Source of the DNA: Candidatus Bathyarchaeia archaeon
GTDB lineage: Archaea; Thermoproteota; Bathyarchaeia; Bathyarchaeales; Bathycorpusculaceae
Assembly (NCBI GenBank): GCA_050012255.1
Contig: JBEKHN010000001.1
Coordinates: forward strand, 96,001-160,000
Reading direction: 5' to 3'
DNA length: 64,000 nt
The position numbers and the translations under genes are program-made. Below, piece by piece: positions 1-64,000 of the stretch (position 1 is its first letter; every line of letters begins with the position of its first letter). The notes under the pieces are model-generated. The model saw only the letters and a list, made by a program, of their open reading frames with translations. It made no database searches and had not been told where the DNA came from.

Positions 1-642
1 CTTGACGGGGTCTCCGCAGCCGCCTATCATGAGCGGCACGTCGACGGCCTGAACAACGTTTTCAACGGTTTTCACGGCTTCCTTCGGTGAAGCATCCTTA
101 ATAAGCGGATCAATGCTTATGAGGTGCAAAGTCAACATGTCAGCCCCGAACTTTTCGACGGCAAGCTTGGCCCAAGCAGCTGGGTCTTCTAAAACGTCTT
201 TCACGTGCATCTTCACGGCCTTAGCCAGTGGGACCTTAATATCGAAGATGTCCACAGCTACGACTGGAGGATGCGGCATAGACCTTTCAAAAGTGTAGAA
301 GGCAGGCGCAGTCTCTCCTCCTATCGTCAGAGACTTGCCGCGGGTTCCACCCTCACCCTTTGTCCCTCCAAGCTTCACCTCAACGATTTTGCCCGGGTAG
401 GTTTCAACTGGGGGAACGAATTCTGCTTCGATTATTTCCGTAGGCTTGAGCTTCAGTTGGGGGGCAATTTTCTGCTGAGCAAGCGTGGGGACAGCGGCTG
501 TTCCAGGCTGTATCCATATTTCTAAGTCTCCGACGTCCATCTGGAAGTCTTCAAGTTCGATTTCCTGGAGTTTCGCGAGGATTTCTATGAGGCGTGGACT
601 CAGCTTGAGCCCTACGGCTTCTTTCTTCTCATCCTTTGGCAA
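1..642 (-). CDS. cdhD: ACDS complex delta subunit (corrinoid Fe-S protein small subunit), 3' end beyond window
   Basis: Manual translation from TTG at 642 (SD-like AGGTGA upstream): MPKDEKK...YPGKIVEVKLG...GGTRGKSLTIGGE...DPAAWAK...LHLISIDP...VDVPLMIGGCGDP; follows cdhC. Confidence 0.9.
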   Translation of the reverse strand, partial: MPKDEKKEAVGLKLSPRLIEILAKLQEIELEDFQMDVGDLEIWIQPGTAAVPTLAQQKIAPQLKLKPTEIIEAEFVPPVETYPGKIVEVKLGGTKGEGGTRGKSLTIGGETAPAFYTFERSMPHPPVVAVDIFDIKVPLAKAVKMHVKDVLEDPAAWAKLAVEKFGADMLTLHLISIDPLIKDASPKEAVKTVENVVQAVDVPLMIGGCGDPVK

Positions 643-647
643 CGCTT

Positions 648-2057
648 TCACCTTTTTTCAGTTTTCTCGCTCTTCTGAGAACGGATAATAACTTTTTTGG
701 CGTAGATTTTGGCGTCTTTGAGAATGATTTTGAACCCGCCGGCTGTTATGGGCAAGGTTGCTGCCGTAGCCACAGGAATCATCTCTGTTTCCTGCGGCGT
801 CTCTGTTAATGCTGCTTCTTCAACGGGAACCGCCTCTTCTTTCCATCTTTCTACGAAGGGATGGTTGTGTTCTTTCAGAAAAGTCTTCAGCTCGTCTATG
901 GTTTTCGCCTCATCCTCCGTGGCCACTTTGTCAAGAATCTCGGCTGCGACGAAGTTTTTCACCCTTTCTTTCACTTCTTTGGGCACCCAAGCGACGCGTT
1001 TCCAGCCGCCGTCTGCCTGCAGAAACTTTGGAGAACGCATGTACTCGATGGACAAACCGTGGAACCCATCCACTTGGCGCCCTCCGGCGGTGGAATCGGC
1101 GATTGTTGAGAAGGCCAATCCGTTGACGGTTGTGTCTTTGAAGCCTCTGTGCACGATGCCGAACCCGTCTACTTCTGGAATGTAGAAGGCTACTCCCTCG
1201 AAGCAACCGCACGACGTGTGCGGGTGGCCGAATGCCGTGTAGAGTTGCACCCTGGTTATTTCGCCCAGAGACTTCTTCTTCACTGCTTCATTTACACCTG
1301 AGAACTCTCCTGCGACAGGGTCAAGCAGTTCGCCTCTTTCGATCGTGAAGATGGGCCCCTTCGGGTCTATGCTGGCCGCGGCTCTTCCGTCAAACCAGCT
1401 TATGGCTCCACAGTTCGAGTACCTCTGCGGCGTGATCACGCAGACGTGGGACGGAGCGAAGGACTGGCACAGAACGCATCCGTAGAACTTGTCAACTTCC
1501 TCGTCCTTCAACCCTCTTGCTCTTGCGTCTCTTGTCTCATAAACCTGCAAGGCTTCATCGTAGAGTTCCTTCACCTTCTTAGAATCCGTGATGAACGTTA
1601 CTTGCATCTTCTCGATTATTGGCAGCTCGCTTTTGAAGAGCTTGTGCAGAACCTTTCCAACATAATCGAACGAGTTCAAACCTTTCCCGAAGGATTTTTT
1701 GCTGAGCCTAAGCCAAATGTCGTAGCGCTGGTTCAGATGCATAAACCCTTCAATATAGTTGGAGAAAGCGTGTATCCGCCTCTCTATCACGCCCTCCAGT
1801 TCTGCCTCCAGCTTGGGCCCGGCGACCTCGATGAGTATTCCAAACGGGTAGGCTTTGTCTTCTTCCATCTCTTTCAGGTCAGGGCCAACGATGGTTATTT
1901 TTCCGTCCTCGACCTCTTCTGCTTTCTTGACCCTTACTAGCTCGAACTTTTCTTTGACGTCAGGTCCGCCAAGCTCAACGTACATGTCTTTTCTGCGAAT
2001 TCTTTCGCCCTCGTAGATCACGCCTACGTCGACGGGTATGTCTTTGAACATTGACAC
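648..2057 (-). CDS. cdhC: ACDS complex beta subunit (acetyl-CoA synthase)
   Basis: YEGERIR, CVLCQSFAPSHVC, PHTSCGCFE A-cluster motifs. Confidence 0.97.
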   Translation of the reverse strand: MSMFKDIPVDVGVIYEGERIRRKDMYVELGGPDVKEKFELVRVKKAEEVEDGKITIVGPDLKEMEEDKAYPFGILIEVAGPKLEAELEGVIERRIHAFSNYIEGFMHLNQRYDIWLRLSKKSFGKGLNSFDYVGKVLHKLFKSELPIIEKMQVTFITDSKKVKELYDEALQVYETRDARARGLKDEEVDKFYGCVLCQSFAPSHVCVITPQRYSNCGAISWFDGRAAASIDPKGPIFTIERGELLDPVAGEFSGVNEAVKKKSLGEITRVQLYTAFGHPHTSCGCFEGVAFYIPEVDGFGIVHRGFKDTTVNGLAFSTIADSTAGGRQVDGFHGLSIEYMRSPKFLQADGGWKRVAWVPKEVKERVKNFVAAEILDKVATEDEAKTIDELKTFLKEHNHPFVERWKEEAVPVEEAALTETPQETEMIPVATAATLPITAGGFKIILKDAKIYAKKVIIRSQKSEKTEKR

Positions 2058-2060
2058 TTC

Positions 2061-2603
2061 TCATTTTCCTCCAACTTTTTCAATTATCGCTCTGAGGTCT
2101 TCTGTCCAAATTTTCTGCGAAATGTTTGGTAAAGACCAGCTTGCGTTGGGTTGATAAACGTTGTCCAGTGTAACAGTCTTGAGGGTAGGAGCGAAGTGTT
2201 TCACGCCGGAAAGAATCGTCCACTCCATGTAGTATGGAAGACCGACAAACAAGGCTAAGTCGTACTGGCCTTTACCATCAAACCCGCACCAATCTGGGTC
2301 GATCAGCCTGTTGCCTACGTCCACCGCCGGCATCCAACCAGCTGGCTGACAACCCCTTTTCAAAAACTCACCCACGATGTGAGCGGTTGCGACAACCGGA
2401 ATTTTGGCTTTCTCAGACAGCTCAATCAAGTAATCGATCAGCTTCTTGGCTCCCAAGTCAATTTCAGCAGCCCTGTGCCCAACAACGAGAATCGGGCGTT
2501 TTGCCTGCTTAATCATCGCTGCGGCCACTTCAGGTTTTGTGACCACCATCGCCTTTTTTGGTCCAGCGATCTCGGCCGTCTGCCAAGGTTCAGCTGTTGC
2601 CAT
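2061..2603 (-). CDS. cdhB: ACDS complex epsilon subunit
   Basis: KRPILVVG, DGKGQYDLALFVG, YQPNASWS; lies between cdhA and cdhC. Confidence 0.93.
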   Translation of the reverse strand: MATAEPWQTAEIAGPKKAMVVTKPEVAAAMIKQAKRPILVVGHRAAEIDLGAKKLIDYLIELSEKAKIPVVATAHIVGEFLKRGCQPAGWMPAVDVGNRLIDPDWCGFDGKGQYDLALFVGLPYYMEWTILSGVKHFAPTLKTVTLDNVYQPNASWSLPNISQKIWTEDLRAIIEKVGGK

Positions 2604-2609
2604 GTCCGC

Positions 2610-4958
2610 TTACTCCTTCCTCTTTCTGATCAGTCTTGGCAAAAGCGTCGGGTCGGGAATCACTGTTTCCTTCCAATCCTTCTCTTCAAGAGTCTTGATG
2701 ATTTCATCTTTCATCGTTATCGGAACGTCCCCAAGTGTGCGAACAAACAGGTGTATGTCCTGAGGCATAATTCCGTACAGCCTCTTATGCAAATCGATGT
2801 AATGCGTGAGTTTTATGGCCCTTCCTTTCGAAGTGTCGTTAGGTCTCATGCAGAGCTTGCTTACCATGACTATTGCCTCCTCTTTTGTCTCAGCGGCGCA
2901 GAACAGATGCTCGGGTGTTGGTCCAACGTACGTCTTTTCTCCCGTCCTTGCATCATAAACGCACCAGTCCTCTTCTCGGTCAGCCCTTCCCAGAAGCATG
3001 CGCCTGTACTTTGTTCCGTGAGGGCCAACGACGACGGGAACGCCTAAGCGCCAGAACCCAGCTGCGATAGAAGCTGCCTTCTGAGAGTAGGCTCCCCACG
3101 CAACGCCGACAGCGCCCACACGGTTGAGCACGTAGTCAGCTATCTCCTCATAGTTCCCCCTCAGATTCCGCTTCGCGAATATGTTTGCAATCTTTATCAC
3201 AGCGCCAGCAATGTGCGAGTTGGCAACGCATGAACCAACGTTGACGATTCCTCCGGCAGCAAATTCGCCGGTGTACTTCTCGTACGGTGATTTTCCATCT
3301 TCGTCTTTGTACATGCCAGCAGACATTGCGGCACAACCTGAAGTCAAGACTATGTAGCGTCTGTTCGCAAACTCCATACACATCTCAGCAACTTCTTTTC
3401 CGCCCTTCGGATAGTTGGCGCATCCGACAAAGGCTACCACACCAGGAATCTCGCCGAGCACGATTGGGCTTCCAACGTTCCTTATCTCCACGTCTTGTAT
3501 GGCTCCTCTTCCAACTCTCAACTTGTACGTCTCATCCCTGAGTTTCTTGTCCCCAGCCCTCACGATGGAACTGTGAATCTTCGTGCCCTTCGGGCACGGA
3601 GCCTCGCATCGACCGCAGCCAATGCATAAGTCGTACAGTTCTGCGAGCTTCGTCAAATTTCCTTCGGCTGCAGCTTTCATCGCTTCCGGAATTTCCAAGT
3701 CTTCCGGGCATGCTCGCATGCAAGCGTTGCATTGAGTGCATTCTTTTGCTGCTTGAATGACTTCGTCAACATCGGGCAGCGCCTTGAATTTTTTCCGAAG
3801 GGGCGCCACTTTCAAGGCCACTTTTGCAGCGACTTCTCCGACTTTTTCAGGGTCAAGAATCAGCGCGCCCGGCGTCTTTCCTGATACTAGATCTTCGACT
3901 ATCACGTCTGCTGGGTCGTTTGTGCGGTTTGGCAGACCCATACAGTTCTTTTCTGACGTAACAATGACTGGTGTTCTGATGTTTTGCGATTCGTTGAAGG
4001 CATCCGCTCTGACACATTGTTCATCAAGCACAACTAGGTCTGGAACACCACTTCTTATGAAGCGTAACTGCCACGAGATTGGGCCGACAACCTTTGCGCG
4101 GTTGTAATATCTGGTTATGTCGTGGGCTGTGCAGCACAGTCCGCAGACCTCGATTTCACCCTCAAAACCGCTGTCTTTCATGTAGTCTATTATCCCAATG
4201 GAAGGGACAACATTGTGGCCTATGACCAGGATCACGGGTTTTTCCGCGTTTATGGTGCCGAAGCCCAGATCAACAAGCGGAGCGTCTGGGTCCGCTTTTG
4301 GAAAGCCGTAGGTCGCAATCTGAGCAACGTCTGCGACTTCCATGCCCAGGTGGTCTATCATCCCTGCGTGGAAGACTTTTGATTCGAAGTCAAGGTTGCT
4401 TCCCTCTTGCCCAGTGTGCACTACAGACAGTAAGTGTGTGAGTTGGGACTCAGCATAATCCAGTACCTCCCGTAGGTCAGCCAGTGTTTGAGGTCTTAAC
4501 CCGCAGACGAGGCGGATCGTCGGAGCCTCAACTTGGACGTTCAGCCCGCCCACGTCAATGTGGTGTTCGCGTCCGAATTTTCCGATCAGATGTTCAAGTA
4601 AGTGGCGAGCGTGGCCGACGTGAGTTGCTGCTCCGATGCAGCAAGCTAGAAGCATTGTTCTTGACTGTTGAGCCGGCATGTTGATTCCGCATGCTCCGCG
4701 CTTGTTTCCTGTCAGGTCGCATTTTCCCATGGTGCAGAGGCAGCAAACATCGCAGAAGGGCATGTAGAACGGTTTGTAGCGCTGAAGGATCCTCATATCC
4801 CACTCTCTCAGAGTCGTCAGGGACGGAAAAGGCGTAGGCCCCATCGGTTCGGTCCAGGTTCTATCGACAACCTTGCCAATTGAAAGTTCAAGATTCTTGA
4901 CAAAACCAAAATCGGTCTTCAGCTCACCGATCTTCACATTAAGATCTTTTCTGCTCAA
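2610..4958 (-). CDS. cdhA: ACDS complex alpha subunit (CO dehydrogenase)
   Basis: GPTPFP, CCLCTMGKC, GHN, CCTAH, two CxxCxxCxxxCP ferredoxin motifs, GCAN, GSCV. Confidence 0.97.
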   Translation of the reverse strand: MSRKDLNVKIGELKTDFGFVKNLELSIGKVVDRTWTEPMGPTPFPSLTTLREWDMRILQRYKPFYMPFCDVCCLCTMGKCDLTGNKRGACGINMPAQQSRTMLLACCIGAATHVGHARHLLEHLIGKFGREHHIDVGGLNVQVEAPTIRLVCGLRPQTLADLREVLDYAESQLTHLLSVVHTGQEGSNLDFESKVFHAGMIDHLGMEVADVAQIATYGFPKADPDAPLVDLGFGTINAEKPVILVIGHNVVPSIGIIDYMKDSGFEGEIEVCGLCCTAHDITRYYNRAKVVGPISWQLRFIRSGVPDLVVLDEQCVRADAFNESQNIRTPVIVTSEKNCMGLPNRTNDPADVIVEDLVSGKTPGALILDPEKVGEVAAKVALKVAPLRKKFKALPDVDEVIQAAKECTQCNACMRACPEDLEIPEAMKAAAEGNLTKLAELYDLCIGCGRCEAPCPKGTKIHSSIVRAGDKKLRDETYKLRVGRGAIQDVEIRNVGSPIVLGEIPGVVAFVGCANYPKGGKEVAEMCMEFANRRYIVLTSGCAAMSAGMYKDEDGKSPYEKYTGEFAAGGIVNVGSCVANSHIAGAVIKIANIFAKRNLRGNYEEIADYVLNRVGAVGVAWGAYSQKAASIAAGFWRLGVPVVVGPHGTKYRRMLLGRADREEDWCVYDARTGEKTYVGPTPEHLFCAAETKEEAIVMVSKLCMRPNDTSKGRAIKLTHYIDLHKRLYGIMPQDIHLFVRTLGDVPITMKDEIIKTLEEKDWKETVIPDPTLLPRLIRKRKE

Positions 4959-5118
4959 TTATGGCACTACCTGACGACCAAGAAGACGAAATCTAATGAA
5001 GGCTTCGCTCATAAGCATTTCTGGAACCGCGTTCTACTATGAATAATCAATCTGCAGAGCAGGACTCAAATACTTCTCGGCAGGGTTCACTCCAGAACAG
5101 TGAAAAAGATGAGGCCAA

Positions 5119-5889
5119 CTACTCTGTCGTGTAGCCTGCCCTGTCCACTATTCTCTTGACAGAGAGGTAGGCCGGAGAGTCAGGAGGCAGTTCTAAGAGC
5201 GATTTTCCAGCCAGAACGTATTCTTCGACTTCGTCGTCACGAGCAATCTTGCCCAAGAAATCAAATTTCAAGGTGCTGTCAGCCCTCTTCTCCAAGCCTT
5301 CTGGAAACCTGTAACCGCCAACGACGTAGAAATTCTTGAATTCTATGCGTACTTCCTTCGCTATCCGGTAGGCCCGGTCAACGTGGTCGAACGATTTTTT
5401 GGACGGGTCAAGAACGTCGAAGATGTCGTCAACTTTCGACGTGATCCTACGGTTTAGATGCTCCAGTCCTGCTGGCGAGTCGATCAAGACGTATTTGTAG
5501 TTTTTAGAAACTGATTCCAAGGCTCCTTTCAGAGCGGCGTTCGGCAAGCAGTAGCAGCCTTCAACCCACTTTGTTCCGATAGAAATGAAATCGAAAAAGT
5601 CGCCTTCATACATGCCGTGAGCCCAGATCCTGTTTTCGATTCGTTCAGTGGGCGGAACACCGACAGTTGTTCCACCTTCCTTCAAAAAAGTCTCCATGAG
5701 CAGTTCTGAAATCGTCTTCTTCCCCTCTTCCTTCAAATCTACGCCAACCATCTCCCCAAGGTTCTGGTCCGGATCAGCGTCCACCAAAAGCAGAGGCGTG
5801 GCTCCCATTTCAATGAAGTATTTTGTCTTCAACGCCACAAAACTAGTCTTTCCTGTTCCGCCGCGACCTATTGTCACAAGCTTCTTCAA
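5119..5889 (-). CDS. cooC: CooC/AcsF-type Ni-insertion ATPase
   Basis: GRGGTGKT, DADP, GCYC, DSPAGLEH motifs; adjacent to cdh operon. Confidence 0.88.
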   Translation of the reverse strand: MKKLVTIGRGGTGKTSFVALKTKYFIEMGATPLLLVDADPDQNLGEMVGVDLKEEGKKTISELLMETFLKEGGTTVGVPPTERIENRIWAHGMYEGDFFDFISIGTKWVEGCYCLPNAALKGALESVSKNYKYVLIDSPAGLEHLNRRITSKVDDIFDVLDPSKKSFDHVDRAYRIAKEVRIEFKNFYVVGGYRFPEGLEKRADSTLKFDFLGKIARDDEVEEYVLAGKSLLELPPDSPAYLSVKRIVDRAGYTTE

Positions 5890-5937
5890 TATTGCTTTAC
5901 ACCTTCTTGCACAGTCGGTTATTTCCTCAACTTTTTA

Positions 5938-6717
5938 TCAGTCGTTCTTTGCTATAAGCAAATCAGCAAGTCCTTCTATTGCTCGAACGGCCTCTGAGCT
6001 CCTGTCTTTCAGCGGCGTTTCTCCCCTCATTTCCATCTCTACGACTTTCCGATCGAAGGGAATAAAGGCCAAGATTTTCAAACCGTTTTCCAGCGCAAAA
6101 TTTCCGATCGTTTCTTCTTGAACCTTGTCTCCGACCTTGTTTCCAACCAGATAAACCTTCTTCATGCTCGAGCCCGAGGCCAATTCTTGAATGTGTTTGG
6201 CTATCTCAAGAGATTTCATGTTTGCGTCCGCGACGATCAGCAGAGTGTCCACATGCTTTGCCGTTCCTCTGCCCATGTGCTCAACCCCCGCCTCCGTGTC
6301 AAGAACAACCGCCTCGTCTCGCTCCACAACCAGATAGCGGAGCAAGGCCCGCACGACAGCGTTCTCCGGACAAGTGCACCCTGAACCCATCGACTTCACC
6401 GTTCCCATGACGATCAAGTTCACGCCAAACGGTGTCTTCACCGAATACTCGCGGACAACGTCGTCCACCTTGAAGGAGAGACGGTAAACGCCCGAGTAAC
6501 CCGTGTCGGTTTTTGATTCAACCAATTTTTTGTTCTCTGAAATGGGCAGTATCTGTCTTGCCTTTTCAGGCGTTAAGCCCAAGGTCAAGGCAAGATTCGG
6601 GGAAGAATCAGCATCAATAGCTATGGTCTTGAAGCCCTTATCGACGAAGGAGCAGGCAAGACCCGCTGCTATGAGAGTTTTACCCACACCTCCCTTGCCA
6701 GAAACTGCAATCTTCAC
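5938..6717 (-). CDS. cooC: CooC-type Ni-insertion ATPase (second paralog)
   Basis: GKGGVGKT, DADS, GCTC, DTEAGVEH motifs. Confidence 0.9.
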   Translation of the reverse strand: MKIAVSGKGGVGKTLIAAGLACSFVDKGFKTIAIDADSSPNLALTLGLTPEKARQILPISENKKLVESKTDTGYSGVYRLSFKVDDVVREYSVKTPFGVNLIVMGTVKSMGSGCTCPENAVVRALLRYLVVERDEAVVLDTEAGVEHMGRGTAKHVDTLLIVADANMKSLEIAKHIQELASGSSMKKVYLVGNKVGDKVQEETIGNFALENGLKILAFIPFDRKVVEMEMRGETPLKDRSSEAVRAIEGLADLLIAKND

Positions 6718-6764
6718 CTAACCGGTCTCCAGAGTTTTCTTAGACAGTAAAGCCATTAACTGAC

Positions 6765-7625
6765 CTATTTGCGTTTTTCCTTAAGTCTCACTTTAGCTGT
6801 CTTCAGCGCTTTCTCCACTTCTTCTCGTATTATGTAGCCTCCCATGTGAAGTATCGGCTCCTTCGTTTCTGGATCCACTCCCATCGTCGCAGTACACGGG
6901 TAACTGTGATGGGCCTTTGCCGCAACGTCATAGAGTGTGTCCGTTTTCGTTTCGGTTCCTATCAATTTTCTTGCTACGTACCATGTGGAGCCGCATGGAG
7001 CGCTTCGTCTTACAATAGCAGAATCTATCAATTCGTGACCGCCCCTTTTCACAGTTGAAATTTCCAAGGAAGGTCTTCCAACGTTGAGCTCAGTTATGAA
7101 CCTCGATATTGTCGGTGCGCTTGCTGACGGTTTCAGCGAACAGAAGGGCTTTGGAAACGCACTTTCCAAACCTAGTTCTCGACACTTCTCATCCACCTGC
7201 TTTACTAGGCCTGAGGGAACATCCACGAAGTCTTCTATCGGCACGATCAAGCCTTTCACTCCAGCCTTTTCCAAGTGATTTGGCAGTTCAAGCAGCAAAT
7301 CTTTGTGCAAACCTGAGGCAACGCATAAATCAGCTCGAGGAATGTTCTTCGGCATGTGTTTTTCTGGAAAGTCTATGAAAGCTGGAAGATCAGAAGGGTT
7401 CGACAGTTCCACGGCTGCTCGAACGTTGCGAACATGACTGTACACACCGTACTTACAAGAGTCACAGGACAGGTCGCAGGACTTGCAGAAGCTGGGATCA
7501 TTTATCAAATTCCTTATCACTCGCTCTGCAAACTCTCCACTGTAGATGAAGATCAACGCTAATGGTTCTTCTCTGCGACCGGTCTCACGCTCGCTAACTG
7601 AGACCAGCTTACTATGTGCACGCAT
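6765..7625 (-). CDS. DUF166-family protein (true start may be downstream)
   Basis: PKPFCSL, RSAPCGSTWYVA, HHSYPCTA motifs typical of DUF166. Confidence 0.7.
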   Translation of the reverse strand: MRAHSKLVSVSERETGRREEPLALIFIYSGEFAERVIRNLINDPSFCKSCDLSCDSCKYGVYSHVRNVRAAVELSNPSDLPAFIDFPEKHMPKNIPRADLCVASGLHKDLLLELPNHLEKAGVKGLIVPIEDFVDVPSGLVKQVDEKCRELGLESAFPKPFCSLKPSASAPTISRFITELNVGRPSLEISTVKRGGHELIDSAIVRRSAPCGSTWYVARKLIGTETKTDTLYDVAAKAHHSYPCTATMGVDPETKEPILHMGGYIIREEVEKALKTAKVRLKEKRK

Positions 7626-7811
7626 CGGTGTTGTCGCTTCCAGTGATTATTTCCCGTAAAGAAAACGTTGAATTAAGCGTTTCTGAGTAGAGACTTTGCT
7701 TCTGCCAGAAAGAGCTGAGAGGAGAGTTTTCCAAGCTGTAGCTGTATCGTTGAGACATAAAGTTTTAATTTCCCCTAAAACATCAAGACCTAGACTCAGA
7801 AGGTTGTACCG

Positions 7812-10634
7812 TTGGTTACGTTGAACCTGGACAAGATTTTTAATCCCAAGACCATCGCTGTGGTCGGAGCCAGTGATGAAGTGGGCTCTGTTGGATATGC
7901 ACTCATCAAGAATTTTACAGACTTGAAGTTTGAGGGAAAGATTTTCCCAGTCAACCTCCATAAGACCGAGATTCTAGGCCTCAAAGCCTACGAAAGCGTG
8001 GAGCAGATTCCTGAAACAGTTGACCTTGCCGTAATAGCCACTCCTAGCAAGACTGTCCCAGACGTGCTTGAGCAGTGTGGAAAAGCCGGAATAAACGGCG
8101 TAATCATAATTTCAGCGGGCTTCAAAGAGATCGGGCCCGAAGGCAGGGCATTGGAAGACAGGATCACCGAGATCAGGAAGAAATATGGCATGCGGATCGT
8201 GGGGCCCAACTGCCTAGGCGTCATTCGTCCGAGCATCAATCTCAACGCTACTTTCATAAGTAAGATGCCGAAACCAGGCAAAATAGCCTTCATATCACAG
8301 AGCGGTGCATTAGGCTCCGCTATCCTCGACTGGGCGATGCATGAAAACATTGGCTTCAGCAACTTCGTCTCCTTGGGTTCAATGATTGACATCGATTTTG
8401 GTGACCTAATAGACTATTTCGGCACCGACCCTAAGACAAGAAGCATCCTCATGTATATAGAAGGAATAACCGACGCTCGAGGATTCATGAGCGCGGCCAG
8501 ACACTTCGCAAGAACCAAACCGATAATTGTGGTTAAAGCTGGAAAGTTCAGCGAAAGCGCCAAAGCCGCTGCTTCCCACACAGGCTCACTGACGGGTGAG
8601 GACTTGGTATACGACAAGGCGTTCAAGCGTGCCGGAATGGTCCGCGTAGATGACATCGCTGACCTTTTCAACTGTGCCGAAGTCTTGGGCATGCAGCCTC
8701 TACCACAAGGTCCAAACCTTGCCATAATCACAAACGCAGGCGGTCCGGGAGTCATGGCGACCGACGCCCTCATAGCTCGCGGAGGAAAGCTGGCTAAACT
8801 CAGTGAAAAGACAATGGAGAAACTCAACGGCATCTTACCGCACTACTGGAGCAGAGGAAATCCAATCGACATTCTGGGAGACGCCAAGGCTGGCAGGTAC
8901 AGAGCAGTGGTCGAAGCCTGCTTGGATGACGAAAACGTCGACGGCATAGCCATAATATACACTGCTCAAGCAGTTGCTGAACCTGTTGAAGTTGCCAAGA
9001 GCATCGTGGAACTGTGTAAGAGCAGAGGTTCTCTAAACAAGACGGTCTTGACTTCTTTCATGGGTTACGGAGCCGTGGAAGAAGCAAACCGCATATTTCA
9101 CGAGAACAGCATCCCCACATACTCCACACCTGAACAAGCAATCAAAACCTATCACTACATGTACCAGTACAAACGCAACCTAGAGCTCCAGTACGAGACA
9201 CCTGAAGAACTTCCAGTTGACGTTGTCCCGCCGAAGCGGCCACTAATGGCGATAATGAGAAACGTCGCAACCGAGAACCGCGAAACAATGAATGAAGCTG
9301 AAGCCAAGACCTTCTTGGAGTACTACAATCTACCCGTCGTCAAGACAAGAGTTGCCCGAACCGAAGATGAAGCTGCCCTCTTGGCCCAGCAGATAGGCTA
9401 CCCTGTTGTGCTCAAAATCCTCTCCCCCCAGATAGTGCACAAAACGGACGCAGGCGGCGTCGTACTCGACATCAGCAACGAAGCCGAAGTTCGAACCGCT
9501 TTCAACCGTATTATGAAAGCAGCTAGAGAACACAACCCAAACGCCGAGATTCTGGGCGTCACCGTGCAACCCATGGTGAAGAAGCAAGGCTATGAAGTCA
9601 TAATTGGCGCAAAAGCCGACCCCCTGTTCGGTCCTGTGATACTGTTCGGAATGGGAGGCGTCGGCGTCGAACTGTTCAAAGATTTTGCCCTCGGAATTCC
9701 CCCGCTTAATCAAACCCTGGTTCGAAGAATGATGGAGGAGACAAAGGTCTACCAGCTTCTAAGAGATTACAGAAACGTGCCCCCAGCCAACATCAAACTC
9801 CTCGAAGAGATACTCGTGCGTTTCAGCCAGATGCTCGTGGACTTTCCACAGCTCAGGGAAGTTGACATCAATCCGCTGTTCATTAACGAGAAAGAAGCAA
9901 TTGCACTTGACGCCCGCATCGTGATCGACAGGGGCCGCGTCTTCAAGAAGCTTGAGCCTCACGAGCACCTGGTGATAACTCCTTACCCGAAAAAATACGA
10001 AACAATGTGGAAACTTCGAGACGGCCGCACAGTCATTCTGAGACCAATAAAGCCCGAGGACGAACCCTTGTGGCTGGAAATGTTCCAGAACTTTTCAGAA
10101 GAATCGATACGCTACCGCTTCTTCCAAATACTGAAGGACACGCCACACGAGACCAGAGTCCGCTACTGCAACATTGACTACGACAGAGAAATAGCCATAG
10201 TGCCAGAACTAACGGAAGACGGCCGCAGAAAAATTCTCGGAGTCGCAAGGGTCAGCATTGAACCAGACGGGAAAAAAGGCGAAATAGCCTTCATCGTTGC
10301 TGATCCATGGCAAGGTCTCGGCTTGGGCACAAAAATGGTTGATTATGCGCTTGAAATCTGCAAAGACATGAAGGTTGAAACCGTCTACGCCATAATACTT
10401 CCAGACAACTACAGAGCCATCAGCCTCATGAAGAAGATGGGCTTCACGACTGAGTACGCAGATGATGGCACGGTTAAAGCAACACTCAACTTGAGAGAGG
10501 AAGAGCAAGTTCCATGCTCAGAGAGCCAAACCGCCGAGAAGGCACAACAAGAATCTCAGGAACCACCAAGACAGGAACATGCAGAGAGAACTGACGCGTC
10601 ACAAAACGACATCTTGGAAAACGTGGAAACCTAG
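7812..10634 (+). CDS. ADP-forming acyl-CoA synthetase (alpha+beta fused) with C-terminal GNAT domain (Pat-like architecture)
   Basis: IAVVGAS, GPNCLG, SQSGA, ASHTGSL, TNAGGPG, NPIDILGDA, ATP-grasp HKTDAGGV, GNAT WQGLGLG. Confidence 0.9.
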   Translation: MVTLNLDKIFNPKTIAVVGASDEVGSVGYALIKNFTDLKFEGKIFPVNLHKTEILGLKAYESVEQIPETVDLAVIATPSKTVPDVLEQCGKAGINGVIIISAGFKEIGPEGRALEDRITEIRKKYGMRIVGPNCLGVIRPSINLNATFISKMPKPGKIAFISQSGALGSAILDWAMHENIGFSNFVSLGSMIDIDFGDLIDYFGTDPKTRSILMYIEGITDARGFMSAARHFARTKPIIVVKAGKFSESAKAAASHTGSLTGEDLVYDKAFKRAGMVRVDDIADLFNCAEVLGMQPLPQGPNLAIITNAGGPGVMATDALIARGGKLAKLSEKTMEKLNGILPHYWSRGNPIDILGDAKAGRYRAVVEACLDDENVDGIAIIYTAQAVAEPVEVAKSIVELCKSRGSLNKTVLTSFMGYGAVEEANRIFHENSIPTYSTPEQAIKTYHYMYQYKRNLELQYETPEELPVDVVPPKRPLMAIMRNVATENRETMNEAEAKTFLEYYNLPVVKTRVARTEDEAALLAQQIGYPVVLKILSPQIVHKTDAGGVVLDISNEAEVRTAFNRIMKAAREHNPNAEILGVTVQPMVKKQGYEVIIGAKADPLFGPVILFGMGGVGVELFKDFALGIPPLNQTLVRRMMEETKVYQLLRDYRNVPPANIKLLEEILVRFSQMLVDFPQLREVDINPLFINEKEAIALDARIVIDRGRVFKKLEPHEHLVITPYPKKYETMWKLRDGRTVILRPIKPEDEPLWLEMFQNFSEESIRYRFFQILKDTPHETRVRYCNIDYDREIAIVPELTEDGRRKILGVARVSIEPDGKKGEIAFIVADPWQGLGLGTKMVDYALEICKDMKVETVYAIILPDNYRAISLMKKMGFTTEYADDGTVKATLNLREEEQVPCSESQTAEKAQQESQEPPRQEHAERTDASQNDILENVET

Positions 10635-10645
10635 TTTCCCCAAAA

Positions 10646-10903
10646 CTAGTCTTCTTTTGGCAGGCTATAGACGATTTGGTTGTCTCGGTCCCCCGCAATC
10701 TGCACTTTTCCAAACGCTGTCATCGCAATCAGGTGTCTCAAAACCCTCGACTTTTCAATGCCTGTGACCTTTGAAATTTCCTCAACAGTCGATGAGTCGT
10801 GATTCTTCATCGCCTGAACTATTAGGTTTCTCTCCTTGTTGCGCTCCTGCATCTCTTTCGCTTTTTCCGGGCTTATCTTCAGTTTTTCAGACAAGCGTGC
10901 CAC
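10646..10903 (-). CDS. small winged-helix protein
   Basis: STVEEISKVTGIEKSRVLRHLIAM HTH pattern; similar to 20699-21052. Confidence 0.7.
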   Translation of the reverse strand: MARLSEKLKISPEKAKEMQERNKERNLIVQAMKNHDSSTVEEISKVTGIEKSRVLRHLIAMTAFGKVQIAGDRDNQIVYSLPKED

Positions 10904-11122
10904 TTCCCTGAGAAGACTAACTCAGGTCGGCAGGCTGTATATAAAAATGATTCCGATGCGAATCAAAATCGGATGTCCCTTTCTGGCGTGCAGGACATGC
11001 ATACAATTATATCTCAGATTTACGAACATTCAAGAACGGAGACTCTCTTGAGAAAAGATCTGACAGAAGTCAAGTTTGAGGAACTAAGAGGCAAATGCTT
11101 CGAGTTAATCCGCGTAGTCGAA

Positions 11123-11332
11123 ATGCTCTGCGAGGTCTGCCAGAAACCGTTAAGCACCAAAGAAAAACTTCTCAGAAAGGTTCAGATCTCGAGCAGCGAG
11201 GACTATCAGAATCTTTTGGATCGAGCGACCGTTCACGACCGTGCTGAAGTCGATGTGGAAAAGAGCAGAATCTACTTTTACGACCACGACTTTCCCGGAG
11301 ACATACACCCAGAGTGCATAGAAAAACTGTAG
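11123..11332 (+). CDS. small hypothetical protein with CxxC...HxxC (possible Zn-binding)
   Basis: MLCEVCQKPL...IHPECIEKL; ATG at 11123 preferred over the longer ORF start. Confidence 0.5.
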   Translation: MLCEVCQKPLSTKEKLLRKVQISSSEDYQNLLDRATVHDRAEVDVEKSRIYFYDHDFPGDIHPECIEKL

Positions 11333-11466
11333 TCAGGAGAAAGCGTTGCCGTTTGCTCCGCGCGCTAGCGTGTTCCTGAATTCTTTTGGCAAGTAGCTTG
11401 TGCTGCTCATTCTGCTCCTCAACCGTACTTGCCTCATATAGGATACCCGGGGGAAGGGTGTGAGCA

Positions 11467-11586
11467 CGCCCGGACTTAGACCCAAATGGGTTCGAGTCCG
11501 CTGCTTCAAATATCCTGTAACCAGCATTCTCTTCGTCTTAGGCCAACTGGTTCAGAGCTGCCCGTCCCCATACCCAAACGGGTTCA
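11467..11586 (+). repeat. ~120-bp direct repeat, copy 1 (palindrome - 64-nt spacer - palindrome)
   Basis: Near-identical to 17386-17505 with only a few substitutions. Confidence 0.92.
11472..11499. repeat. 28-bp T-arm-like palindrome A
   Basis: GGACTTAGACC-CAAATG-GGTTCGAGTCC. Confidence 0.85.
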
Positions 11587-11591
11587 GGGCC
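11564..11591. repeat. 28-bp T-arm-like palindrome B (degenerate)
   Basis: GTCCCCATACC-CAAACG-GGTTCAGGGCC. Confidence 0.7.
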
Positions 11592-11625
11592 ACCCCTACC
11601 TACGACAAGAACACTATTAAACCGG

Positions 11626-11649
11626 GTTCGAATCTCTCCCGGGCTACCA
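11626..11649 (+). tRNA. tRNA 3' fragment (T-loop to CCA), probably tRNA-Gln-like; att-type remnant, not a full gene
   Basis: G-TTCGAAT-CTCTC-CCGGGCT-A-CCA has canonical spacing; no matching AGCCCGG 5' half upstream. Confidence 0.7.
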
Positions 11650-11913
11650 CTCTCTAGAGTTTGATTATACTAAATTCTGCTGAGGGGTTTCGCTCATTTC
11701 CCCTCTTTTTCTGTTTTTAGGAGACGATCATCCTTGAATGAGTGTAAAGTCGTTCTTGTTTTCAGAAGGTATGAAGAGTTTTGGAGGTTCTGTTTTTCAG
11801 ATTGTAGAGAGTTTAAGGTCGGTTGTGCTGAGTCTTGCAGGTTTAGGAAGGCTCTTGGGATTCTGCCTTTTCGCAAGTCGTGCGCAGGCAAGTTTAAGGG
11901 AGAAGTAAACTAG

Positions 11914-12674
11914 GTGAGAGGGAAGGATCGTTCTTCGGTTTCTGTTGATGGGGACTCTTACTGTAAGAATGGTAATAGTGTCAGCATCAGGCAATCGGTG
12001 TTTGAGAAGCTTGATGAGAATCCTTCGTTGACGGCTAAGAGTCTATGTAAGCTCTTGAATCTGTCTTACTGTAGTTACAGTAACTACTTGGCTAGGCTGA
12101 AGTGTGAGTGGAAGTATTACCGTAGGAATGAGCGGGGTTCAAAGTGTTCAATTCATGCTTGGCGTGGTTGGTGTTATGTGCCTGAGGGTGTGGATAGGGC
12201 TCGGGCTTTGGGTGTTGGGTGGGTTTGTAGTAGGGCTCGGAATCGGTGGTTGTTGTGGAAGGATCGGTTGGGTAGGCTTCAGTGGTTTGAGACGGCAGGG
12301 TTAACTTGTATGTTCGTAGGCCTGCGAATCTTGGGAGTGCCTATCAGTTTGTCTGTAACGGGTTCAGTTTTACTGGTTTGATTACTGAAGTCAAGGTGCT
12401 GGAAGGAGTTTTGGCGGGTGTGAGGTTCAAGGGGGCGCACTATGTTTTTGAAACTGAGCACCGGTTGCCAAGACCTGTTATTGACCTTTTTGCGAAGAGC
12501 AACGGCGTGGTTATCAAGGTTGGAGATGCAAGCCATCCGAATGCGGTTGAGATCGCAACGTGCTATCCGGATTGGGCAGAAAGAAATGAACGGATGTTCG
12601 AGGAGATCAAAGGGCTCTTTCGGAAAGATTTTCATGAGAAAGATTGTTTCAAGAAACCAGATTATGTAACATGA
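11914..12674 (+). pseudogene. frameshifted mobile-element-type protein with N-terminal HTH-like region
   Basis: ORFs 11914-12381 and 12306-12674 join as ...LQWFET-G-RVNLYVRRP... if one base is added near 12295; strong G/T skew. Confidence 0.6.
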
Positions 12675-13141
12675 GGCTTATCTGATGAAGGCGCGCGCTA
12701 GACCAAGAGCTATTCATCCGCATGTCCTTCTTTCATGAGTGTTGCCAAGGTCTCTATTGTCCCTGAGATAGAAGTATAGGCAGAGTCAAGCAATTCTTCG
12801 TGATTTCCTTTTGTCTCTAGAGCCTGTAAGATAGCAAGATCGATAGCCCGCCTGACGCGCGCGTTAGAACCTTTACCTTCTTCCCCAATTCCTCAACGAA
12901 CAAATCCAGAATAGTGCTCTCTGTCGCATGACCTGTAGTCTTGAATGATCCTATACCGAAATCATTCAGTGATTTGTCAGAGGACATACAGAGCCATTTG
13001 ATAGATATAACAAATGGATTTATTTAACAATTGATTCGCCGTCTACCGCATGCCATGAATTGTATGTATCAACCAACATTCAGAGAACGACTATTCAAGA
13101 CACTGAAGCAACCACATGAATATGATCCGGAAGAGAGAATC

Positions 13142-15877
13142 CTAGCGCGCGCTTAGCATGTCGTGTTTTCGACTTGTAAAATGCTTTCCTATTTCCAGAG
13201 AAGCAAATGCAACGGCCATAGAAGCTATCGCTGTGATCCAGTTCATGACTTGTGGGTAAGTTACGTCGAACACGCTTTGGAGTTGGGGCGTATAGAGCAC
13301 GACCAGCGTTGAGCCCAATGAAGAAAGCACTGCCAACCACAAGAACTTGTTCTTGAAGATGCCGACTTTGAAGACTGGATACTTGAGAGAACGGCAACTA
13401 ATGGCGATAGCTAACTCAACTAAAACCACTGAAGTGAACAGCTGAGTGCGCGCTTCGACCAAGTTATGATTCCCTAGCCATGGTTGAAAGTAGAAGTATC
13501 CACCTAAAAGAAGAACAGTTGTTATGATTGGACTCAACACTAAATAGGTCTTGACTTCGCGCGAAAAGACGCTCTCTTTGGGGTCTCTGGGCTTGTTTTT
13601 CATCAAATCTGGATCGCCTGGGTCTACGCCTAGTGCTATCGCGGGCAGTCCATCCGTGGCAAGGTTCACCCAGAGAATTTGGATCGTTGTAAGTGCAACT
13701 GCCGAACGAGGTTCAGGACTGACAAGCATAACGACAGACAATACAAGGATTTCCATGATGTTGCATTGAAGAAGATAGGTCAGGTATTTCTTGATGTTGC
13801 CGTATATTTCGCGTCCTTCTCTGACAGCTTTTACGATGGTTGCAAAGTTGTCGTCTGCCAAGACCATGTCAGAAGCCTCTTTCGTGACTTCTGTTCCAGT
13901 GATTCCCATAGCGACTCCTATGTCTGCAGTTTTGAGTGCTGGCGCGTCGTTTACCCCATCACCGGTCATGGCGACTACATGGCCTTTCGCTTTCCAAGCC
14001 TTTACGATCCTCATCTTATGTTCTGGCGAAACTCGAGCATAGACCACAACATTTTCAACCGTCTCGATCAACTGCTCATCGCTGATCTTTTCAAGTTCTT
14101 CACCAGTAAGAACTCTGCCCTCTGTTTCGTTTTCCTTCAGCAGAGTCAGTGCCTGGGCCACCGCTACTGCAGTCAGTTTGTGATCTCCTGTAATCATGAC
14201 GACCTTGATCCCTGCCTTTTCGCATGAGCTAATTGCATCTTTAACCTCTTCACGCGGGGGATCAATCATTCCCATTATGCCGACGAAGACGAAGTCCTTC
14301 TCGATTTCCTCATCAAATGAGCATGTGTTCTCTTGCAATTCCTTGTAAGCAAAACCCAGATTTCTCAAAGCTTGAGTCGCCATCCCTTCTGTTGCTTGCG
14401 AAAGCTCTTCACGGTCTTTGACAGTCAGTTCTTTGACTTTTCCGTCTTGTAGAATATTGTTGCAGTGCTGCAATACTATTTCCGGAGCTCCTTTCATGTA
14501 GGCCACTTTGCTGTTTCCTGATGTTTGATGAATGGTGGTCATGCGTTTTCTTTCGGAAGAAAATGGAATCTCTCCGATGCGTGGTTCTTTATTCTCAAGT
14601 TCTTCTTTCTGTAGGCCGGCTTTTGCCGCAGCCACGATCAATGCTCCTTCCGTTGGGTCGCCTTTCACAGTCCACTTTGCTTCCTTCGTCTCTAGTCCAG
14701 CGTCATTGCACAATGTCGCAATTGTGAGCAGTGTGTGCAGCCCTTTTAGTTCGATTGGATTTGAAGCTTTCCCTTCAATGAGGAATTTGCCTGTCGGCTC
14801 ATAGCCTACGCCTGTAACCTTCACTGTAATTTGATCGATGAACATGCTCTGAACGGTCATTTCGCCTTTTGTCATGGTTCCAGTTTTGTCAGAGCATATG
14901 ACACTGGTGCACCCGAGGGTTTCAACTGCAGGAAGCTTCCTTACTATCGAATGTTGCTTTGCCATTCGATACATGCCAACAGCAAGTGCTCCTGTTACAA
15001 CTGCAGGTAATGCTTCTGGAACTGCAGCTACTGCGAGGCTTACACCCCACAAGATCATCTCAAGAATTTCATGCTGCTTAATTACACCTAACACGGACAC
15101 AGCAGCGCAGACAGTAATGGCTAGGATTCCAAGCCATTTCCCAACATTTGCCATTCTTTTTTCAAGTGGCGTCTCTTCCTTGTCTGCTGCCTGAACCATT
15201 TTGGCAATTTTCCCAAATTCAGTATTCATGCCAGTCGACGTTACGACGGCTTTGCCTCGCCCATAGGTAACAGTCGTGCCGGTGAAAACAGTGTTTGTTC
15301 TTTCGGAGACAGGTGTTTCTGCAGCCACAGGCTTGGCATCCTTGTTCACGGGCATCGACTCGCCCGTTAAGGCGGCCTCGTCCATTTTCAAGTTCATGAC
15401 CTCGATGAGTCTAGAGTCAGCAGAAACCTTGTCTCCAGTATACAGCAAAAGAATGTCTCCGGGAACGATATCACTTGTTCTTGTTTTGATCTCTTTTCCG
15501 TCTCGCAAAACCGATGCTGTTGGAGCAGTCATTTTCTTCAGTGCCTCTAGAGCCCTTTCTGCTCTGTATTCCTGAGTAAATCCCAAGACTGCAACTGCTA
15601 CGACAATCGCAATTATGACTGTTGCGTCATAAGGTTCGCCTACTGCGAATGATAATGCAGTCGCCACCAGCAATATTATCACTAGCGTGTTTTTGAACTG
15701 CTCAAGGAGAAGCCTTAGTGGGGATTTTCCTTTCTCCTTTTTCAGTTCGTTAGGGCCGAATTCGACAAGACGCTTGATCGCTTCTTCTTGTCCTAGACCA
15801 GTTCTCTTCGAGTTGAGAGCACTCAAAGACTCTTCAATTTCCATTGAATGCCAAGGTTTTGGCGTATTATTCACCAC
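13142..15877 (-). CDS. P2-type cation-transporting ATPase (Ca2+/Na+ class)
   Basis: TGES, PEAL, DKTGT, KGAPE, MITGD, GDGVND motifs. Confidence 0.95.
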   Translation of the reverse strand: MVNNTPKPWHSMEIEESLSALNSKRTGLGQEEAIKRLVEFGPNELKKEKGKSPLRLLLEQFKNTLVIILLVATALSFAVGEPYDATVIIAIVVAVAVLGFTQEYRAERALEALKKMTAPTASVLRDGKEIKTRTSDIVPGDILLLYTGDKVSADSRLIEVMNLKMDEAALTGESMPVNKDAKPVAAETPVSERTNTVFTGTTVTYGRGKAVVTSTGMNTEFGKIAKMVQAADKEETPLEKRMANVGKWLGILAITVCAAVSVLGVIKQHEILEMILWGVSLAVAAVPEALPAVVTGALAVGMYRMAKQHSIVRKLPAVETLGCTSVICSDKTGTMTKGEMTVQSMFIDQITVKVTGVGYEPTGKFLIEGKASNPIELKGLHTLLTIATLCNDAGLETKEAKWTVKGDPTEGALIVAAAKAGLQKEELENKEPRIGEIPFSSERKRMTTIHQTSGNSKVAYMKGAPEIVLQHCNNILQDGKVKELTVKDREELSQATEGMATQALRNLGFAYKELQENTCSFDEEIEKDFVFVGIMGMIDPPREEVKDAISSCEKAGIKVVMITGDHKLTAVAVAQALTLLKENETEGRVLTGEELEKISDEQLIETVENVVVYARVSPEHKMRIVKAWKAKGHVVAMTGDGVNDAPALKTADIGVAMGITGTEVTKEASDMVLADDNFATIVKAVREGREIYGNIKKYLTYLLQCNIMEILVLSVVMLVSPEPRSAVALTTIQILWVNLATDGLPAIALGVDPGDPDLMKNKPRDPKESVFSREVKTYLVLSPIITTVLLLGGYFYFQPWLGNHNLVEARTQLFTSVVLVELAIAISCRSLKYPVFKVGIFKNKFLWLAVLSSLGSTLVVLYTPQLQSVFDVTYPQVMNWITAIASMAVAFASLEIGKHFTSRKHDMLSAR

Positions 15878-16045
15878 ATCGGATGCGCGTCAGCGCGCGA
15901 TCATTTCAGCTTCCTAAACTCTTTCATGCTTAATCAATGTTTAGTGAGACTTCTTGAGCTCGCGCGCTTGTCATAAATTACGAAAATCGCGCGGACAATT
16001 GAAATATGTGATCATGTAACCAGTATTAAGACTGACGTTTGGAAC

Positions 16046-16945
16046 GTGACTGAGAGATTGCAGTCAAGTAGACTTGCCAAGGGTGGAGCCGTTGCGGAAA
16101 AATCTTTTGTGGTTCTGTTGCTAGTGGGTATGGCCGAAGTGTTTATTGGAATATTCTCTTTGAGTCTTGCCCTAGTTGCTGATGGTGTCCAATCCTTTGC
16201 CGATGCTGTTGTTTCGTTGATCGTTTGGGTTGGTTTACGTTTATCAGGAAAAGCGCCAGATGGTAAATTCCATTTCGGGTATTACAGAGTTGAAAACTTC
16301 AGCAGCATTATCGCCGCTTTCGTCTTGACTGTCTCGGGCGGACTGATCCTTTATGAGTCTTACCAGGGGCTGCTTTACCCTAGAGGGATAGTCAATGCAG
16401 AGATAGCTATGGCAACCGCACTCCTAGCAGCCGCTATAGCCGGGGTAATATTGTTCTTCAAAGTTCGCGCTGCCAGAAGATACGATTCTTTAGCGCTCAA
16501 GGCAGACGCGTTCAACTCAACCAAGGACGTGCTCACATCTTTGACAGCCTTTGTGGGCATAGCCTTGAGCAAATACTTGAACATCGGAGTGACAGATTCC
16601 ATTGCCGGAATAATAATCGCCTTCTTCGTTTTCACTGTTGCATACTCAGTGATAAAAGAATCTTCGTTGATCCTGATGGACGCGTGTCAATGTCCTGACA
16701 TCCTGTTGGATATAGAAAGCATAGCAAAAAGTGTCAGGAATGTTAAAGAAGTGCATGACATCCGTATGCGGAAGCTGGGACCCTACTTGGTAGGTGACAT
16801 GCACATTGTCGTTGACGGCGACATGTCGGTGAGAGAGGCCGATCAGATAGCGATACAGATAGAGGAACAAGTGAAGAAAGAGTTCGATGAAGTGACAGAA
16901 ATAAAAGTGAGAATAGAACCACCAAAGCCCTCAACTGGAGAGTGA
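16046..16945 (+). CDS. cation diffusion facilitator (CDF) transporter
   Basis: SLALVADG, PDGKFHFGYYRVE, LKADAF, C-terminal VHDIRMRKLG domain. Confidence 0.9.
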   Translation: MTERLQSSRLAKGGAVAEKSFVVLLLVGMAEVFIGIFSLSLALVADGVQSFADAVVSLIVWVGLRLSGKAPDGKFHFGYYRVENFSSIIAAFVLTVSGGLILYESYQGLLYPRGIVNAEIAMATALLAAAIAGVILFFKVRAARRYDSLALKADAFNSTKDVLTSLTAFVGIALSKYLNIGVTDSIAGIIIAFFVFTVAYSVIKESSLILMDACQCPDILLDIESIAKSVRNVKEVHDIRMRKLGPYLVGDMHIVVDGDMSVREADQIAIQIEEQVKKEFDEVTEIKVRIEPPKPSTGE

Positions 16946-17211
16946 AAACGACGCGCGCATTATCGCGCGCGGCTTTTACAATAAGCTATACGCTGATTTT
17001 CATAGCCTTGTATTCGAGAATGTCGGATATAATGGGTGAGAGTAAAGTGGCAATGACCTGGGCAATAGCTACGTTCAAAGACTTAGGCTATACGATTGGT
17101 CCATTAGTGGCTGGCATGTTGATGGTTTTCATAAACATTCAGAGCACCCTATTTATCACAGGCGCGGCGTTTGTCCTCCTAGTACCAGTTGCTCTTCTCT
17201 TACATGATTGA
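16942..17211 (+). pseudogene. C-terminal fragment of an MFS transporter
   Basis: DLGYTIGPLVAG and the last transmembrane helices of an MFS protein only; begins at a GCGCGC doublet. Confidence 0.65.
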
Positions 17212-17385
17212 TTCTTGTTTTCAAAAGAGTTCTTTGTCCAAGCGCGCGCTTTTTCCCATGAGGCGTTGACGATATATCAAAACGAGGAATTAAACTGTCC
17301 AACCTCGCGAGGCGCGCGCTAAAAACGCAAAACATCTCGGTTGGGCTAATGCCTTGAAGGGTTCAGACTTCTATCGGACTAACAC

Positions 17386-17505
17386 CGCCCGGACTTAGAC
17401 CCAAATGGGTTCGAGTCCAATGCTTCAAACATCCTGTAACCAGCATTCTCTTTGTCTTAGGCCAACTGGTTCAGAGCTGCCCGTCCCCAAACCCAAATGG
17501 GTTCA
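17386..17505 (+). repeat. ~120-bp direct repeat, copy 2 (contains palindromes 17391-17418 and 17483-17510)
   Basis: Matches 11467-11586; same 92-nt palindrome-to-palindrome spacing. Confidence 0.92.
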
Positions 17506-17585
17506 AGACCTAACATTCACACAATGCTTCCGATGCCGAGTTCTCTCCACTTTTTCTAGATTATCAAGCAGGTAGGGGTCGGACC

Positions 17586-17613
17586 GGACTTAACCCCATA
17601 TGGGTGCGAGTCC
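17586..17613. repeat. 28-bp T-arm-like palindrome F
   Basis: GGACTTAACCC-CATATG-GGTGCGAGTCC. Confidence 0.8.
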
Positions 17614-17815
17614 ACTATTGCAGGCGCTTTCGTAGATTGCTAACGTGGGAGAAAAGTGCAATTTAACCTGCATGTTCTGACCATACCAGTAATAAATCTA
17701 ATGTACCACTTTCCCATCTAACAGCACACCTGCAAACAATATCGTGAAATTAGAAGCGCGCGCGATCTAAATGAAAAAAGAAAAAGAGGGGTTCGGCTAC
17801 TCGTAGCGTGTTCTG

Positions 17816-18490
17816 TCAGCGCGTAGGCCTTGACAAAATCTTTCCCATTGCCTCCATTTCTTGCAAAGAGAACCTGTCCCGTCCATGGGACGTGATGAAA
17901 CCAACCAAATCGTTGAAACCTAAGACCTTAACCTTTTCAGTACTCAAGTCCCTTATTCCAAGGAAATTCAAGAAGACCACAACACCTTGAACCCAAAACT
18001 TCCTGTCGCCAAGAACTTTTGAGTCCACAATAGTCTGCCAAACCCACTGGGCATTTCGCTGGGCTTGATCGGTTGGATCGAAATAAAGGCGCGTCCAGTT
18101 CTTGGTTTCAATCGCGAATACAGCGTTGGGCCCCAAGAGAACGTGGTCAATGTTGCGCTTCTTCCCCCAACTGTCAGAATACACCACATCGTTGACTAAG
18201 AAATAGTAATCATCAAGCGAACGCTGAAGAAGTGAAGTAACCTTTTCTTCCCCTTCAACGCCAAGCCTGTAACTTCGATACATCCTCAGAAAAAAGAATA
18301 TGCCCACTGTAGGAAAAACCATACTCAACGCTCGTGCTCCTTCATAAGCGCCCGCGTTAAAATAGAGAGGCATTTTTGGAATCGAAATCAAGACCAAAAT
18401 CGCCAATGCAACAACGCACACAACAAACATGAGCTGGGCAATCTGAACTTTCCGTCTCAGGTGATTGCCAGATTCTTTAACAATATGCAT
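17816..18490 (-). CDS. membrane-anchored NERD (nuclease-related domain) protein
   Basis: Two TM helices, then GVEGE...NIDHVLLGPNAVFAIETKNW...QAQRNA; likely start ATG 18490 (ORF extends to 18715). Confidence 0.85.
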   Translation of the reverse strand: MHIVKESGNHLRRKVQIAQLMFVVCVVALAILVLISIPKMPLYFNAGAYEGARALSMVFPTVGIFFFLRMYRSYRLGVEGEEKVTSLLQRSLDDYYFLVNDVVYSDSWGKKRNIDHVLLGPNAVFAIETKNWTRLYFDPTDQAQRNAQWVWQTIVDSKVLGDRKFWVQGVVVFLNFLGIRDLSTEKVKVLGFNDLVGFITSHGRDRFSLQEMEAMGKILSRPTR

Positions 18491-19044
18491 CCGAGTGACT
18501 ACCTGGTTGATACCGATTAATCCTTCTTGAAAGATGTATATTAGCGCACCCGCGCTCGACCTGAGGAGGTGTCTGTTAGAATAGCGCGCTATTCTAGACC
18601 GCAATGACTGAATGACATCTAGGACAATTCCTAGGATTTCCTTCTGTCTTAAACTCCAGCCCACAGTTCTTACATCTGCAGTTCTTTGCTCTACCATATT
18701 TTCTGTATCTTTCACTCATTCTTTTTCCTTCTTTCTTCTTATTCTAGAAATTGGATGGTTGATTTTCTACTATTATCATAAGTTGTATAACTGTAACCAT
18801 CAACAGCGCGCGCCTATTTTCTTTTTCTGAAACGCGCGCTATTTTTAGGGTCGAGTCCATCGATCGAACTAACTCCAGCCCGCGTGCCATAAGAACAACA
18901 AGAACCCACCAACACTCCATTTTCTTTAACGCGTAAACGCTAAAGCTAAATTAGTTCTATCTGTTGAGGGCGCGCGCGTCTGCCAAGTGTTCTGAAACGT
19001 AATTTTTTTAAGAATGGCGTCATAAATGGAATGGGGAAAAATCC

Positions 19045-19569
19045 TTGACCCGCTGGTTGGAATATAACATTCATTTACGAAGTACATTAACGAATGATGC
19101 CATTTCCGTGCTTGTTGACTTTGTTTATCCATTTATGAGAAATCATGGGGAATATGTTAATTGGCATTATCTTGTTGAGCAAAATGGGTGTCGCTCAACC
19201 CAATTGGAAATAAGATTACGCGTAGAAGGAGCACAAGAATACATCGATACATTTAGACGAGATATGACAACTGAAATCCAAAATTATAGCCAACGTACTA
19301 ACCTCGTTATGAGTGAGAATGACGCATTGGGGTCTCATGAAGGTCTTCATGGAAACCGAACTGGGCATTACCAAGGAGCAGCCTCCGAAAATTTTGGTAG
19401 AGATTGGAATTCTATTGTAGGAATAATGCAAATTGGGTCTGAAAATGCTATTGAGATATTTCGACTAGCACGAGGTTTAGTGGAAAGGCGCTCATTTGAC
19501 GATGGCCCGAGACAGGTTAATCATCCTTATTACCTTCACTTAACCTTCAACCAACTTCTCACTGAATAA
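19045..19569 (+). CDS. stand-alone Lant_dehydr_C (SpaB C-terminal)-like protein
   Basis: W-x-x-Y-x-I start, EIRLRV and terminal LHLTFNQL resemble the RLRV and HxxxNRL motifs of that family. Confidence 0.5.
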   Translation: MTRWLEYNIHLRSTLTNDAISVLVDFVYPFMRNHGEYVNWHYLVEQNGCRSTQLEIRLRVEGAQEYIDTFRRDMTTEIQNYSQRTNLVMSENDALGSHEGLHGNRTGHYQGAASENFGRDWNSIVGIMQIGSENAIEIFRLARGLVERRSFDDGPRQVNHPYYLHLTFNQLLTE

Positions 19570-19617
19570 GTGAGAGGAAACCTACAGAATTGTAAATAAT
19601 ACGTGCTATGAGGTGAT

Positions 19618-20280
19618 CTGACGCAGACGCAAATAACCGAACTAACCAAGACTCTCTTAGATGAGAAGGAAATTGCCGTTGCAGACAGACTTGATTTTCT
19701 AATTGAAAAAGAACCAGAAATGTGGAAGGCTTGGGCGTTACTGGAGCAAGTACTCCCGATATTTTGGATAGTAGAGGGCAAATACCTTCATACTCGTGCG
19801 CCTGTATTTGTTTATCGGACTCTCTACTATCTCAACCACCCCCATGATTTCATCAACGATTCCAGAAAAATGATTCTCATGATGGGAAATCATCTCGAAG
19901 GTCTTTTGGTACATTTGCTTGACTTGCACAATCGACCTCTCGGAGATTTGTCTTATTATTTATCTAAAACTGACCAGACGGAATTATCATCTTCTCTTCT
20001 AAAGTTCAACGAAGTTTATCGGCGAGCAAAACATATGTCTGGAGACCCATTCTTGCCAACGAGATTAGACCAAAGAACTTTCAGTACACGCGAAGCGGTC
20101 TATTGCCTATTTGTCATGAGAAATCTTTCAATCAAGCTTTTTGATTTATTGAAGAAAGCAGGAAAACCTTTGAGCGAAGAATGGAAGCAAATTGACTCTC
20201 AATGGTTTACGTGGGACAGCGAAGAGCCAATTAGCCCCGGAAGGAGAGTTATAGTAAAAAGCCAGCAACCAGAAATCTGA
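19618..20280 (+). CDS. hypothetical protein, possibly HEPN/DUF4145-like
   Basis: Frame is open from CTG 19618 (GAGGTGA just upstream) or ATG 19720; HLEGLL and NEVYRRAKH in a helical-looking protein. Confidence 0.45.
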   Translation: MTQTQITELTKTLLDEKEIAVADRLDFLIEKEPEMWKAWALLEQVLPIFWIVEGKYLHTRAPVFVYRTLYYLNHPHDFINDSRKMILMMGNHLEGLLVHLLDLHNRPLGDLSYYLSKTDQTELSSSLLKFNEVYRRAKHMSGDPFLPTRLDQRTFSTREAVYCLFVMRNLSIKLFDLLKKAGKPLSEEWKQIDSQWFTWDSEEPISPGRRVIVKSQQPEI

Positions 20281-20372
20281 CTTCTTGCCTTCTTCTGAGA
20301 ATCGACCCTGTGAAGGCAAAACGCATTAGAGAACACCTGCAAATAGCGCGCTAAGTGAAAGCGTGGCAGCCC

Positions 20373-20399
20373 GTCCCCATACCAAAAGGGTTAGGGGCC
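20373..20399. repeat. 27-bp T-arm-like palindrome G (degenerate)
   Basis: GTCCCCATACC-AAAAG-GGTTAGGGGCC, preceded by GCAGCCC (GCTGCCC in copies B/E). Confidence 0.7.
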
Positions 20400-20484
20400 T
20401 GACCCTCCTAAGCTGCTTTGAGATTTAGTTCTCTCTTCAGGTTTCGCTTTAGCGCGCGCGTACAAAGCTATAGCAGATGCGCCG

Positions 20485-20512
20485 GGATGTGAACCCAAAA
20501 GGGTTCAAGTCC
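20485..20512. repeat. 28-bp T-arm-like palindrome H
   Basis: GGATGTGAACC-CAAAAG-GGTTCAAGTCC. Confidence 0.85.
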
Positions 20513-20698
20513 CAACCAAAACCGAACTGTGGTGGAGCCCCAAGCACCCACTCGAACCGTGCCAGTAACCATTCCCCATCTGAAAACGCCATGCCTGCCT
20601 CTTCAAGGCTTGTTACCACACAACATTACCACTGACGTTACTTAAAAAGTACGGGGGAGTCAACTTCGAACACTTCACCTACTATATGCGCTAGCGTG

Positions 20699-21052
20699 CT
20701 AAGCTATGCAAGTGTAGAGATATTGCCTGTTCTTTTCTCCAGCTTCCGCGATAACGCCGTTCTTTCTGAGAGCTATAATGTGCTGAACTATCACGCTGGG
20801 CTGAAGCCCAGTTAACTGCGAGATCTCCTCCACCGTAAGCGGGCCTTTTTCCTTGAGGGCACCCTTGATCAGGCTTCTTTCAACCTCATCGTGCATAATC
20901 GAATCCACTGCTTTCTTGTACTTGTCTTCCTCAACTTCCACTTTTATCTGCGATCTTCCCATAACCCACCGCAACCTCTGGGACTTGAAAGCATCTATTG
21001 TCGCGTCAGTCCTTCTCTTCATCTTCTCCTTCTTTTCGCTCATCATTTCCAC
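20699..21052 (-). CDS. winged-helix protein ending the hdr/mvhD operon
   Basis: LTVEEISQLTGLQPSVIVQHIIAL HTH; abuts mvhD. Confidence 0.75.
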   Translation of the reverse strand: MEMMSEKKEKMKRRTDATIDAFKSQRLRWVMGRSQIKVEVEEDKYKKAVDSIMHDEVERSLIKGALKEKGPLTVEEISQLTGLQPSVIVQHIIALRKNGVIAEAGEKNRQYLYTCIA

Positions 21053-21511
21053 CTATTTCGAGTTCCCGGTGACTCGGAAAGGACTGGGCCCCAAGGCCTT
21101 CACCTGCTCCGTCATTTCTCTGATCAGAGCTGCCCACTTTCCTCCCTCACTCGCTGAGACCCACTCGAGCCTTACACGTTCCGATTCAATGCCTATGCTC
21201 TGAACGGCTTTCTTGATGTACTCAAACCTCTTTTCCATCAGGTAGTTGCCCTTTTGGTAGTGGCAGTCACCTGGGTGACAACCAGCGATTATGACTCCGT
21301 CGGCTCCCATGCTCAGTGCTTCCAGCACTAGCGTCGGGTCCATTCTGCCGGTGCACATTACTCGTACGATTCTGATGTTTGTCGGGTATTCGAATCGACT
21401 CGTCCCGGCCAGGTCTGCGCCTGCGTAGGAGCACCAGTTGCAGCAGTAAGCGACGATTACTGGTTCAAACTCCTCCTTCGTCTTCTCTCCAAGAACGTCT
21501 TGTTTCGCCAT
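21053..21511 (-). CDS. mvhD: hydrogenase iron-sulfur subunit MvhD
   Basis: CNWCSYAGAD, MCTGR, GCHPGDCHY, WVSASEG. Confidence 0.95.
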   Translation of the reverse strand: MAKQDVLGEKTKEEFEPVIVAYCCNWCSYAGADLAGTSRFEYPTNIRIVRVMCTGRMDPTLVLEALSMGADGVIIAGCHPGDCHYQKGNYLMEKRFEYIKKAVQSIGIESERVRLEWVSASEGGKWAALIREMTEQVKALGPSPFRVTGNSK

Positions 21512-23302
21512 TTAGGATGCTACCTCCTTTAGGGCCTCAGGCATCAGAAGCGCCTTCACTTGAGCAAGTATCTGATTTTCGCTGAAGTGACGCATCGTTA
21601 TCGCTCGTTTCGGACACTCTGCGGCGCATGAACCGCACCCTCTGCAGAGCACCTCTAGGACTTTTGACTTGCCATCCTGAACCTTGGGCGCTCCGTAGGG
21701 ACAGATCTCCTCGCACAGGCCACACCCGATGCATTGATCCTCGTCCACGACCGCTGTTATCGCCTCCGTTCGAACCTTTCCGTTGCCCATTAAGATTGAC
21801 GCTCTAGCCGCTGCTGCTTCGCCCCCGATTATGCTCTCTGAAACGTCCTTCGGGCCGGAAACGGTGCCCGCGACGAAAACGCCGTCCACGTTCGTGTCCA
21901 CTGGTCTGAGCTTCAAGTGCGCTTCCATCATGAAACCGTCGGTTCCTATCGGGACCTTCAGCATTCTTCCAAGCGTTATCTCATCCTTGTTTGGAATGAG
22001 CGGGGTTGAAAGAACAACCCAGTCTGATGGGAATCTGACCTCAAGGCCGGCCAACGCGTCATAGGCTATTACTGCGAGTTTGCCGCCTGACTCCTGTACA
22101 ACTTCGGGCTTCACCTCTTCAATGTGCCTCACAAACCTCACTTCAAGATCTCTTGCCTTCCGATAGAAGTCTTCGTATTCCTTGTAGACTCTTAGGTCTC
22201 CAAAGAGCACGACAACGTCTGTCTTGGGTGACTTTTCTTTCACAAGTATAGCGTTCTTTATGGCGTTCATGCAGCAGATTCTTGAACAGTAGGGCCATCC
22301 TTCCTCCTTTCGTGCCTTGAGGATCTTTCTGAGAAGCTCGGCTGTGTCTGATTTTGGAAAGGCCTCAAGCTCGGACGGTCGGATTTCACCTTTCCTTGCT
22401 CCAACGCATTGTATCATCACGACTCTTTCCGGCGTCCCAAGCTCGTCTTTTCTCAGCATCCCGTCGAGTTCTCTCTGTGTTATCACGTGGTCGCTCACGC
22501 CATACTGGTAGAAGCCGTTCGGAGGTGTGTAGTTAGAGGAGCCGGAGGCCACTATTATCGTGCCAACTTTAACTTCCGCATCACCTTTCGGGCCTGTCAG
22601 GACAGCGTTGAAGTTTCCAACGTAGCCGCTGACGTCCTTGAGGGTTGTTGACGTCATGAGTTCAATGTTCTCGTGAGACTTCACGGCTTTCACCATGGGT
22701 CCGACAACTTCGGAGGAATCTTCCAGTGTTGGGTACAGTTTGTAAAGCCAACGTGTAATCCCGCCTGGTTCCTTCTCCTTCTCGGCCAAGTACACCTTGA
22801 AGCCCTGGTTTGCCATGGAAATCGCTGCTGATAACCCAGCCACTCCCGCTCCGATCACGAGCGAAACATCCTTAACCTCAACTTCCGGTTCAGTCTCAGG
22901 CTCAAGCAGAGCAGCTTTTGCCACAGCCATCCTGACGATGTCCTTGGCCTTTTCTGTCGCTTTCTGATGCTCATGCCCGTGCACCCAGCTGACATGTTCG
23001 CGGAGGTTGGCCATTTCGAACAGGTATGGGTTCAAGCCTCCCTCCCTGCAGCAAGCCCGGAACAAGGGCTCGTGCGTTCTCGGCGTGCAGGATGCGACAA
23101 CAACACGGTTCAGACCGTGCTCCTTGATTGCTTCTTTTATGGCGTCCAACCCAGCTTCTGAGCACGTGTAGAGGTTGTACTCGGCGTGAGCTACATTCCG
23201 AAGTTTCTTCGCGTACGCAGTGACTTCTGGAACGTTGACTACACCGCCGATGTTGACTCCGCAGCTGCAGATGAAGACGCCTACGCGTGGTTCTTCCGTC
23301 AT
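21512..23302 (-). CDS. hdrA: heterodisulfide reductase A-like, second module
   Basis: VFICSCG, CTPRTHE, GAGVAG FAD motif, QCVGAR, CSRICC, EAHLKLRP, C-terminal 2[4Fe-4S]. Confidence 0.92.
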   Translation of the reverse strand: MTEEPRVGVFICSCGVNIGGVVNVPEVTAYAKKLRNVAHAEYNLYTCSEAGLDAIKEAIKEHGLNRVVVASCTPRTHEPLFRACCREGGLNPYLFEMANLREHVSWVHGHEHQKATEKAKDIVRMAVAKAALLEPETEPEVEVKDVSLVIGAGVAGLSAAISMANQGFKVYLAEKEKEPGGITRWLYKLYPTLEDSSEVVGPMVKAVKSHENIELMTSTTLKDVSGYVGNFNAVLTGPKGDAEVKVGTIIVASGSSNYTPPNGFYQYGVSDHVITQRELDGMLRKDELGTPERVVMIQCVGARKGEIRPSELEAFPKSDTAELLRKILKARKEEGWPYCSRICCMNAIKNAILVKEKSPKTDVVVLFGDLRVYKEYEDFYRKARDLEVRFVRHIEEVKPEVVQESGGKLAVIAYDALAGLEVRFPSDWVVLSTPLIPNKDEITLGRMLKVPIGTDGFMMEAHLKLRPVDTNVDGVFVAGTVSGPKDVSESIIGGEAAAARASILMGNGKVRTEAITAVVDEDQCIGCGLCEEICPYGAPKVQDGKSKVLEVLCRGCGSCAAECPKRAITMRHFSENQILAQVKALLMPEALKEVAS

Positions 23303-24607
23303 CTATGCTGCCTCCTTAATCTTCAAGAGTTCAGCCACTCGACCGGCCGTGGCACTTCCCTGAGTTATCGAGTCTGGAATGTCTCCTGTCTTGGGACCCA
23401 CGCAGTAACCGCAGGCAAAAATGCCTGGCACAGTGGTGTCCAACGGTCTCCTCACAGAATCTTCCAGCTTGAAGAATCCATAATTGTCCAGCTGCACTCC
23501 CACCGTCTTCGACAGCTCGGCAACCCCTTCGCTTGGGACCAAGGCTGGACTCAGCACCACAAGATCAAAAGGGATACTCTGAACAGTTCGGGTTATCGGG
23601 TCCTCAAAGCAAACGATCAGGTTGCCCGTCTTCGGGTCCTCTGAGATCTCTCCAGGATTGCTTCGAATGAACTCTACTCCAAACTCGGACTTCGCCCTGT
23701 TCACGAACTCTTGGAAACCTTTGCCGAACGCCCGCATGTCTATGTAGAAAATAGTGACGAGAGAACTCGGTTCATGTTCTTTTATGAGTACCGCGTCCTT
23801 GACCGCATACTTGCAGCAGATGCTTGAACAGTAGGAGTGGCCGATCCAGCTTCTTCTGTCACGGGAACCCACGCACTGAATGAAAGCTATGCTTCTTGGT
23901 ATTTTGCCATCCGATGGTCTCATCAGATGTCCGCCAGTTGGACCTGATGCACACAGAAGGCGTTCGAGTTCCATGGCCGTAACGACGTTCTTGAAGCGCT
24001 TGTATCCGTATTGCGCTATCACTGAGGGGTTGAACACGTCGAAGCCTGTTGCAAGAACTATCGCTCCAACGTCAAGTTCAATCTCTTCTGGTTGTTGAGC
24101 CCTGTTCACGGCCTTGTTTGGGCAGACCTTATCGCAAAGACCGCACTCAACGCAGCTTTCCTTGTCTATGACTGCGACCCTCGGCACTGCCTGCATGAAG
24201 GGCATGTAGATAGCCTTTCTCACGCCTATGTACTCATCAAACTCGTTAAGTGCTTCAGTAGGGCAGTTCTGCGCACAGATCAGGCATCCGCTGCACTTTT
24301 TCTCGTCAACATATCTCGGCTTCTTGAGAACTGTGACCTTGAAGTTGCCAGCAGAGCCTTTTACAGCCTTCACTTCCGAATAAGTCAATAGCTGAACGTT
24401 CGGGTGGTGAGAGCACTCTATCATCTTTGGCGCTAGAATGCACATCGAGCAGTCCATCGTCGGGAAGGTCTTATCTAACTGCGCCATCCTTCCGCCTATG
24501 CTTGGTCTCTTCTCAACCAAGTATACTTTTAAGCCCCTGTTCGCCAAGTCTAGAGAAGCTTGTATGCCCGCTATGCCGCCTCCTACTACCATGACTGCTT
24601 TCGGCAT
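23303..24607 (-). CDS. hdrA: heterodisulfide reductase A-like, first module
   Basis: GGGIAG, LDKTFPT, inserted ferredoxin, QCVGSRD, CSSICC. Confidence 0.92.
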   Translation of the reverse strand: MPKAVMVVGGGIAGIQASLDLANRGLKVYLVEKRPSIGGRMAQLDKTFPTMDCSMCILAPKMIECSHHPNVQLLTYSEVKAVKGSAGNFKVTVLKKPRYVDEKKCSGCLICAQNCPTEALNEFDEYIGVRKAIYMPFMQAVPRVAVIDKESCVECGLCDKVCPNKAVNRAQQPEEIELDVGAIVLATGFDVFNPSVIAQYGYKRFKNVVTAMELERLLCASGPTGGHLMRPSDGKIPRSIAFIQCVGSRDRRSWIGHSYCSSICCKYAVKDAVLIKEHEPSSLVTIFYIDMRAFGKGFQEFVNRAKSEFGVEFIRSNPGEISEDPKTGNLIVCFEDPITRTVQSIPFDLVVLSPALVPSEGVAELSKTVGVQLDNYGFFKLEDSVRRPLDTTVPGIFACGYCVGPKTGDIPDSITQGSATAGRVAELLKIKEAA

Positions 24608-24608
24608 A

Positions 24609-25493
24609 TCATTTCGCCTCCGCCATGTCCAATATTTTCGTGATCGGAATCCTGTGGGCTTTAACTTCCCAATCTTCCAGTTTGATGCCCATCGCTATCC
24701 TGAGCAACTCGGCAAAATGCAGCACTGGGAAGTTGTAGTCTTCGTTTAGGTGCCTTTTAATCTCTATCTGTCCCATGTCGAGTTCCAGATAGCAGAATGG
24801 ACACACAGTTGTTATACAATCAACACCAGCGGCCCTCATACAATCCAGTTTTTGCTTCGCCACCTGCAACGCAACTTCATCGTTGATGCCTCGAAGCGGG
24901 CCGCCGCAGCAAGCCTCTTTTCTCTCGTACGGGACAGATATTGCACCTGTCGCCTCCACGAGCTTTTCCAAGGCCAGTTGACCTATTTGCTGTTCAAAAT
25001 GTATCCGTTTAGGCTTTGTCAGGTGGCATCCTGGCTGCACTGCCACTCGAAGTCCATCGAATGGTTTCTTGACCGCGTCCTTCACCTTTTCTAAGCCCAC
25101 GTTCTCGTACAAAACGTCGCTGAAGATTTTGACGTCTGTCTTACCTTTGAACTCCATGCTCACATCAGAGAGGATCTTGTTCACCCTGTCTCGCAGCTCC
25201 TTGTCCTCTTTCAAAAGCGTGTTCACTGCCAGAAGAGATTCGTAGCAGTCGTTGCACAGTGTCATGATGTTAAGTCCCATCTGCTCAGCTATGCAGAGGT
25301 TTCTGGCAGCTAACGCAAGCCAACTGGTGTAGTCCAAAGATTGAATGCTGAACGGAGCACAGCAGTTTGCGCCATCCATGTCGACAAGCTCCACGCCGAG
25401 TTGAGGAAGAATCTTTCGAACTGAATTCTCGTAGTGCGGTTGCCTAGCAGGTATCAAACAGCCCAAGAAGAAAGCATATTTCACAGATATCAC
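24609..25493 (-). CDS. hdrB: heterodisulfide reductase subunit B
   Basis: FLGC, CCAP, CNDC, GCH, CCGG, CPFC. Confidence 0.92.
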   Translation of the reverse strand: MISVKYAFFLGCLIPARQPHYENSVRKILPQLGVELVDMDGANCCAPFSIQSLDYTSWLALAARNLCIAEQMGLNIMTLCNDCYESLLAVNTLLKEDKELRDRVNKILSDVSMEFKGKTDVKIFSDVLYENVGLEKVKDAVKKPFDGLRVAVQPGCHLTKPKRIHFEQQIGQLALEKLVEATGAISVPYERKEACCGGPLRGINDEVALQVAKQKLDCMRAAGVDCITTVCPFCYLELDMGQIEIKRHLNEDYNFPVLHFAELLRIAMGIKLEDWEVKAHRIPITKILDMAEAK

Positions 25494-25993
25494 GAACCCT
25501 TCTTCAGCAACTTGTCGAAATGGGTCTTTTTGAGAATCTTCTGCACGGCTTTAACATCAACCGCCGGTTCTTTGCACAAACCATACTTCTCCCTTTGAAT
25601 CACGGCCATCCTGCCTGCAGTCACGACTCGCCCGTTGTCATACAGACTTTGAGCTTGGACAAGTATGCCCTCAGGAATGTTTCCCTGTTTTGCAGTCAAG
25701 TTTCTTATTGCAAACATGGCCTCTCCCACGTCTCCGCCTTGTGGACACCTGTCAAGGCAGGTGAAACATGATAGACAGTACCATGGTAACTGTCCGTCGA
25801 GCACGTCGGAACGCAACCCTAGTATGATCATTTCCATCAGCTTCCGAGGGTTATGTTCTCGTACAACCTTGGAAACGGGACAACTGCTTGTACATCTTCC
25901 GCACTGTATACACGCAAGGACCCCTCGTCCCCTGGGCGTGTTGGCAACTTCATGCATGAAGTTGGCGTCCAAGTGACTCAATGAAATCACCAT
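25490..25993 (-). CDS. hdrC: heterodisulfide reductase subunit C
   Basis: CIQCGRCTSSCP and CLSCFTCLDRCP. Confidence 0.92.
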   Translation of the reverse strand: MVISLSHLDANFMHEVANTPRGRGVLACIQCGRCTSSCPVSKVVREHNPRKLMEMIILGLRSDVLDGQLPWYCLSCFTCLDRCPQGGDVGEAMFAIRNLTAKQGNIPEGILVQAQSLYDNGRVVTAGRMAVIQREKYGLCKEPAVDVKAVQKILKKTHFDKLLKKGS

Positions 25994-26112
25994 TACGTTC
26001 TAGTTTGGACCGCATGCTAATAAGAGTATAGCTTTGGACTTAAACGTCCATATGAATCAAGAAAAGAGATGTTACACTCCTGTTTTTGATCGTTCCCGAA
26101 GCTGTTAGAACA

Positions 26113-26150
26113 ATGTAGATTTCACGTGAGAAATGACATCAAATTAATAA
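26113..26150. promoter_or_regulatory. imperfect inverted repeat next to a TATA-like box in the divergent hdr promoter region
   Basis: ATGT-AG-ATTTC-ACGTGA-GAAAT-G-ACAT followed by AAATTAATAA, ~50 nt upstream of hdrA. Confidence 0.35.
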
Positions 26151-26199
26151 GGGGGTTTACATATGGAAAGCTTTTGAATCCATTCAAGGATGAAAAATT

Positions 26200-29100
26200 A
26201 TGAACGGGAAAGTCGGCGCCGTTCTAGTCGTCGGCGGCGGAGTCGCCGGTATTCAAGCATCCTTGGATCTGGCGGATTCTGGTTTTAAGGTTTACCTTCT
26301 TGACGAGTCAACAAGCATCGGCGGAACGATGGCGCAGCTGGACAAAACGTTTCCAACTAACGATTGTTCCATGTGCATTTTGGCGCCGAAACTCGTTACC
26401 GCAGGCAGACATCCGAACATTCAACTCTTGACTTATTCTGAATTACAAGAGGTTAAGGGTAAAGCTGGGAATTTCGAAGTCACAATACTGAAGCATCCGC
26501 AATTTGTGAACGTTGAAAAGTGCACGGGCTGCGGCGTTTGTGCACAGAACTGCCCAACTGAGGTGCCGAACGAGTTTGACGTTGACATGGGCATAAGAAA
26601 AGCCATCTACGTTCCTTTTCCCCAAGCAGTGCCGCTGAAATACTGCATCGACCAGGATCACTGCATCAAATGTCGTCTCTGCGAAAGAGTGTGTCCGGCT
26701 AAGGCCGTGGACTTTGACCAGAAGCCTGAAACGCTCAAAATCAACGTTGGATCCATAATACTGGCGCCTGGGTTTGAAGAATTCGACCCCCGGCTGAAAA
26801 AAGAGTATGGTTACGGCCGTTTCTTGAACGTTGTTTCGAGCATAGAATTTGAGCGCATTCTGAGCGCTTCCGGCCCGTTCGGCGGAAAAATCGTGCGCCC
26901 ACTCGATGGGATGATACCCCGAAAGATTGCTTTTGTGCAATGTGTTGGCTCTCGTGACGCTCAGCTTGGAAACAACTACTGTTCTGCTGCATGCTGCATG
27001 TACGGCATCAAAGAAGCCGTCATCGCCAAAGAGCACAGCGCCTTCCCCCTAGATTGTACAATCTTCTACATGGACATGCGTTGCTACGGAAAGGAGTTTG
27101 ACGCTTACTATAACCGAGCCCAGGGGGAATGGGGCGTTAACTTTGTCAGGTCAAGGGTGGCAAGCATCTCAGAGGACCCGTTGACTGGAAACCTGGTTCT
27201 GCACTACGTTGAGAATGAGGAACCTAAGAAAGAAGAGTTTGACATGGTGGTCCTTTCAGTTGGAATGCGGCCTCCTAAGACTGCTCAAAAGCTCGCTGAA
27301 ATCCTAGAGATAAAGCTTAACAAGTACGGCTTCTGCGAGACAACGACCTTCGAGCCTATGGGAACGTCGAGGTCAGGCGTGTTTGTCTGCGGAGCCTTTT
27401 CGGCACCAAAGGACATTCCTGAAAGCGTTGCCCAATCAAGCGGTGCAGCATCAAAGGCCATGGGCATAATCGCAAGCGAAAGAGGAAAGTTGATAACTGC
27501 GAAAGTATACCCGCCTGAAAGAGACGTAAGCAAAGAACAAGCACGAATAGGAGTTTTCATTTGCCACTGCGGCATAAACATCGGCGGCGTAGTGAACGTC
27601 CCCAGAGTTGTGGATTATGCCAAGACCTTGCCCAACGTGGTTTACGCAGAAGCAAACGTCTACACGTGTTCTCAAGATACGCAGAAGTTGATGAGGGAGA
27701 AAATTCAGGAGCACAAGCTAAACCGTGTTGTCGTCGCCTCGTGTACTCCACGCACGCACGAACCCCTGTTCAAAGAAACAGTCCAAGAGGCGGGGCTGAA
27801 CCCATACCTCTTTGAGATGACTAACATTCGGGACCAGTGTAGTTGGGTGCACATGCATGAGCCTGAGAAGGCAACTCAGAAAGCCAAGGATTTGGTCAGG
27901 TCGATAGTTGCGAAGGCGGCCCTTCTGAAGCCGCTGGAGAAGCCGAAGATAAACGTTACACAAGTCGGCCTGGTCATAGGCGGCGGCGTTGCAGGCATGA
28001 CTGTGGCCTCTGAACTCGCCAACCAAGGGTTCGATGTTCATCTTGTTGAACGGGAAAAAGAGTTAGGTGGACATTTACGCACAATTCACTACCTGCTTGA
28101 ACCGGATGAAAAGCCGAATGAAAAGCTGGACAGCTTGATCAAGGCGGTCAGACAGAACGAGAAGATACACGTTTACACCGACGCAGAAGTAACTGATATC
28201 ACAGGGTTCGTTGGCAACTATAAGGCAAAAATCAAGCCGCACAAAGGCAAAGAGAAAGAAATCGACCTTGGCGTCGTAATAATAGCCACAGGCGCAACCG
28301 AGTACCTGCCAACAGAGTACCTTTACGGTCAAGACCCGAGAATCCTTACACAACACGAGCTGGAGGAAAAGCTAGCAGACGGCACATTCAAGGCCAATAA
28401 CGTTGTCATGATTCAATGTGTCGGAGCTCGAACCAAGGAACGACCAAACTGTGCAAGAATATGCTGCGGGCAGGCAATAAAGAACGCCTTGAAAATCAAG
28501 GAAGCATGTCCTGACACAGAGGTCCTAGTCCTGTACAAAGACGTCCGCGCGTACGGGTTCAAAGAGGACTACTATCGTGAAGCCTCAACGAAGGGCGTCT
28601 TGTTCGTCAATTATGAAGACGAACGGAAACCAAGAGTGGTAAATGAGAACGGCAAGCTCAAGGTGACCTTCTGGGAGCCTGTACTCAGGGAAGAAGTGAC
28701 AGTCGAACCGGACGTGGTGGTCTTGAGCGCAGCGACTATTCCGAACATTGACAATAAGCGTGTAGCCGAAATGCTGAAAGTACCTCTCACAAAGGACGGG
28801 TTCTTCTTGGAAGCCCACATGAAGCTCAGGCCTGTCGACTTTGCCACAGAAGGTGTCTTCCTCTGCGGAATGGCTCACTCACCGAAGTACATTGATGAAA
28901 GCATAGCCCAAGCATGCGCGGCTGCCGCAAGGGCAACAACCATACTGTCCAAGAAAACGCTCGAGACAGAAGGAATCATCGCAAAGGTCAACGAAGACCT
29001 CTGCAGCGGATGCAAAGTTTGTGAACACCTGTGCCCATACAGCGCCGTTGAGATGAAGGACAAGAATGGAAAGCCAATTGCGCATGTGATCGAAGCCATG

Positions 29101-29220
29101 TGCAAGGGCTGCGGCGCATGTGGAACAGCATGCCCGACCAAAGCAATTTCATTAGGACACTTCACTACGGAAGAGATACTTGCCCAGGTCAAAGCTGCCC
29201 TGGTGGAGGTGTGCCGATGA
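26200..29220 (+). CDS. hdrA: large heterodisulfide reductase A (two fused FAD modules)
   Basis: Two GGGVAG FAD motifs, LDKTFPT, CTPRTHE, EAHMKLRP, multiple ferredoxin motifs. Confidence 0.95.
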   Translation: MNGKVGAVLVVGGGVAGIQASLDLADSGFKVYLLDESTSIGGTMAQLDKTFPTNDCSMCILAPKLVTAGRHPNIQLLTYSELQEVKGKAGNFEVTILKHPQFVNVEKCTGCGVCAQNCPTEVPNEFDVDMGIRKAIYVPFPQAVPLKYCIDQDHCIKCRLCERVCPAKAVDFDQKPETLKINVGSIILAPGFEEFDPRLKKEYGYGRFLNVVSSIEFERILSASGPFGGKIVRPLDGMIPRKIAFVQCVGSRDAQLGNNYCSAACCMYGIKEAVIAKEHSAFPLDCTIFYMDMRCYGKEFDAYYNRAQGEWGVNFVRSRVASISEDPLTGNLVLHYVENEEPKKEEFDMVVLSVGMRPPKTAQKLAEILEIKLNKYGFCETTTFEPMGTSRSGVFVCGAFSAPKDIPESVAQSSGAASKAMGIIASERGKLITAKVYPPERDVSKEQARIGVFICHCGINIGGVVNVPRVVDYAKTLPNVVYAEANVYTCSQDTQKLMREKIQEHKLNRVVVASCTPRTHEPLFKETVQEAGLNPYLFEMTNIRDQCSWVHMHEPEKATQKAKDLVRSIVAKAALLKPLEKPKINVTQVGLVIGGGVAGMTVASELANQGFDVHLVEREKELGGHLRTIHYLLEPDEKPNEKLDSLIKAVRQNEKIHVYTDAEVTDITGFVGNYKAKIKPHKGKEKEIDLGVVIIATGATEYLPTEYLYGQDPRILTQHELEEKLADGTFKANNVVMIQCVGARTKERPNCARICCGQAIKNALKIKEACPDTEVLVLYKDVRAYGFKEDYYREASTKGVLFVNYEDERKPRVVNENGKLKVTFWEPVLREEVTVEPDVVVLSAATIPNIDNKRVAEMLKVPLTKDGFFLEAHMKLRPVDFATEGVFLCGMAHSPKYIDESIAQACAAAARATTILSKKTLETEGIIAKVNEDLCSGCKVCEHLCPYSAVEMKDKNGKPIAHVIEAMCKGCGACGTACPTKAISLGHFTTEEILAQVKAALVEVCR

Positions 29221-29657
29221 GCGACAAGGATGGGTTTGAACCGAAGATAATCGGGTTCCTGTGCAATTGGTGCAGTTATGCAGGCGCGGATCTGGCAGGA
29301 GTAAGCAGAATTCAGTATCCAACAAACATCAGGATCATACGCGTCATGTGCAGCGGCAGAATCGACCCAGCTTTCATTTTTGAGGCCTTCAAGGATGGCG
29401 CAGACGGAGTGCTCGTCGCTGGCTGCCATCTACCGTCCGACTGCCACTACATAAGTGGAAACTTTAAGGCTTTGAGAAGAATAACTCTGCTAAAGAACAC
29501 TTTGAAAGAACTCGGAATCGAACCTGAACGCGTGAGGCTCGAGTGGGTCTCAGCAAGTGAAGGAGACAAGTTTGCCACGATCGTACGCGACATGGTGGAA
29601 GACTTGAAGAAGATCGGGCCGAACCCCGTGAAAAACATGGAGGCTGAACCGAAATGA
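29217..29657 (+). CDS. mvhD: MvhD
   Basis: CNWCSYAGAD, MCSGR, GCHLPSDCHY; ATG overlaps hdrA stop. Confidence 0.95.
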   Translation: MSDKDGFEPKIIGFLCNWCSYAGADLAGVSRIQYPTNIRIIRVMCSGRIDPAFIFEAFKDGADGVLVAGCHLPSDCHYISGNFKALRRITLLKNTLKELGIEPERVRLEWVSASEGDKFATIVRDMVEDLKKIGPNPVKNMEAEPK

Positions 29658-30184
29658 CCGAACAAGAACACAAGCAGAAACCAATTCAAGCCTCCGAAAT
29701 CGACCCCAAATTCAAGTATGAAATTGCAAAGATGCACGGCGGGGAAAAACTGATGCGCTGCTTCCAGTGTGGAACATGCACGTCAGACTGCCCAGTTGCA
29801 AGGTTCAGCGAAACTTACCGTCCAAGACAGATCATCCGCATGGCACACCTGGGACTCAAGGACCGAGTGCTGAAGAGCGATACGATATGGCTGTGCGCTG
29901 CATGCTTCACATGCACAGACAGATGTCCACAGGACGTTGAAGTCGCGAGCGTCATACGCGTGCTGAGAAACATAGCGGCTGAACAAGGCTTTGCGCCACA
30001 AGTGTTCAAAGAGGAAGCCGCAAGCGTACTTGAATCAGGCTACGCTTACAGGATTCCAGAACTGAGATTGAAGAAGCGACAATCACTGGGACTGCCTCCA
30101 CTGCCGAAAGGCAACCCCGAGAGCATACGCAAAACGCTCCACGACGTGAACCTCATGAAGTGTATTGAGAAGAAGAGTGACTAG
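29654..30184 (+). CDS. hdrC: HdrC
   Basis: CFQCGTCTSDCP, CAACFTCTDRCP. Confidence 0.94.
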   Translation: MTEQEHKQKPIQASEIDPKFKYEIAKMHGGEKLMRCFQCGTCTSDCPVARFSETYRPRQIIRMAHLGLKDRVLKSDTIWLCAACFTCTDRCPQDVEVASVIRVLRNIAAEQGFAPQVFKEEAASVLESGYAYRIPELRLKKRQSLGLPPLPKGNPESIRKTLHDVNLMKCIEKKSD

Positions 30185-30185
30185 A

Positions 30186-31082
30186 ATGGCCGAGCTCAAG
30201 TACCTCATGTTTCTCGGGTGTGCAATTCCCTACCGTGTTTCAGCTTACGAAATCTCAGCTCGCAAAGTCCTGCAAAAACTAGGGGTAGAGCTTGTTGAAA
30301 TGCCTGAGTTCAACTGTTGCGGCTTACCGCTAGACCCCGTAAGCCACGAGACGATGCTCGTACTGGCAGCCAGAAACCTAGCCATAGCTGAGCAAAAGGG
30401 CCTGAACATAATGGCCCTGTGCCCTGGCTGCGCCGGAACGCTCAAGAAAGTCAGCAAGATGCTGAAGGAAGACAGGGCTCTTCGCGAAGAGATCAACAAG
30501 CACCTGAAAGAAGCTGGGTTGGAGTTTAAGGGAACCGTAAACGCGAAGCACATAATGCAGGTGCTGATCGAAGATGTCGGCTTGGATAAGATAAAGAAGG
30601 CTGTTGTTAAACCGCTGACGATGATCAAAGTTGCTGAACACAACGGTTGCCACATCTTGAGACCCAAGGAGTACATCGGTTTCGATGACCCTGAGGACCC
30701 GCAGACCCTCAAAAGTCTCATTGAAGCGACGGGCGCGACGTGTCTAGACTACTTGGACGAAACGGAATGCTGCGGCGCCCCAAGCGTGGGTGTGAACGAC
30801 AAGGTTGCGTTGCAGCTTGCCAGGGACAAACTCAATCACATCAAGAAGGTTGAAGCCCAGGCCCTGATAACCATCTGCCCGTTCTGCCACATAATGTACG
30901 ACACAAACGAGCTTCGCATCGAGAAAATGTTTAACGAGGTCTACGGCATCCCTGTGCTGCACTATCCACAGTTGCTTGGTTTGGCGATGGGATTGTCACC
31001 TGAGGAACTGGCGTTTAACGAGCTTCGAGTTGACTGCTCAAAGATATTAGGACAAGTCTGTGAGGTAAAGGCATATGCCTAA
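30186..31082 (+). CDS. hdrB: HdrB
   Basis: FLGC, CCG, CPGC, GCH, CCG, CPFC. Confidence 0.94.
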   Translation: MAELKYLMFLGCAIPYRVSAYEISARKVLQKLGVELVEMPEFNCCGLPLDPVSHETMLVLAARNLAIAEQKGLNIMALCPGCAGTLKKVSKMLKEDRALREEINKHLKEAGLEFKGTVNAKHIMQVLIEDVGLDKIKKAVVKPLTMIKVAEHNGCHILRPKEYIGFDDPEDPQTLKSLIEATGATCLDYLDETECCGAPSVGVNDKVALQLARDKLNHIKKVEAQALITICPFCHIMYDTNELRIEKMFNEVYGIPVLHYPQLLGLAMGLSPEELAFNELRVDCSKILGQVCEVKAYA

Positions 31083-32061
31083 AGAAAAACTGAAAATAGG
31101 TCTCTACTGGGCTGCGAGCTGCGGGGGATGCGAAATCGCAGTCTTGGACATGAACGAGAAGATTCTAGACGTAGTGAACATTGCAGACATAGTCTTCTGG
31201 CCAGTGGCTATGGACGTCAAATACAAAGACGTCGAAGCTATGCCTGACAAGTACATCGACGTCTGCTTCTTCAACGGTTCAGTGAGGAGCGCAGAGCAAG
31301 AACACATGGCTAAGCTTTTGAGACAAAAATCCAAGACGCTCGTGGCCTTCGGCTCATGTGCCCAAGAGGGATGCGTGCCTGGTCTTGCCAACCTTCACGA
31401 TCGAAAAGAGATTTTCAGCAAAGTGTATCTAGAAAGCAAGTCGATCTCAAACCCCAAAGGAGTAGTCCCCAAAACAAGGTCCGAAGTGAAAGAAGGCGTG
31501 CTGAAGCTTCCGGAGTTTTATGACACGGTCAAAACTCTGGATCAAACCGTAGATGTCGACTATTACTTGCCCGGATGTCCGCCTCCAGTCAAACTCATAG
31601 TGAACGCTGTGGAAGCCATAGCCAAAAATGAGTTACCACCAAAGGGCTCCGTGCTTGCCCCCCTAAAGTCTGTGTGCGACGAGTGTCCGAGGAAGAAAGA
31701 AAACAAGAAGATATCCAAGATATACCGAGTCCATGAAAAAGCTCCTGAGCCCGAACGATGCTTGCTTGAGCAAGGGATCATATGCATGGGCCCAGCGACT
31801 CGCAGTGGATGCGGAGCACAATGCCTGACGGTTGACATGCCGTGCACAGGATGCGGCGGACCGTGTCCTAACGCGCCAGAGCAGGGGTCAGCCATGCTAG
31901 GTGCGTTGGCCTCCATAATGGGTCTGGAAGGCGAACAGGAACACTACGCCACGGAAGAGGAAGTTGAGAAGCTTATGGGCCAGATCAAAGACCCTGTGGG
32001 AACTTTCTACATGTACTCGTTACCATCATCGATTCTCAGAAGGAAAGTGATGAAAAAATGA
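31075..32061 (+). CDS. mvhG: group 3c [NiFe]-hydrogenase small subunit
   Basis: SCGGC, FGSCA, PGCPP, CDEC, CMGP, PCTGCGG. Confidence 0.93.
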   Translation: MPKEKLKIGLYWAASCGGCEIAVLDMNEKILDVVNIADIVFWPVAMDVKYKDVEAMPDKYIDVCFFNGSVRSAEQEHMAKLLRQKSKTLVAFGSCAQEGCVPGLANLHDRKEIFSKVYLESKSISNPKGVVPKTRSEVKEGVLKLPEFYDTVKTLDQTVDVDYYLPGCPPPVKLIVNAVEAIAKNELPPKGSVLAPLKSVCDECPRKKENKKISKIYRVHEKAPEPERCLLEQGIICMGPATRSGCGAQCLTVDMPCTGCGGPCPNAPEQGSAMLGALASIMGLEGEQEHYATEEEVEKLMGQIKDPVGTFYMYSLPSSILRRKVMKK

Positions 32062-33512
32062 AGGAAGTAGTCATAGACCCGATCACGAGACTCGAGGGCC
32101 ACGGGAACGTTTCAATATTTCTCAACGATGCAGGAGAAGTAGAAAACGCCTACCTGAAGATTCCCGAACTGAGAGGTTTCGAGAAGTTCTGCATCGGAAG
32201 AAGAGCTGAACTCATGCCGATTTTGACCACCAGAATCTGCGGAGTCTGCCCTGTTGCCCATCACTTCGCGTCAGTTAAAGCCTTAGACGCTGCTTTCAAC
32301 GTTGAACCGCCGTCCACGGCCAAGAAGCTCAGGGAACTCATGTACGCTGGATACATCATCTACGACCACACACTCCACTTCTACTACCTAGGGGGCCCAG
32401 ACTTCATAGTCGGCCCCGACGCTCCGCCTGAGAAAAGAAACATCCTTGGCGTCATTGAAAAAGCAGGCATGGACGTGGCCAAAGAAGTCATCAAACACAG
32501 AGCCTACGGTCAAAAGATAACAGAGATTCTCGGAGGAAAAGCGACGCACCCCGTGTGCGGACTGCCCGGCGGAATCTCTAAGGCCCTCAGCGAAGAGAAC
32601 AGACAGGAAATCGAAAAGATGGCCGCGTCATCGCTGGAATTCGCGAAACTGACGCTTAAGATATTCCACGACATCGTCCTGGGCAACAGCAAGTATGTTG
32701 ACATGATCAAGAGCGACGCCTACACTATGAAGACATACTACATGGGCCTCGTCGACGAGAACAACAAAGTGAACTTCTACGACGGAAAAATCAGAGTAGT
32801 CGATCCCGATGGGAAAGAATTCCTGAAGTTTGAACCCAAAGACTACCTGACTCATATCGCCGAACACGTGGAAGAGTGGACTTACGCGAAGTTCCCATAC
32901 TTGAAGAAGGTGGGATGGAAGGGTCAAGTTTACGGACCTGACAGCGGAGTTTACCGGGTCGGCCCGCTTGCAAGACTGAACGCTTCAAGCGGCATGGCCA
33001 CACCGCTGGCTCAAGCCGAACACGACGAAATGTACAAGACTCTCGGCGGCAAGCCTGTGCACGGCACTCTGGCCTTCCACTGGGCACGGCTGATTGAGTT
33101 GCTCTACGCTACCGAACGAGCCCTAGAACTGGTAAGAGACCCAGAGATCACCGACACGAACATACGCGCAAAACCAGGTGAACCCAGTGAGGGCGTAGGC
33201 GTCGTCGAAGCAGCAAGGGGTACGCTCTACCACCACTACGTGTTGGATAAGGATGCCCTGGTCAAGGACGTCAACATGATCGTTGCCACGACCAACAATT
33301 ATCCAGCAATCTGCATGTCGATCCGTGACGCAGCCAAAGGCCTGATCCACGGTGGCGAAGTAAACCAAGGCCTACTCAACATGGTAGAAATGGCTTTCAG
33401 AGCCTACGACCCCTGCTTCGGATGCGCAACACACTACGCAGTTGGACAGATGCCGCTGACGGTTGAGATCTACGACTACGAGAAAAAACTAATCAAGATC
33501 GTGAAAAGGTAA
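32058..33512 (+). CDS. mvhA: group 3c [NiFe]-hydrogenase large subunit
   Basis: RLEGH, L1 RICGVC, L2 DPCFGCATH with cleavable C-terminal tail. Confidence 0.95.
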   Translation: MKEVVIDPITRLEGHGNVSIFLNDAGEVENAYLKIPELRGFEKFCIGRRAELMPILTTRICGVCPVAHHFASVKALDAAFNVEPPSTAKKLRELMYAGYIIYDHTLHFYYLGGPDFIVGPDAPPEKRNILGVIEKAGMDVAKEVIKHRAYGQKITEILGGKATHPVCGLPGGISKALSEENRQEIEKMAASSLEFAKLTLKIFHDIVLGNSKYVDMIKSDAYTMKTYYMGLVDENNKVNFYDGKIRVVDPDGKEFLKFEPKDYLTHIAEHVEEWTYAKFPYLKKVGWKGQVYGPDSGVYRVGPLARLNASSGMATPLAQAEHDEMYKTLGGKPVHGTLAFHWARLIELLYATERALELVRDPEITDTNIRAKPGEPSEGVGVVEAARGTLYHHYVLDKDALVKDVNMIVATTNNYPAICMSIRDAAKGLIHGGEVNQGLLNMVEMAFRAYDPCFGCATHYAVGQMPLTVEIYDYEKKLIKIVKR

Positions 33513-33557
33513 ACCCTTTTCTCACTCCTTCATTTTCTGGTTCCGCGGCGATTTCTA

Positions 33558-34076
33558 ATGCCAAACAAACCTGGGAAGTATAATGTCCAAGAAGAGTTGA
33601 GCAAGTGGCTAGGAAGAGCTGAAAGGCTTGTTCTAGCCGGAATCGGAAATCCAATACGCGGGGACGACTTCGTCGGGGTCAAAATCGTCCAGAACCTGAA
33701 GGGAAGAGTCTCGAAAAAAGTCCTTCTACTAGAGTGTGAAACGGTTCCGGAAAGCTACCTCGAGCAAATAATCGACTTCAACCCAACACACATTCTTCTC
33801 ATAGACGCAGCAGTTCTGGGATTAAAACCCGGTGACTCTGAGCTTCGTGAACCCGAAAAACTGACAGCCGCGCCTGCGTTCTCAACCCATATGCTTCCGC
33901 TACGCATATTTTGCGAGTACCTTTCCAAGGCAACCAAAACGAGGATCGCGCTACTACTCATAGAACCTGAAAACACCGATTTCGGAGAGGGTCTATCGCC
34001 AGAAATTGACGCCGTTGCAAAGAAGATCACGAAAACCCTGCTTGAGACTTTCTCTCAGCAAAACCGATCATCCTAG
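33558..34076 (+). CDS. hydrogenase maturation protease (HycI-like)
   Basis: GIGNPIRGDD, ETVPE, IDAA, STH. Confidence 0.9.
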   Translation: MPNKPGKYNVQEELSKWLGRAERLVLAGIGNPIRGDDFVGVKIVQNLKGRVSKKVLLLECETVPESYLEQIIDFNPTHILLIDAAVLGLKPGDSELREPEKLTAAPAFSTHMLPLRIFCEYLSKATKTRIALLLIEPENTDFGEGLSPEIDAVAKKITKTLLETFSQQNRSS

Positions 34077-34667
34077 TCTTTTCTGAAGCCTTAACTCGTC
34101 TCTTATCGGCAGGTTTCCTATGCCCATAAGGATTTTTCCGTGTTTCTTAGCTATGACGTTAGGCTTCACTCCGTAAATCTGGAAGCCAACAGACTGGTAG
34201 AAGGCCAATGCGGGTAAATCATCGTTCGAAGTTGAAACAAGTAGTCTTTTCTTTCTTCTTCGAATAGCCTCGTCTTCGACTTTTTTAACAAGTCCTTTGC
34301 CCACGCCTGAGCCTTGATACTGAGGCAAGACCCCTAAGGCTACAATGATAATAGCATCATCTACCTCTGCAGTAGAGATGAAGCCAACTACGCTGTCTTT
34401 GAATCTCGCAACGTACGCTGGCAGTTCTGTAACCTTGAATTTTCGGTCAAAGGTCAGCTGCTCTTCTTCTCCCCAAAAACCTCTAACAAACCCTCCGATC
34501 TCGTTCTTTTTCTCCTCAGAAGTTGCCCTGTCAATGGTGTATTCGAGTTTGGTTTTCTTTACGCATTCGGGACAGGCGATTCTGAGTTGTGCATGCTCTC
34601 CGCAGAGAAACCGCCTGCACAAGCCGCACTTGAACACTGCGTCTCTGCAACAGTAGTGGCACTTCAT
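34068..34667 (-). CDS. GNAT acetyltransferase with N-terminal Cys-rich Zn finger
   Basis: CHYC..CGLC...CGEH...CPEC; QGSGVG, TSNDDLPALAFYQ. Confidence 0.85.
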   Translation of the reverse strand: MKCHYCCRDAVFKCGLCRRFLCGEHAQLRIACPECVKKTKLEYTIDRATSEEKKNEIGGFVRGFWGEEEQLTFDRKFKVTELPAYVARFKDSVVGFISTAEVDDAIIIVALGVLPQYQGSGVGKGLVKKVEDEAIRRRKKRLLVSTSNDDLPALAFYQSVGFQIYGVKPNVIAKKHGKILMGIGNLPIRDELRLQKRLG

Positions 34668-34759
34668 GAGTCACTCTTCCCATTCTACTGTTCTATCAAA
34701 AAGCTATATAACAACAGAGCCTCAGTATTGCTAGGAAAGCACTCAGGGGGTCTCAGCAA

Positions 34760-35281
34760 ATGTGTGTCTTGGGCAAAGACAAGGTGAAGGAACTCATCGA
34801 CAATTACAAAGTCGTCTACCCTTATGATTACAACCTACTTGACGGTGACGGCTACATTCTGACCGTCAGGGAAGAAACAACCCTACACTACATGGAGCAC
34901 AAAAACCTGATATCCCACGAAATACTCTTCATCCCGCCAAACTACGTCGCTCACATGACTGCAAAGAGCAAGTATGGTAGAATGGGCCTGTCCTTCCTAA
35001 ACGCCGCGAAGGTGCACAGCGGATTCATCGGCAGACTAGCCCTTGAAGTAGTAAACCTCAGCAACGACCATCATCCCATCATAATCAAGAGAGGAGACCC
35101 TTTCATGCACGTGGAATTCGTAACTAGAGAAGGCCAGCCCTCACCGTACATGGGAGAATACCAGTTTCAGTACATGAGCGAAGAAGAAATGCAGATGTAC
35201 ATTCCAACCCTGAAAAAAGTCTTTCCAAACTACGAGGAACTGGCCAAAGCATGGCTCAAGAACAAAAGACTACTGCCATGA
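34760..35281 (+). CDS. dCTP deaminase/dUTPase-fold protein
   Basis: KSKYGRMGL, VHSGFIGRLALEVVN, YMGEYQ. Confidence 0.75.
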   Translation: MCVLGKDKVKELIDNYKVVYPYDYNLLDGDGYILTVREETTLHYMEHKNLISHEILFIPPNYVAHMTAKSKYGRMGLSFLNAAKVHSGFIGRLALEVVNLSNDHHPIIIKRGDPFMHVEFVTREGQPSPYMGEYQFQYMSEEEMQMYIPTLKKVFPNYEELAKAWLKNKRLLP

Positions 35282-35453
35282 GGTTTGCAACGTCGTGTTT
35301 TAGAGCGGCAGAGAAACACACCGCAGGCGCAAAGTAGACTCAAAATACCTAACAGTGAACCAGAAAACGAATCAGTCATTTATAGAAGTATGTTCTATTT
35401 TGACTGTTAAATGTTTAAATACAGCGGCTTAAGGTATGCTAAAGGGAACCACC

Positions 35454-35972
35454 ATGAAAGCAAAAAACTACAGAGCCGTAAAAGGACAAGCTTACACGAG
35501 AAGAGAGTTCATAAAGGGTTTTCCCCAGCCCAAAATAACCAAGTTCACCATGGGCGACACAAAATCCAGCTTTGGATACGAGGGAAAACTCATATCCCTC
35601 GAAGCAGCCCAGATTCGCCACAACGCTCTAGAAGCTGCCCGAGTGGCCACGAACCGCTTATTGATGGAGAAGCTGGTTAACAATTATCAGTTACAGGTTC
35701 ATCCCTACCCGCATACCATACTTCGGGAGAATAAGATGATTTTCGGCGCACACGCAGACCGTCTTCAAGATGGTATGCGCAGGTCTTTCGGAAAACCAAT
35801 AGGCACAGCCGCACGCGTCAGACCCAACCAGACGATCATCAGCGTCTTCGTGAACGGGGACGCTGTTGAACTCGCCAAGGAATCTCTTAAGCGTGGAAGC
35901 GCAAAGCTTCCAATGCCCTGTCGAATCGTGATTGAAAAACTTCAAACTGAAGAGGTGAAGACAGTTGACTGA
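35454..35972 (+). CDS. rpl10e: 50S ribosomal protein uL16 (L10e)
   Basis: QIRHNALEAAR, LRENKM, ADRLQDGMRRSFGKP. Confidence 0.97.
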   Translation: MKAKNYRAVKGQAYTRREFIKGFPQPKITKFTMGDTKSSFGYEGKLISLEAAQIRHNALEAARVATNRLLMEKLVNNYQLQVHPYPHTILRENKMIFGAHADRLQDGMRRSFGKPIGTAARVRPNQTIISVFVNGDAVELAKESLKRGSAKLPMPCRIVIEKLQTEEVKTVD

Positions 35973-38415
35973 AATGAGAAAGGACCTAGTGATATGGTTT
36001 GAAAGCCTGAGAAAAACAGACATCCCGTCCGTGGGAGGAAAAAACGCCAACCTCGGCGAAATGACGAGCGCAGGCATACCTGTCCCACCCGGATTCGCCA
36101 TAACAGCCTACGCCTACAAGAAATTCATTGAAGAAGCAAAGATTGCCGCAAAGATCTATGCGATCATAGACGAAACAGTAACCGACGTAAACGACCCTGG
36201 GCAATACGAGTTGGCCTCAAAGAAAATCCGTGAGCTAATCGAAGCAACATCAATGCCTAAAGACATTGAAAACGCCATCAGAGTTGCCTATGAAGAGCTA
36301 AGCAAGAAAATCAACGTTAAGGAACCATTCGTTGCTGTCAGGTCAAGCGCCACAGCGGAAGACTTGGCGGATGCATCTTTCGCTGGGCAGCAAGAAACGT
36401 TTTTGAACACGAGAGGAGTCAAAAACGTTCTCCTAAACACTGTGAAATGCTGGTCCAGCCTGTTCACTCCACGTGCAATCTTTTACCGCAACGAGAAAGG
36501 TTTTGCACATGAGAAAGTCTTCATAAGCGTCGGAGTACAGAAGATGGTGAATTCCGAGGCTGCCGGCGTCATCTTCACGCTGAACCCTGTAACAGGCGAC
36601 ACAAGTCAGATAGTTATCGAGGGCAACTACGGCCTAGGCGAAGCAGTTGTTTCAGGGTCTGTCACGCCGGACGACTTCGTCGTTCACAAGGAGTCGATGA
36701 AGATAATCGAGAGACGAATAGCCAAGAAAACTGTCCAATATGTTAGGGATCCAAAGACGGGGCACACGATACACGAAGAGGTGCCCTTGGAAAAGCAACA
36801 GCTGCCCTGTATTAGCGATCAAGAAATAGCCAAGCTTGCAGAATTGGCCCAACGGATCGAGAAGCATTATGGGAAACCGCAAGACATCGAGTGGGCCATA
36901 GACGGGGACATTGAGTTTCCGGACAACGTGTTCATGACTCAATCAAGGCCTGAAACAGTTTGGAGCACGAAGTTGGCGGAAGCCCCAGCAAAAAGCGAAG
37001 CAGCAGAAGTGAAGCCGGAATTGAAGGTCGTTGTCAAAGGAATCGCCGCTGGCAAACGAGGCTACGGCATAGGCATCGCCAAAATCGTGGCAGACCCTCA
37101 GGAAGCTGCCAAAGTCATGAAGAAAGGCGACATACTCGTAACGGACATGACCAACCCTGACTATGTGCCGTTCATGAAACTAGCAGGCGCGATAGTCACC
37201 AATAAGGGTGGAGTAACCTGTCACGCGGCTATAGTGAGCCGTGAACTGGGCATCCCATGCGTCGTGGGAACCGAGAAGGCCACGCAGGTAATGGTCACAG
37301 GAAAAGAGTACACTGTGGACTCAAGAAGCGGTGTGGTCTACGAAGGCGCGCTGCAAACATTAACTGCACAGCTTTCATCTGCGAGTACCGCCGCTGCAGG
37401 TCAAGCTGCTGTCGGCGTAGGCACATTCCAAGCCGTGCCAACAACAGCGACCAAGATCTACATGAACCTGGGCGTGCCGGAGAAGGTTGAAGAGTACAAA
37501 GACCTGCCCTTCGAGGGCATCGGACTGATGCGCATAGAGTTCATCCTAGCTAGCTCCATCGGAGAACACCCACTGCAATTTATAGAAACCGGAAAAAGCC
37601 AACAATTTGTCGACAAACTCGCAGAAGGAGTAGCGACAGTCGCGAGGGCGATTCAGCCACGTCCGGTGGTGGTACGCTTCAGCGACTTCAAGACCAACGA
37701 GTACAGGGAATTGAAAGGCGGCGAGAAATACGAGATCATTGAAGCAAATCCTATGCTGGGCTGGAGAGGCTGCAGCCGCTACGTAAGCCAATGGTACGAA
37801 AAGGCGTTCAGACTCGAATGTCAGGCTATTGTCAAATGCAGAAGAGAGTGGGGACTGAAAAACGTGTGGGTCATGCTTCCAGTCGTGCGCACTCTGTGGG
37901 AAGCCAAGGCAGTCCTTGAAATCATGCGACAAGAAGGCTTGGAAAGATCAAAAGACTTCAAAGTCTGGTTCATGGCTGAAACACCCTCACTCGCCATACT
38001 GACCGATGAATTCTCAAAACTTGCCGACGGCTTCTCGATAGGCTCAAACGACATGACCCAAGGCATACTGATGATCGACAGAGACTCAGAACGCTTGGGG
38101 CAGATGGGATACTTCGATGAGAGAGACCCGGCCGTGGAAAGAATAATCGCGCACCTGATCAGAGTTGCCCATGAGAACGGAGCCACCGTATCCATATGCG
38201 GGGAAGGCCCATCAAACCTGCCTGACTTCGCAGAATTCCTCGTGAGAAACGGAATCGACAGCATCTCGGTAAACAATGATGCAGTGATAGCCACTAGGAA
38301 GCTTGTCGCAAGCATAGAGCAGAAGATAATTCTAGAACGACTTGCTGAACTGAACGAAAAAGCCCTTGGGCACACAGTGCGAAAACCGGTTCAACCTTGG
38401 GAATGGACACCGTAA
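35965..38415 (+). CDS. ppsA: phosphoenolpyruvate synthase
   Basis: VGGKNANLGE, VAVRSSA, TCHAAIVSRE, NPMLGWRG, SIGSND, ICGE. Confidence 0.96.
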   Translation: MTEMRKDLVIWFESLRKTDIPSVGGKNANLGEMTSAGIPVPPGFAITAYAYKKFIEEAKIAAKIYAIIDETVTDVNDPGQYELASKKIRELIEATSMPKDIENAIRVAYEELSKKINVKEPFVAVRSSATAEDLADASFAGQQETFLNTRGVKNVLLNTVKCWSSLFTPRAIFYRNEKGFAHEKVFISVGVQKMVNSEAAGVIFTLNPVTGDTSQIVIEGNYGLGEAVVSGSVTPDDFVVHKESMKIIERRIAKKTVQYVRDPKTGHTIHEEVPLEKQQLPCISDQEIAKLAELAQRIEKHYGKPQDIEWAIDGDIEFPDNVFMTQSRPETVWSTKLAEAPAKSEAAEVKPELKVVVKGIAAGKRGYGIGIAKIVADPQEAAKVMKKGDILVTDMTNPDYVPFMKLAGAIVTNKGGVTCHAAIVSRELGIPCVVGTEKATQVMVTGKEYTVDSRSGVVYEGALQTLTAQLSSASTAAAGQAAVGVGTFQAVPTTATKIYMNLGVPEKVEEYKDLPFEGIGLMRIEFILASSIGEHPLQFIETGKSQQFVDKLAEGVATVARAIQPRPVVVRFSDFKTNEYRELKGGEKYEIIEANPMLGWRGCSRYVSQWYEKAFRLECQAIVKCRREWGLKNVWVMLPVVRTLWEAKAVLEIMRQEGLERSKDFKVWFMAETPSLAILTDEFSKLADGFSIGSNDMTQGILMIDRDSERLGQMGYFDERDPAVERIIAHLIRVAHENGATVSICGEGPSNLPDFAEFLVRNGIDSISVNNDAVIATRKLVASIEQKIILERLAELNEKALGHTVRKPVQPWEWTP

Positions 38416-38458
38416 GAGTTACCTCAGCTCATTCCTCCATGATTTAAGGTGTGTTCGC

Positions 38459-39460
38459 ATGAGACAGTTTGACCTAGAAGAGGAGAGAGTCAAACAGGAA
38501 ATTCTCAAACTCGGCGCAAAACGCGTCTTGATCCAACTCCCGGAGGGCTTAAAGCCCGAAGCTCCACACATCGCAAAGACCCTCGAAAAGTTCGGTGTGC
38601 TACCCATCGTCTCTGCAGACCCTTGCTATGGCGCGTGCGATTTGGCGATAGCTGAAGCTGAAAGCTTGGGCGTAGACTTGATAATCCATTATGGACACTC
38701 TAAACTCGTTAGGTATGAACGCGTTCCAACACTTTACGTTGAAGCCCGTGCAGCCGTTAACGTAAACTCTGCTGTCGAAAAGGCCCTGCCGCTGCTGAAG
38801 AAATGGCACAAGATAGGGTTGGCTACAACCGTTCAACACGTTCAAACCCTCGACGAAGTCAGAGAAACCCTCGTCCGCGCAGGCAAGACCGTCATGATAG
38901 GCGACACCAGACGCCTAAACTATCCTGGCCAAGTCACAGGGTGCGACTACAGCAACGCGATCTCAATAGCGAAGGATGTTGAAGCTTTTCTCTTCATCGG
39001 CGGAGGACAATTCCACGCCTTGGGCCTGGCTCTTTCAACCTCAAAGCCAACAGTCGTTGCTGACCCCTTTGATGACACATCGTTTTCTGTGGATAAAGAA
39101 GCGGAGAGAATCTTCAAGCAGCGATGGGCGATGATAGAAGACGCAAAGGAAGCGAAAAACTTCGGGGTTCTGCTTGGCACAAAACCCGGACAGAAAAGGC
39201 TTGAAGAAGCTTTTCAGGTCAAAGAGAAGCTTGAAGGCAACGGGAAAACAGCATATCTCCTAGCAGCTAGAGAAATCACTCCAGAAGCACTGATGGAATT
39301 TCCAACGATCGACGCGTTCGTCAACACGGCCTGCCCAAGAATTTCTCTTGATGACTCCGCCAATTTCCGAAAGCCAATTTTAACGAAGAATGAAACCTTA
39401 GTCGCCATTGGTGAGCTGCCCTGGGAAGAATTATGCAAAAGAGGTTTGCTCGAAAACTAG
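38459..39460 (+). CDS. dph2: diphthamide synthesis protein Dph2
   Basis: QLPEGL, CYGACD, GQVTGC, TACPR. Confidence 0.93.
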
Positions 39461-40140
39461 AATTAGAGATGATGCTCTCAAAAATCAAGCCTCACCCTGC
39501 GCCCACACCTAACCTTGAGCAGTACACCATTTCAGCTGACACGGCGGCAACGATGCTTTACATTGCTGCCTACTCAAACGGGGACATCGTTGACAGGACC
39601 GTTTTGGACCTGGGCTGCGGCACGGGCAGGCTGGCCATAGGAGCTGCTCTATTAGGCGCGAAAGAGGTCGTAGGCGTAGATCTGGACAAAACTGGAGTGA
39701 AAGCGGCCTTTGAGAGCTCTTTGGCAACAGGTGTGAAGGACAGGACACAGTGGGTTGTCGCAGACATTGATTCTGTTCGTGGATACTTTGACACGGTCCT
39801 GGAGAACCCGCCCTTCGGAGTTCAAAAAAAGGGGGCTGACAGAAAGTTTCTAGCCAAAGCCTTAGAATTGGGAAGAGTTACCTATTCTCTTCACAAAAGG
39901 CCTCACGCAGATTCGACTTTTGCCAAGAGACTGAGAAAGAGCAGCGATGGTACCATCGCGGTTCCCCCGTCTTCTTTCATGAAAAAGTTCATCGAAGAAA
40001 GCGGAGGAAGAATAGAAGCTGTTTATGCCTTGTTAATGACCCTCCCACACATGTTCAACTTCCACACAGAAAAGAAGCATGAGTTTCAAGTCGACCTGTA
40101 CGTCGTGCACAGAAGGCAACCTGTTCATGATGCGCGCTAA
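39433..40140 (+). CDS. METTL5-family N6-adenine RNA methyltransferase
   Basis: LEQY, DLGCGTG, NPPFG. Confidence 0.9.
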
Positions 40141-40258
40141 TCAAAAGGTTTATTGATAAGCGCAGAAAGAACAGTTACAACTGTTTAGTTGACGGCGCGC
40201 CCAGCAATGCGCAAGCATCTGACGTGCGAGCCAACGTAACAATGAACAGGGATTTCCA

Positions 40259-40873
40259 ATGACTGCAAAGTCCACCGAACCTAAGACTGGTCAACTGGCC
40301 TTACCAGGCGAACGCCTAGGCGTGATCGAAGAGTTCACTCCAGATGCTGGAACTTTCGTGAAAGACGGAGTGATCTATTCCAAAGTCGTCGGCCGCGTCT
40401 TGATCGACCTGGCACACAAACGTGTCACAGTTCATCAATTGACCCACGGGGCAAAGGTGCCCATTACGGGAAGCACAGTTGTGGGGCAAGTTTCAAGCGC
40501 ACAGTCTGAAACCGCAGGAATGCGCATTTTTGAAATAGGCGCCGAGGAAGTTTCCAGCGGTTTCATGGGCATACTGCACATCTCAGATGCTCACATTCGG
40601 TACGTCGATTCGATGTTTGACGTGTGCAAGCCCGGCGACATCGTAAGGGCAAAGGTGATCAGCGAAAAGAACAGAACCTACCATCTGTCGACCAAGGACA
40701 GAAACTTAGGCGTAGTCTATGCTTTCTGCTCGAACTGTGGAACGCTACTCGAACAGAGAAGACAAGGCATGCACTGCCCAAAGTGTGGGCGGCTTGAGAG
40801 ACGCAAGACCGCGGCAGACTATGGAAGAGGATTAATCGAGCGCAGGAAGGATGAAGAGGAAAATGAAAGTTAA
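40259..40873 (+). CDS. csl4: exosome subunit Csl4
   Basis: S1 domain, PGDIVRAKV, LGVVYA, CSNC/CPKC Zn ribbon. Confidence 0.93.
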   Translation: MTAKSTEPKTGQLALPGERLGVIEEFTPDAGTFVKDGVIYSKVVGRVLIDLAHKRVTVHQLTHGAKVPITGSTVVGQVSSAQSETAGMRIFEIGAEEVSSGFMGILHISDAHIRYVDSMFDVCKPGDIVRAKVISEKNRTYHLSTKDRNLGVVYAFCSNCGTLLEQRRQGMHCPKCGRLERRKTAADYGRGLIERRKDEEENES

Positions 40874-41147
40874 CGTGCTCAAAAAGACCTCAAACGAGCT
40901 CAAGATCGAATTGGAAGGCGCCGGCCACACGCTTTGCAACCTGCTGCAAAAAGAGCTTTTGGAGGAGGACAGCGTAGACATGGCTGGCTATGACATCCCG
41001 CATCCTTTGGCTTCGAACCCAATAATCTATGTGCGCACGAAGGGCAAAGTGAAGCCTGAGCAGGTCTTGCGGAACGCTATAGAAAAAACGCGGACCATAA
41101 ACAAAGAATTCGGCAAAGAGCTAGCCAAAAGTCTCAAGGAAAAGTGA
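40863..41147 (+). CDS. rpoL: RNA polymerase subunit L (Rpo11)
   Basis: GHTLCNLL, AGYDIPHPL. Confidence 0.93.
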   Translation: MKVNVLKKTSNELKIELEGAGHTLCNLLQKELLEEDSVDMAGYDIPHPLASNPIIYVRTKGKVKPEQVLRNAIEKTRTINKEFGKELAKSLKEK

Positions 41148-41529
41148 TTCTGCTTTTTATCTTTGCGAGCAGCTCGCGTAGGCCCTCAACAGGATCACTC
41201 TCCCTCCCAATCATGGCCACACTTTCGTCCAAGCTGACCCAGCGGCTGAGCCAAGCATAAACTATCAATGCTTCTGCGGCATCAGCCAGGCCGTGTCTCG
41301 ACATTCCCGACGGCAAACATTCTCTAAGCCCAGCCTTCCTCAAGGCCTCGGCCAGAACGCTTCCTTTCACCTTTGTGCCAAAGGGGCTGCCCTTTCTATT
41401 GGATATGGCAAGCGAGTAAACAAAATTCACGTATGAGTCTCCAAGTGAGGCCAACTCGTGATCAATCAGGACTTCGTTAAGGTTTCTGCGAGTCCATGCA
41501 AAAGAAAGCCTTGGACAATGTTTGATCAA
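41134..41529 (-). CDS. archaeal RNase III-like family protein
   Basis: LASLGDSYVNF, ADAAEAL. Confidence 0.75.
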   Translation of the reverse strand: MIKHCPRLSFAWTRRNLNEVLIDHELASLGDSYVNFVYSLAISNRKGSPFGTKVKGSVLAEALRKAGLRECLPSGMSRHGLADAAEALIVYAWLSRWVSLDESVAMIGRESDPVEGLRELLAKIKSRITFP

Positions 41530-41617
41530 CTTACAGCCTCCCGTCAGGAGTATTCTTCACTAAGCTTATAACGTCTCCTTTCCCCATACTTCCACAAGCT
41601 TCTCTTGAGGAATCGTT

Positions 41618-42205
41618 TTGCCACCGAAGAAATTCCGTGTAATCAAACAGGAGATTCGTGTTCTAGGGGTCGATGACGGAGTCTTCATTCCCCACTCAAG
41701 AGGGTTTGCCCCCGTCATCGGCGTCGTTTTTCGCGGAGGATACTGGCTCGACGGAGTAATGAGCACCAAAATCGAAGTCGACGGCTTCGACGCTACAGAC
41801 AAAATAGCCACAATGATAGTCAACTCTCCGCATTATGAGCAGTTAAGAGTCATAATGCTCGATGGAATAACGTTTGGCGGTTTCAACGTGGTTGACGTGA
41901 AGAAGCTCAATGCTGAAACAAGGCTCCCAGTAATCGCCGTTACGAGGGACAAACCTGACTTCGATGACATACGCAAGGCGTTGGAGAATCTGCGATCTTC
42001 CGAGAAACGGTGGAAGGCCATTCTGAACGCGGGAGAGATTTTTGAAGTGGGCACTAGAAGAAAAGGCGAAAAGGCATTCATGGAAATCTGCGGAATTCTC
42101 GAAGACGATGCGAGGAGGATAGTGCAGCTGACCTCCACTCGAAGCAGCGTTCCAGAAGCCCTGCGCGTGGCCCATCTCATCGCCTCGGGTGTAAACAGAC
42201 TTTAG
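41618..42205 (+). CDS. DUF99-family (endonuclease V-like) protein
   Basis: GVDDG, VDGFDAT, GITFGGFN, PEALRVAH. Confidence 0.88.
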   Translation: MPPKKFRVIKQEIRVLGVDDGVFIPHSRGFAPVIGVVFRGGYWLDGVMSTKIEVDGFDATDKIATMIVNSPHYEQLRVIMLDGITFGGFNVVDVKKLNAETRLPVIAVTRDKPDFDDIRKALENLRSSEKRWKAILNAGEIFEVGTRRKGEKAFMEICGILEDDARRIVQLTSTRSSVPEALRVAHLIASGVNRL

Positions 42206-42285
42206 TCTTGGTATTGATTCTAACGAGAAAAGATTTAAAAGAGGCCATGCTAAGGCTAATGAAACGGACAGCGGTGAAAATTTCG

Positions 42286-42636
42286 ATGGAATTTTGTCCA
42301 AAATGCGGTTCTCGACTTGCCCCGAAAAAACCGAAGGGAAAGGAAGGATCATTGATGTTGGCTTGCCCCAAATGCGGCTACAGAAAACACGCTTCTAGCA
42401 AGAAAGTGGAACCAAAAGTTGCGAAGGTGATCCAGCACAAGCCACAGCAGCTTGTGGCAGTAATAGGAAAGGAAGAACAGAAACTGAGAACGTTGCCAAC
42501 CGTCAGGATTGAATGCCCCAAGTGCGGAAACAACCTGGCATACGTCTGGCAAGTGCAGACAAGAGGCGCAGACGAGTCCTCGACCCAGTTCCTGCGCTGC
42601 ACGAAATGCAACTACACGTTCAGAGAATACAGCTGA
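42286..42636 (+). CDS. tfs: transcription factor S (RpoM/TFS)
   Basis: FCPKCG, CPKCG, QTRGADE, CTKC. Confidence 0.94.
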   Translation: MEFCPKCGSRLAPKKPKGKEGSLMLACPKCGYRKHASSKKVEPKVAKVIQHKPQQLVAVIGKEEQKLRTLPTVRIECPKCGNNLAYVWQVQTRGADESSTQFLRCTKCNYTFREYS

Positions 42637-43008
42637 ACTCTACGGTTTTCAAGCTAGAGGCAAGATTCTAATATTGGCTTCTAAGCTTAGAAAGCTAGTT
42701 TTCTCTGAGGTGCACCCAAAGACAATGGTCAGAGCTTTGAATTGCTTAGCTCCTCAAGTAGATATCAAAAAGTGAGACAGGGTTTCAGAGTCTTTGTTAT
42801 GGCGCTGTTCCTCCGAAGATGTTTGCGAGCGCCATGGCATTCTGGTAGGACGATCCATGATGAGGTTTGGAACAAAGAAAAAGAAAGAAACAGAAACACA
42901 GCTTTTGAACAAATAGTCTAGTCTGATACGAACTGCACACCATCGATCGATACACCTTTGAGTTTTTAAGACACTTTAGCCATAGAATTTCCTGTGTGAG
43001 GGCTGCAT

Positions 43009-43344
43009 TTGAAGCAGATCTTGAAAGATTGGGGCAAGGAGCTTTGGATAGCTGAAGAAGCAGAGTATGGTGGAAAGATCCTGATAATTAGAGAAAACAA
43101 GAGCACATCTCAACATTATCATAAAGATAAGAAAGAGACAATTTACTGTTTCAAAGGCCTGGTAGACATAATATTGACTGACAAAACAGTTACACTGAGA
43201 GAAGGTGGGGACATAACGCTATTTCCAAGGACTATTCACACTATAATAGGAAAGAAAGATTCGATATTGTTTGAAGTATCAACTCCACAGTTAGCTGACA
43301 TAGTTAGAATACAGGAAAACCGAAAGAAAACAAGCAAGACCTAG
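43009..43344 (+). CDS. cupin-domain protein (sugar isomerase-like)
   Basis: WGKE, SQHYHKDKKET, H, EVSTP. Confidence 0.8.
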   Translation: MKQILKDWGKELWIAEEAEYGGKILIIRENKSTSQHYHKDKKETIYCFKGLVDIILTDKTVTLREGGDITLFPRTIHTIIGKKDSILFEVSTPQLADIVRIQENRKKTSKT

Positions 43345-43560
43345 AAACGCAGCTGTTCTGTTGAAGCCCATCGCGGCCGCTAGCATTTGCCAGGATGTAA
43401 TGGGTCTGAAAGCTTGAAGCGCACGCACAAACTATGTCCAATAACGCGCCAGTGCCGTTGTTCAGAAAAAGAAAATAGGTATTACGCGTGCCCTTCCATC
43501 TTCTATAGAAAAAGCTGATAGATTATTATATGACTGAAGAGACTAAAGAATAGAATCTCA

Positions 43561-44376
43561 ATGAATCGCAAGAATAATGACTTTGTTGAAAGGCATTATC
43601 TAGAAAAAGATAGCGATGACCTAGATTCATCGTTTCATAGTAACTCCATCTACCGTCATACATACTACGAAACAAAGTTGAAAGCTCTTGAGACTCTGGA
43701 TCTGAAAGGTCACGAAATAATTGTTGACATTGGCTGTGGCCAAGGACATCTTATGAGACTTCTGCACGAATTCCATTCGAATCTGGAAGAAATAGGAATT
43801 GACATCAATCTCAGCGATCTCAAAAAGGCTAAACAACGGAACAATAGTGACAGTTCTGAATTCATTCTGTCTGACGCATCACACTTGCCTTTCAAGAATA
43901 TGTGCTTTGACCGTGTTGTCTGCACTGCAGTCTTGGAACATGTCTCGAATGAGAAAGAAGTTCTGGATGAAATATGGCGAGCGCTGAAAGACAAAAAGAC
44001 TGCAGTCATCGACGTACCGGGAGCGTATCATCTTCAGAATAAGCTATCCGATCTTTTCATAAGAAAGCACGGTGTTTTTCCTTTCCACAGAGAGTATACA
44101 ACTGGACGCATGAAAACGATTGTTGAAGAGTCGAATTTTGAAATCGAATGCTTCACCACGGCCAGATTCATAGGCTCAATATTGTTTCCAGTAATAGAGA
44201 CCATCAGCGTGGCCGATGGAAGAAAAATCGTCTGGTGCAGGGGTCTCCTAGCGAGATTGATCTGCTGGGCGGGAGACAGAATCGGACTGTTGTGGGGAAA
44301 CAATACTTGCATGAAAACACTTGGTGGGTCGTGGTTCTTCAAAATAAAGAAAGAGGGAATGGATAACGCCCCTTAA
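43561..44376 (+). CDS. class I SAM-dependent methyltransferase
   Basis: DIGCGQG, LPF, VLEHV. Confidence 0.88.
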   Translation: MNRKNNDFVERHYLEKDSDDLDSSFHSNSIYRHTYYETKLKALETLDLKGHEIIVDIGCGQGHLMRLLHEFHSNLEEIGIDINLSDLKKAKQRNNSDSSEFILSDASHLPFKNMCFDRVVCTAVLEHVSNEKEVLDEIWRALKDKKTAVIDVPGAYHLQNKLSDLFIRKHGVFPFHREYTTGRMKTIVEESNFEIECFTTARFIGSILFPVIETISVADGRKIVWCRGLLARLICWAGDRIGLLWGNNTCMKTLGGSWFFKIKKEGMDNAP

Positions 44377-44729
44377 GAGGCTGGTTCCTTGCTCTTTTGC
44401 TGATGGCGATCATCTGCTGCGTTTGCAGCCATTTGAGCGTTAGATCCGTAGTTTCTACGGCTTGTATTCCGCGCGCGCAACTCCTCAGAAGGCAGCTTTT
44501 TGCACCAAGCTTCGAACCTTCTTAGACTTCTGCGTTCGGCTTCGTTGAAGAGATCTGAAGAATCGGCCAGGTGACTCAAGTGTTCCTTTCTTCTTTTCGA
44601 ATCCTTCCTGACACTATGTATTCCTTTTACCGAACGTGAACGGCCTCTCGGACCTATGGATCTTCCAAAAGTTCTTCGCCTTCCTCTAATGTTGCTGACA
44701 AGATCCCGAAGCCTAGCGTCCTTCCCCAT
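44373..44729 (-). CDS. Arg-rich hypothetical protein
   Basis: ORF from ATG 44729 just after upstream stop; no recognisable motif. Confidence 0.3.
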   Translation of the reverse strand: MGKDARLRDLVSNIRGRRRTFGRSIGPRGRSRSVKGIHSVRKDSKRRKEHLSHLADSSDLFNEAERRSLRRFEAWCKKLPSEELRARNTSRRNYGSNAQMAANAADDRHQQKSKEPAS

Positions 44730-44734
44730 GTTTC

Positions 44735-45235
44735 TTATGCGATCGATTTCGCGCTTGACTCCACCGACACGGTATTTTTTGCCAGTGATTTCAGAACAAC
44801 GGCTAGTCTCACCAAGTCTTCTTGTTCCTGAGGCAACCATGGAGCGTTTTCCTCAGAAAGCCACGAAAACAACGTCTCTGTGCTTCTCGCATTCGCATGC
44901 TTTCCCCTCATCCCTCTGGAGAGTTCAGACAAAAGGTCCTCCATGTCCACCACTTTGGGCATTGCATCGCAGATAGATCGGAACTCTTCATAGTAGGCTC
45001 TGGTCTTATCATAGAGGCAAGACCACTTTCTCAAAGCGGGATCTAGACGTCCCAGTTCTTCTAAGAATATCCTTTTTCTCGCGGCGACTAGGCGCTTACT
45101 TTCCCACAGAATAGTGTCTCGGGGTTTGAGTTCCGAGAGCCATCGCTCGACAAGGTCACCTTCCTTTTTCGCGAGAACCTTGAAATCTTGAGGGCAAAGG
45201 CGAGTGCCCAAGTCACATTTCAGAATGAAGACCAT
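44735..45235 (-). CDS. hypothetical protein
   Basis: 166-aa ORF with plausible helical composition. Confidence 0.45.
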   Translation of the reverse strand: MVFILKCDLGTRLCPQDFKVLAKKEGDLVERWLSELKPRDTILWESKRLVAARKRIFLEELGRLDPALRKWSCLYDKTRAYYEEFRSICDAMPKVVDMEDLLSELSRGMRGKHANARSTETLFSWLSEENAPWLPQEQEDLVRLAVVLKSLAKNTVSVESSAKSIA

Positions 45236-45272
45236 GTGACATTGTCTGCGATCTGCACTTAAAAATCTAACA

Positions 45273-45572
45273 AGCGCGCATGCCTGTTCCGAAAATGGTT
45301 AAAAATGGTCTTAATTCGCCTTTTGCGATTTAGAGGCATTTTTGGGCTTCGCGTCTGTCTTCGTGCTTCTTTCAGTGCCCACGCTTCTCGAACTGTGCGG
45401 GCAGCCCGAAGGTGTTGGCCTGTGCGCTGTGATCCACTTATCGTCAACTCCCATGATTTTCCATCCTCACCACGGCTGAGACTGGCCTATCAGAGAAGCC
45501 CGAATCGGACGCAAAAAGGCAAAAGAAGAATAAAAACCATTTTTGACCAATTTAGGAACACGCATGCGCGCT
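45273..45572. mobile_element. 300-bp MITE-like element with ~50-bp imperfect terminal inverted repeats
   Basis: Left AGCGCGCATGCCTGTTCCGAAAATGGTTAAAAATGGTC...; right end reverse-complemented AGCGCGCATGCGTGTTCCTAAATTGGTCAAAAATGGTT...; no clear TSD. Confidence 0.65.
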
Positions 45573-45744
45573 GTAGTCTGATAAAGAAGTAACGGTTCGG
45601 AATAAATCCTCTACAGCATTGCAGACGCAACAACCGAGTCTAGTAATGAGGCAACTGGTGCATGATTATTTCGCTCAGCGTCATGCTTAAGTGTGTAAAG
45701 TCTTTTATTAGCCACCGAGCATATCCGATACAAAGGTGATCTCG

Positions 45745-46500
45745 GTGTTCAAACTCAAAGTAGCCGATGCCAAACTTCTGAGAGACATGATCACTTCTAT
45801 TTCCATCCTCGTAGACGAAGCCACGTTCAAGCTCGACCAGGACGGCTTGAAGCTCAGAGCGATGGATCCCTCACGAGTCGCCATGATCGACTTCGAATGG
45901 CCCAAAACCGCCTTCGAAGAGTACGTGTGCACAGAGCCGACAAAAATGTGCATCAACATAACAGAACTGCTGAAACTTCTCAAAAGAGCAGGCAAGAACG
46001 AAACAGTAGAGCTTTCTCTGGACGAAAAAACGGGGCGTCTACAAGTCGCAATGGCCGGAAAATACACACGAAACTTTACGATGCCCACGCTTGAAGCCTC
46101 AGAAGAAGAAGTGCCAACGCCGAAGATCACGTTCAACGTAAAAGCAAAGGCTACGACTGAAGGCTTGAGCCAAGCGATAGAGGACGCTCAACTCGTAAGC
46201 GACCATGTTAAGATCGAAGCAGACCCTGAAAAACTGGTTTTCAACGCGTCGGGCGACCTCATGGGTGCAACGATCACCCTGCAAAAAGGAAGCGACACGC
46301 TGCTGGACCTAGAAGCCAAGGAAGCGCAGAAAGCAACCTTCAGCCTCAGTTACCTGACAGAGATAATAAAGGCGGCATCTGCAACGTCGGACATAGCTAC
46401 GCTCGAATTCTCTTCGGACATGCCCATAAGGCTGGATTTCCAGCAGGCAAAAGAAGGAAAACTAACGTTCTTCCTAGCGCCGAGAATAGAGACAGAATGA
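45745..46500 (+). CDS. pcn: PCNA sliding clamp
   Basis: LRAMDPSRVAM, FSLSYL, FFLAPR. Confidence 0.96.
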   Translation: MFKLKVADAKLLRDMITSISILVDEATFKLDQDGLKLRAMDPSRVAMIDFEWPKTAFEEYVCTEPTKMCINITELLKLLKRAGKNETVELSLDEKTGRLQVAMAGKYTRNFTMPTLEASEEEVPTPKITFNVKAKATTEGLSQAIEDAQLVSDHVKIEADPEKLVFNASGDLMGATITLQKGSDTLLDLEAKEAQKATFSLSYLTEIIKAASATSDIATLEFSSDMPIRLDFQQAKEGKLTFFLAPRIETE

Positions 46501-46519
46501 GACGAAAAACGAAGAGCAG

Positions 46520-47560
46520 ATGACCACGGGAAGATTCACAAAAAGCGACCTGGCAAAATATCCTTTTCTCAAAGAAACCACGGAATACATAAAGAAACTC
46601 AATGTGAAGATTGAGGACCTAGCAAACCCTGAACTTGAAAGAGTCCTCGAACGTGCCGAAGAGAGAGTTGAAGACGCCATTTTGTACACGCTTGTTGGCA
46701 GAAAGACACGCAACGAAGAAATCGAAATTTTGTCCTTTCCAGCTGCAATAATGCTGACGGTTGCAACTGGAAATTCCTTCATCAAGAAAAGGTATGCTCT
46801 CGCCGAAGCAAAGCGGATATACGAAGACCTCAAAGAAGAAAACAGAGATCAAATTCTCGAAATCGCAACAGACTTAGGATGGAAACTGGCCCTCAGTCAA
46901 CCAAACGTGTCCCCGCTTGAATTCGCAGTAAGCTTTCAAGATTATCTGAGAAGCACAACTTATCTGCGCGACAAGAAGTGGAAACTCATCAACCGGGTCT
47001 TATCCAACGGAACCGTTTTCTTATCTAGAAACGAGACATCGAGATTGTTGAGCGAAGAAGTGCGCAGGCACATAGAAGAAAGACTAGAAGTAAAGGAACT
47101 GCCTGAGTTTCCAAAGAAAATAACGAATGTGGCAGAAAGAATAATGAAGCTCTCAGCTGAAAAGATAGGCAAGGCCGAGATAGAAGAATTTCCGAAGGTT
47201 ATGGTTCAAACAGCATTCCCACCATGCATAGCAGCGCTGTACTTGGCGTTCTCATCTGGACGCCACATCTCACACGTGGGAAGGTTCGCCTTAACCTCGT
47301 TCCTTATAAACATCGGAATGCCCTCGGAAAACGTCATTGACCTCTTCAAGAACATTTCGGACTTCAACGAAAAAATGACCCGTTACCAAGTGGAACACAT
47401 CGCCGGCGAAACAGGCTCAAGAACGCGGTACATCCCACCGCGATGTGACACTCTGCAAACACATGGCATATGCACAGACCCAGACGAGTTGTGCAGAAGA
47501 GTACGCCACCCGTTAGCTTACTACCGGATCAGGCTTAAGAGCGTTGAAAAGAGCCAGTGA
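46520..47560 (+). CDS. priL: DNA primase large subunit
   Basis: KYPFL, FPPCI, RYQVEHIAG, PPRC..C. Confidence 0.94.
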   Translation: MTTGRFTKSDLAKYPFLKETTEYIKKLNVKIEDLANPELERVLERAEERVEDAILYTLVGRKTRNEEIEILSFPAAIMLTVATGNSFIKKRYALAEAKRIYEDLKEENRDQILEIATDLGWKLALSQPNVSPLEFAVSFQDYLRSTTYLRDKKWKLINRVLSNGTVFLSRNETSRLLSEEVRRHIEERLEVKELPEFPKKITNVAERIMKLSAEKIGKAEIEEFPKVMVQTAFPPCIAALYLAFSSGRHISHVGRFALTSFLINIGMPSENVIDLFKNISDFNEKMTRYQVEHIAGETGSRTRYIPPRCDTLQTHGICTDPDELCRRVRHPLAYYRIRLKSVEKSQ

Positions 47561-47638
47561 AAGCAGAGTAGAGTGCAGTATACCTTATATATCCAGTGCG
47601 ATAAATGAACGCTATCTTTGAAAGGTGAATAGAGACCA

Positions 47639-48382
47639 ATGTCGTCTTCGCACGTAGAAGGAAGCCTTGAGGTCAGTTCTGAAATCGGAATAATACTCCC
47701 GACGTATTGCGAAGCGGCCAACATTGAAAAGCTGATTCTTGAACTGGAGAATTCAAGCCTGAACGTCTCAATACTGGTTATCGATGATTCGAGTCCCGAC
47801 GGGACAGCCGACCTTGTCAGAAAGCTCCAGAGGAAATACAGCAACGTTTTGCTTCTCGTTAGGAGCAAGAAACTAGGACTTGGGACTGCAATTACTGACG
47901 GGTTCAGGATCTTCTTGTCGGTGAAGAAACCTCCCAAATGTATAGTTACGATGGACGCTGACTACTCACATAACCCTCAAGAGATACCCAAGCTGTTGGC
48001 TCCTATGCAAGAAGGATGCGACCTCGTTGTTGGAAGCAGGTACTGTCAAGGCGGCAGTACACGAGAGTGGAGTATAGCGCGCTTGCTAATAAGCAAGGTC
48101 GCAAACCTCATCACAAGACTGAGAGTTGAGGCCAAAATATCCGACTACACTAGCGGAATGCGCTGTTACTCCACCAAACTGGTTAGAGGAATAATAAACG
48201 ACTTGCACAGCCAGACCTATGAAATACAGATTGAAACAATAAGACTTGCCAACGTAAGAAGCTACAGAATCAAAGATGTGCCTATAACGTTCATCAGCAG
48301 AAAAAAAGGTAAGTCCAAACTGTCAATCAACGAAATAAGAGACTTCCTCACTTACATTTTCAACCTTGACCGAAAGTACTAA
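47639..48382 (+). CDS. polyprenol-phosphate mannosyltransferase-like GT2
   Basis: PTYCE, DDSSPDGT, MDADYSH, GSRY. Confidence 0.9.
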   Translation: MSSSHVEGSLEVSSEIGIILPTYCEAANIEKLILELENSSLNVSILVIDDSSPDGTADLVRKLQRKYSNVLLLVRSKKLGLGTAITDGFRIFLSVKKPPKCIVTMDADYSHNPQEIPKLLAPMQEGCDLVVGSRYCQGGSTREWSIARLLISKVANLITRLRVEAKISDYTSGMRCYSTKLVRGIINDLHSQTYEIQIETIRLANVRSYRIKDVPITFISRKKGKSKLSINEIRDFLTYIFNLDRKY

Positions 48383-48477
48383 ACGTCCGGCAACCGCGAA
48401 CATTCCGCACAAAGCTTGTGCCAATGTGGCCAAAAGCTCGTGCATTGCCATATTCTTTGCTCGTCAAAGTGACTGAG

Positions 48478-50430
48478 ATGGAAGATAAGAAGACAACTCT
48501 GCAAAGGCTGAGAACCGCTTGTTCTCAACTCTTGATCAAAAACTGGCCGCTTCACACTATGGTTCTCACATATGTAATACTGTTGAGCTTTGCATCCTTG
48601 GTCAAACATTATTCATTTCAGACTTCAGCTTGGGATCTGGGCATTTTTGATCAGGCATGCTATAGCACTCTGAGAGGGCGATTATTCCATTATACTCCTG
48701 AACTCTACGCGAATCCTGGCGGCTCAATTTTCGGAGTGCATTTCAGTCCAATACTCTTCGCGATTATCCCTTTGTACGCGCTTTTCCAAAACGCTGGGAC
48801 TTTACTGGTAATTCAGTCGATAGTCATTGGGGCCGGCGCTTATCCAGTTTTCTTGATTGCACAAAGAGTATTAGGAAACCGAAAATACAGCTATTTTTTT
48901 TCGCTTCTGTATCTCGTTTACCCTCACACCTACGGGGTCAACATGTTTGATTTTCATCCAGATGCCTTCTTTGTCCCGTTCACGTTATTTGCACTATACT
49001 TCTTCCTAAAGAGCAGCTGGAAGCCATACTTTGCCTTCATGTTGCTGGCCTTGTCCACGAAAGAGTTCATGCCGATTGTTTTTGCAGTCTTCGCCTTTGG
49101 AGAGTTACTGGTTTATAGACAGGAGATAATCAGTGCGCTTAAGTCCAAGAGTTACCCTTCAAACAGGGTACTCGTAGCTTTCGGAACAATTGCTGTTGCG
49201 GGATGCTGGTACATTGTGGCAAAGCTATGCATCAATTTCTTCAATCCTTCTCCTCCCCAAGGATTTGGACAAGGTTCTCCCTGGTCTATTCTGGGTGTTA
49301 ATCCCTTGGATGCAACATCTTGGATCCATCTAGGGTACTTAAACATACTGCAGGCTATTGAGTACGATCTCCAGTCCAAGCTTTTCTATCTGATCACGAT
49401 CCTTGCTCCGTTTGCATTTCTCCCTGTTTTCAAAATAAAGAGAATGTTACCCGCGCTAGTTTGGATTTTAGTAGCTTTTTTGTCAAATTACCCTCCATAC
49501 TATCAAATAGGTTACCAATACTCCGCCGTAGTTACCCCTTTCGTCATCCTTGCAGCAATAGAAGGCTTCAGCAGGATTCGATCAGTCCTCAACATAGATG
49601 CGGCAAGGGCGAACAGACTCGCTCGAAGGTTGTTTATGGTATGTGTTCTTGCGTCGCTGGTCATGACTCTTCAAACTTTGCCTTCAAACCTGCAGGTAAT
49701 AATCAGTCCGCACGATCAAAGATTAACCGCTTTAATAACGCAGATACAGAGAGATTTTCCGAATGCTTCAATTCTCACGCAGTACGATCTGTTCCCCCAT
49801 GTTTCAACGAGCTTGAATTCCTATGTTATTCCACCACTCTTCTCTGCCTTCAACAAGTCATACTATGCTGAATACGTCCAATCATTATTCAACTTGACAC
49901 CTGACTTTGTGATACTAGATCTTAATCCTGACGTGCGCACGGACGCGCTTAGAGTCACATTTATGTATGCCTTCGAAAACTTGGAAAAACTTGAGAGCTA
50001 CTATGGTCTTTACGCCTCGGTTGATGGCATCTTTGTCTACAAGCATGGATATCATGGACAACTGACGATGTATGAACCCTTCGTTTTAAGACTAAACTAC
50101 GAAACCCGCATAGTAACCAACGCAATCCTGTTTAGCAGTGTCTTTCCAAAAGGTACATACCTCGTGACCTATAAAATGAACCTTTCAAACGTCAGCAGAG
50201 AATTTGCCTGCACCATTGAGATGACTCAAGGTGTCACGATTCTGCAATCACAAGATCTATATGGAGGGAATGGCTCAGAACCGATTACCCTGGGGAATTA
50301 TACATTCACCATGAACATCGTTTCTTCGACTACCGAAGTAATGTTTTACGTGTTGAACCCTTCAACGTCAGCTGATGTGTATCTGAAATCCATTGTAGTA
50401 AGCATGGAAGGCCCGCAGGAACAAAGCTGA
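48478..50430 (+). CDS. DUF2079-family multi-pass membrane protein (GT-C-like)
   Basis: WDLGIFDQ, HFSPIL, DFHPD, KE motifs; many TM helices. Confidence 0.82.
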   Translation: MEDKKTTLQRLRTACSQLLIKNWPLHTMVLTYVILLSFASLVKHYSFQTSAWDLGIFDQACYSTLRGRLFHYTPELYANPGGSIFGVHFSPILFAIIPLYALFQNAGTLLVIQSIVIGAGAYPVFLIAQRVLGNRKYSYFFSLLYLVYPHTYGVNMFDFHPDAFFVPFTLFALYFFLKSSWKPYFAFMLLALSTKEFMPIVFAVFAFGELLVYRQEIISALKSKSYPSNRVLVAFGTIAVAGCWYIVAKLCINFFNPSPPQGFGQGSPWSILGVNPLDATSWIHLGYLNILQAIEYDLQSKLFYLITILAPFAFLPVFKIKRMLPALVWILVAFLSNYPPYYQIGYQYSAVVTPFVILAAIEGFSRIRSVLNIDAARANRLARRLFMVCVLASLVMTLQTLPSNLQVIISPHDQRLTALITQIQRDFPNASILTQYDLFPHVSTSLNSYVIPPLFSAFNKSYYAEYVQSLFNLTPDFVILDLNPDVRTDALRVTFMYAFENLEKLESYYGLYASVDGIFVYKHGYHGQLTMYEPFVLRLNYETRIVTNAILFSSVFPKGTYLVTYKMNLSNVSREFACTIEMTQGVTILQSQDLYGGNGSEPITLGNYTFTMNIVSSTTEVMFYVLNPSTSADVYLKSIVVSMEGPQEQS

Positions 50431-50431
50431 G

Positions 50432-51565
50432 GTGCAAACGGTGAGACATCCGAAAATAGCCATCGTAGCAAAAAGCATGCTCATAGGGTACGGTGTCGAT
50501 GAAATAGTCAATTTCCTATCTAAAGAGCTTTCGCGGCATGGATATGATATTACAGTGCTCGCAAACAAGAACGAATACTCAGATCGTGGTTATAAAACAA
50601 TAGCGTACAATGTAGCTACTTTGCCTTTTGCGAATGAATTCTGGAACGACCATTTCTTGACAGATTTTCGTTCTTACGCCCCTTTGGCCAACATCTTGGA
50701 CGACTACGATATAATCGTAACCGTTGATCCCATGCACATAGTAGGCGCTTTGGCCAAGATACGGTTACAGAAAAAGGTGATAATGTACTATTTCGGAGTG
50801 CCGCCCCCGAAGATCTTGGACTCTTTTGAAAGAAAAACAGAATCCCTCAGGCAAACCATCCTGTGGAATCTCTCCTTCTTTTTCTGCGACTGCTTGATGT
50901 CCAACAGTCTTTACACAAGAAAATCTCTCCCTTCGTATCTAGAAAAAAGAACGATCGTGAACTACCACGGTATCGAGCATCTTGTCTGCCATGACCATGA
51001 AAAAGCTACCAAACTCAGAGAAGAACTCGACATCAACGACAAGCTTTTGATTTTGTCTGTTGGCCGATTTTCCACTCCTTACAAGGGAATGGCCGAGATC
51101 GCAAGAATTTTTAATGCTGTTCAGAAAAAAAACCATGCCGTTGTTCTCTTGCTGGTTGGTAGAGGCTCAATTCATAGCTTAGGAATTCGGAGTCCCATGG
51201 AGAATGTGAAAACATTGTCGAACATACCTATCGAGACACTGAAGCTCTGCTATGCAGCCTGCGATATCTACTGCACGTGCTCAAAATGGGAAGGCTTTGA
51301 TTTGCCAGTGGTTGCTGCCCAAGCAAACGGAAAGCCTGTTATCGCTTATAACGTTGGTGCCCACCGAGAAGTGGTGTTGAATGAGAAAACTGGGTTTCTT
51401 GTCGAGAACACGTCAGAGTTCCTTCTTCGTCTGCGTTCGCTAGTTGACGATACTGAGCTGCGCAGAAGAATTGGACGTAGAGGAAGGATTGCGGCGCAAA
51501 GGTTCACTTGGAAAGAAAGTGTCAAGAGGTTCGAAAAAGCAATTGACATTGCCTACTCGAAATGA
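50432..51565 (+). CDS. glycosyltransferase family 4
   Basis: VGR, KG, EGFDLP..AQANGKPV. Confidence 0.9.
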   Translation: MQTVRHPKIAIVAKSMLIGYGVDEIVNFLSKELSRHGYDITVLANKNEYSDRGYKTIAYNVATLPFANEFWNDHFLTDFRSYAPLANILDDYDIIVTVDPMHIVGALAKIRLQKKVIMYYFGVPPPKILDSFERKTESLRQTILWNLSFFFCDCLMSNSLYTRKSLPSYLEKRTIVNYHGIEHLVCHDHEKATKLREELDINDKLLILSVGRFSTPYKGMAEIARIFNAVQKKNHAVVLLLVGRGSIHSLGIRSPMENVKTLSNIPIETLKLCYAACDIYCTCSKWEGFDLPVVAAQANGKPVIAYNVGAHREVVLNEKTGFLVENTSEFLLRLRSLVDDTELRRRIGRRGRIAAQRFTWKESVKRFEKAIDIAYSK

Positions 51566-51588
51566 GGCTCGGTTGATCCAGGATTAGT

Positions 51589-52734
51589 TCAAGCCCACTC
51601 TCTTGTTATCGGGTGTTTCATCGTATTGAGCCAGAGGGAGAGCTCAAGGCTCCCGTTGTACATATGTCTCTGAATTTCTCCATCATCAATCTTTCTTTGG
51701 GCTTGTATTGAAAGCCTCTTTTTCCATGTTTTTTTGAACATGTTCAAGTTCCAGGCGAAGCTATCGAACACCGCAAGTTTTTCACGCATGCCTCTACCGT
51801 TCAGAAGAAGCCATACCCCTACCAAGCCTTTCAACATTAGTAATTTCGGACCTAGCTTCGCAAGGGTTTTCGAGTTGTAGTTCTTGAGCATTGTTGTTAG
51901 CCAGTAGCGCTCCATAAACGGCACCATCTCACCGTTTGATGCATGCCATTCATGGTAGATTCTGGAACTTGGAACATAGAAAATTCTATACCCTTTTAGT
52001 CTCGCCCGCCAACACCAGTCTAAGTCCTCTCCGTAAAGAAAATACTCCTCATCGAACGATCCGACGTCTTCCCATGCACTCTTGCTAATAACAATCGCAG
52101 CGCAATTGGCATAGAAGACTTCCTCGACCTTCTCGTATTGACCATTATCTGTCTCTCCATTTCCACGGTTCCAGCCTGAACCGTATATGTCGCATTTACC
52201 TCCTGCAGCATTTATCTCTTTTCTGTCCCGAACAAAAAGCATTTTAGGCGTGACCGCTGAGACCTCCCTGTTATTAACGATGTAAGGCATCAGTCTTCTC
52301 AACCATTCTGGCTCCACGGTCACATCGTTGTTCATAAGAACCATAAAATCGTTTTCAATTTTCTGCAAGCCAATGTTGTATGCCTTGGCGAAACCGTGAT
52401 TTCTATCATATTTTATTGTCTTTACTTGAGGATACCGCTCTTTCACAGAGTCCAATGAGCCATCGCTGGAGGCGTTGTCAATCACGATTACCTTGAACCG
52501 GGGATAATCCATTTTGAAAATTGAGTCCAAGCATCTGTGAATGTGTTTTTTCCCATTATAGTTTAGTACTACTATCGTGACTTCTGGAAAATCCATATTG
52601 CCACGGTCAGCCTCTTGAAACGTGGGCTCGTTTAATATGCTTTCAACCATGGATCTCCCGTCATTTCGAACGGCTAGTGAACAGTTTCCGACCCTACTAA
52701 ACTGTGCTGCATTTCCTTTTCTTGCTTTAGTCAT
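51589..52734 (-). CDS. glycosyltransferase family 2 (start probably downstream)
   Basis: LNYNG, DNASSDGS, NND, FLYGEDLDW. Confidence 0.9.
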   Translation of the reverse strand: MTKARKGNAAQFSRVGNCSLAVRNDGRSMVESILNEPTFQEADRGNMDFPEVTIVVLNYNGKKHIHRCLDSIFKMDYPRFKVIVIDNASSDGSLDSVKERYPQVKTIKYDRNHGFAKAYNIGLQKIENDFMVLMNNDVTVEPEWLRRLMPYIVNNREVSAVTPKMLFVRDRKEINAAGGKCDIYGSGWNRGNGETDNGQYEKVEEVFYANCAAIVISKSAWEDVGSFDEEYFLYGEDLDWCWRARLKGYRIFYVPSSRIYHEWHASNGEMVPFMERYWLTTMLKNYNSKTLAKLGPKLLMLKGLVGVWLLLNGRGMREKLAVFDSFAWNLNMFKKTWKKRLSIQAQRKIDDGEIQRHMYNGSLELSLWLNTMKHPITREWA

Positions 52735-52933
52735 TTAAACCTATTCCCTATTTCTCAAACGTCCGCTTAAAGCGCAAGTCCAACTCGAAAACATTTCATC
52801 CGACGCACTTAACGCGGTGCTATTAGTCATGCAGCAGGCGATGGACATTTTTCGCGGATTTTACCACTGAAGTCCGTGTTTTGACTGTATTCGATGCGCA
52901 CCCAAGAATATCTTCTCAGAAGAAGAGTTTTAA

Positions 52934-54199
52934 ATGCGCGTCGTAACCTCCTTAATGAGAGGAATGTACGCAAACACTTGTGACTTCATACAGAGGATGT
53001 TTCTCAGTTATTATTCCAACTGTTTTCATGAGATAAGTATTCCTCATTCGTTTGAGAGACGCGAGTTTGCTGTTCTTCTTTTCAGAAATAAGATTATGGT
53101 TAGGCACAAAAGTTTCACAGCCGTTGAAGAACTGAGAGACTTTCTGAATGGTGAAGTGCCGTCAGATGTGTACTATTCAGGTGCCCACTACGAGCAACCC
53201 GATGCTCCAGAAATGACTGCGAAGGGATGGATCGGCGCCGACCTGATTTTTGACATTGACGCTGACCACATTCCCACGTCGTGTGATAAGGTTCATGATG
53301 AGTGGACTTGTGGCAAGTGCGGGCTTAAGGGAAGGGGGGAGCTGCCGGAAAAATGTCCGTCATGCGGAGGAGAGAAGTTTGAGAACACCATTTGGCCGTG
53401 TGAGTTATGCCTGGCTTCTTCAAAGCTAGAAACGACTAGGCTTTTGGACGTTCTGATAAGAGACTTTGGACTTTCGGAAAAGGAGATCCACTTGTTCTTC
53501 TCAGGCCATCGTGGGTATCACGTTCACGTCGAAGGCGAAGCCGTTGAGAGTCTAGATGCCATGGCTCGCAAAGAAATTGTTGACTATGTCTGCGGTCTCG
53601 GCTTTGATGCCGCTTTGCACGGATTAGATGACAAGAACCCTGGAACTTTGGCATTGAAAGATGTTGGTTGGCGTGGACGAATTGCCCGAGGGATAAACAA
53701 CATTATCCTCAGCGCTAAGACGGAAGATTATGAGAAAATGGGGCTGACGAGGAACATAGCCGAGGCCATGATGAAGAGCAAGGATGCAATCCTGAAAAAC
53801 CTGAACGAATCCAGACCGTTGGGAATGCCTAGAGGAGTGGGCCCTCAAACGTACAGAAAACTTGCTGAGTACTCTAGAAAATCCCAATCTGCAAGGGTAG
53901 ACACGGTTGTTACCACGGACATTCACCGCCTGATCAGACTGCCTGGAACGTTGCACGGCAAAACGGGCCTGAAGAAGATCGAGTTTTCCATCGGAGCCCT
54001 AGACGATTTCGACCCCTTCAAGAGCGCATTAGCCTTTAGGGGAGGCGGTGCTACCGTTCTTGTTTCTAAGGCACCCGAGTTTCGACTGGGCGATGAAGAA
54101 TTTGGCCCTTACAGGAATGAAAGGGTCGAGTTGCCGAGCGCGGCTGCCCTACTACTGGTTTGCAAGAAAAGAGCGGAGGTACTAGTGCAAGATGTATAA
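52934..54199 (+). CDS. priS: DNA primase small subunit
   Basis: RREFA, LIFDIDAD, FSGHRGYH, D..VTTDIHRLIRLPGTLH. Confidence 0.95.
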   Translation: MRVVTSLMRGMYANTCDFIQRMFLSYYSNCFHEISIPHSFERREFAVLLFRNKIMVRHKSFTAVEELRDFLNGEVPSDVYYSGAHYEQPDAPEMTAKGWIGADLIFDIDADHIPTSCDKVHDEWTCGKCGLKGRGELPEKCPSCGGEKFENTIWPCELCLASSKLETTRLLDVLIRDFGLSEKEIHLFFSGHRGYHVHVEGEAVESLDAMARKEIVDYVCGLGFDAALHGLDDKNPGTLALKDVGWRGRIARGINNIILSAKTEDYEKMGLTRNIAEAMMKSKDAILKNLNESRPLGMPRGVGPQTYRKLAEYSRKSQSARVDTVVTTDIHRLIRLPGTLHGKTGLKKIEFSIGALDDFDPFKSALAFRGGGATVLVSKAPEFRLGDEEFGPYRNERVELPSAAALLLVCKKRAEVLVQDV

Positions 54200-54740
54200 C
54201 GAACTGTACGAGGCTTGGAAGCTTGAGCTTGAGAACATTGAGTTGGAGGAGCTTCCCGCAGATTTTTACTCTAGAGCCGCTGAGTACATGAAAAGGCTCA
54301 GAGAAGAGAGTCGAATGCTGGACAAGAGAACCTTGAAGACAAACCTGCTTGAGGAAGAGATGCGAAACGCAAAACACATGGTTCATGAACTGATTCAAAC
54401 ACGCTACAGAAAAATAATGAGCAAAGTGGCCAAGGGCGAAGAAATCGCCCCTAACTTCCTCGCACCTGAGGAGAAAACGGCTTATTCGAGACTCTCACCT
54501 CTTGCAGAAGCATTCCAAGGCTTTGCGAAGGAAATCGTCAGGGGGCACATTCCCAAGATCAAGATCGAAGGTGAGCATAGAAGGGCTATTCTGCGCTTCT
54601 TGAAGGATGTTCCGGCAATAATCGGCGCTGATATGAAGACTTACGGTCCTTTCAAGAACGAGGATGTCGCTTCCCTGCCCGTCGAGAACACCAAGATTTT
54701 AAAGAAGCAAGGCTTGGCCGAAAACGTGGAAACCGGGTAG
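54192..54740 (+). CDS. GINS (Gins15/51-type) subunit
   Basis: DFY, IIGADMKTYGPF, DVASLP; located after priS. Confidence 0.88.
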   Translation: MYNELYEAWKLELENIELEELPADFYSRAAEYMKRLREESRMLDKRTLKTNLLEEEMRNAKHMVHELIQTRYRKIMSKVAKGEEIAPNFLAPEEKTAYSRLSPLAEAFQGFAKEIVRGHIPKIKIEGEHRRAILRFLKDVPAIIGADMKTYGPFKNEDVASLPVENTKILKKQGLAENVETG

Positions 54741-55797
54741 GTGCGAGGAGAGCATTAGACCCTGTCATACTTCCCGGCTGCGAGATCCCTGGGCCTTGAT
54801 TCAGACTAGCTCTTTCTGGCACGATCTTTGTCCACAGAGCTCGAGTTGCGATTATTATGAGCGGATAGGAAATTATCCAAGATATAGAATAGAGCGGGCC
54901 GTAATAATTATGAAAAGGATTGATGTCGCCGCCGTTTACTCCGATTACGAAGATTGTTGCGATCCGCAACGCGTTGATGAGGTAAGTGACAACGGCGCCG
55001 AAAATGAAGTAGCCTATCCTCTGTTTCCAGGGAACGGCGCTGCTTCTTAGGAACAAGAGGATCGTGACCGAGTAGATCAGAAGACTGTCGATGCCTGAGC
55101 ATGGCCAAGCGACGTTGTACACGATAGACCTTCCGGTTGAAGAAGTGACGTTCAAGGCTGGCATTAAGCCTAGGTCAGCTCTTTGGGTGAAAGTAATGCT
55201 CGTGGTGTACCCTATTAGGTTCAATATTCTGGCTGCAAGCACGGTTGTTGTGGGTACAAGAAACTGGAATGGAGTGAAGAGCCCATATGGATACAGGTTG
55301 TTTATCGTGTAAACCATGGCAATTGCTCCTAAGAATAACGCTGTGATAGAATAGTTCCTGAGGCTGGCTATCCCGTAGGCTGCAGAGGCGATGAACACGA
55401 AGAGCATCGTGAAAACTAGGTATTCGATTGAAAGAACCATATCGTTGGAAAAAACGATCTTGCTTCTTAGAGCCAAGGTTGACAAGGCTCCGTTCCATCC
55501 GTAATAGTTGGATCCGATCACATAGATCGTTGGAACAGAGAGCGATACTGCGAAGAGAATGGTCCATAGAGATCTTAACCTCCATCTTTTTGGCCGCAGC
55601 TTTTCCCAGTTCAGAATCGTTTCCAGCATCATGAGCCACACGAAGAACAGATAGTACGTTCTTCCCTCCCACGTCATCTCGAACGAACTAGGATGCAAGT
55701 AGTACAATATTCCGAGCGGGATGACAAACGCCAGAATGGGCAAGCATCTCATTAGGATATTGACGTATCTCCGATTTGCCCGTGGGATCTCAGTCAT
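54652..55797 (-). CDS. exosortase/archaeosortase-family protein
   Basis: Multi-TM; VAWPCSG, NALR, FH (Cys-Arg-His triad). Confidence 0.85.
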   Translation of the reverse strand: MTEIPRANRRYVNILMRCLPILAFVIPLGILYYLHPSSFEMTWEGRTYYLFFVWLMMLETILNWEKLRPKRWRLRSLWTILFAVSLSVPTIYVIGSNYYGWNGALSTLALRSKIVFSNDMVLSIEYLVFTMLFVFIASAAYGIASLRNYSITALFLGAIAMVYTINNLYPYGLFTPFQFLVPTTTVLAARILNLIGYTTSITFTQRADLGLMPALNVTSSTGRSIVYNVAWPCSGIDSLLIYSVTILLFLRSSAVPWKQRIGYFIFGAVVTYLINALRIATIFVIGVNGGDINPFHNYYGPLYSISWIISYPLIIIATRALWTKIVPERASLNQGPGISQPGSMTGSNALLAPTRFPRFRPSLASLKSWCSRRAGKRHPRS

Positions 55798-55883
55798 TCT
55801 AAACCTCTATTGTGCCCATTTGGAGCCGTGCCTTCTTGAAACAGTAAATATGTAACATGTGACCAATATTTGTTTGGTGGTAT

Positions 55884-56289
55884 TTGTCGCTGAAACTCAA
55901 TATTGGATGCGGAAGAGGCAAATACGCTTTTTACGATCTGAAGTGCGAAGCAAACTGTGACGTTCAGAAACCCCAAAACCAAAATCCCAAACTTCATACT
56001 CTCCGCCGTTTGCCATCTTCCGTTCAGAGACAAGGTCTTCCAAAGGGTCTGCGCGTTCAACGTGCTCGAACACCTCAGCGAGCACAACAACGCCATGATG
56101 GAGCTGAATTGGATAAGCGATGAGGCCATGATCAAGTTCGACAGCAAACACAATCTGGCCAGCGGGCTCACGGCAGACCATGAGAGCATAGCAGTTGAGA
56201 ACACTCTGACACCGTTTCCTAGACCAATAAGGTTGATCATCAGGCTAGTCCGTTTTCCAATAGATCGGAGTAAGCGTTCCAGAATATGA
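55884..56289 (+). pseudogene. frameshifted SAM-dependent methyltransferase
   Basis: LNIGCG in one frame and HLPFRD..VLEHL in the next; shift at CCCC 55971-55974. Confidence 0.7.
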
Positions 56290-56518
56290 TACATGCGACT
56301 TTTCCCGTCCTCAAAAAACTGGGTTTGCTGGACAATTGGAACTACTACGAGATCAGAGAGTCTCCAGAATCTGCTTCTTAGCCCATAAACTCCTAACCTC
56401 GAGATTTGACCAGTTGGCCTCCTACGATGATCATTGAGATGCAATATAACGCACGCGGGACTGCGAAAAAGTATAAGAACGTGTATGGCTTCCTTTATGC
56501 AAAGTCGGTTGTGACATA

Positions 56519-56797
56519 GTGAACGTTCCAAAAGAAGTAAGGACATACTGTCCGAGGTGTAAGCAACATCAAGCTCACTCGGTTACTCTGTACAAGGCTG
56601 GCAAGCGCAGACCCCTAGCAAAGGGTGAACGCCACCATGCTCTGCGAGAAAAGAGGGGGTACGGCGGACAAAAGAATCCGCTTCAAAGAGAGTTTGCTAA
56701 GACAACGAAGAAGCAGACTTTGAAGTTGAAGTGCAAGGTCTGCGGCTACACCAGACACAAGGTTGGCATACGGTTAAGAAAATTAGTCATCGCGTGA
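56519..56797 (+). CDS. rpl44e: 50S ribosomal protein eL42 (L44e)
   Basis: TYCPRC, GYGGQ, KTTKK, CKVCG. Confidence 0.96.
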   Translation: MNVPKEVRTYCPRCKQHQAHSVTLYKAGKRRPLAKGERHHALREKRGYGGQKNPLQREFAKTTKKQTLKLKCKVCGYTRHKVGIRLRKLVIA

Positions 56798-56812
56798 TGA
56801 GGAGGGAGAATC

Positions 56813-57010
56813 TTGTCAGAATGGGAAGAACTAATTCCGAGGCCGAGAAGCAGCTTCATCCGAGTGAAATGCCTGAAATGCGGCAACGAGCAGATTGTGT
56901 TCAGTAATGCGGTGAACAAGGTCAGCTGCAACGTTTGTGGAACCGAACTTGCTGAGCCTTCTGGTGGAAAGGCAAAAATCAAGGGTGAAATAGTCGCGGT
57001 TTTTGAATAG
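56813..57010 (+). CDS. rps27e: 30S ribosomal protein eS27
   Basis: VKCLKCGNEQIVF, CNVCG, GGKA. Confidence 0.96.
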   Translation: MSEWEELIPRPRSSFIRVKCLKCGNEQIVFSNAVNKVSCNVCGTELAEPSGGKAKIKGEIVAVFE

Positions 57011-57025
57011 GGATGAAGAGTTCTA

Positions 57026-57814
57026 ATGGCACTTAAGAAGCAGGAATGGCCTGAACCCGGTGACCTGGTCATAGGCACGGTGGAAACTGTCACCGACTAC
57101 GGCGCCTATGCGAAGCTGGACGAGTACGGCAAGAAAGGGTTGCTGCACGTTTCTGAAATATCCTCTTCTTGGATTCGAAACATTCGCGACTTCGTCCGTG
57201 AAGGACAGAAGATCGTGCTGAAAGTTTTGCGCGTCGACACAGAAAAGGGACACATAGATTTGTCCCTGAGACGCGTAACGAAAAGAGAAAGAATCGAGAA
57301 GATAATGTTCTGGAAAAAAGAGAGAAAGGCAGAAGCCCTGCTTCGAAACATCGCTGAGAAAATGAACATGCCGCTTGAGGAGATTTATGAAAAAGCAGGA
57401 AAACCCTTGGAAGACGAATACGGGTTGTACGAAGGCTTTGAAAGAGCAGTGAAAGAGGGCCCAGATATCCTGACAAAAGTAGGCGTGCCCGAAGACGTTG
57501 CCAAGGTGATCATTGAAGTCGTCCAAGAAAGAATACACGTTCCCATGGTCAAAGTCAAGGGCACGGTTGAGCTGCGCTGCTTGAAGCCGAACGGTGTGAA
57601 AATAATAAAAGAAGCCTTCGCAAACGCCAAAAAAGGCGAGAAACTTGGCAACGCAAAGCTTCGCTTCTACGTCACCGCTGCACCGAAATACAGCATCGAG
57701 GTGTTGGCTGAAGATTACAAGCATGCTGAAGACGTCTTCCAGAAAGTTGCCGAGAATGTTGTCTCGAACGTCTCCAAAGCCGGAGGTCAGGGCACGTTTA
57801 GAAGGGACAAGTAA
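57026..57814 (+). CDS. eif2a: translation initiation factor 2 alpha
   Basis: S1 domain, LHVSEI, IDLSLRRV. Confidence 0.95.
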   Translation: MALKKQEWPEPGDLVIGTVETVTDYGAYAKLDEYGKKGLLHVSEISSSWIRNIRDFVREGQKIVLKVLRVDTEKGHIDLSLRRVTKRERIEKIMFWKKERKAEALLRNIAEKMNMPLEEIYEKAGKPLEDEYGLYEGFERAVKEGPDILTKVGVPEDVAKVIIEVVQERIHVPMVKVKGTVELRCLKPNGVKIIKEAFANAKKGEKLGNAKLRFYVTAAPKYSIEVLAEDYKHAEDVFQKVAENVVSNVSKAGGQGTFRRDK

Positions 57815-57984
57815 TGGTCTGGCTTCTGCGAAAATGCGAGAACTGTCAAGGCTACACGCTGAGGAATGATAAGTGCCCATACTGCGGAGGAAAAGTTCGA
57901 GTGCCACACCCACCGAAGTTCTCACCTGATGACAAGTATCTGAGGTACAGGATGGCCCTCAAACAGGAGAGTTCAACACGGTGA
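57814..57984 (+). CDS. nop10: H/ACA RNP protein Nop10 (below the ORF-track length cutoff)
   Basis: Manual translation MVWLLRKCENCQGYTL...CPYCGG...HPPKFSPDDKY. Confidence 0.93.
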   Translation: MVWLLRKCENCQGYTLRNDKCPYCGGKVRVPHPPKFSPDDKYLRYRMALKQESSTR

Positions 57985-58754
57985 AAGAGACGTTCATTAA
58001 GGAACTCGTGAAAGCCGAGTTGAAGAATCCGATCTTGATCGAAGGACTCCCAGGCCTGGGACTCGTTGGGAAAATTGCCATACGCCACCTGGTCAAGCAG
58101 TTGAATGCCGAAAAGTTCGCCTACCTCTACTCCCCGCACTTTCCATATTTCGTTATCGTCAGCAAGAAGGGAAACGTCCGGCTTCTACGAGGAACATTCT
58201 ACTTCTGGAAGAACAAGGACGGGAAGAACGACCTCATCCTTTTCACAGGCGACAGCCAAGCACAAACGATTGAGGGGCAGTACGAGATTTCTGACCGCAT
58301 ACTGAACTTCGCCAAACAGCAAGGCGTAAAATTGATCACAACGATCGGCGGATACCGAATGGAGGCCAAGGACAAGCCGAAAGTCGTCGCAGCAGCCACG
58401 GACCAAGACCTCCTGAACAGAGCCCTGAAGGCCGGAGCTGAAGTGAGTCCGACTGGAAGTCCCATCGTGGGCACGGCAGGCCTGATTCTAGGACTTTCTC
58501 ATTTCAGGGGAATCGACGCTCTATGTCTCTTAGGCGAGACCAGGGGATACCTACCCGACCCGAGGTCTGCCAAGAGCGTGTTAGAAATACTGCAATCGAT
58601 GCTCGGTTTTGACGCAAACCTCGCAGGGCTGGATGAAGAGATAGCAAAGGGCGACAAGATGGTCACACGCCTGCAGAAGATCGAAGAAAAAAGAGTCCTT
58701 CAGGCCGAGGAAACACGGAAAGAAGAGGACAAAAAAGTCACGTATATCTCCTAG
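57981..58754 (+). CDS. PAC2 / proteasome assembly chaperone family
   Basis: EGLPGLGLVG, GDSQ, CLLGET, DPRSA. Confidence 0.9.
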   Translation: MKETFIKELVKAELKNPILIEGLPGLGLVGKIAIRHLVKQLNAEKFAYLYSPHFPYFVIVSKKGNVRLLRGTFYFWKNKDGKNDLILFTGDSQAQTIEGQYEISDRILNFAKQQGVKLITTIGGYRMEAKDKPKVVAAATDQDLLNRALKAGAEVSPTGSPIVGTAGLILGLSHFRGIDALCLLGETRGYLPDPRSAKSVLEILQSMLGFDANLAGLDEEIAKGDKMVTRLQKIEEKRVLQAEETRKEEDKKVTYIS

Positions 58755-58823
58755 AACTTGCGCTCTCCATCCACAGTGAAGTTCATTCTCTATTGACGAA
58801 GAGACCTTGTGGCGCGCGCAGTT

Positions 58824-59001
58824 CTAAGGCATCTTCTTTAAGAAGTCTATTATCTCTCGAATGTCAGGAAGCTGTCCCAGCTTGTAGATTTTGAAGAAGA
58901 CTATCTTCTGGTTTTCGTCGATGATTATGTTTGCGCGTTCAGAGAATCCTTCTTTGGTCCGGAATATTCCGTAGAGTTCTGCGACCTTGCCGCACGCGTC
59001 G
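58824..59001 (-). pseudogene. C-terminal fragment of a peroxiredoxin (AhpC/TSA)
   Basis: GKVAELYG...SERANIIIDE...LPD; N-terminal catalytic region absent. Confidence 0.65.
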
Positions 59002-59559
59002 TTACAGTTTGACACTCACTTCAACTCCATCTTCGCCGAAAAACACGTATTCGCTACGGTATCTTCTTGAAGACCTCATGTAATCCAAGTAATCCTTCAT
59101 TTGATCAGCAAAGATGCCTGCGTTGTCCGCAACAACGACACTTCCTCGATGGAGTTTTCGCTCGACAAGTCGCAGGTAGTGCAGATATTCTGTCTTATCA
59201 GCATCGATGAAGACCATGTCGAACTTGCCAGCTAGTTTTGGTATAACTTCGATCGCGTCGCCTACAACGACGTCTATGCTTGGGGTGACCTCTGCCCTCT
59301 TTATGTTCTCCCTTGCTATCTCAGCTTCGTTCGCTTGAATTTCAATCGTGATCACCTGAGCGTCGCTTTCAAGCTCTTTTGCCATCAGGATTGCTGAGTA
59401 GCCGATTAGTGTTCCGACCTCCAATACTCGCTTGGGCTTGACTTCGTGAATGACTCTCACCAATACACGACCCTTATCGGGCCCCACGATGGGTAGAAAT
59501 TTCCTCTCGGCCATGTTTTTAATTTCCTTCAAGACTTTGTCCGCCCTGCTCAAGATCAT
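59002..59559 (-). CDS. cation-dependent O-methyltransferase
   Basis: LEVGTLIGYS, FIDADK, ADN. Confidence 0.9.
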   Translation of the reverse strand: MILSRADKVLKEIKNMAERKFLPIVGPDKGRVLVRVIHEVKPKRVLEVGTLIGYSAILMAKELESDAQVITIEIQANEAEIARENIKRAEVTPSIDVVVGDAIEVIPKLAGKFDMVFIDADKTEYLHYLRLVERKLHRGSVVVADNAGIFADQMKDYLDYMRSSRRYRSEYVFFGEDGVEVSVKL

Positions 59560-59624
59560 ATCCCCCTCAGACTACGTATCGGAAGATCGCACTGATTATT
59601 CCGTCTGGAAAACCTTTGCAGCGG

Positions 59625-60404
59625 TCAGATCTCGAATTTTTCTATTATTCTCCTCTCTTTTTCCCAGGTTATCTCCGCTACAACATGTATGTAGTTCTGC
59701 AGCCCAGAGTTTTCGATTCTCGGTTTAAGTAGTTCATCTATTTGAAAGATGCCGGCCGAGTTCGACATCGTTATTCTTATGATGACCGGTTTCTCTTCGC
59801 CCTCTTGGATGTCCACCTTCTCGATTGACAGTGCGGAAACCGAGTGAATGTCCACTTTTCCAGCCTGAAACGGAATTCTAGCTCTGCCCTCTTCCATGTC
59901 CAAGGCGTCTGCAACTCGCACTATGCCTGCTTCCACAGTCAAGGGTTTGTTCGGATCTTCGTGAGACACTATGGCGTGCAACACTTCTGAACAGATTATC
60001 GTGCGCTCTTCCTCAGAGTAGATCGGTGCCAAATACTTCTCAAGGAAGCCCAGAGCTAACAAAGCGCCGAACCAAACATGTTTGTCTCTCGCCACAATCA
60101 TGCCTAAGTCATGAAAGATTGAACCTAGAACGACAACGACCTCTGCATCTTCGTTTTTCATTCCGTAGTTCTTTACAATGCTGGGTACGACTTTGCTCTT
60201 AATCAGGATTCTCAAAATTTTCAACGCGGAGTTGGATACGATTTTAACGTGCGTTGGACCGTGGTCAGTGTAGCCCAGACGGTCAATAGCCATAACGTTT
60301 GAGCATCGCCACATAGTCTGCAGTCTCACATCTTTTTTAACGTCATCAATAACATGCTTCAGCTTAAGGTTGTCTCGAAAGGGTATATTGAAAACGTATG
60401 ACAC
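59625..60404 (-). CDS. HD-domain phosphohydrolase
   Basis: DHGPTH, FHDLG, ADALD. Confidence 0.88.
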   Translation of the reverse strand: MSYVFNIPFRDNLKLKHVIDDVKKDVRLQTMWRCSNVMAIDRLGYTDHGPTHVKIVSNSALKILRILIKSKVVPSIVKNYGMKNEDAEVVVVLGSIFHDLGMIVARDKHVWFGALLALGFLEKYLAPIYSEEERTIICSEVLHAIVSHEDPNKPLTVEAGIVRVADALDMEEGRARIPFQAGKVDIHSVSALSIEKVDIQEGEEKPVIIRITMSNSAGIFQIDELLKPRIENSGLQNYIHVVAEITWEKERRIIEKFEI

Positions 60405-60548
60405 CGCGATTCAGCCTCCACTTGATATAGCTCATATAAGCGCCTGTACAGTCTACTAAGTTTTTGGTCTCCTTGGATTTTTCGCAGAAGGTCCTGATAG
60501 TTGCGAGATGACAGCGCGAGCCTTAAAATTTCTTCGGTTGTGCGTTTT

Positions 60549-61394
60549 TCACAGTTTTGCTGGAACTATCAACACTGAGCACTTCGCTTTATAACTGACA
60601 TCATCACTTACACTTCCCAGCAAGAACCTCTTGACCGCTCCCAACCCCCTGCTCCCAAGGACGATCAAGTCATGATTTCCTTTTTCAGCCACGTCAACTA
60701 TCACATCTGATGGAACGCCAAACTCGAGTCTCCTGTCAGCCGCAAGTTTCCGTTTTTCAACCGCATCTAACGATTCGCAGAGAACCCGGCCGCCAAGTTC
60801 CATTGCAACGTCAGGCGAGGCCTTATGCAAGCGTGGTTCCTGGACATTCAATAACGTCATTCTCGAACCCATTTTTTCGGCCAAGCTTAGGGCATAATTC
60901 AAGGCTTTCATTGCATGGTCAGAACCGTCCACGCACACGAGCATGTTTGACAGGGTCGAAACCTTTTTGACAATCATCGTTGGGCAACTTGCGTGCATTA
61001 TGACTTTCTTCGTTACACTTCCAAGTGCGTTCAGACCTTTCTCGTTTTCTCCACGACCACCGATGACGATTAGATCAAAATCATCTCCTGAGAATTCAAG
61101 AATAGTCTCAGCAACGTCCTCCTCATGGAGAACTTCCGCTTTCACTTCCACTTTTTCTTCGGTGAAAAGAGCTCTAGCTTCTCCGACTATCCTCTGCCCT
61201 TCTTGGTCTAAGCCGCTTAGAATCAGAGCGGCTGTTTCTGGGTTACCGTACGACACGCGGGGTACAACATGCAAAACCGTCACGGACGCACGTGTTTTCT
61301 TCGCTATCAACGCGACTGTCTCCTGGCTCATAAGACTTGAATCAGATTTGTCTACGGGAACCAGAATTTTCTTTATGAACGCTTCATTCTCCAT
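60549..61394 (-). CDS. tandem universal stress protein
   Basis: ILVPVD, LVCVDGS, GSRG, LGSVS. Confidence 0.92.
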   Translation of the reverse strand: MENEAFIKKILVPVDKSDSSLMSQETVALIAKKTRASVTVLHVVPRVSYGNPETAALILSGLDQEGQRIVGEARALFTEEKVEVKAEVLHEEDVAETILEFSGDDFDLIVIGGRGENEKGLNALGSVTKKVIMHASCPTMIVKKVSTLSNMLVCVDGSDHAMKALNYALSLAEKMGSRMTLLNVQEPRLHKASPDVAMELGGRVLCESLDAVEKRKLAADRRLEFGVPSDVIVDVAEKGNHDLIVLGSRGLGAVKRFLLGSVSDDVSYKAKCSVLIVPAKL

Positions 61395-61577
61395 GAAATC
61401 CAACCTCTGACCATTTACTTATTAGGAACGATTGATACCAGTTCAGTTTAATACTTTTTGCGCCCGTTGACCCTGAGAAACTTCGACCAATCAATGCGGT
61501 CGAAAGCCATAAATAACAAATAGAAAGAGAAGAAAATGTTTCAGCATTAGCTGACATGATTTGGAGATGGAAGCAAA

Positions 61578-62837
61578 ATGTCTGTGAATCCATCTGGAGA
61601 TATCGCGTGGGTAACGATTTCCACTGCGCTTGTCATGCTCATGACGCCTGCTCTCGGATTCTTTTACGGAGGACTTGTTAGAAGAAAGAACATTGCCTAC
61701 ACGATAGCGCAATGTTTTGCAATTTTTGCCGTCGTGAGCTTGGTCTGGGCTCTCTGGGGCTACAGCCTTGCCTTCGGTCCCTCTAATAATGGATACATCG
61801 GAAACCTGGACAAAGTGTTGTTGAACAACGTAGGTGTGACGACAGTTCTTCCCGTGCAGTATAATGCGCCAGGAATCACAGAACTGCTCTACTTTGCTTT
61901 TGAAATGATGTTCGCAGCTATCACACCAGCCTTGATTGTGGGAGCATTCGCAGAAAGAATCAAGTTTCGTTCATTGCTTATCTTCATCGTACTCTGGTCA
62001 ACCTTCGTCTATGCTCCAATCGCACATTGGGTCTGGAGTCCTAATGGCTGGCTGGGGATCAAAGGGTTGGGAGCTATCGACTTTGCGGGAGGCACAGTCG
62101 TGCACGTATCGGCTGGACTGTCTGCATTTGCCGCAGCGATCGTTGTGGGCCCGAGAATGAATCGCGAGAAAATAGAGTCAAAACCGAGCAACGTTCCATT
62201 TGTGATTTTGGGAGCAGCATTGCTTTGGTTCGGATGGTTCGGTTTCAATGCAGGCAGTGCCCTGCAAGCAAACGCGCTTGCGGTAAGCGCCTTTGTCGTG
62301 ACCAACTTGTCAGCGGCAGCTGCAACAGTCAGCTGGATGGCCATGGACACGCTGATCAAGGGCAAGCCTTCTGCAACGGGCATTGCAATCGGCGCGGTCG
62401 TTGGACTCGTGGCAATCACTCCAGCTTCGGGTTATGTCACTCCGACTTCTGCCATCATCATAGGTTTGATTGCAGGTGTTCTGTCCAATTTGGTTTCGAC
62501 ATGGCGAGTTCGCACACGTTTAGACGATACTTTGGACGTTTTTGCATGCCACGGAGTTGGTGGAATATGGGGCTCAATAGCTACAGGATTGTTTGCAACA
62601 ACCGCAGTGAATTCTACTGGCGCGAATGGACTATTCTATGGAAACCCGAACCAACTCCTCGTCCAGAGCGAGGCGGTCTTGGTGGTCATTGCTTTTGCCT
62701 TCGTTGTGACGTTTGTACTTCTGAAAATCGTCAACGTGTTCTCTAAGCTGAGAGTGACACCAGAAGAAGAAGAAAAGGGACTTGACCTAAGCGAATGCGG
62801 AGAAGAAGCCTACAATCCATCAGACACAGCTTCGTAA
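61578..62837 (+). CDS. amt: ammonium transporter
   Basis: DFAGGTVVH, WFGWFGFNAGS, DDTLDVFACHG. Confidence 0.96.
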   Translation: MSVNPSGDIAWVTISTALVMLMTPALGFFYGGLVRRKNIAYTIAQCFAIFAVVSLVWALWGYSLAFGPSNNGYIGNLDKVLLNNVGVTTVLPVQYNAPGITELLYFAFEMMFAAITPALIVGAFAERIKFRSLLIFIVLWSTFVYAPIAHWVWSPNGWLGIKGLGAIDFAGGTVVHVSAGLSAFAAAIVVGPRMNREKIESKPSNVPFVILGAALLWFGWFGFNAGSALQANALAVSAFVVTNLSAAAATVSWMAMDTLIKGKPSATGIAIGAVVGLVAITPASGYVTPTSAIIIGLIAGVLSNLVSTWRVRTRLDDTLDVFACHGVGGIWGSIATGLFATTAVNSTGANGLFYGNPNQLLVQSEAVLVVIAFAFVVTFVLLKIVNVFSKLRVTPEEEEKGLDLSECGEEAYNPSDTAS

Positions 62838-62947
62838 ACAATTCTATTTTTCTGATGCGCCCGCACTCACTATTTCTAGCCGGCTAGAAACTGTTCTCCA
62901 GATTTAAATGGTTCTCTGGCCCGGTTCGCCGCTCTCCCATATCGGCC

Positions 62948-63373
62948 TTAGAGTGGAGAGCTAGTTAGGGCCCCCCAGATTTCCTCAGTCAGGGTTTTCT
63001 TGGACAGTTGGGACAGAAAATCCGACGCAACTATAATTCCTGCCAATGCTCCATCCTCCACGACTGGGAGCCGTCTTATCTTTTGTTCGCACATGATTCT
63101 AGCAGCATCCTTCAGAGGCGTGTGAGCATCAACCGTCTTGAGAGGCGAGGACATAACCTGCGAAACCAGAGTAGTGCAAGGCAGGTTTTCCGCCGCGACT
63201 CTCGTGATAAAGTCTTTCTCGGTCACTATGCCAACGGCGATATTTCCCTCCATAACGACCAAGCTGCTCCGACCACAATCTCTCATAAGCTTCGCAGCTT
63301 CTAGAACCGTTTGCTGCGAACCTATCTTAACGACAGGCCTCATCATCTCTTTAACGACGCGCATAATCTTCAA
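62948..63373 (-). CDS. CBS-pair protein
   Basis: VGIVTEKD, MSSPL, IRRLPVV. Confidence 0.9.
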   Translation of the reverse strand: MKIMRVVKEMMRPVVKIGSQQTVLEAAKLMRDCGRSSLVVMEGNIAVGIVTEKDFITRVAAENLPCTTLVSQVMSSPLKTVDAHTPLKDAARIMCEQKIRRLPVVEDGALAGIIVASDFLSQLSKKTLTEEIWGALTSSPL

Positions 63374-63523
63374 AACAGATCATCCGCGAGAAGCAATTAA
63401 ATCTTGCTAGTATACGTATCAGCGCGCTGCCTTGTCCCTTTATTATGCGTGCCCACTTGAACAGCCACGTAGCTCCGGATCCAACGTGAACAGCCTCACC
63501 GTTTTCAACAATGCTCGCCAACT

Positions 63524-63570
63524 GTATATGCAAAACGTATATGCAAAACGTATATGCAAAATGTATATGC
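63524..63570. repeat. 13-bp tandem repeat GTATATGCAAAAC, ~3.6 copies
   Basis: Read directly from the sequence. Confidence 0.9.
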
Positions 63571-63718
63571 TCTTACGCGCGCGCTATCAGCGAATCTAGG
63601 CACAAGCCAGCACGCTATCCTTTTGCCCTGAAAAGCACGTTGTAGCACGACAGTCACACACTTTTATGTCTTCGAAACTCTAATATCCAAAGCACAAGAA
63701 GTAAAATAGTGTGATCAT

Positions 63719-64000
63719 ATGCCTCGAAAAATCATTCTCGCAACGATCTTCGTGCTTCTCATCGGAATATCTGCGGCTTCAGTCAGGATTCAAACGGCGA
63801 GAGCGGCGACGACAGTGAACATCACACTTTACGGTTCAGCAGGCGGATATTACTTAACACCCCCGATTGGCTGGGGTTTAACTACCTCAAACATAACCAG
63901 TCCAGGACCAACAATAACCATTGACCAATACGATTACCTCAACCTGACCTTGTACAGCCAAGACGGTCTCACACACCGATTTTTCCTCGATTACAACAAC
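63719..64000 (+). CDS. secreted cupredoxin-like protein, 3' end beyond window
   Basis: Signal peptide MPRKIILATIFVLLIG..., SPGPTITI, DGLTH. Confidence 0.6.
   Translation, partial: MPRKIILATIFVLLIGISAASVRIQTARAATTVNITLYGSAGGYYLTPPIGWGLTTSNITSPGPTITIDQYDYLNLTLYSQDGLTHRFFLDYNN

Follow-up and report, generated by a model that had tools for sequence, protein, structure and literature searches.

The 64,000-nt stretch of DNA analysed here (the window) carries an island of accessory genes, which has split a MITE-like repeat and is punctuated by seven short palindromes. The features of the island and its target are given below, E1 and E2 standing for the two elements of which the island is probably composed.

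11353-11469, + strand: left half of the MITE-like repeat R (~205 nt, terminal inverted repeats ending in GCGCGC), split by the island
11470-20541, + strand: inserted island, 9,072 bp, without target duplication
11472-11499, + strand: type-A palindrome (tRNA-Val(CAC) type), with left arm GGACTTAGACCC, spacer AAAT and the constant right arm; starts 2 nt in from the island's left end
11488-11575, + strand: module M, ~88 nt, beginning with the right arm of palindrome A and extending through the left arm of palindrome B
11564-11591, + strand: type-B palindrome, weak; similar in its left arm and 7-nt flank to a tRNA-Pro end in reverse complement
11626-11650, + strand: 3' fragment of a tRNA-Gln, with CCA
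11914-17211: cargo region of E1
11914-12381, + strand: E1 ORF of no family
13142-15877, - strand: E1 P-type cation ATPase
16046-16945, + strand: E1 CDF efflux protein
16942-17211, + strand: E1 small ORF
17241-17390, + strand: putative P' arm of an attP-like region, beginning at a (GC)4 run and ending at palindrome A2
17391-17418, + strand: type-A palindrome at the inner joint (A2), followed by a second copy of M
17483-17510, + strand: second copy of the type-B palindrome
17586-17613, + strand: palindrome with a differing left arm; flank similar, as judged by eye, to a tRNA-Val(GAC/TAC) end
17816-20280: cargo region of E2
17816-18715, - strand: E2 NERD-domain protein
19045-19569 and 19720-20280, both + strand: E2 ORFs
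20373-20399, + strand: type-B-like palindrome of 27 nt, left arm one base short, between two (GC)n runs
20485-20512, + strand: palindrome, ending 29 nt before the island's right end
20530-20541, - strand: last 12 nt of the island, with a 7-nt acceptor-like strand, discriminator and CCA
20542-20606, + strand: right half of MITE R

The island is missing from two congeners, G001 (a complete genome) and G007. In both, the flanks are contiguous with window 7000-11469 and 20542-25000 (at 96% and 93%), and the orthologous place is occupied by an intact MITE of ~205 nt, a repeat of which alignment revealed at least 19 full copies in the genome under study (G000). The GC content of the island is 45.4%, against 49.5% and 50.8% in its flanks. 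An earlier note on this DNA had proposed that the palindromes bound mobile DNA, and they indeed lie at the ends and at the inner joint of an insertion that the two congeners lack. Its label 'Lant_dehydr_C + HEPN-like' for the ORFs at 19045-19569 and 19720-20280 has to be dropped, as neither ORF has a match in Pfam, NCBIfam or PADLOC at E<=0.01. The sites in the window are intergenic and are mostly located at the 3' ends of genes.

All seven previously listed sites are present in the sequence, on inspection of which they show a 12-4-12 layout. The start-to-start spacings measure 92, 92, 103 and 112 nt, in line with the ~92-112 nt given before. The right arm is constant (the 12-mer GGGTTCRAGTCC) and the left arm varies between sites. 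Palindromic pairing is poor in three of the seven (11564, 17483 and 20373), where 7-8 of the 12 pairs are Watson-Crick; these three are akin to the other four chiefly in sequence. The right-arm 12-mer, with at most two mismatches allowed, has 23 matches, against a shuffle mean of 8.98; the number 23 was reached in none of 100 shuffles. A covariance model was built from 13 sites of this genome, i.e. the seven in the window and six on contigs C3, C4, C25 and C34. Within the window it recovers exactly the seven sites, all on the + strand and all within 11464-20520. The earlier statement that there are none outside the island thus holds for the window but not for the genome, where further sites are found on C3, C4, C14, C20, C25 and C34. 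The genome scan with the model adds C14:62399, C20:3596 and a weak candidate at C21:26614 (E 0.09); by this model ~8 sites lie in the rest of the genome, and relatives have many. With a pattern scan, 68 stretches with sites were identified, 65 of which come from MAGs named Bathyarchaeia or similar. The flanks differ between sites, but the spacer and the 12-nt right arm are conserved over ~110 of them from many MAGs.

The likeness to a tRNA T-arm that had been pointed out for the arms is real, and extends beyond them: the left arm together with its 5' flank corresponds to a tRNA 3' end in reverse complement. For 111 oriented sites, the 18-nt left flank was searched for exact matches of at least 10 nt to the tRNA 3' ends of this genome. 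Such matches were found for 39 of the 111 left flanks, compared to 3 of the right flanks and 1 of the shuffled flanks. The triplet TGG (the reverse complement of CCA) is present at -14 to -12 in 31 of the 111 sites, and at the mirror position in 1. The tRNA genes matched by the flanks number 12 and cover 8 amino acids. The identity stops at the end of the tRNA gene, at the CCA, and the flank beyond it is unlike the native sequence downstream of the tRNA, which is what an attP would show. The suggestion that the sites are tRNA-derived is supported by this identity of the flanks. Complete tRNA-Pro-type versions of the type-B site, including the CCA, occur at loci L056 and L080. The right flank of the palindrome at 17586-17613 is 80% like the right flank of a site in G003.

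Sites of the same type are found at tRNA-Val(CAC) in relatives. In G001 the 3' end of tRNA-Val(CAC) is separated from a type-A site by a 3,535-bp element, which is accompanied by a 17-nt direct repeat of the tRNA end and is absent from G000, where tRNA-Val(CAC) is unoccupied. An insertion polymorphism, a direct repeat of the core and a restored tRNA gene are here found at a single locus. The cargo of this element, in which no integrase was found, consists of a radical-SAM/SPASM/PqqD protein, a 565-aa protein of no assigned role and a small Zn-ribbon protein. The tRNA-Val(CAC) of G007 is occupied as well. Its attR keeps the native downstream flank, and the tRNA-side arm of its attL, the DNA adjoining the tRNA 3' end on contig C7, is 92% identical to window 17162-17409. 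The palindrome at 11472-11499 aligns with the attR junctions at tRNA-Val(CAC) of both genomes. At both junction pairs the exchange falls in a 17-18-nt core that is identical to the tRNA 3' end and ends inside the left arm, the spacer and the right arm being wholly on the element side (P arm). This position does not support the crossover in a 6-bp spacer that had been envisaged.

Module M is 92-97% identical over 11 copies in G000, G001, G003 and G007, and both its outer flanks differ; a 38-nt piece of it is found in 11 further metagenome stretches. M may be read as the P arm of an attP. The putative P' arm (17241-17390) is 93% identical to C25:121-299 of G000. The tRNA-Gln fragment, together with ~207 nt beyond it (232 nt in total), recurs at C5:57286-57515, and is a remnant of another att family. 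Based on the repeated 125-nt unit and the homology of the P' arm, the island probably consists of two tandem integrase-less elements, E1 at ~11470-17387 and E2 at ~17388-20541. Two such elements make a better reading of the island than a one-by-one swapping of the three cassettes named in the earlier note, which found no support.

On the - strand, the last 12 nt of the island and its first bases contain a T-loop-like part, T-stem, acceptor, discriminator and CCA, in the register of full sites. Joining position 20541 to 11470 would complete a tRNA-3'-end-like core beside palindrome A, and the product can be read as an attP-like junction. The acceptor sequence at the island end ends no tRNA of this genome. 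Beginning 8 nt to the right of the insertion point, a 10-mer at 20550-20559 matches the T-loop region of tRNA-Val(CAC) exactly when read in reverse complement; it may have been the decoy that turned MITE R into a pseudo-attB. A direct core repeat is absent at this pseudo-site, unlike at the tRNA-Val insertions. Island and MITE share ~1 nt of identity at the junctions and are 4 nt out of register when aligned on the T-loop look-alike, which is a poor fit to a conservative exchange by a tyrosine recombinase. Neither a circle nor any other excision product was seen in the assembled contigs.

As already noted before, a recombinase was not found in the window, where PF00589 has no match. Neither the window island nor the G001 element contains an integrase gene, and in the complete G001 no integrase lies closer than 30 kb to a site. 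Enrichment of the sites next to tyrosine recombinase genes, proposed before as a check, was not observed: an integrase HMM, trained on the integrases of this genome alone so that other kinds could escape it, gave 2 matches in the site-bearing loci (689,908 bases), compared with 13 in the genome (2.35 Mb), and 0 matches in 11 metagenome stretches with module M (101,836 bases). Since there is no recombinase gene near the sites, action in trans is the sole option if the sites are active.

The best explanation, to which we assign a probability of about 0.6, is that the palindromes are parts of att sites (pieces of attP and attR) of small integrase-less integrative elements, which belong to a Bathyarchaeia-like lineage and are mobilised in trans. 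The core of such a site would be a copy of the last ~17 nt of a tRNA gene (the 3' strand of the T-stem, the 3' strand of the acceptor and often the CCA), reversed relative to the + strand of the window. The P arm would adjoin this core, with the 4-nt spacer followed by the constant T-arm-like 12-mer, a candidate protein-binding site. The whole looks palindromic because the 12-mer is an inverted repeat of the T-loop part of the core. Strands would be exchanged within the tRNA-identical core by a recombinase that is encoded at another place and is most likely a tyrosine integrase, belonging either to the host or to a helper element. By this exchange an element would insert into the 3' end of its tRNA gene or, where another element already resides, into the att site of the latter, so that tandem arrays would build up. 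The type-A site of the window would then belong to elements that target tRNA-Val(CAC). The island itself, probably two accreted elements that share the A-M-B arm, would have landed in a secondary site, i.e. a MITE with a 10-nt look-alike of the T-loop.

The earlier note favoured an integron- or pdif-like exchange, in which an 11-6-11 palindrome would be the core, a Xer-type or other tyrosine recombinase would act on both arms, and crossover in the spacer would swap single cassettes. Its expectation that the sites delimit variable DNA is supported: they are homology breakpoints in all comparisons made, besides flanking the integrase-less element of G001. Where two sites are at least 75% identical in one flank, identity in the other does not exceed 57% (65 of 65 such pairs); one of these pairs is truly homologous on both sides with an offset of 1 nt. 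The breakpoints occur just 5' of the left arm and also near the palindrome centre, so that a single fixed crossover point is not established. Those at the centre (L021:9603 versus L019:13615, L004:2978 versus L027:1658, and in addition all type-B sites) would agree with an exchange in the spacer, as would the extent of module M from a right arm to the next left arm and the existence of half-sites that keep the right arm alone (L021:5826 and L033). The sites point the same way in 11 of the 13 loci with at least two sites according to the covariance model, but in only 14 of 20 according to the looser pattern scan. At tRNA-Val, however, the exchange takes place in the tRNA-identical core, with the spacer and right arm staying with the element, and the left junction of the island lies 2 nt outside the palindrome and not in its spacer. 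Moreover, a constant right arm and a variable, tRNA-specific left arm are unlike two arms under one dimer. Membership in the integrons finds no support, in view of the absence of IntI and of an attC-like core and of the genes on both strands, and neither does membership in the pdif modules, in view of island sites that are mostly oriented the same way and do not alternate. We consider an exchange of this kind quite improbable. A role as inert or selfish repeats, either relics of old integrations or REP/MITE-like intergenic repeats that accumulate in accessory DNA, is unlikely. In that case the palindromes would have had no part in the movement of the island, and variable DNA would have its true borders at (GC)3-4 motifs, with a putative transposase of their own. 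Such motifs are dense in the island, with 20 (GC)3+ runs in 9 kb compared to 14 in the remaining 55 kb of the window, and the genome contains 1,353 copies of GCGCGC where 474 would be expected. They border MITE R, a 140-nt element and a second island (C4:16349-23378), which holds two sites and has its borders at GCGCG motifs rather than at the sites. Several palindromes are cut short by them, and 20 of the 111 sites have a (GC)n run no more than 40 nt away on the right, against a background of 1.8%. Sites without a linked recombinase also suit inert repeats. Yet for 87 of the 111 sites any (GC)n run is more than 40 nt away, and the window island does not end at such runs but at a palindrome and a CCA-bearing tRNA-like end that fit together. 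The 17-nt att repeat at the tRNA-Val element of G001 is a classical one, and the conservation of right arm and spacer between differing flanks argues for constraint.

Transposition of single strands by an HUH enzyme, as in IS200/IS605, would account for the missing target duplication and for same-strand hairpins at 2 nt and 29 nt from the island ends; subterminal hairpins would mark these ends, and a transposase supplied in trans would cut near the hairpin feet. It is nevertheless very improbable: the Y1 transposase (PF01797) has 0 matches in G000 (98.5% complete), whereas control genomes were matched, and G-T pairs do not exceed A-C pairs (59 versus 76 of 744 cells), which gives no sign of folding of one strand. 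The tRNA-end identity, the CCA and the 17-nt repeat at tRNA-Val are also left unexplained by it. A REP/BIME system with RAYT was rejected, as G000 has no Y1 (RAYT) gene and the palindromes do not alternate. The least probable reading is that the sites are transcribed into RNA hairpins that serve as terminators, as processing signals or as a tRNA-like punctuation between the accessory genes. It draws on the intergenic position of the sites, mostly at gene 3' ends, on the folding of 17380-17520, which is somewhat better than that of shuffles (z -2.2 on the + strand and -3.4 on the - strand), and on pairing and covariation above the shuffle control in the 13 sites of this genome. However, a G-U bias is absent on either strand over 62 sites, T runs do not follow the right arms in the sequences read, type-B sites pair poorly, and the insertion polymorphisms would go unexplained. 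Rfam gave 0 matches at the gathering score in the window and 3 chance-level ones at E<=10 in 11300-20700. That the sites are a tRNA gene or a known RNA family was likewise rejected, since ARAGORN predicts 0 tRNA genes in the window and no Rfam match is significant.

The att-like sites can be compared with several known systems. In an integron the array is accompanied by the intI gene, attI and a promoter; the attC sites have R and L boxes with a GTTRRRY core, and the cassettes stand in one orientation. The likeness lies in arrays of imperfect, mostly co-oriented palindromes between diverse accessory genes. Unlike integrons, the present sites are tRNA-derived, without IntI, attI or an attC-type core, the ATPase and NERD genes are on the - strand with the other cargo on the + strand, and the crossover is placed in the tRNA core rather than at an attC R-box. 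The pdif modules and other Xer-exploiting bacterial elements use 11-6-11 dif-like sites; those that flank a pdif module alternate in orientation, and their arms resemble the chromosomal dif site and bind Xer. In common with pdif are the 28-bp 11-6-11 format, the many copies around accessory modules and a recombinase that would act in trans; the differences are the mostly uniform orientation and the unequal arms, one constant and one tRNA-specific. Elements with tyrosine integrases reportedly insert at the 3' ends of tRNA genes and leave displaced tRNA fragments. These share with the present elements a tRNA 3'-end core, a direct repeat of the core at the ends of the insert, restoration of the tRNA by element DNA and the targeting of many different tRNAs by related members. 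Here, by contrast, neither the elements nor the surroundings of the sites contain an integrase, every core adjoins the conserved inverted T-arm-like 12-mer, with which it forms a 12-4-12 palindrome, and sites occur in arrays without a nearby tRNA gene and within a MITE. The CIMEs (cis-mobilisable elements) of Streptococcus are integrase-less, att-flanked islands that move by accretion-mobilisation. The 'hitcher' elements (PMC11389934) can be grouped with them for comparison. Att-bounded cargo without a recombinase, tandem build-up at a resident att site and dependence on a helper are common to CIMEs, hitchers and the elements proposed here; the latter differ in being archaeal and only 3-6 kb in size, in the recurrence of the A-M-B arm across genomes and in that the helper is putative. 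Integrative elements with tyrosine integrases that target tRNA 3' ends are treated in the review PMC8371274 and in PMC9897764. The former also deals with archaeal XerA/dif and with archaeal plasmid families in which related integrases switch among many tRNA targets. Integrons have been reported in Archaea too (bioRxiv 10.1101/2022.02.06.479319).

A search of the literature yielded no paper describing these sites. Tentatively, and with less confidence than in the att-site reading itself, we suggest that integrase-less cargo cassettes of this kind are lineage-wide in the Bathyarchaeia. They would carry a modular attP, made up of a tRNA-end core that has diversified to at least eight tRNA isotypes, the inverted T-arm arm, which is constant, and conserved arms on the flanks, for instance A-M-B. 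A recombinase of the chromosome or of a helper would move them in trans, and they would accrete into co-oriented arrays. Such a system would be an archaeal, tRNA-based counterpart of gene capture by integrons or CIMEs, in which the T-arm palindrome might serve as the handle that lets one recombinase serve many targets.

The Bathyarchaeia are abundant and uncultured, and little has been written about their gene gain. So far, metal-ion transporters, a radical-SAM peptide-maturase set and a nuclease-like NERD gene have been seen among the cargo. Window 17241-17510, paired with tRNA-Val(CAC), would offer a concrete substrate for finding the recombinase. If the proposed reading is true, a tRNA-end core joined to the constant 12-mer arm would flag accessory DNA and insertion points in these genomes, and small cargo elements would be able to spread without an integrase of their own.

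Each site is a palindrome of 28 nt, composed of a left arm of 12 nt, a spacer of 4 nt (AAAY; ATAT once) and a right arm of 12 nt. Among 62 sites from many genomes the right arm is near-constant (GGGTTCRAGTCC) and the left arm widely variable. All seven sites reported in the earlier note are real and lie exactly where it placed them. A scan of the window for the right-arm 12-mer (at most two mismatches) returned 23 matches against 8.98 expected, a number reached by 0 of 100 shuffles. Thirteen sites of the source genome (the seven of the window and six on contigs C3, C4, C25 and C34) were used to build a covariance model, which recovered exactly the seven within the window, each of them on the + strand. 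The three window sites of type B (weak and tRNA-Pro-like; type A is of the tRNA-Val(CAC) type) have only 7-8 Watson-Crick pairs. The statement that sites are absent outside the island holds for the window, as the model matches there are the seven only, and fails for the genome (2.35 Mb in 38 contigs), where sites occur on other contigs as well; the genome scan with the model added C14:62399, C20:3596 and, weakly, C21:26614. The remaining palindromes of the genome lie mostly on short contigs of low GC content (C14, C20, C21, C25 and C34; 44.5-46.8% versus about 48%), which suggests poorly assembled accessory regions.

Model matches at E<=0.01 were found in 16 of 40 relatives, including seven of the ten congeners. 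In one genome per prokaryote species, the exact pattern was detected in 68 stretches, 65 of which are titled Bathyarchaeia, Bathyarchaeota or Bathyarchaeales MAGs. A viral origin was rejected, since the pattern had 0 matches in the contigs of the viral collection. Orientation is uniform in 11 of 13 multi-site loci according to the covariance model, and in only 14 of 20 according to a looser pattern.

The resemblance to tRNA that had been noticed earlier is borne out: the left arm and its 5' flank correspond to the reverse complement of the T-loop, the 3' strand of the T-stem, the 3' strand of the acceptor, the discriminator and the CCA of various tRNAs. The 45 tRNAs that ARAGORN predicts in the source genome were searched for exact matches of at least 10 nt to the 18-nt left flank of 111 non-redundant, oriented sites drawn from every locus compared. 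A tRNA 3' end was found in the left flank of 39 sites, as against 3 right flanks and 1 shuffled left flank. The reversed CCA, TGG, occupies positions -14 to -12 in 31 of the 111 sites and the mirrored place in one. Twelve tRNA genes, spanning eight amino acids, are matched. The identity ends at the CCA and the DNA beyond it is unlike the native sequence downstream of the tRNA, which, as judged from the sequence, is the look of an attP core (the core of an element's own site) and not of a displaced fragment at a native locus.

Within the 13 source-genome sites pairing amounts to 82.6%; it and the covariation are both above the shuffle control. Nevertheless, an RNA gene or structured RNA was dropped as the main reading, because ARAGORN and Rfam found nothing at the sites and an excess of G-U pairs is absent. 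The 744 pair cells of the 62 sites comprise 535 Watson-Crick, 59 G-T, 76 A-C and 74 other combinations, so that neither strand is favoured for folding. A tRNA-like processing element, or a split or permuted tRNA, was rejected by eye, as the T-loop part of the left arm is invalid and the acceptor 5' strand is absent.

A comparison of the downstream flanks of tRNA genes with the flanks of the sites gave one match, tRNA-Val(CAC). In the congener G007, the DNA that natively lies downstream of tRNA-Val(CAC) comes after a type-A site and is 91% identical to that of the source genome over 1.67 kb; the tRNA body is on a separate contig, where 92% identity to window 17162-17409 is found in the DNA beside its 3' end. 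In the complete genome of the congener G001, the tRNA-Val(CAC) gene and a type-A site are separated by 3,535 bp (L123:1441-4975) that the source genome lacks, and 17 bases of the tRNA end stand at both borders. The cargo of this insert consists of a radical-SAM/SPASM/PqqD protein, a 565-aa protein without family and a small Zn-ribbon protein; the first two genes, side by side, look like a peptide-maturase set. No integrase is found in the insert and PF00589 has no match near it. A homologue of its radical-SAM gene adjoins the palindrome at C25:2407 of the source genome. The large array of G001, whose start lies 2 nt from a type-A site and coincides with the onset of homology to contig C5 of the source genome, was considered as a third empty site. 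Its flank is itself a repeat, and it was therefore not counted as independent.

The empty tRNA end (attB), both attR and both attL junctions and the two type-A sites of the window were aligned. They have a common core of 17-18 nt, whose limit falls after the fifth base of the left arm; what follows, from the remaining left-arm bases through the spacer to the constant arm, is the element's part. By this division, window 17241-17510 is attP-like, with a P' arm, the core, and a P arm made of site A, module M and site B. The crossover in a 6-bp spacer that the earlier note proposed does not agree with the alignment, in which the exchange core ends inside the left arm and the spacer belongs to the element.

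Module M (about 88 nt) begins with the right arm of site A and closes with the left arm of site B. Its 11 copies, from four genomes, are 92-97% identical, whereas their surroundings differ. In metagenomes, a 38-nt part of M turned up in 11 stretches, ten of which have a palindrome just upstream at the type-A position; eight of these ten have the type-A left arm, and their left flanks are varied. In an ungapped pairwise comparison of 57 sites, 65 pairs have one flank that is at least 75% identical, and the other flank never exceeds 57%, although one of the 65 pairs is actually homologous on both sides with an offset of 1 nt. The breakpoints fall 0-7 nt 5' of the left arm or near the centre of the palindrome; that their position varies, instead of being one fixed point, counts against a single exchange point.

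The island itself is an insertion. A MITE-like repeat, R, is split in the window, its left half ending at 11469 and its right half starting at 20542. Windows 7000-11469 and 20542-25000 are matched contiguously, with R intact, in G001 (96%) and G007 (93%), and thus 11470-20541 (9,072 bp) has been inserted, with no target duplication. With 45.4% GC it is poorer in G and C than either flank (49.5% and 50.8%). Between the left end and the first palindrome, of type A, lie 2 nt; at the right end, 29 nt separate the last palindrome from the border. On the - strand, the final 12 nt spell an acceptor strand, a discriminator and CCA, and together with the first bases of the island they form a core resembling a tRNA end, whose register is that of full sites elsewhere; this acceptor sequence is absent from all tRNAs of the source genome. 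The island encodes a P-type ATPase, a CDF transporter, a NERD protein and four ORFs without family. None of its genes has a close copy in the ten congeners, and the ATPase shows only 66-69% identity to other genomic places. A 125-nt unit at 11467-11591 is repeated at 17386-17510 with 94-95% identity, and the island probably consists of two accreted elements with a common A-M-B arm.

The tRNA-Val(CAC) gene of the source genome is unoccupied. A 10-mer in the R target (20550-20559), beginning 8 nt from the insertion point, was seen by eye to equal the reversed T-loop region of this tRNA; such a look-alike would explain integration at a secondary site. Against it stand the island junctions in R: about 1 nt is common to them, and relative to the look-alike their register is off by 4 nt. 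R measures about 205 nt (window copy 11353-11469 plus 20542-20606), has inverted ends of about 28 nt with GCGCGC, and is present in at least 19 full copies in the source genome (e.g. C5:80384-80586) and in many in G001 and G007; several contigs stop inside copies of it. Within the island, a 140-nt stretch (18594-18733) bordered by GCGCGC runs overlaps the predicted N-terminus of the NERD ORF. It is 98-99% identical to copies in the relatives G004, G008 (three copies) and G009, whereas the conserved gene beside the island is only about 77% identical in G004 and G009. Probably the stretch is either a small RNA gene or a MITE that has spread recently.

Runs of (GC) of three or more units number 20 in the 9-kb island versus 14 in the other 55 kb of the window. 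Those of three to four units (12691-20459) flank nearly every island gene and may be ends or targets of a transposon family. In the source genome GCGCGC occurs 1,353 times versus 474 expected (about 2.9-fold). Such runs lie at many other homology breakpoints, truncate some palindromes and rival the sites as limits of variable DNA; they may represent a second, unrelated mobile system. A second island, C4:16349-23378 (7.0 kb, part of it in locus L002), is absent from G001 and G007 and contains two palindromes and a copy of R. It lies about 115 nt downstream of tRNA-Cys, where 60-80 nt are replaced, and its borders are GCGCG motifs and not the sites, a point that counts against the att-site reading. 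Fragments of the tRNA-Gln 3' end occur at window 11626-11857, C5:57286-57515, C6:4352-4368 and C8:38252-38268. Two of them share downstream DNA, and the two of 17 nt lie less than 1 kb from long integrase genes (C6:4694-5224 and C8:37409-37654). The fragments are a second, classical integrase/att family of the genome.

PF00589 has 14 matches in the source genome and 0 in the window, in line with the earlier observation that no recombinase is encoded there; a Y1 transposase was not found in the genome. In G001 every integrase lies more than 30 kb from the sites. The suggested enrichment of sites next to tyrosine recombinase genes is absent: an HMM built from the integrases of the source genome detected 2 ORFs in site-bearing loci totalling 689,908 bases versus 13 in the whole genome, and 0 in 101,836 bases around M in metagenomes. 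One of the two matches, 2 kb from a site in G007, was discarded as part of a separate 8-kb tyrosine-integrase element (L046:763-8825, on G007:C1). This element has a 22-nt direct repeat, lies 1.65 kb downstream of tRNA-Val, is absent from the source genome and is unrelated to the palindromes. The ORFs lying up to 2.5 kb from a site number 570; the largest family of neighbour proteins in this set covers only 6 loci and offers no candidate enzyme. A 'suicidal' integrase of the SSV type, with attP inside its gene, was rejected, as no long open frame crosses M or the sites (frames judged by eye). Excision was looked for in assembled Logan contigs of four runs, none of which contains the circle joint of 20541 to 11470. 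Run X1 has the joint 11469 to 20582 (one contig, 21 letters on the shorter side), which is indistinguishable from another copy of R and was therefore not counted. Joints and loose ends at palindrome edges in the other runs come from other organisms and short contigs, and were given little weight. The exchange mechanism at the sites, and the enzyme, are what we infer from these comparisons.

The sites fail tests for membership of the integrons, pdif sites, IS200/605 elements and REP sequences. The observation of the earlier note is confirmed, and its interpretation is supported in part. CIME-type islands, which lack an integrase, are the nearest concept to these elements. Close to them as well, in the accessible part of their description, are the 'hitchers' (PMC11389934). 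It is well known that elements integrate at the 3' ends of tRNA genes, that tRNA fragments are displaced and that related integrases switch their targets (PMC8371274, PMC9897764, PMC3293823). In the literature searched no description of such sites was found, although the site tables of PMC8371274 and PMC9897764, accessible in part, may hold cases from the Bathyarchaeia. The accessible text of a Bathyarchaeia genome paper (PMC11697101) is silent on repeats, transposases and mobile elements, and an integrase is named there only as part of a provirus. We consider it somewhat probable (roughly 60%) that the sites are parts of the att sites of tRNA-targeting integrative elements devoid of an integrase. 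Such elements would differ from known tRNA integration in the fixed pairing of a tRNA core with an inverted, constant arm of T-arm type, in the lack of an integrase and in the formation of arrays without a tRNA gene.
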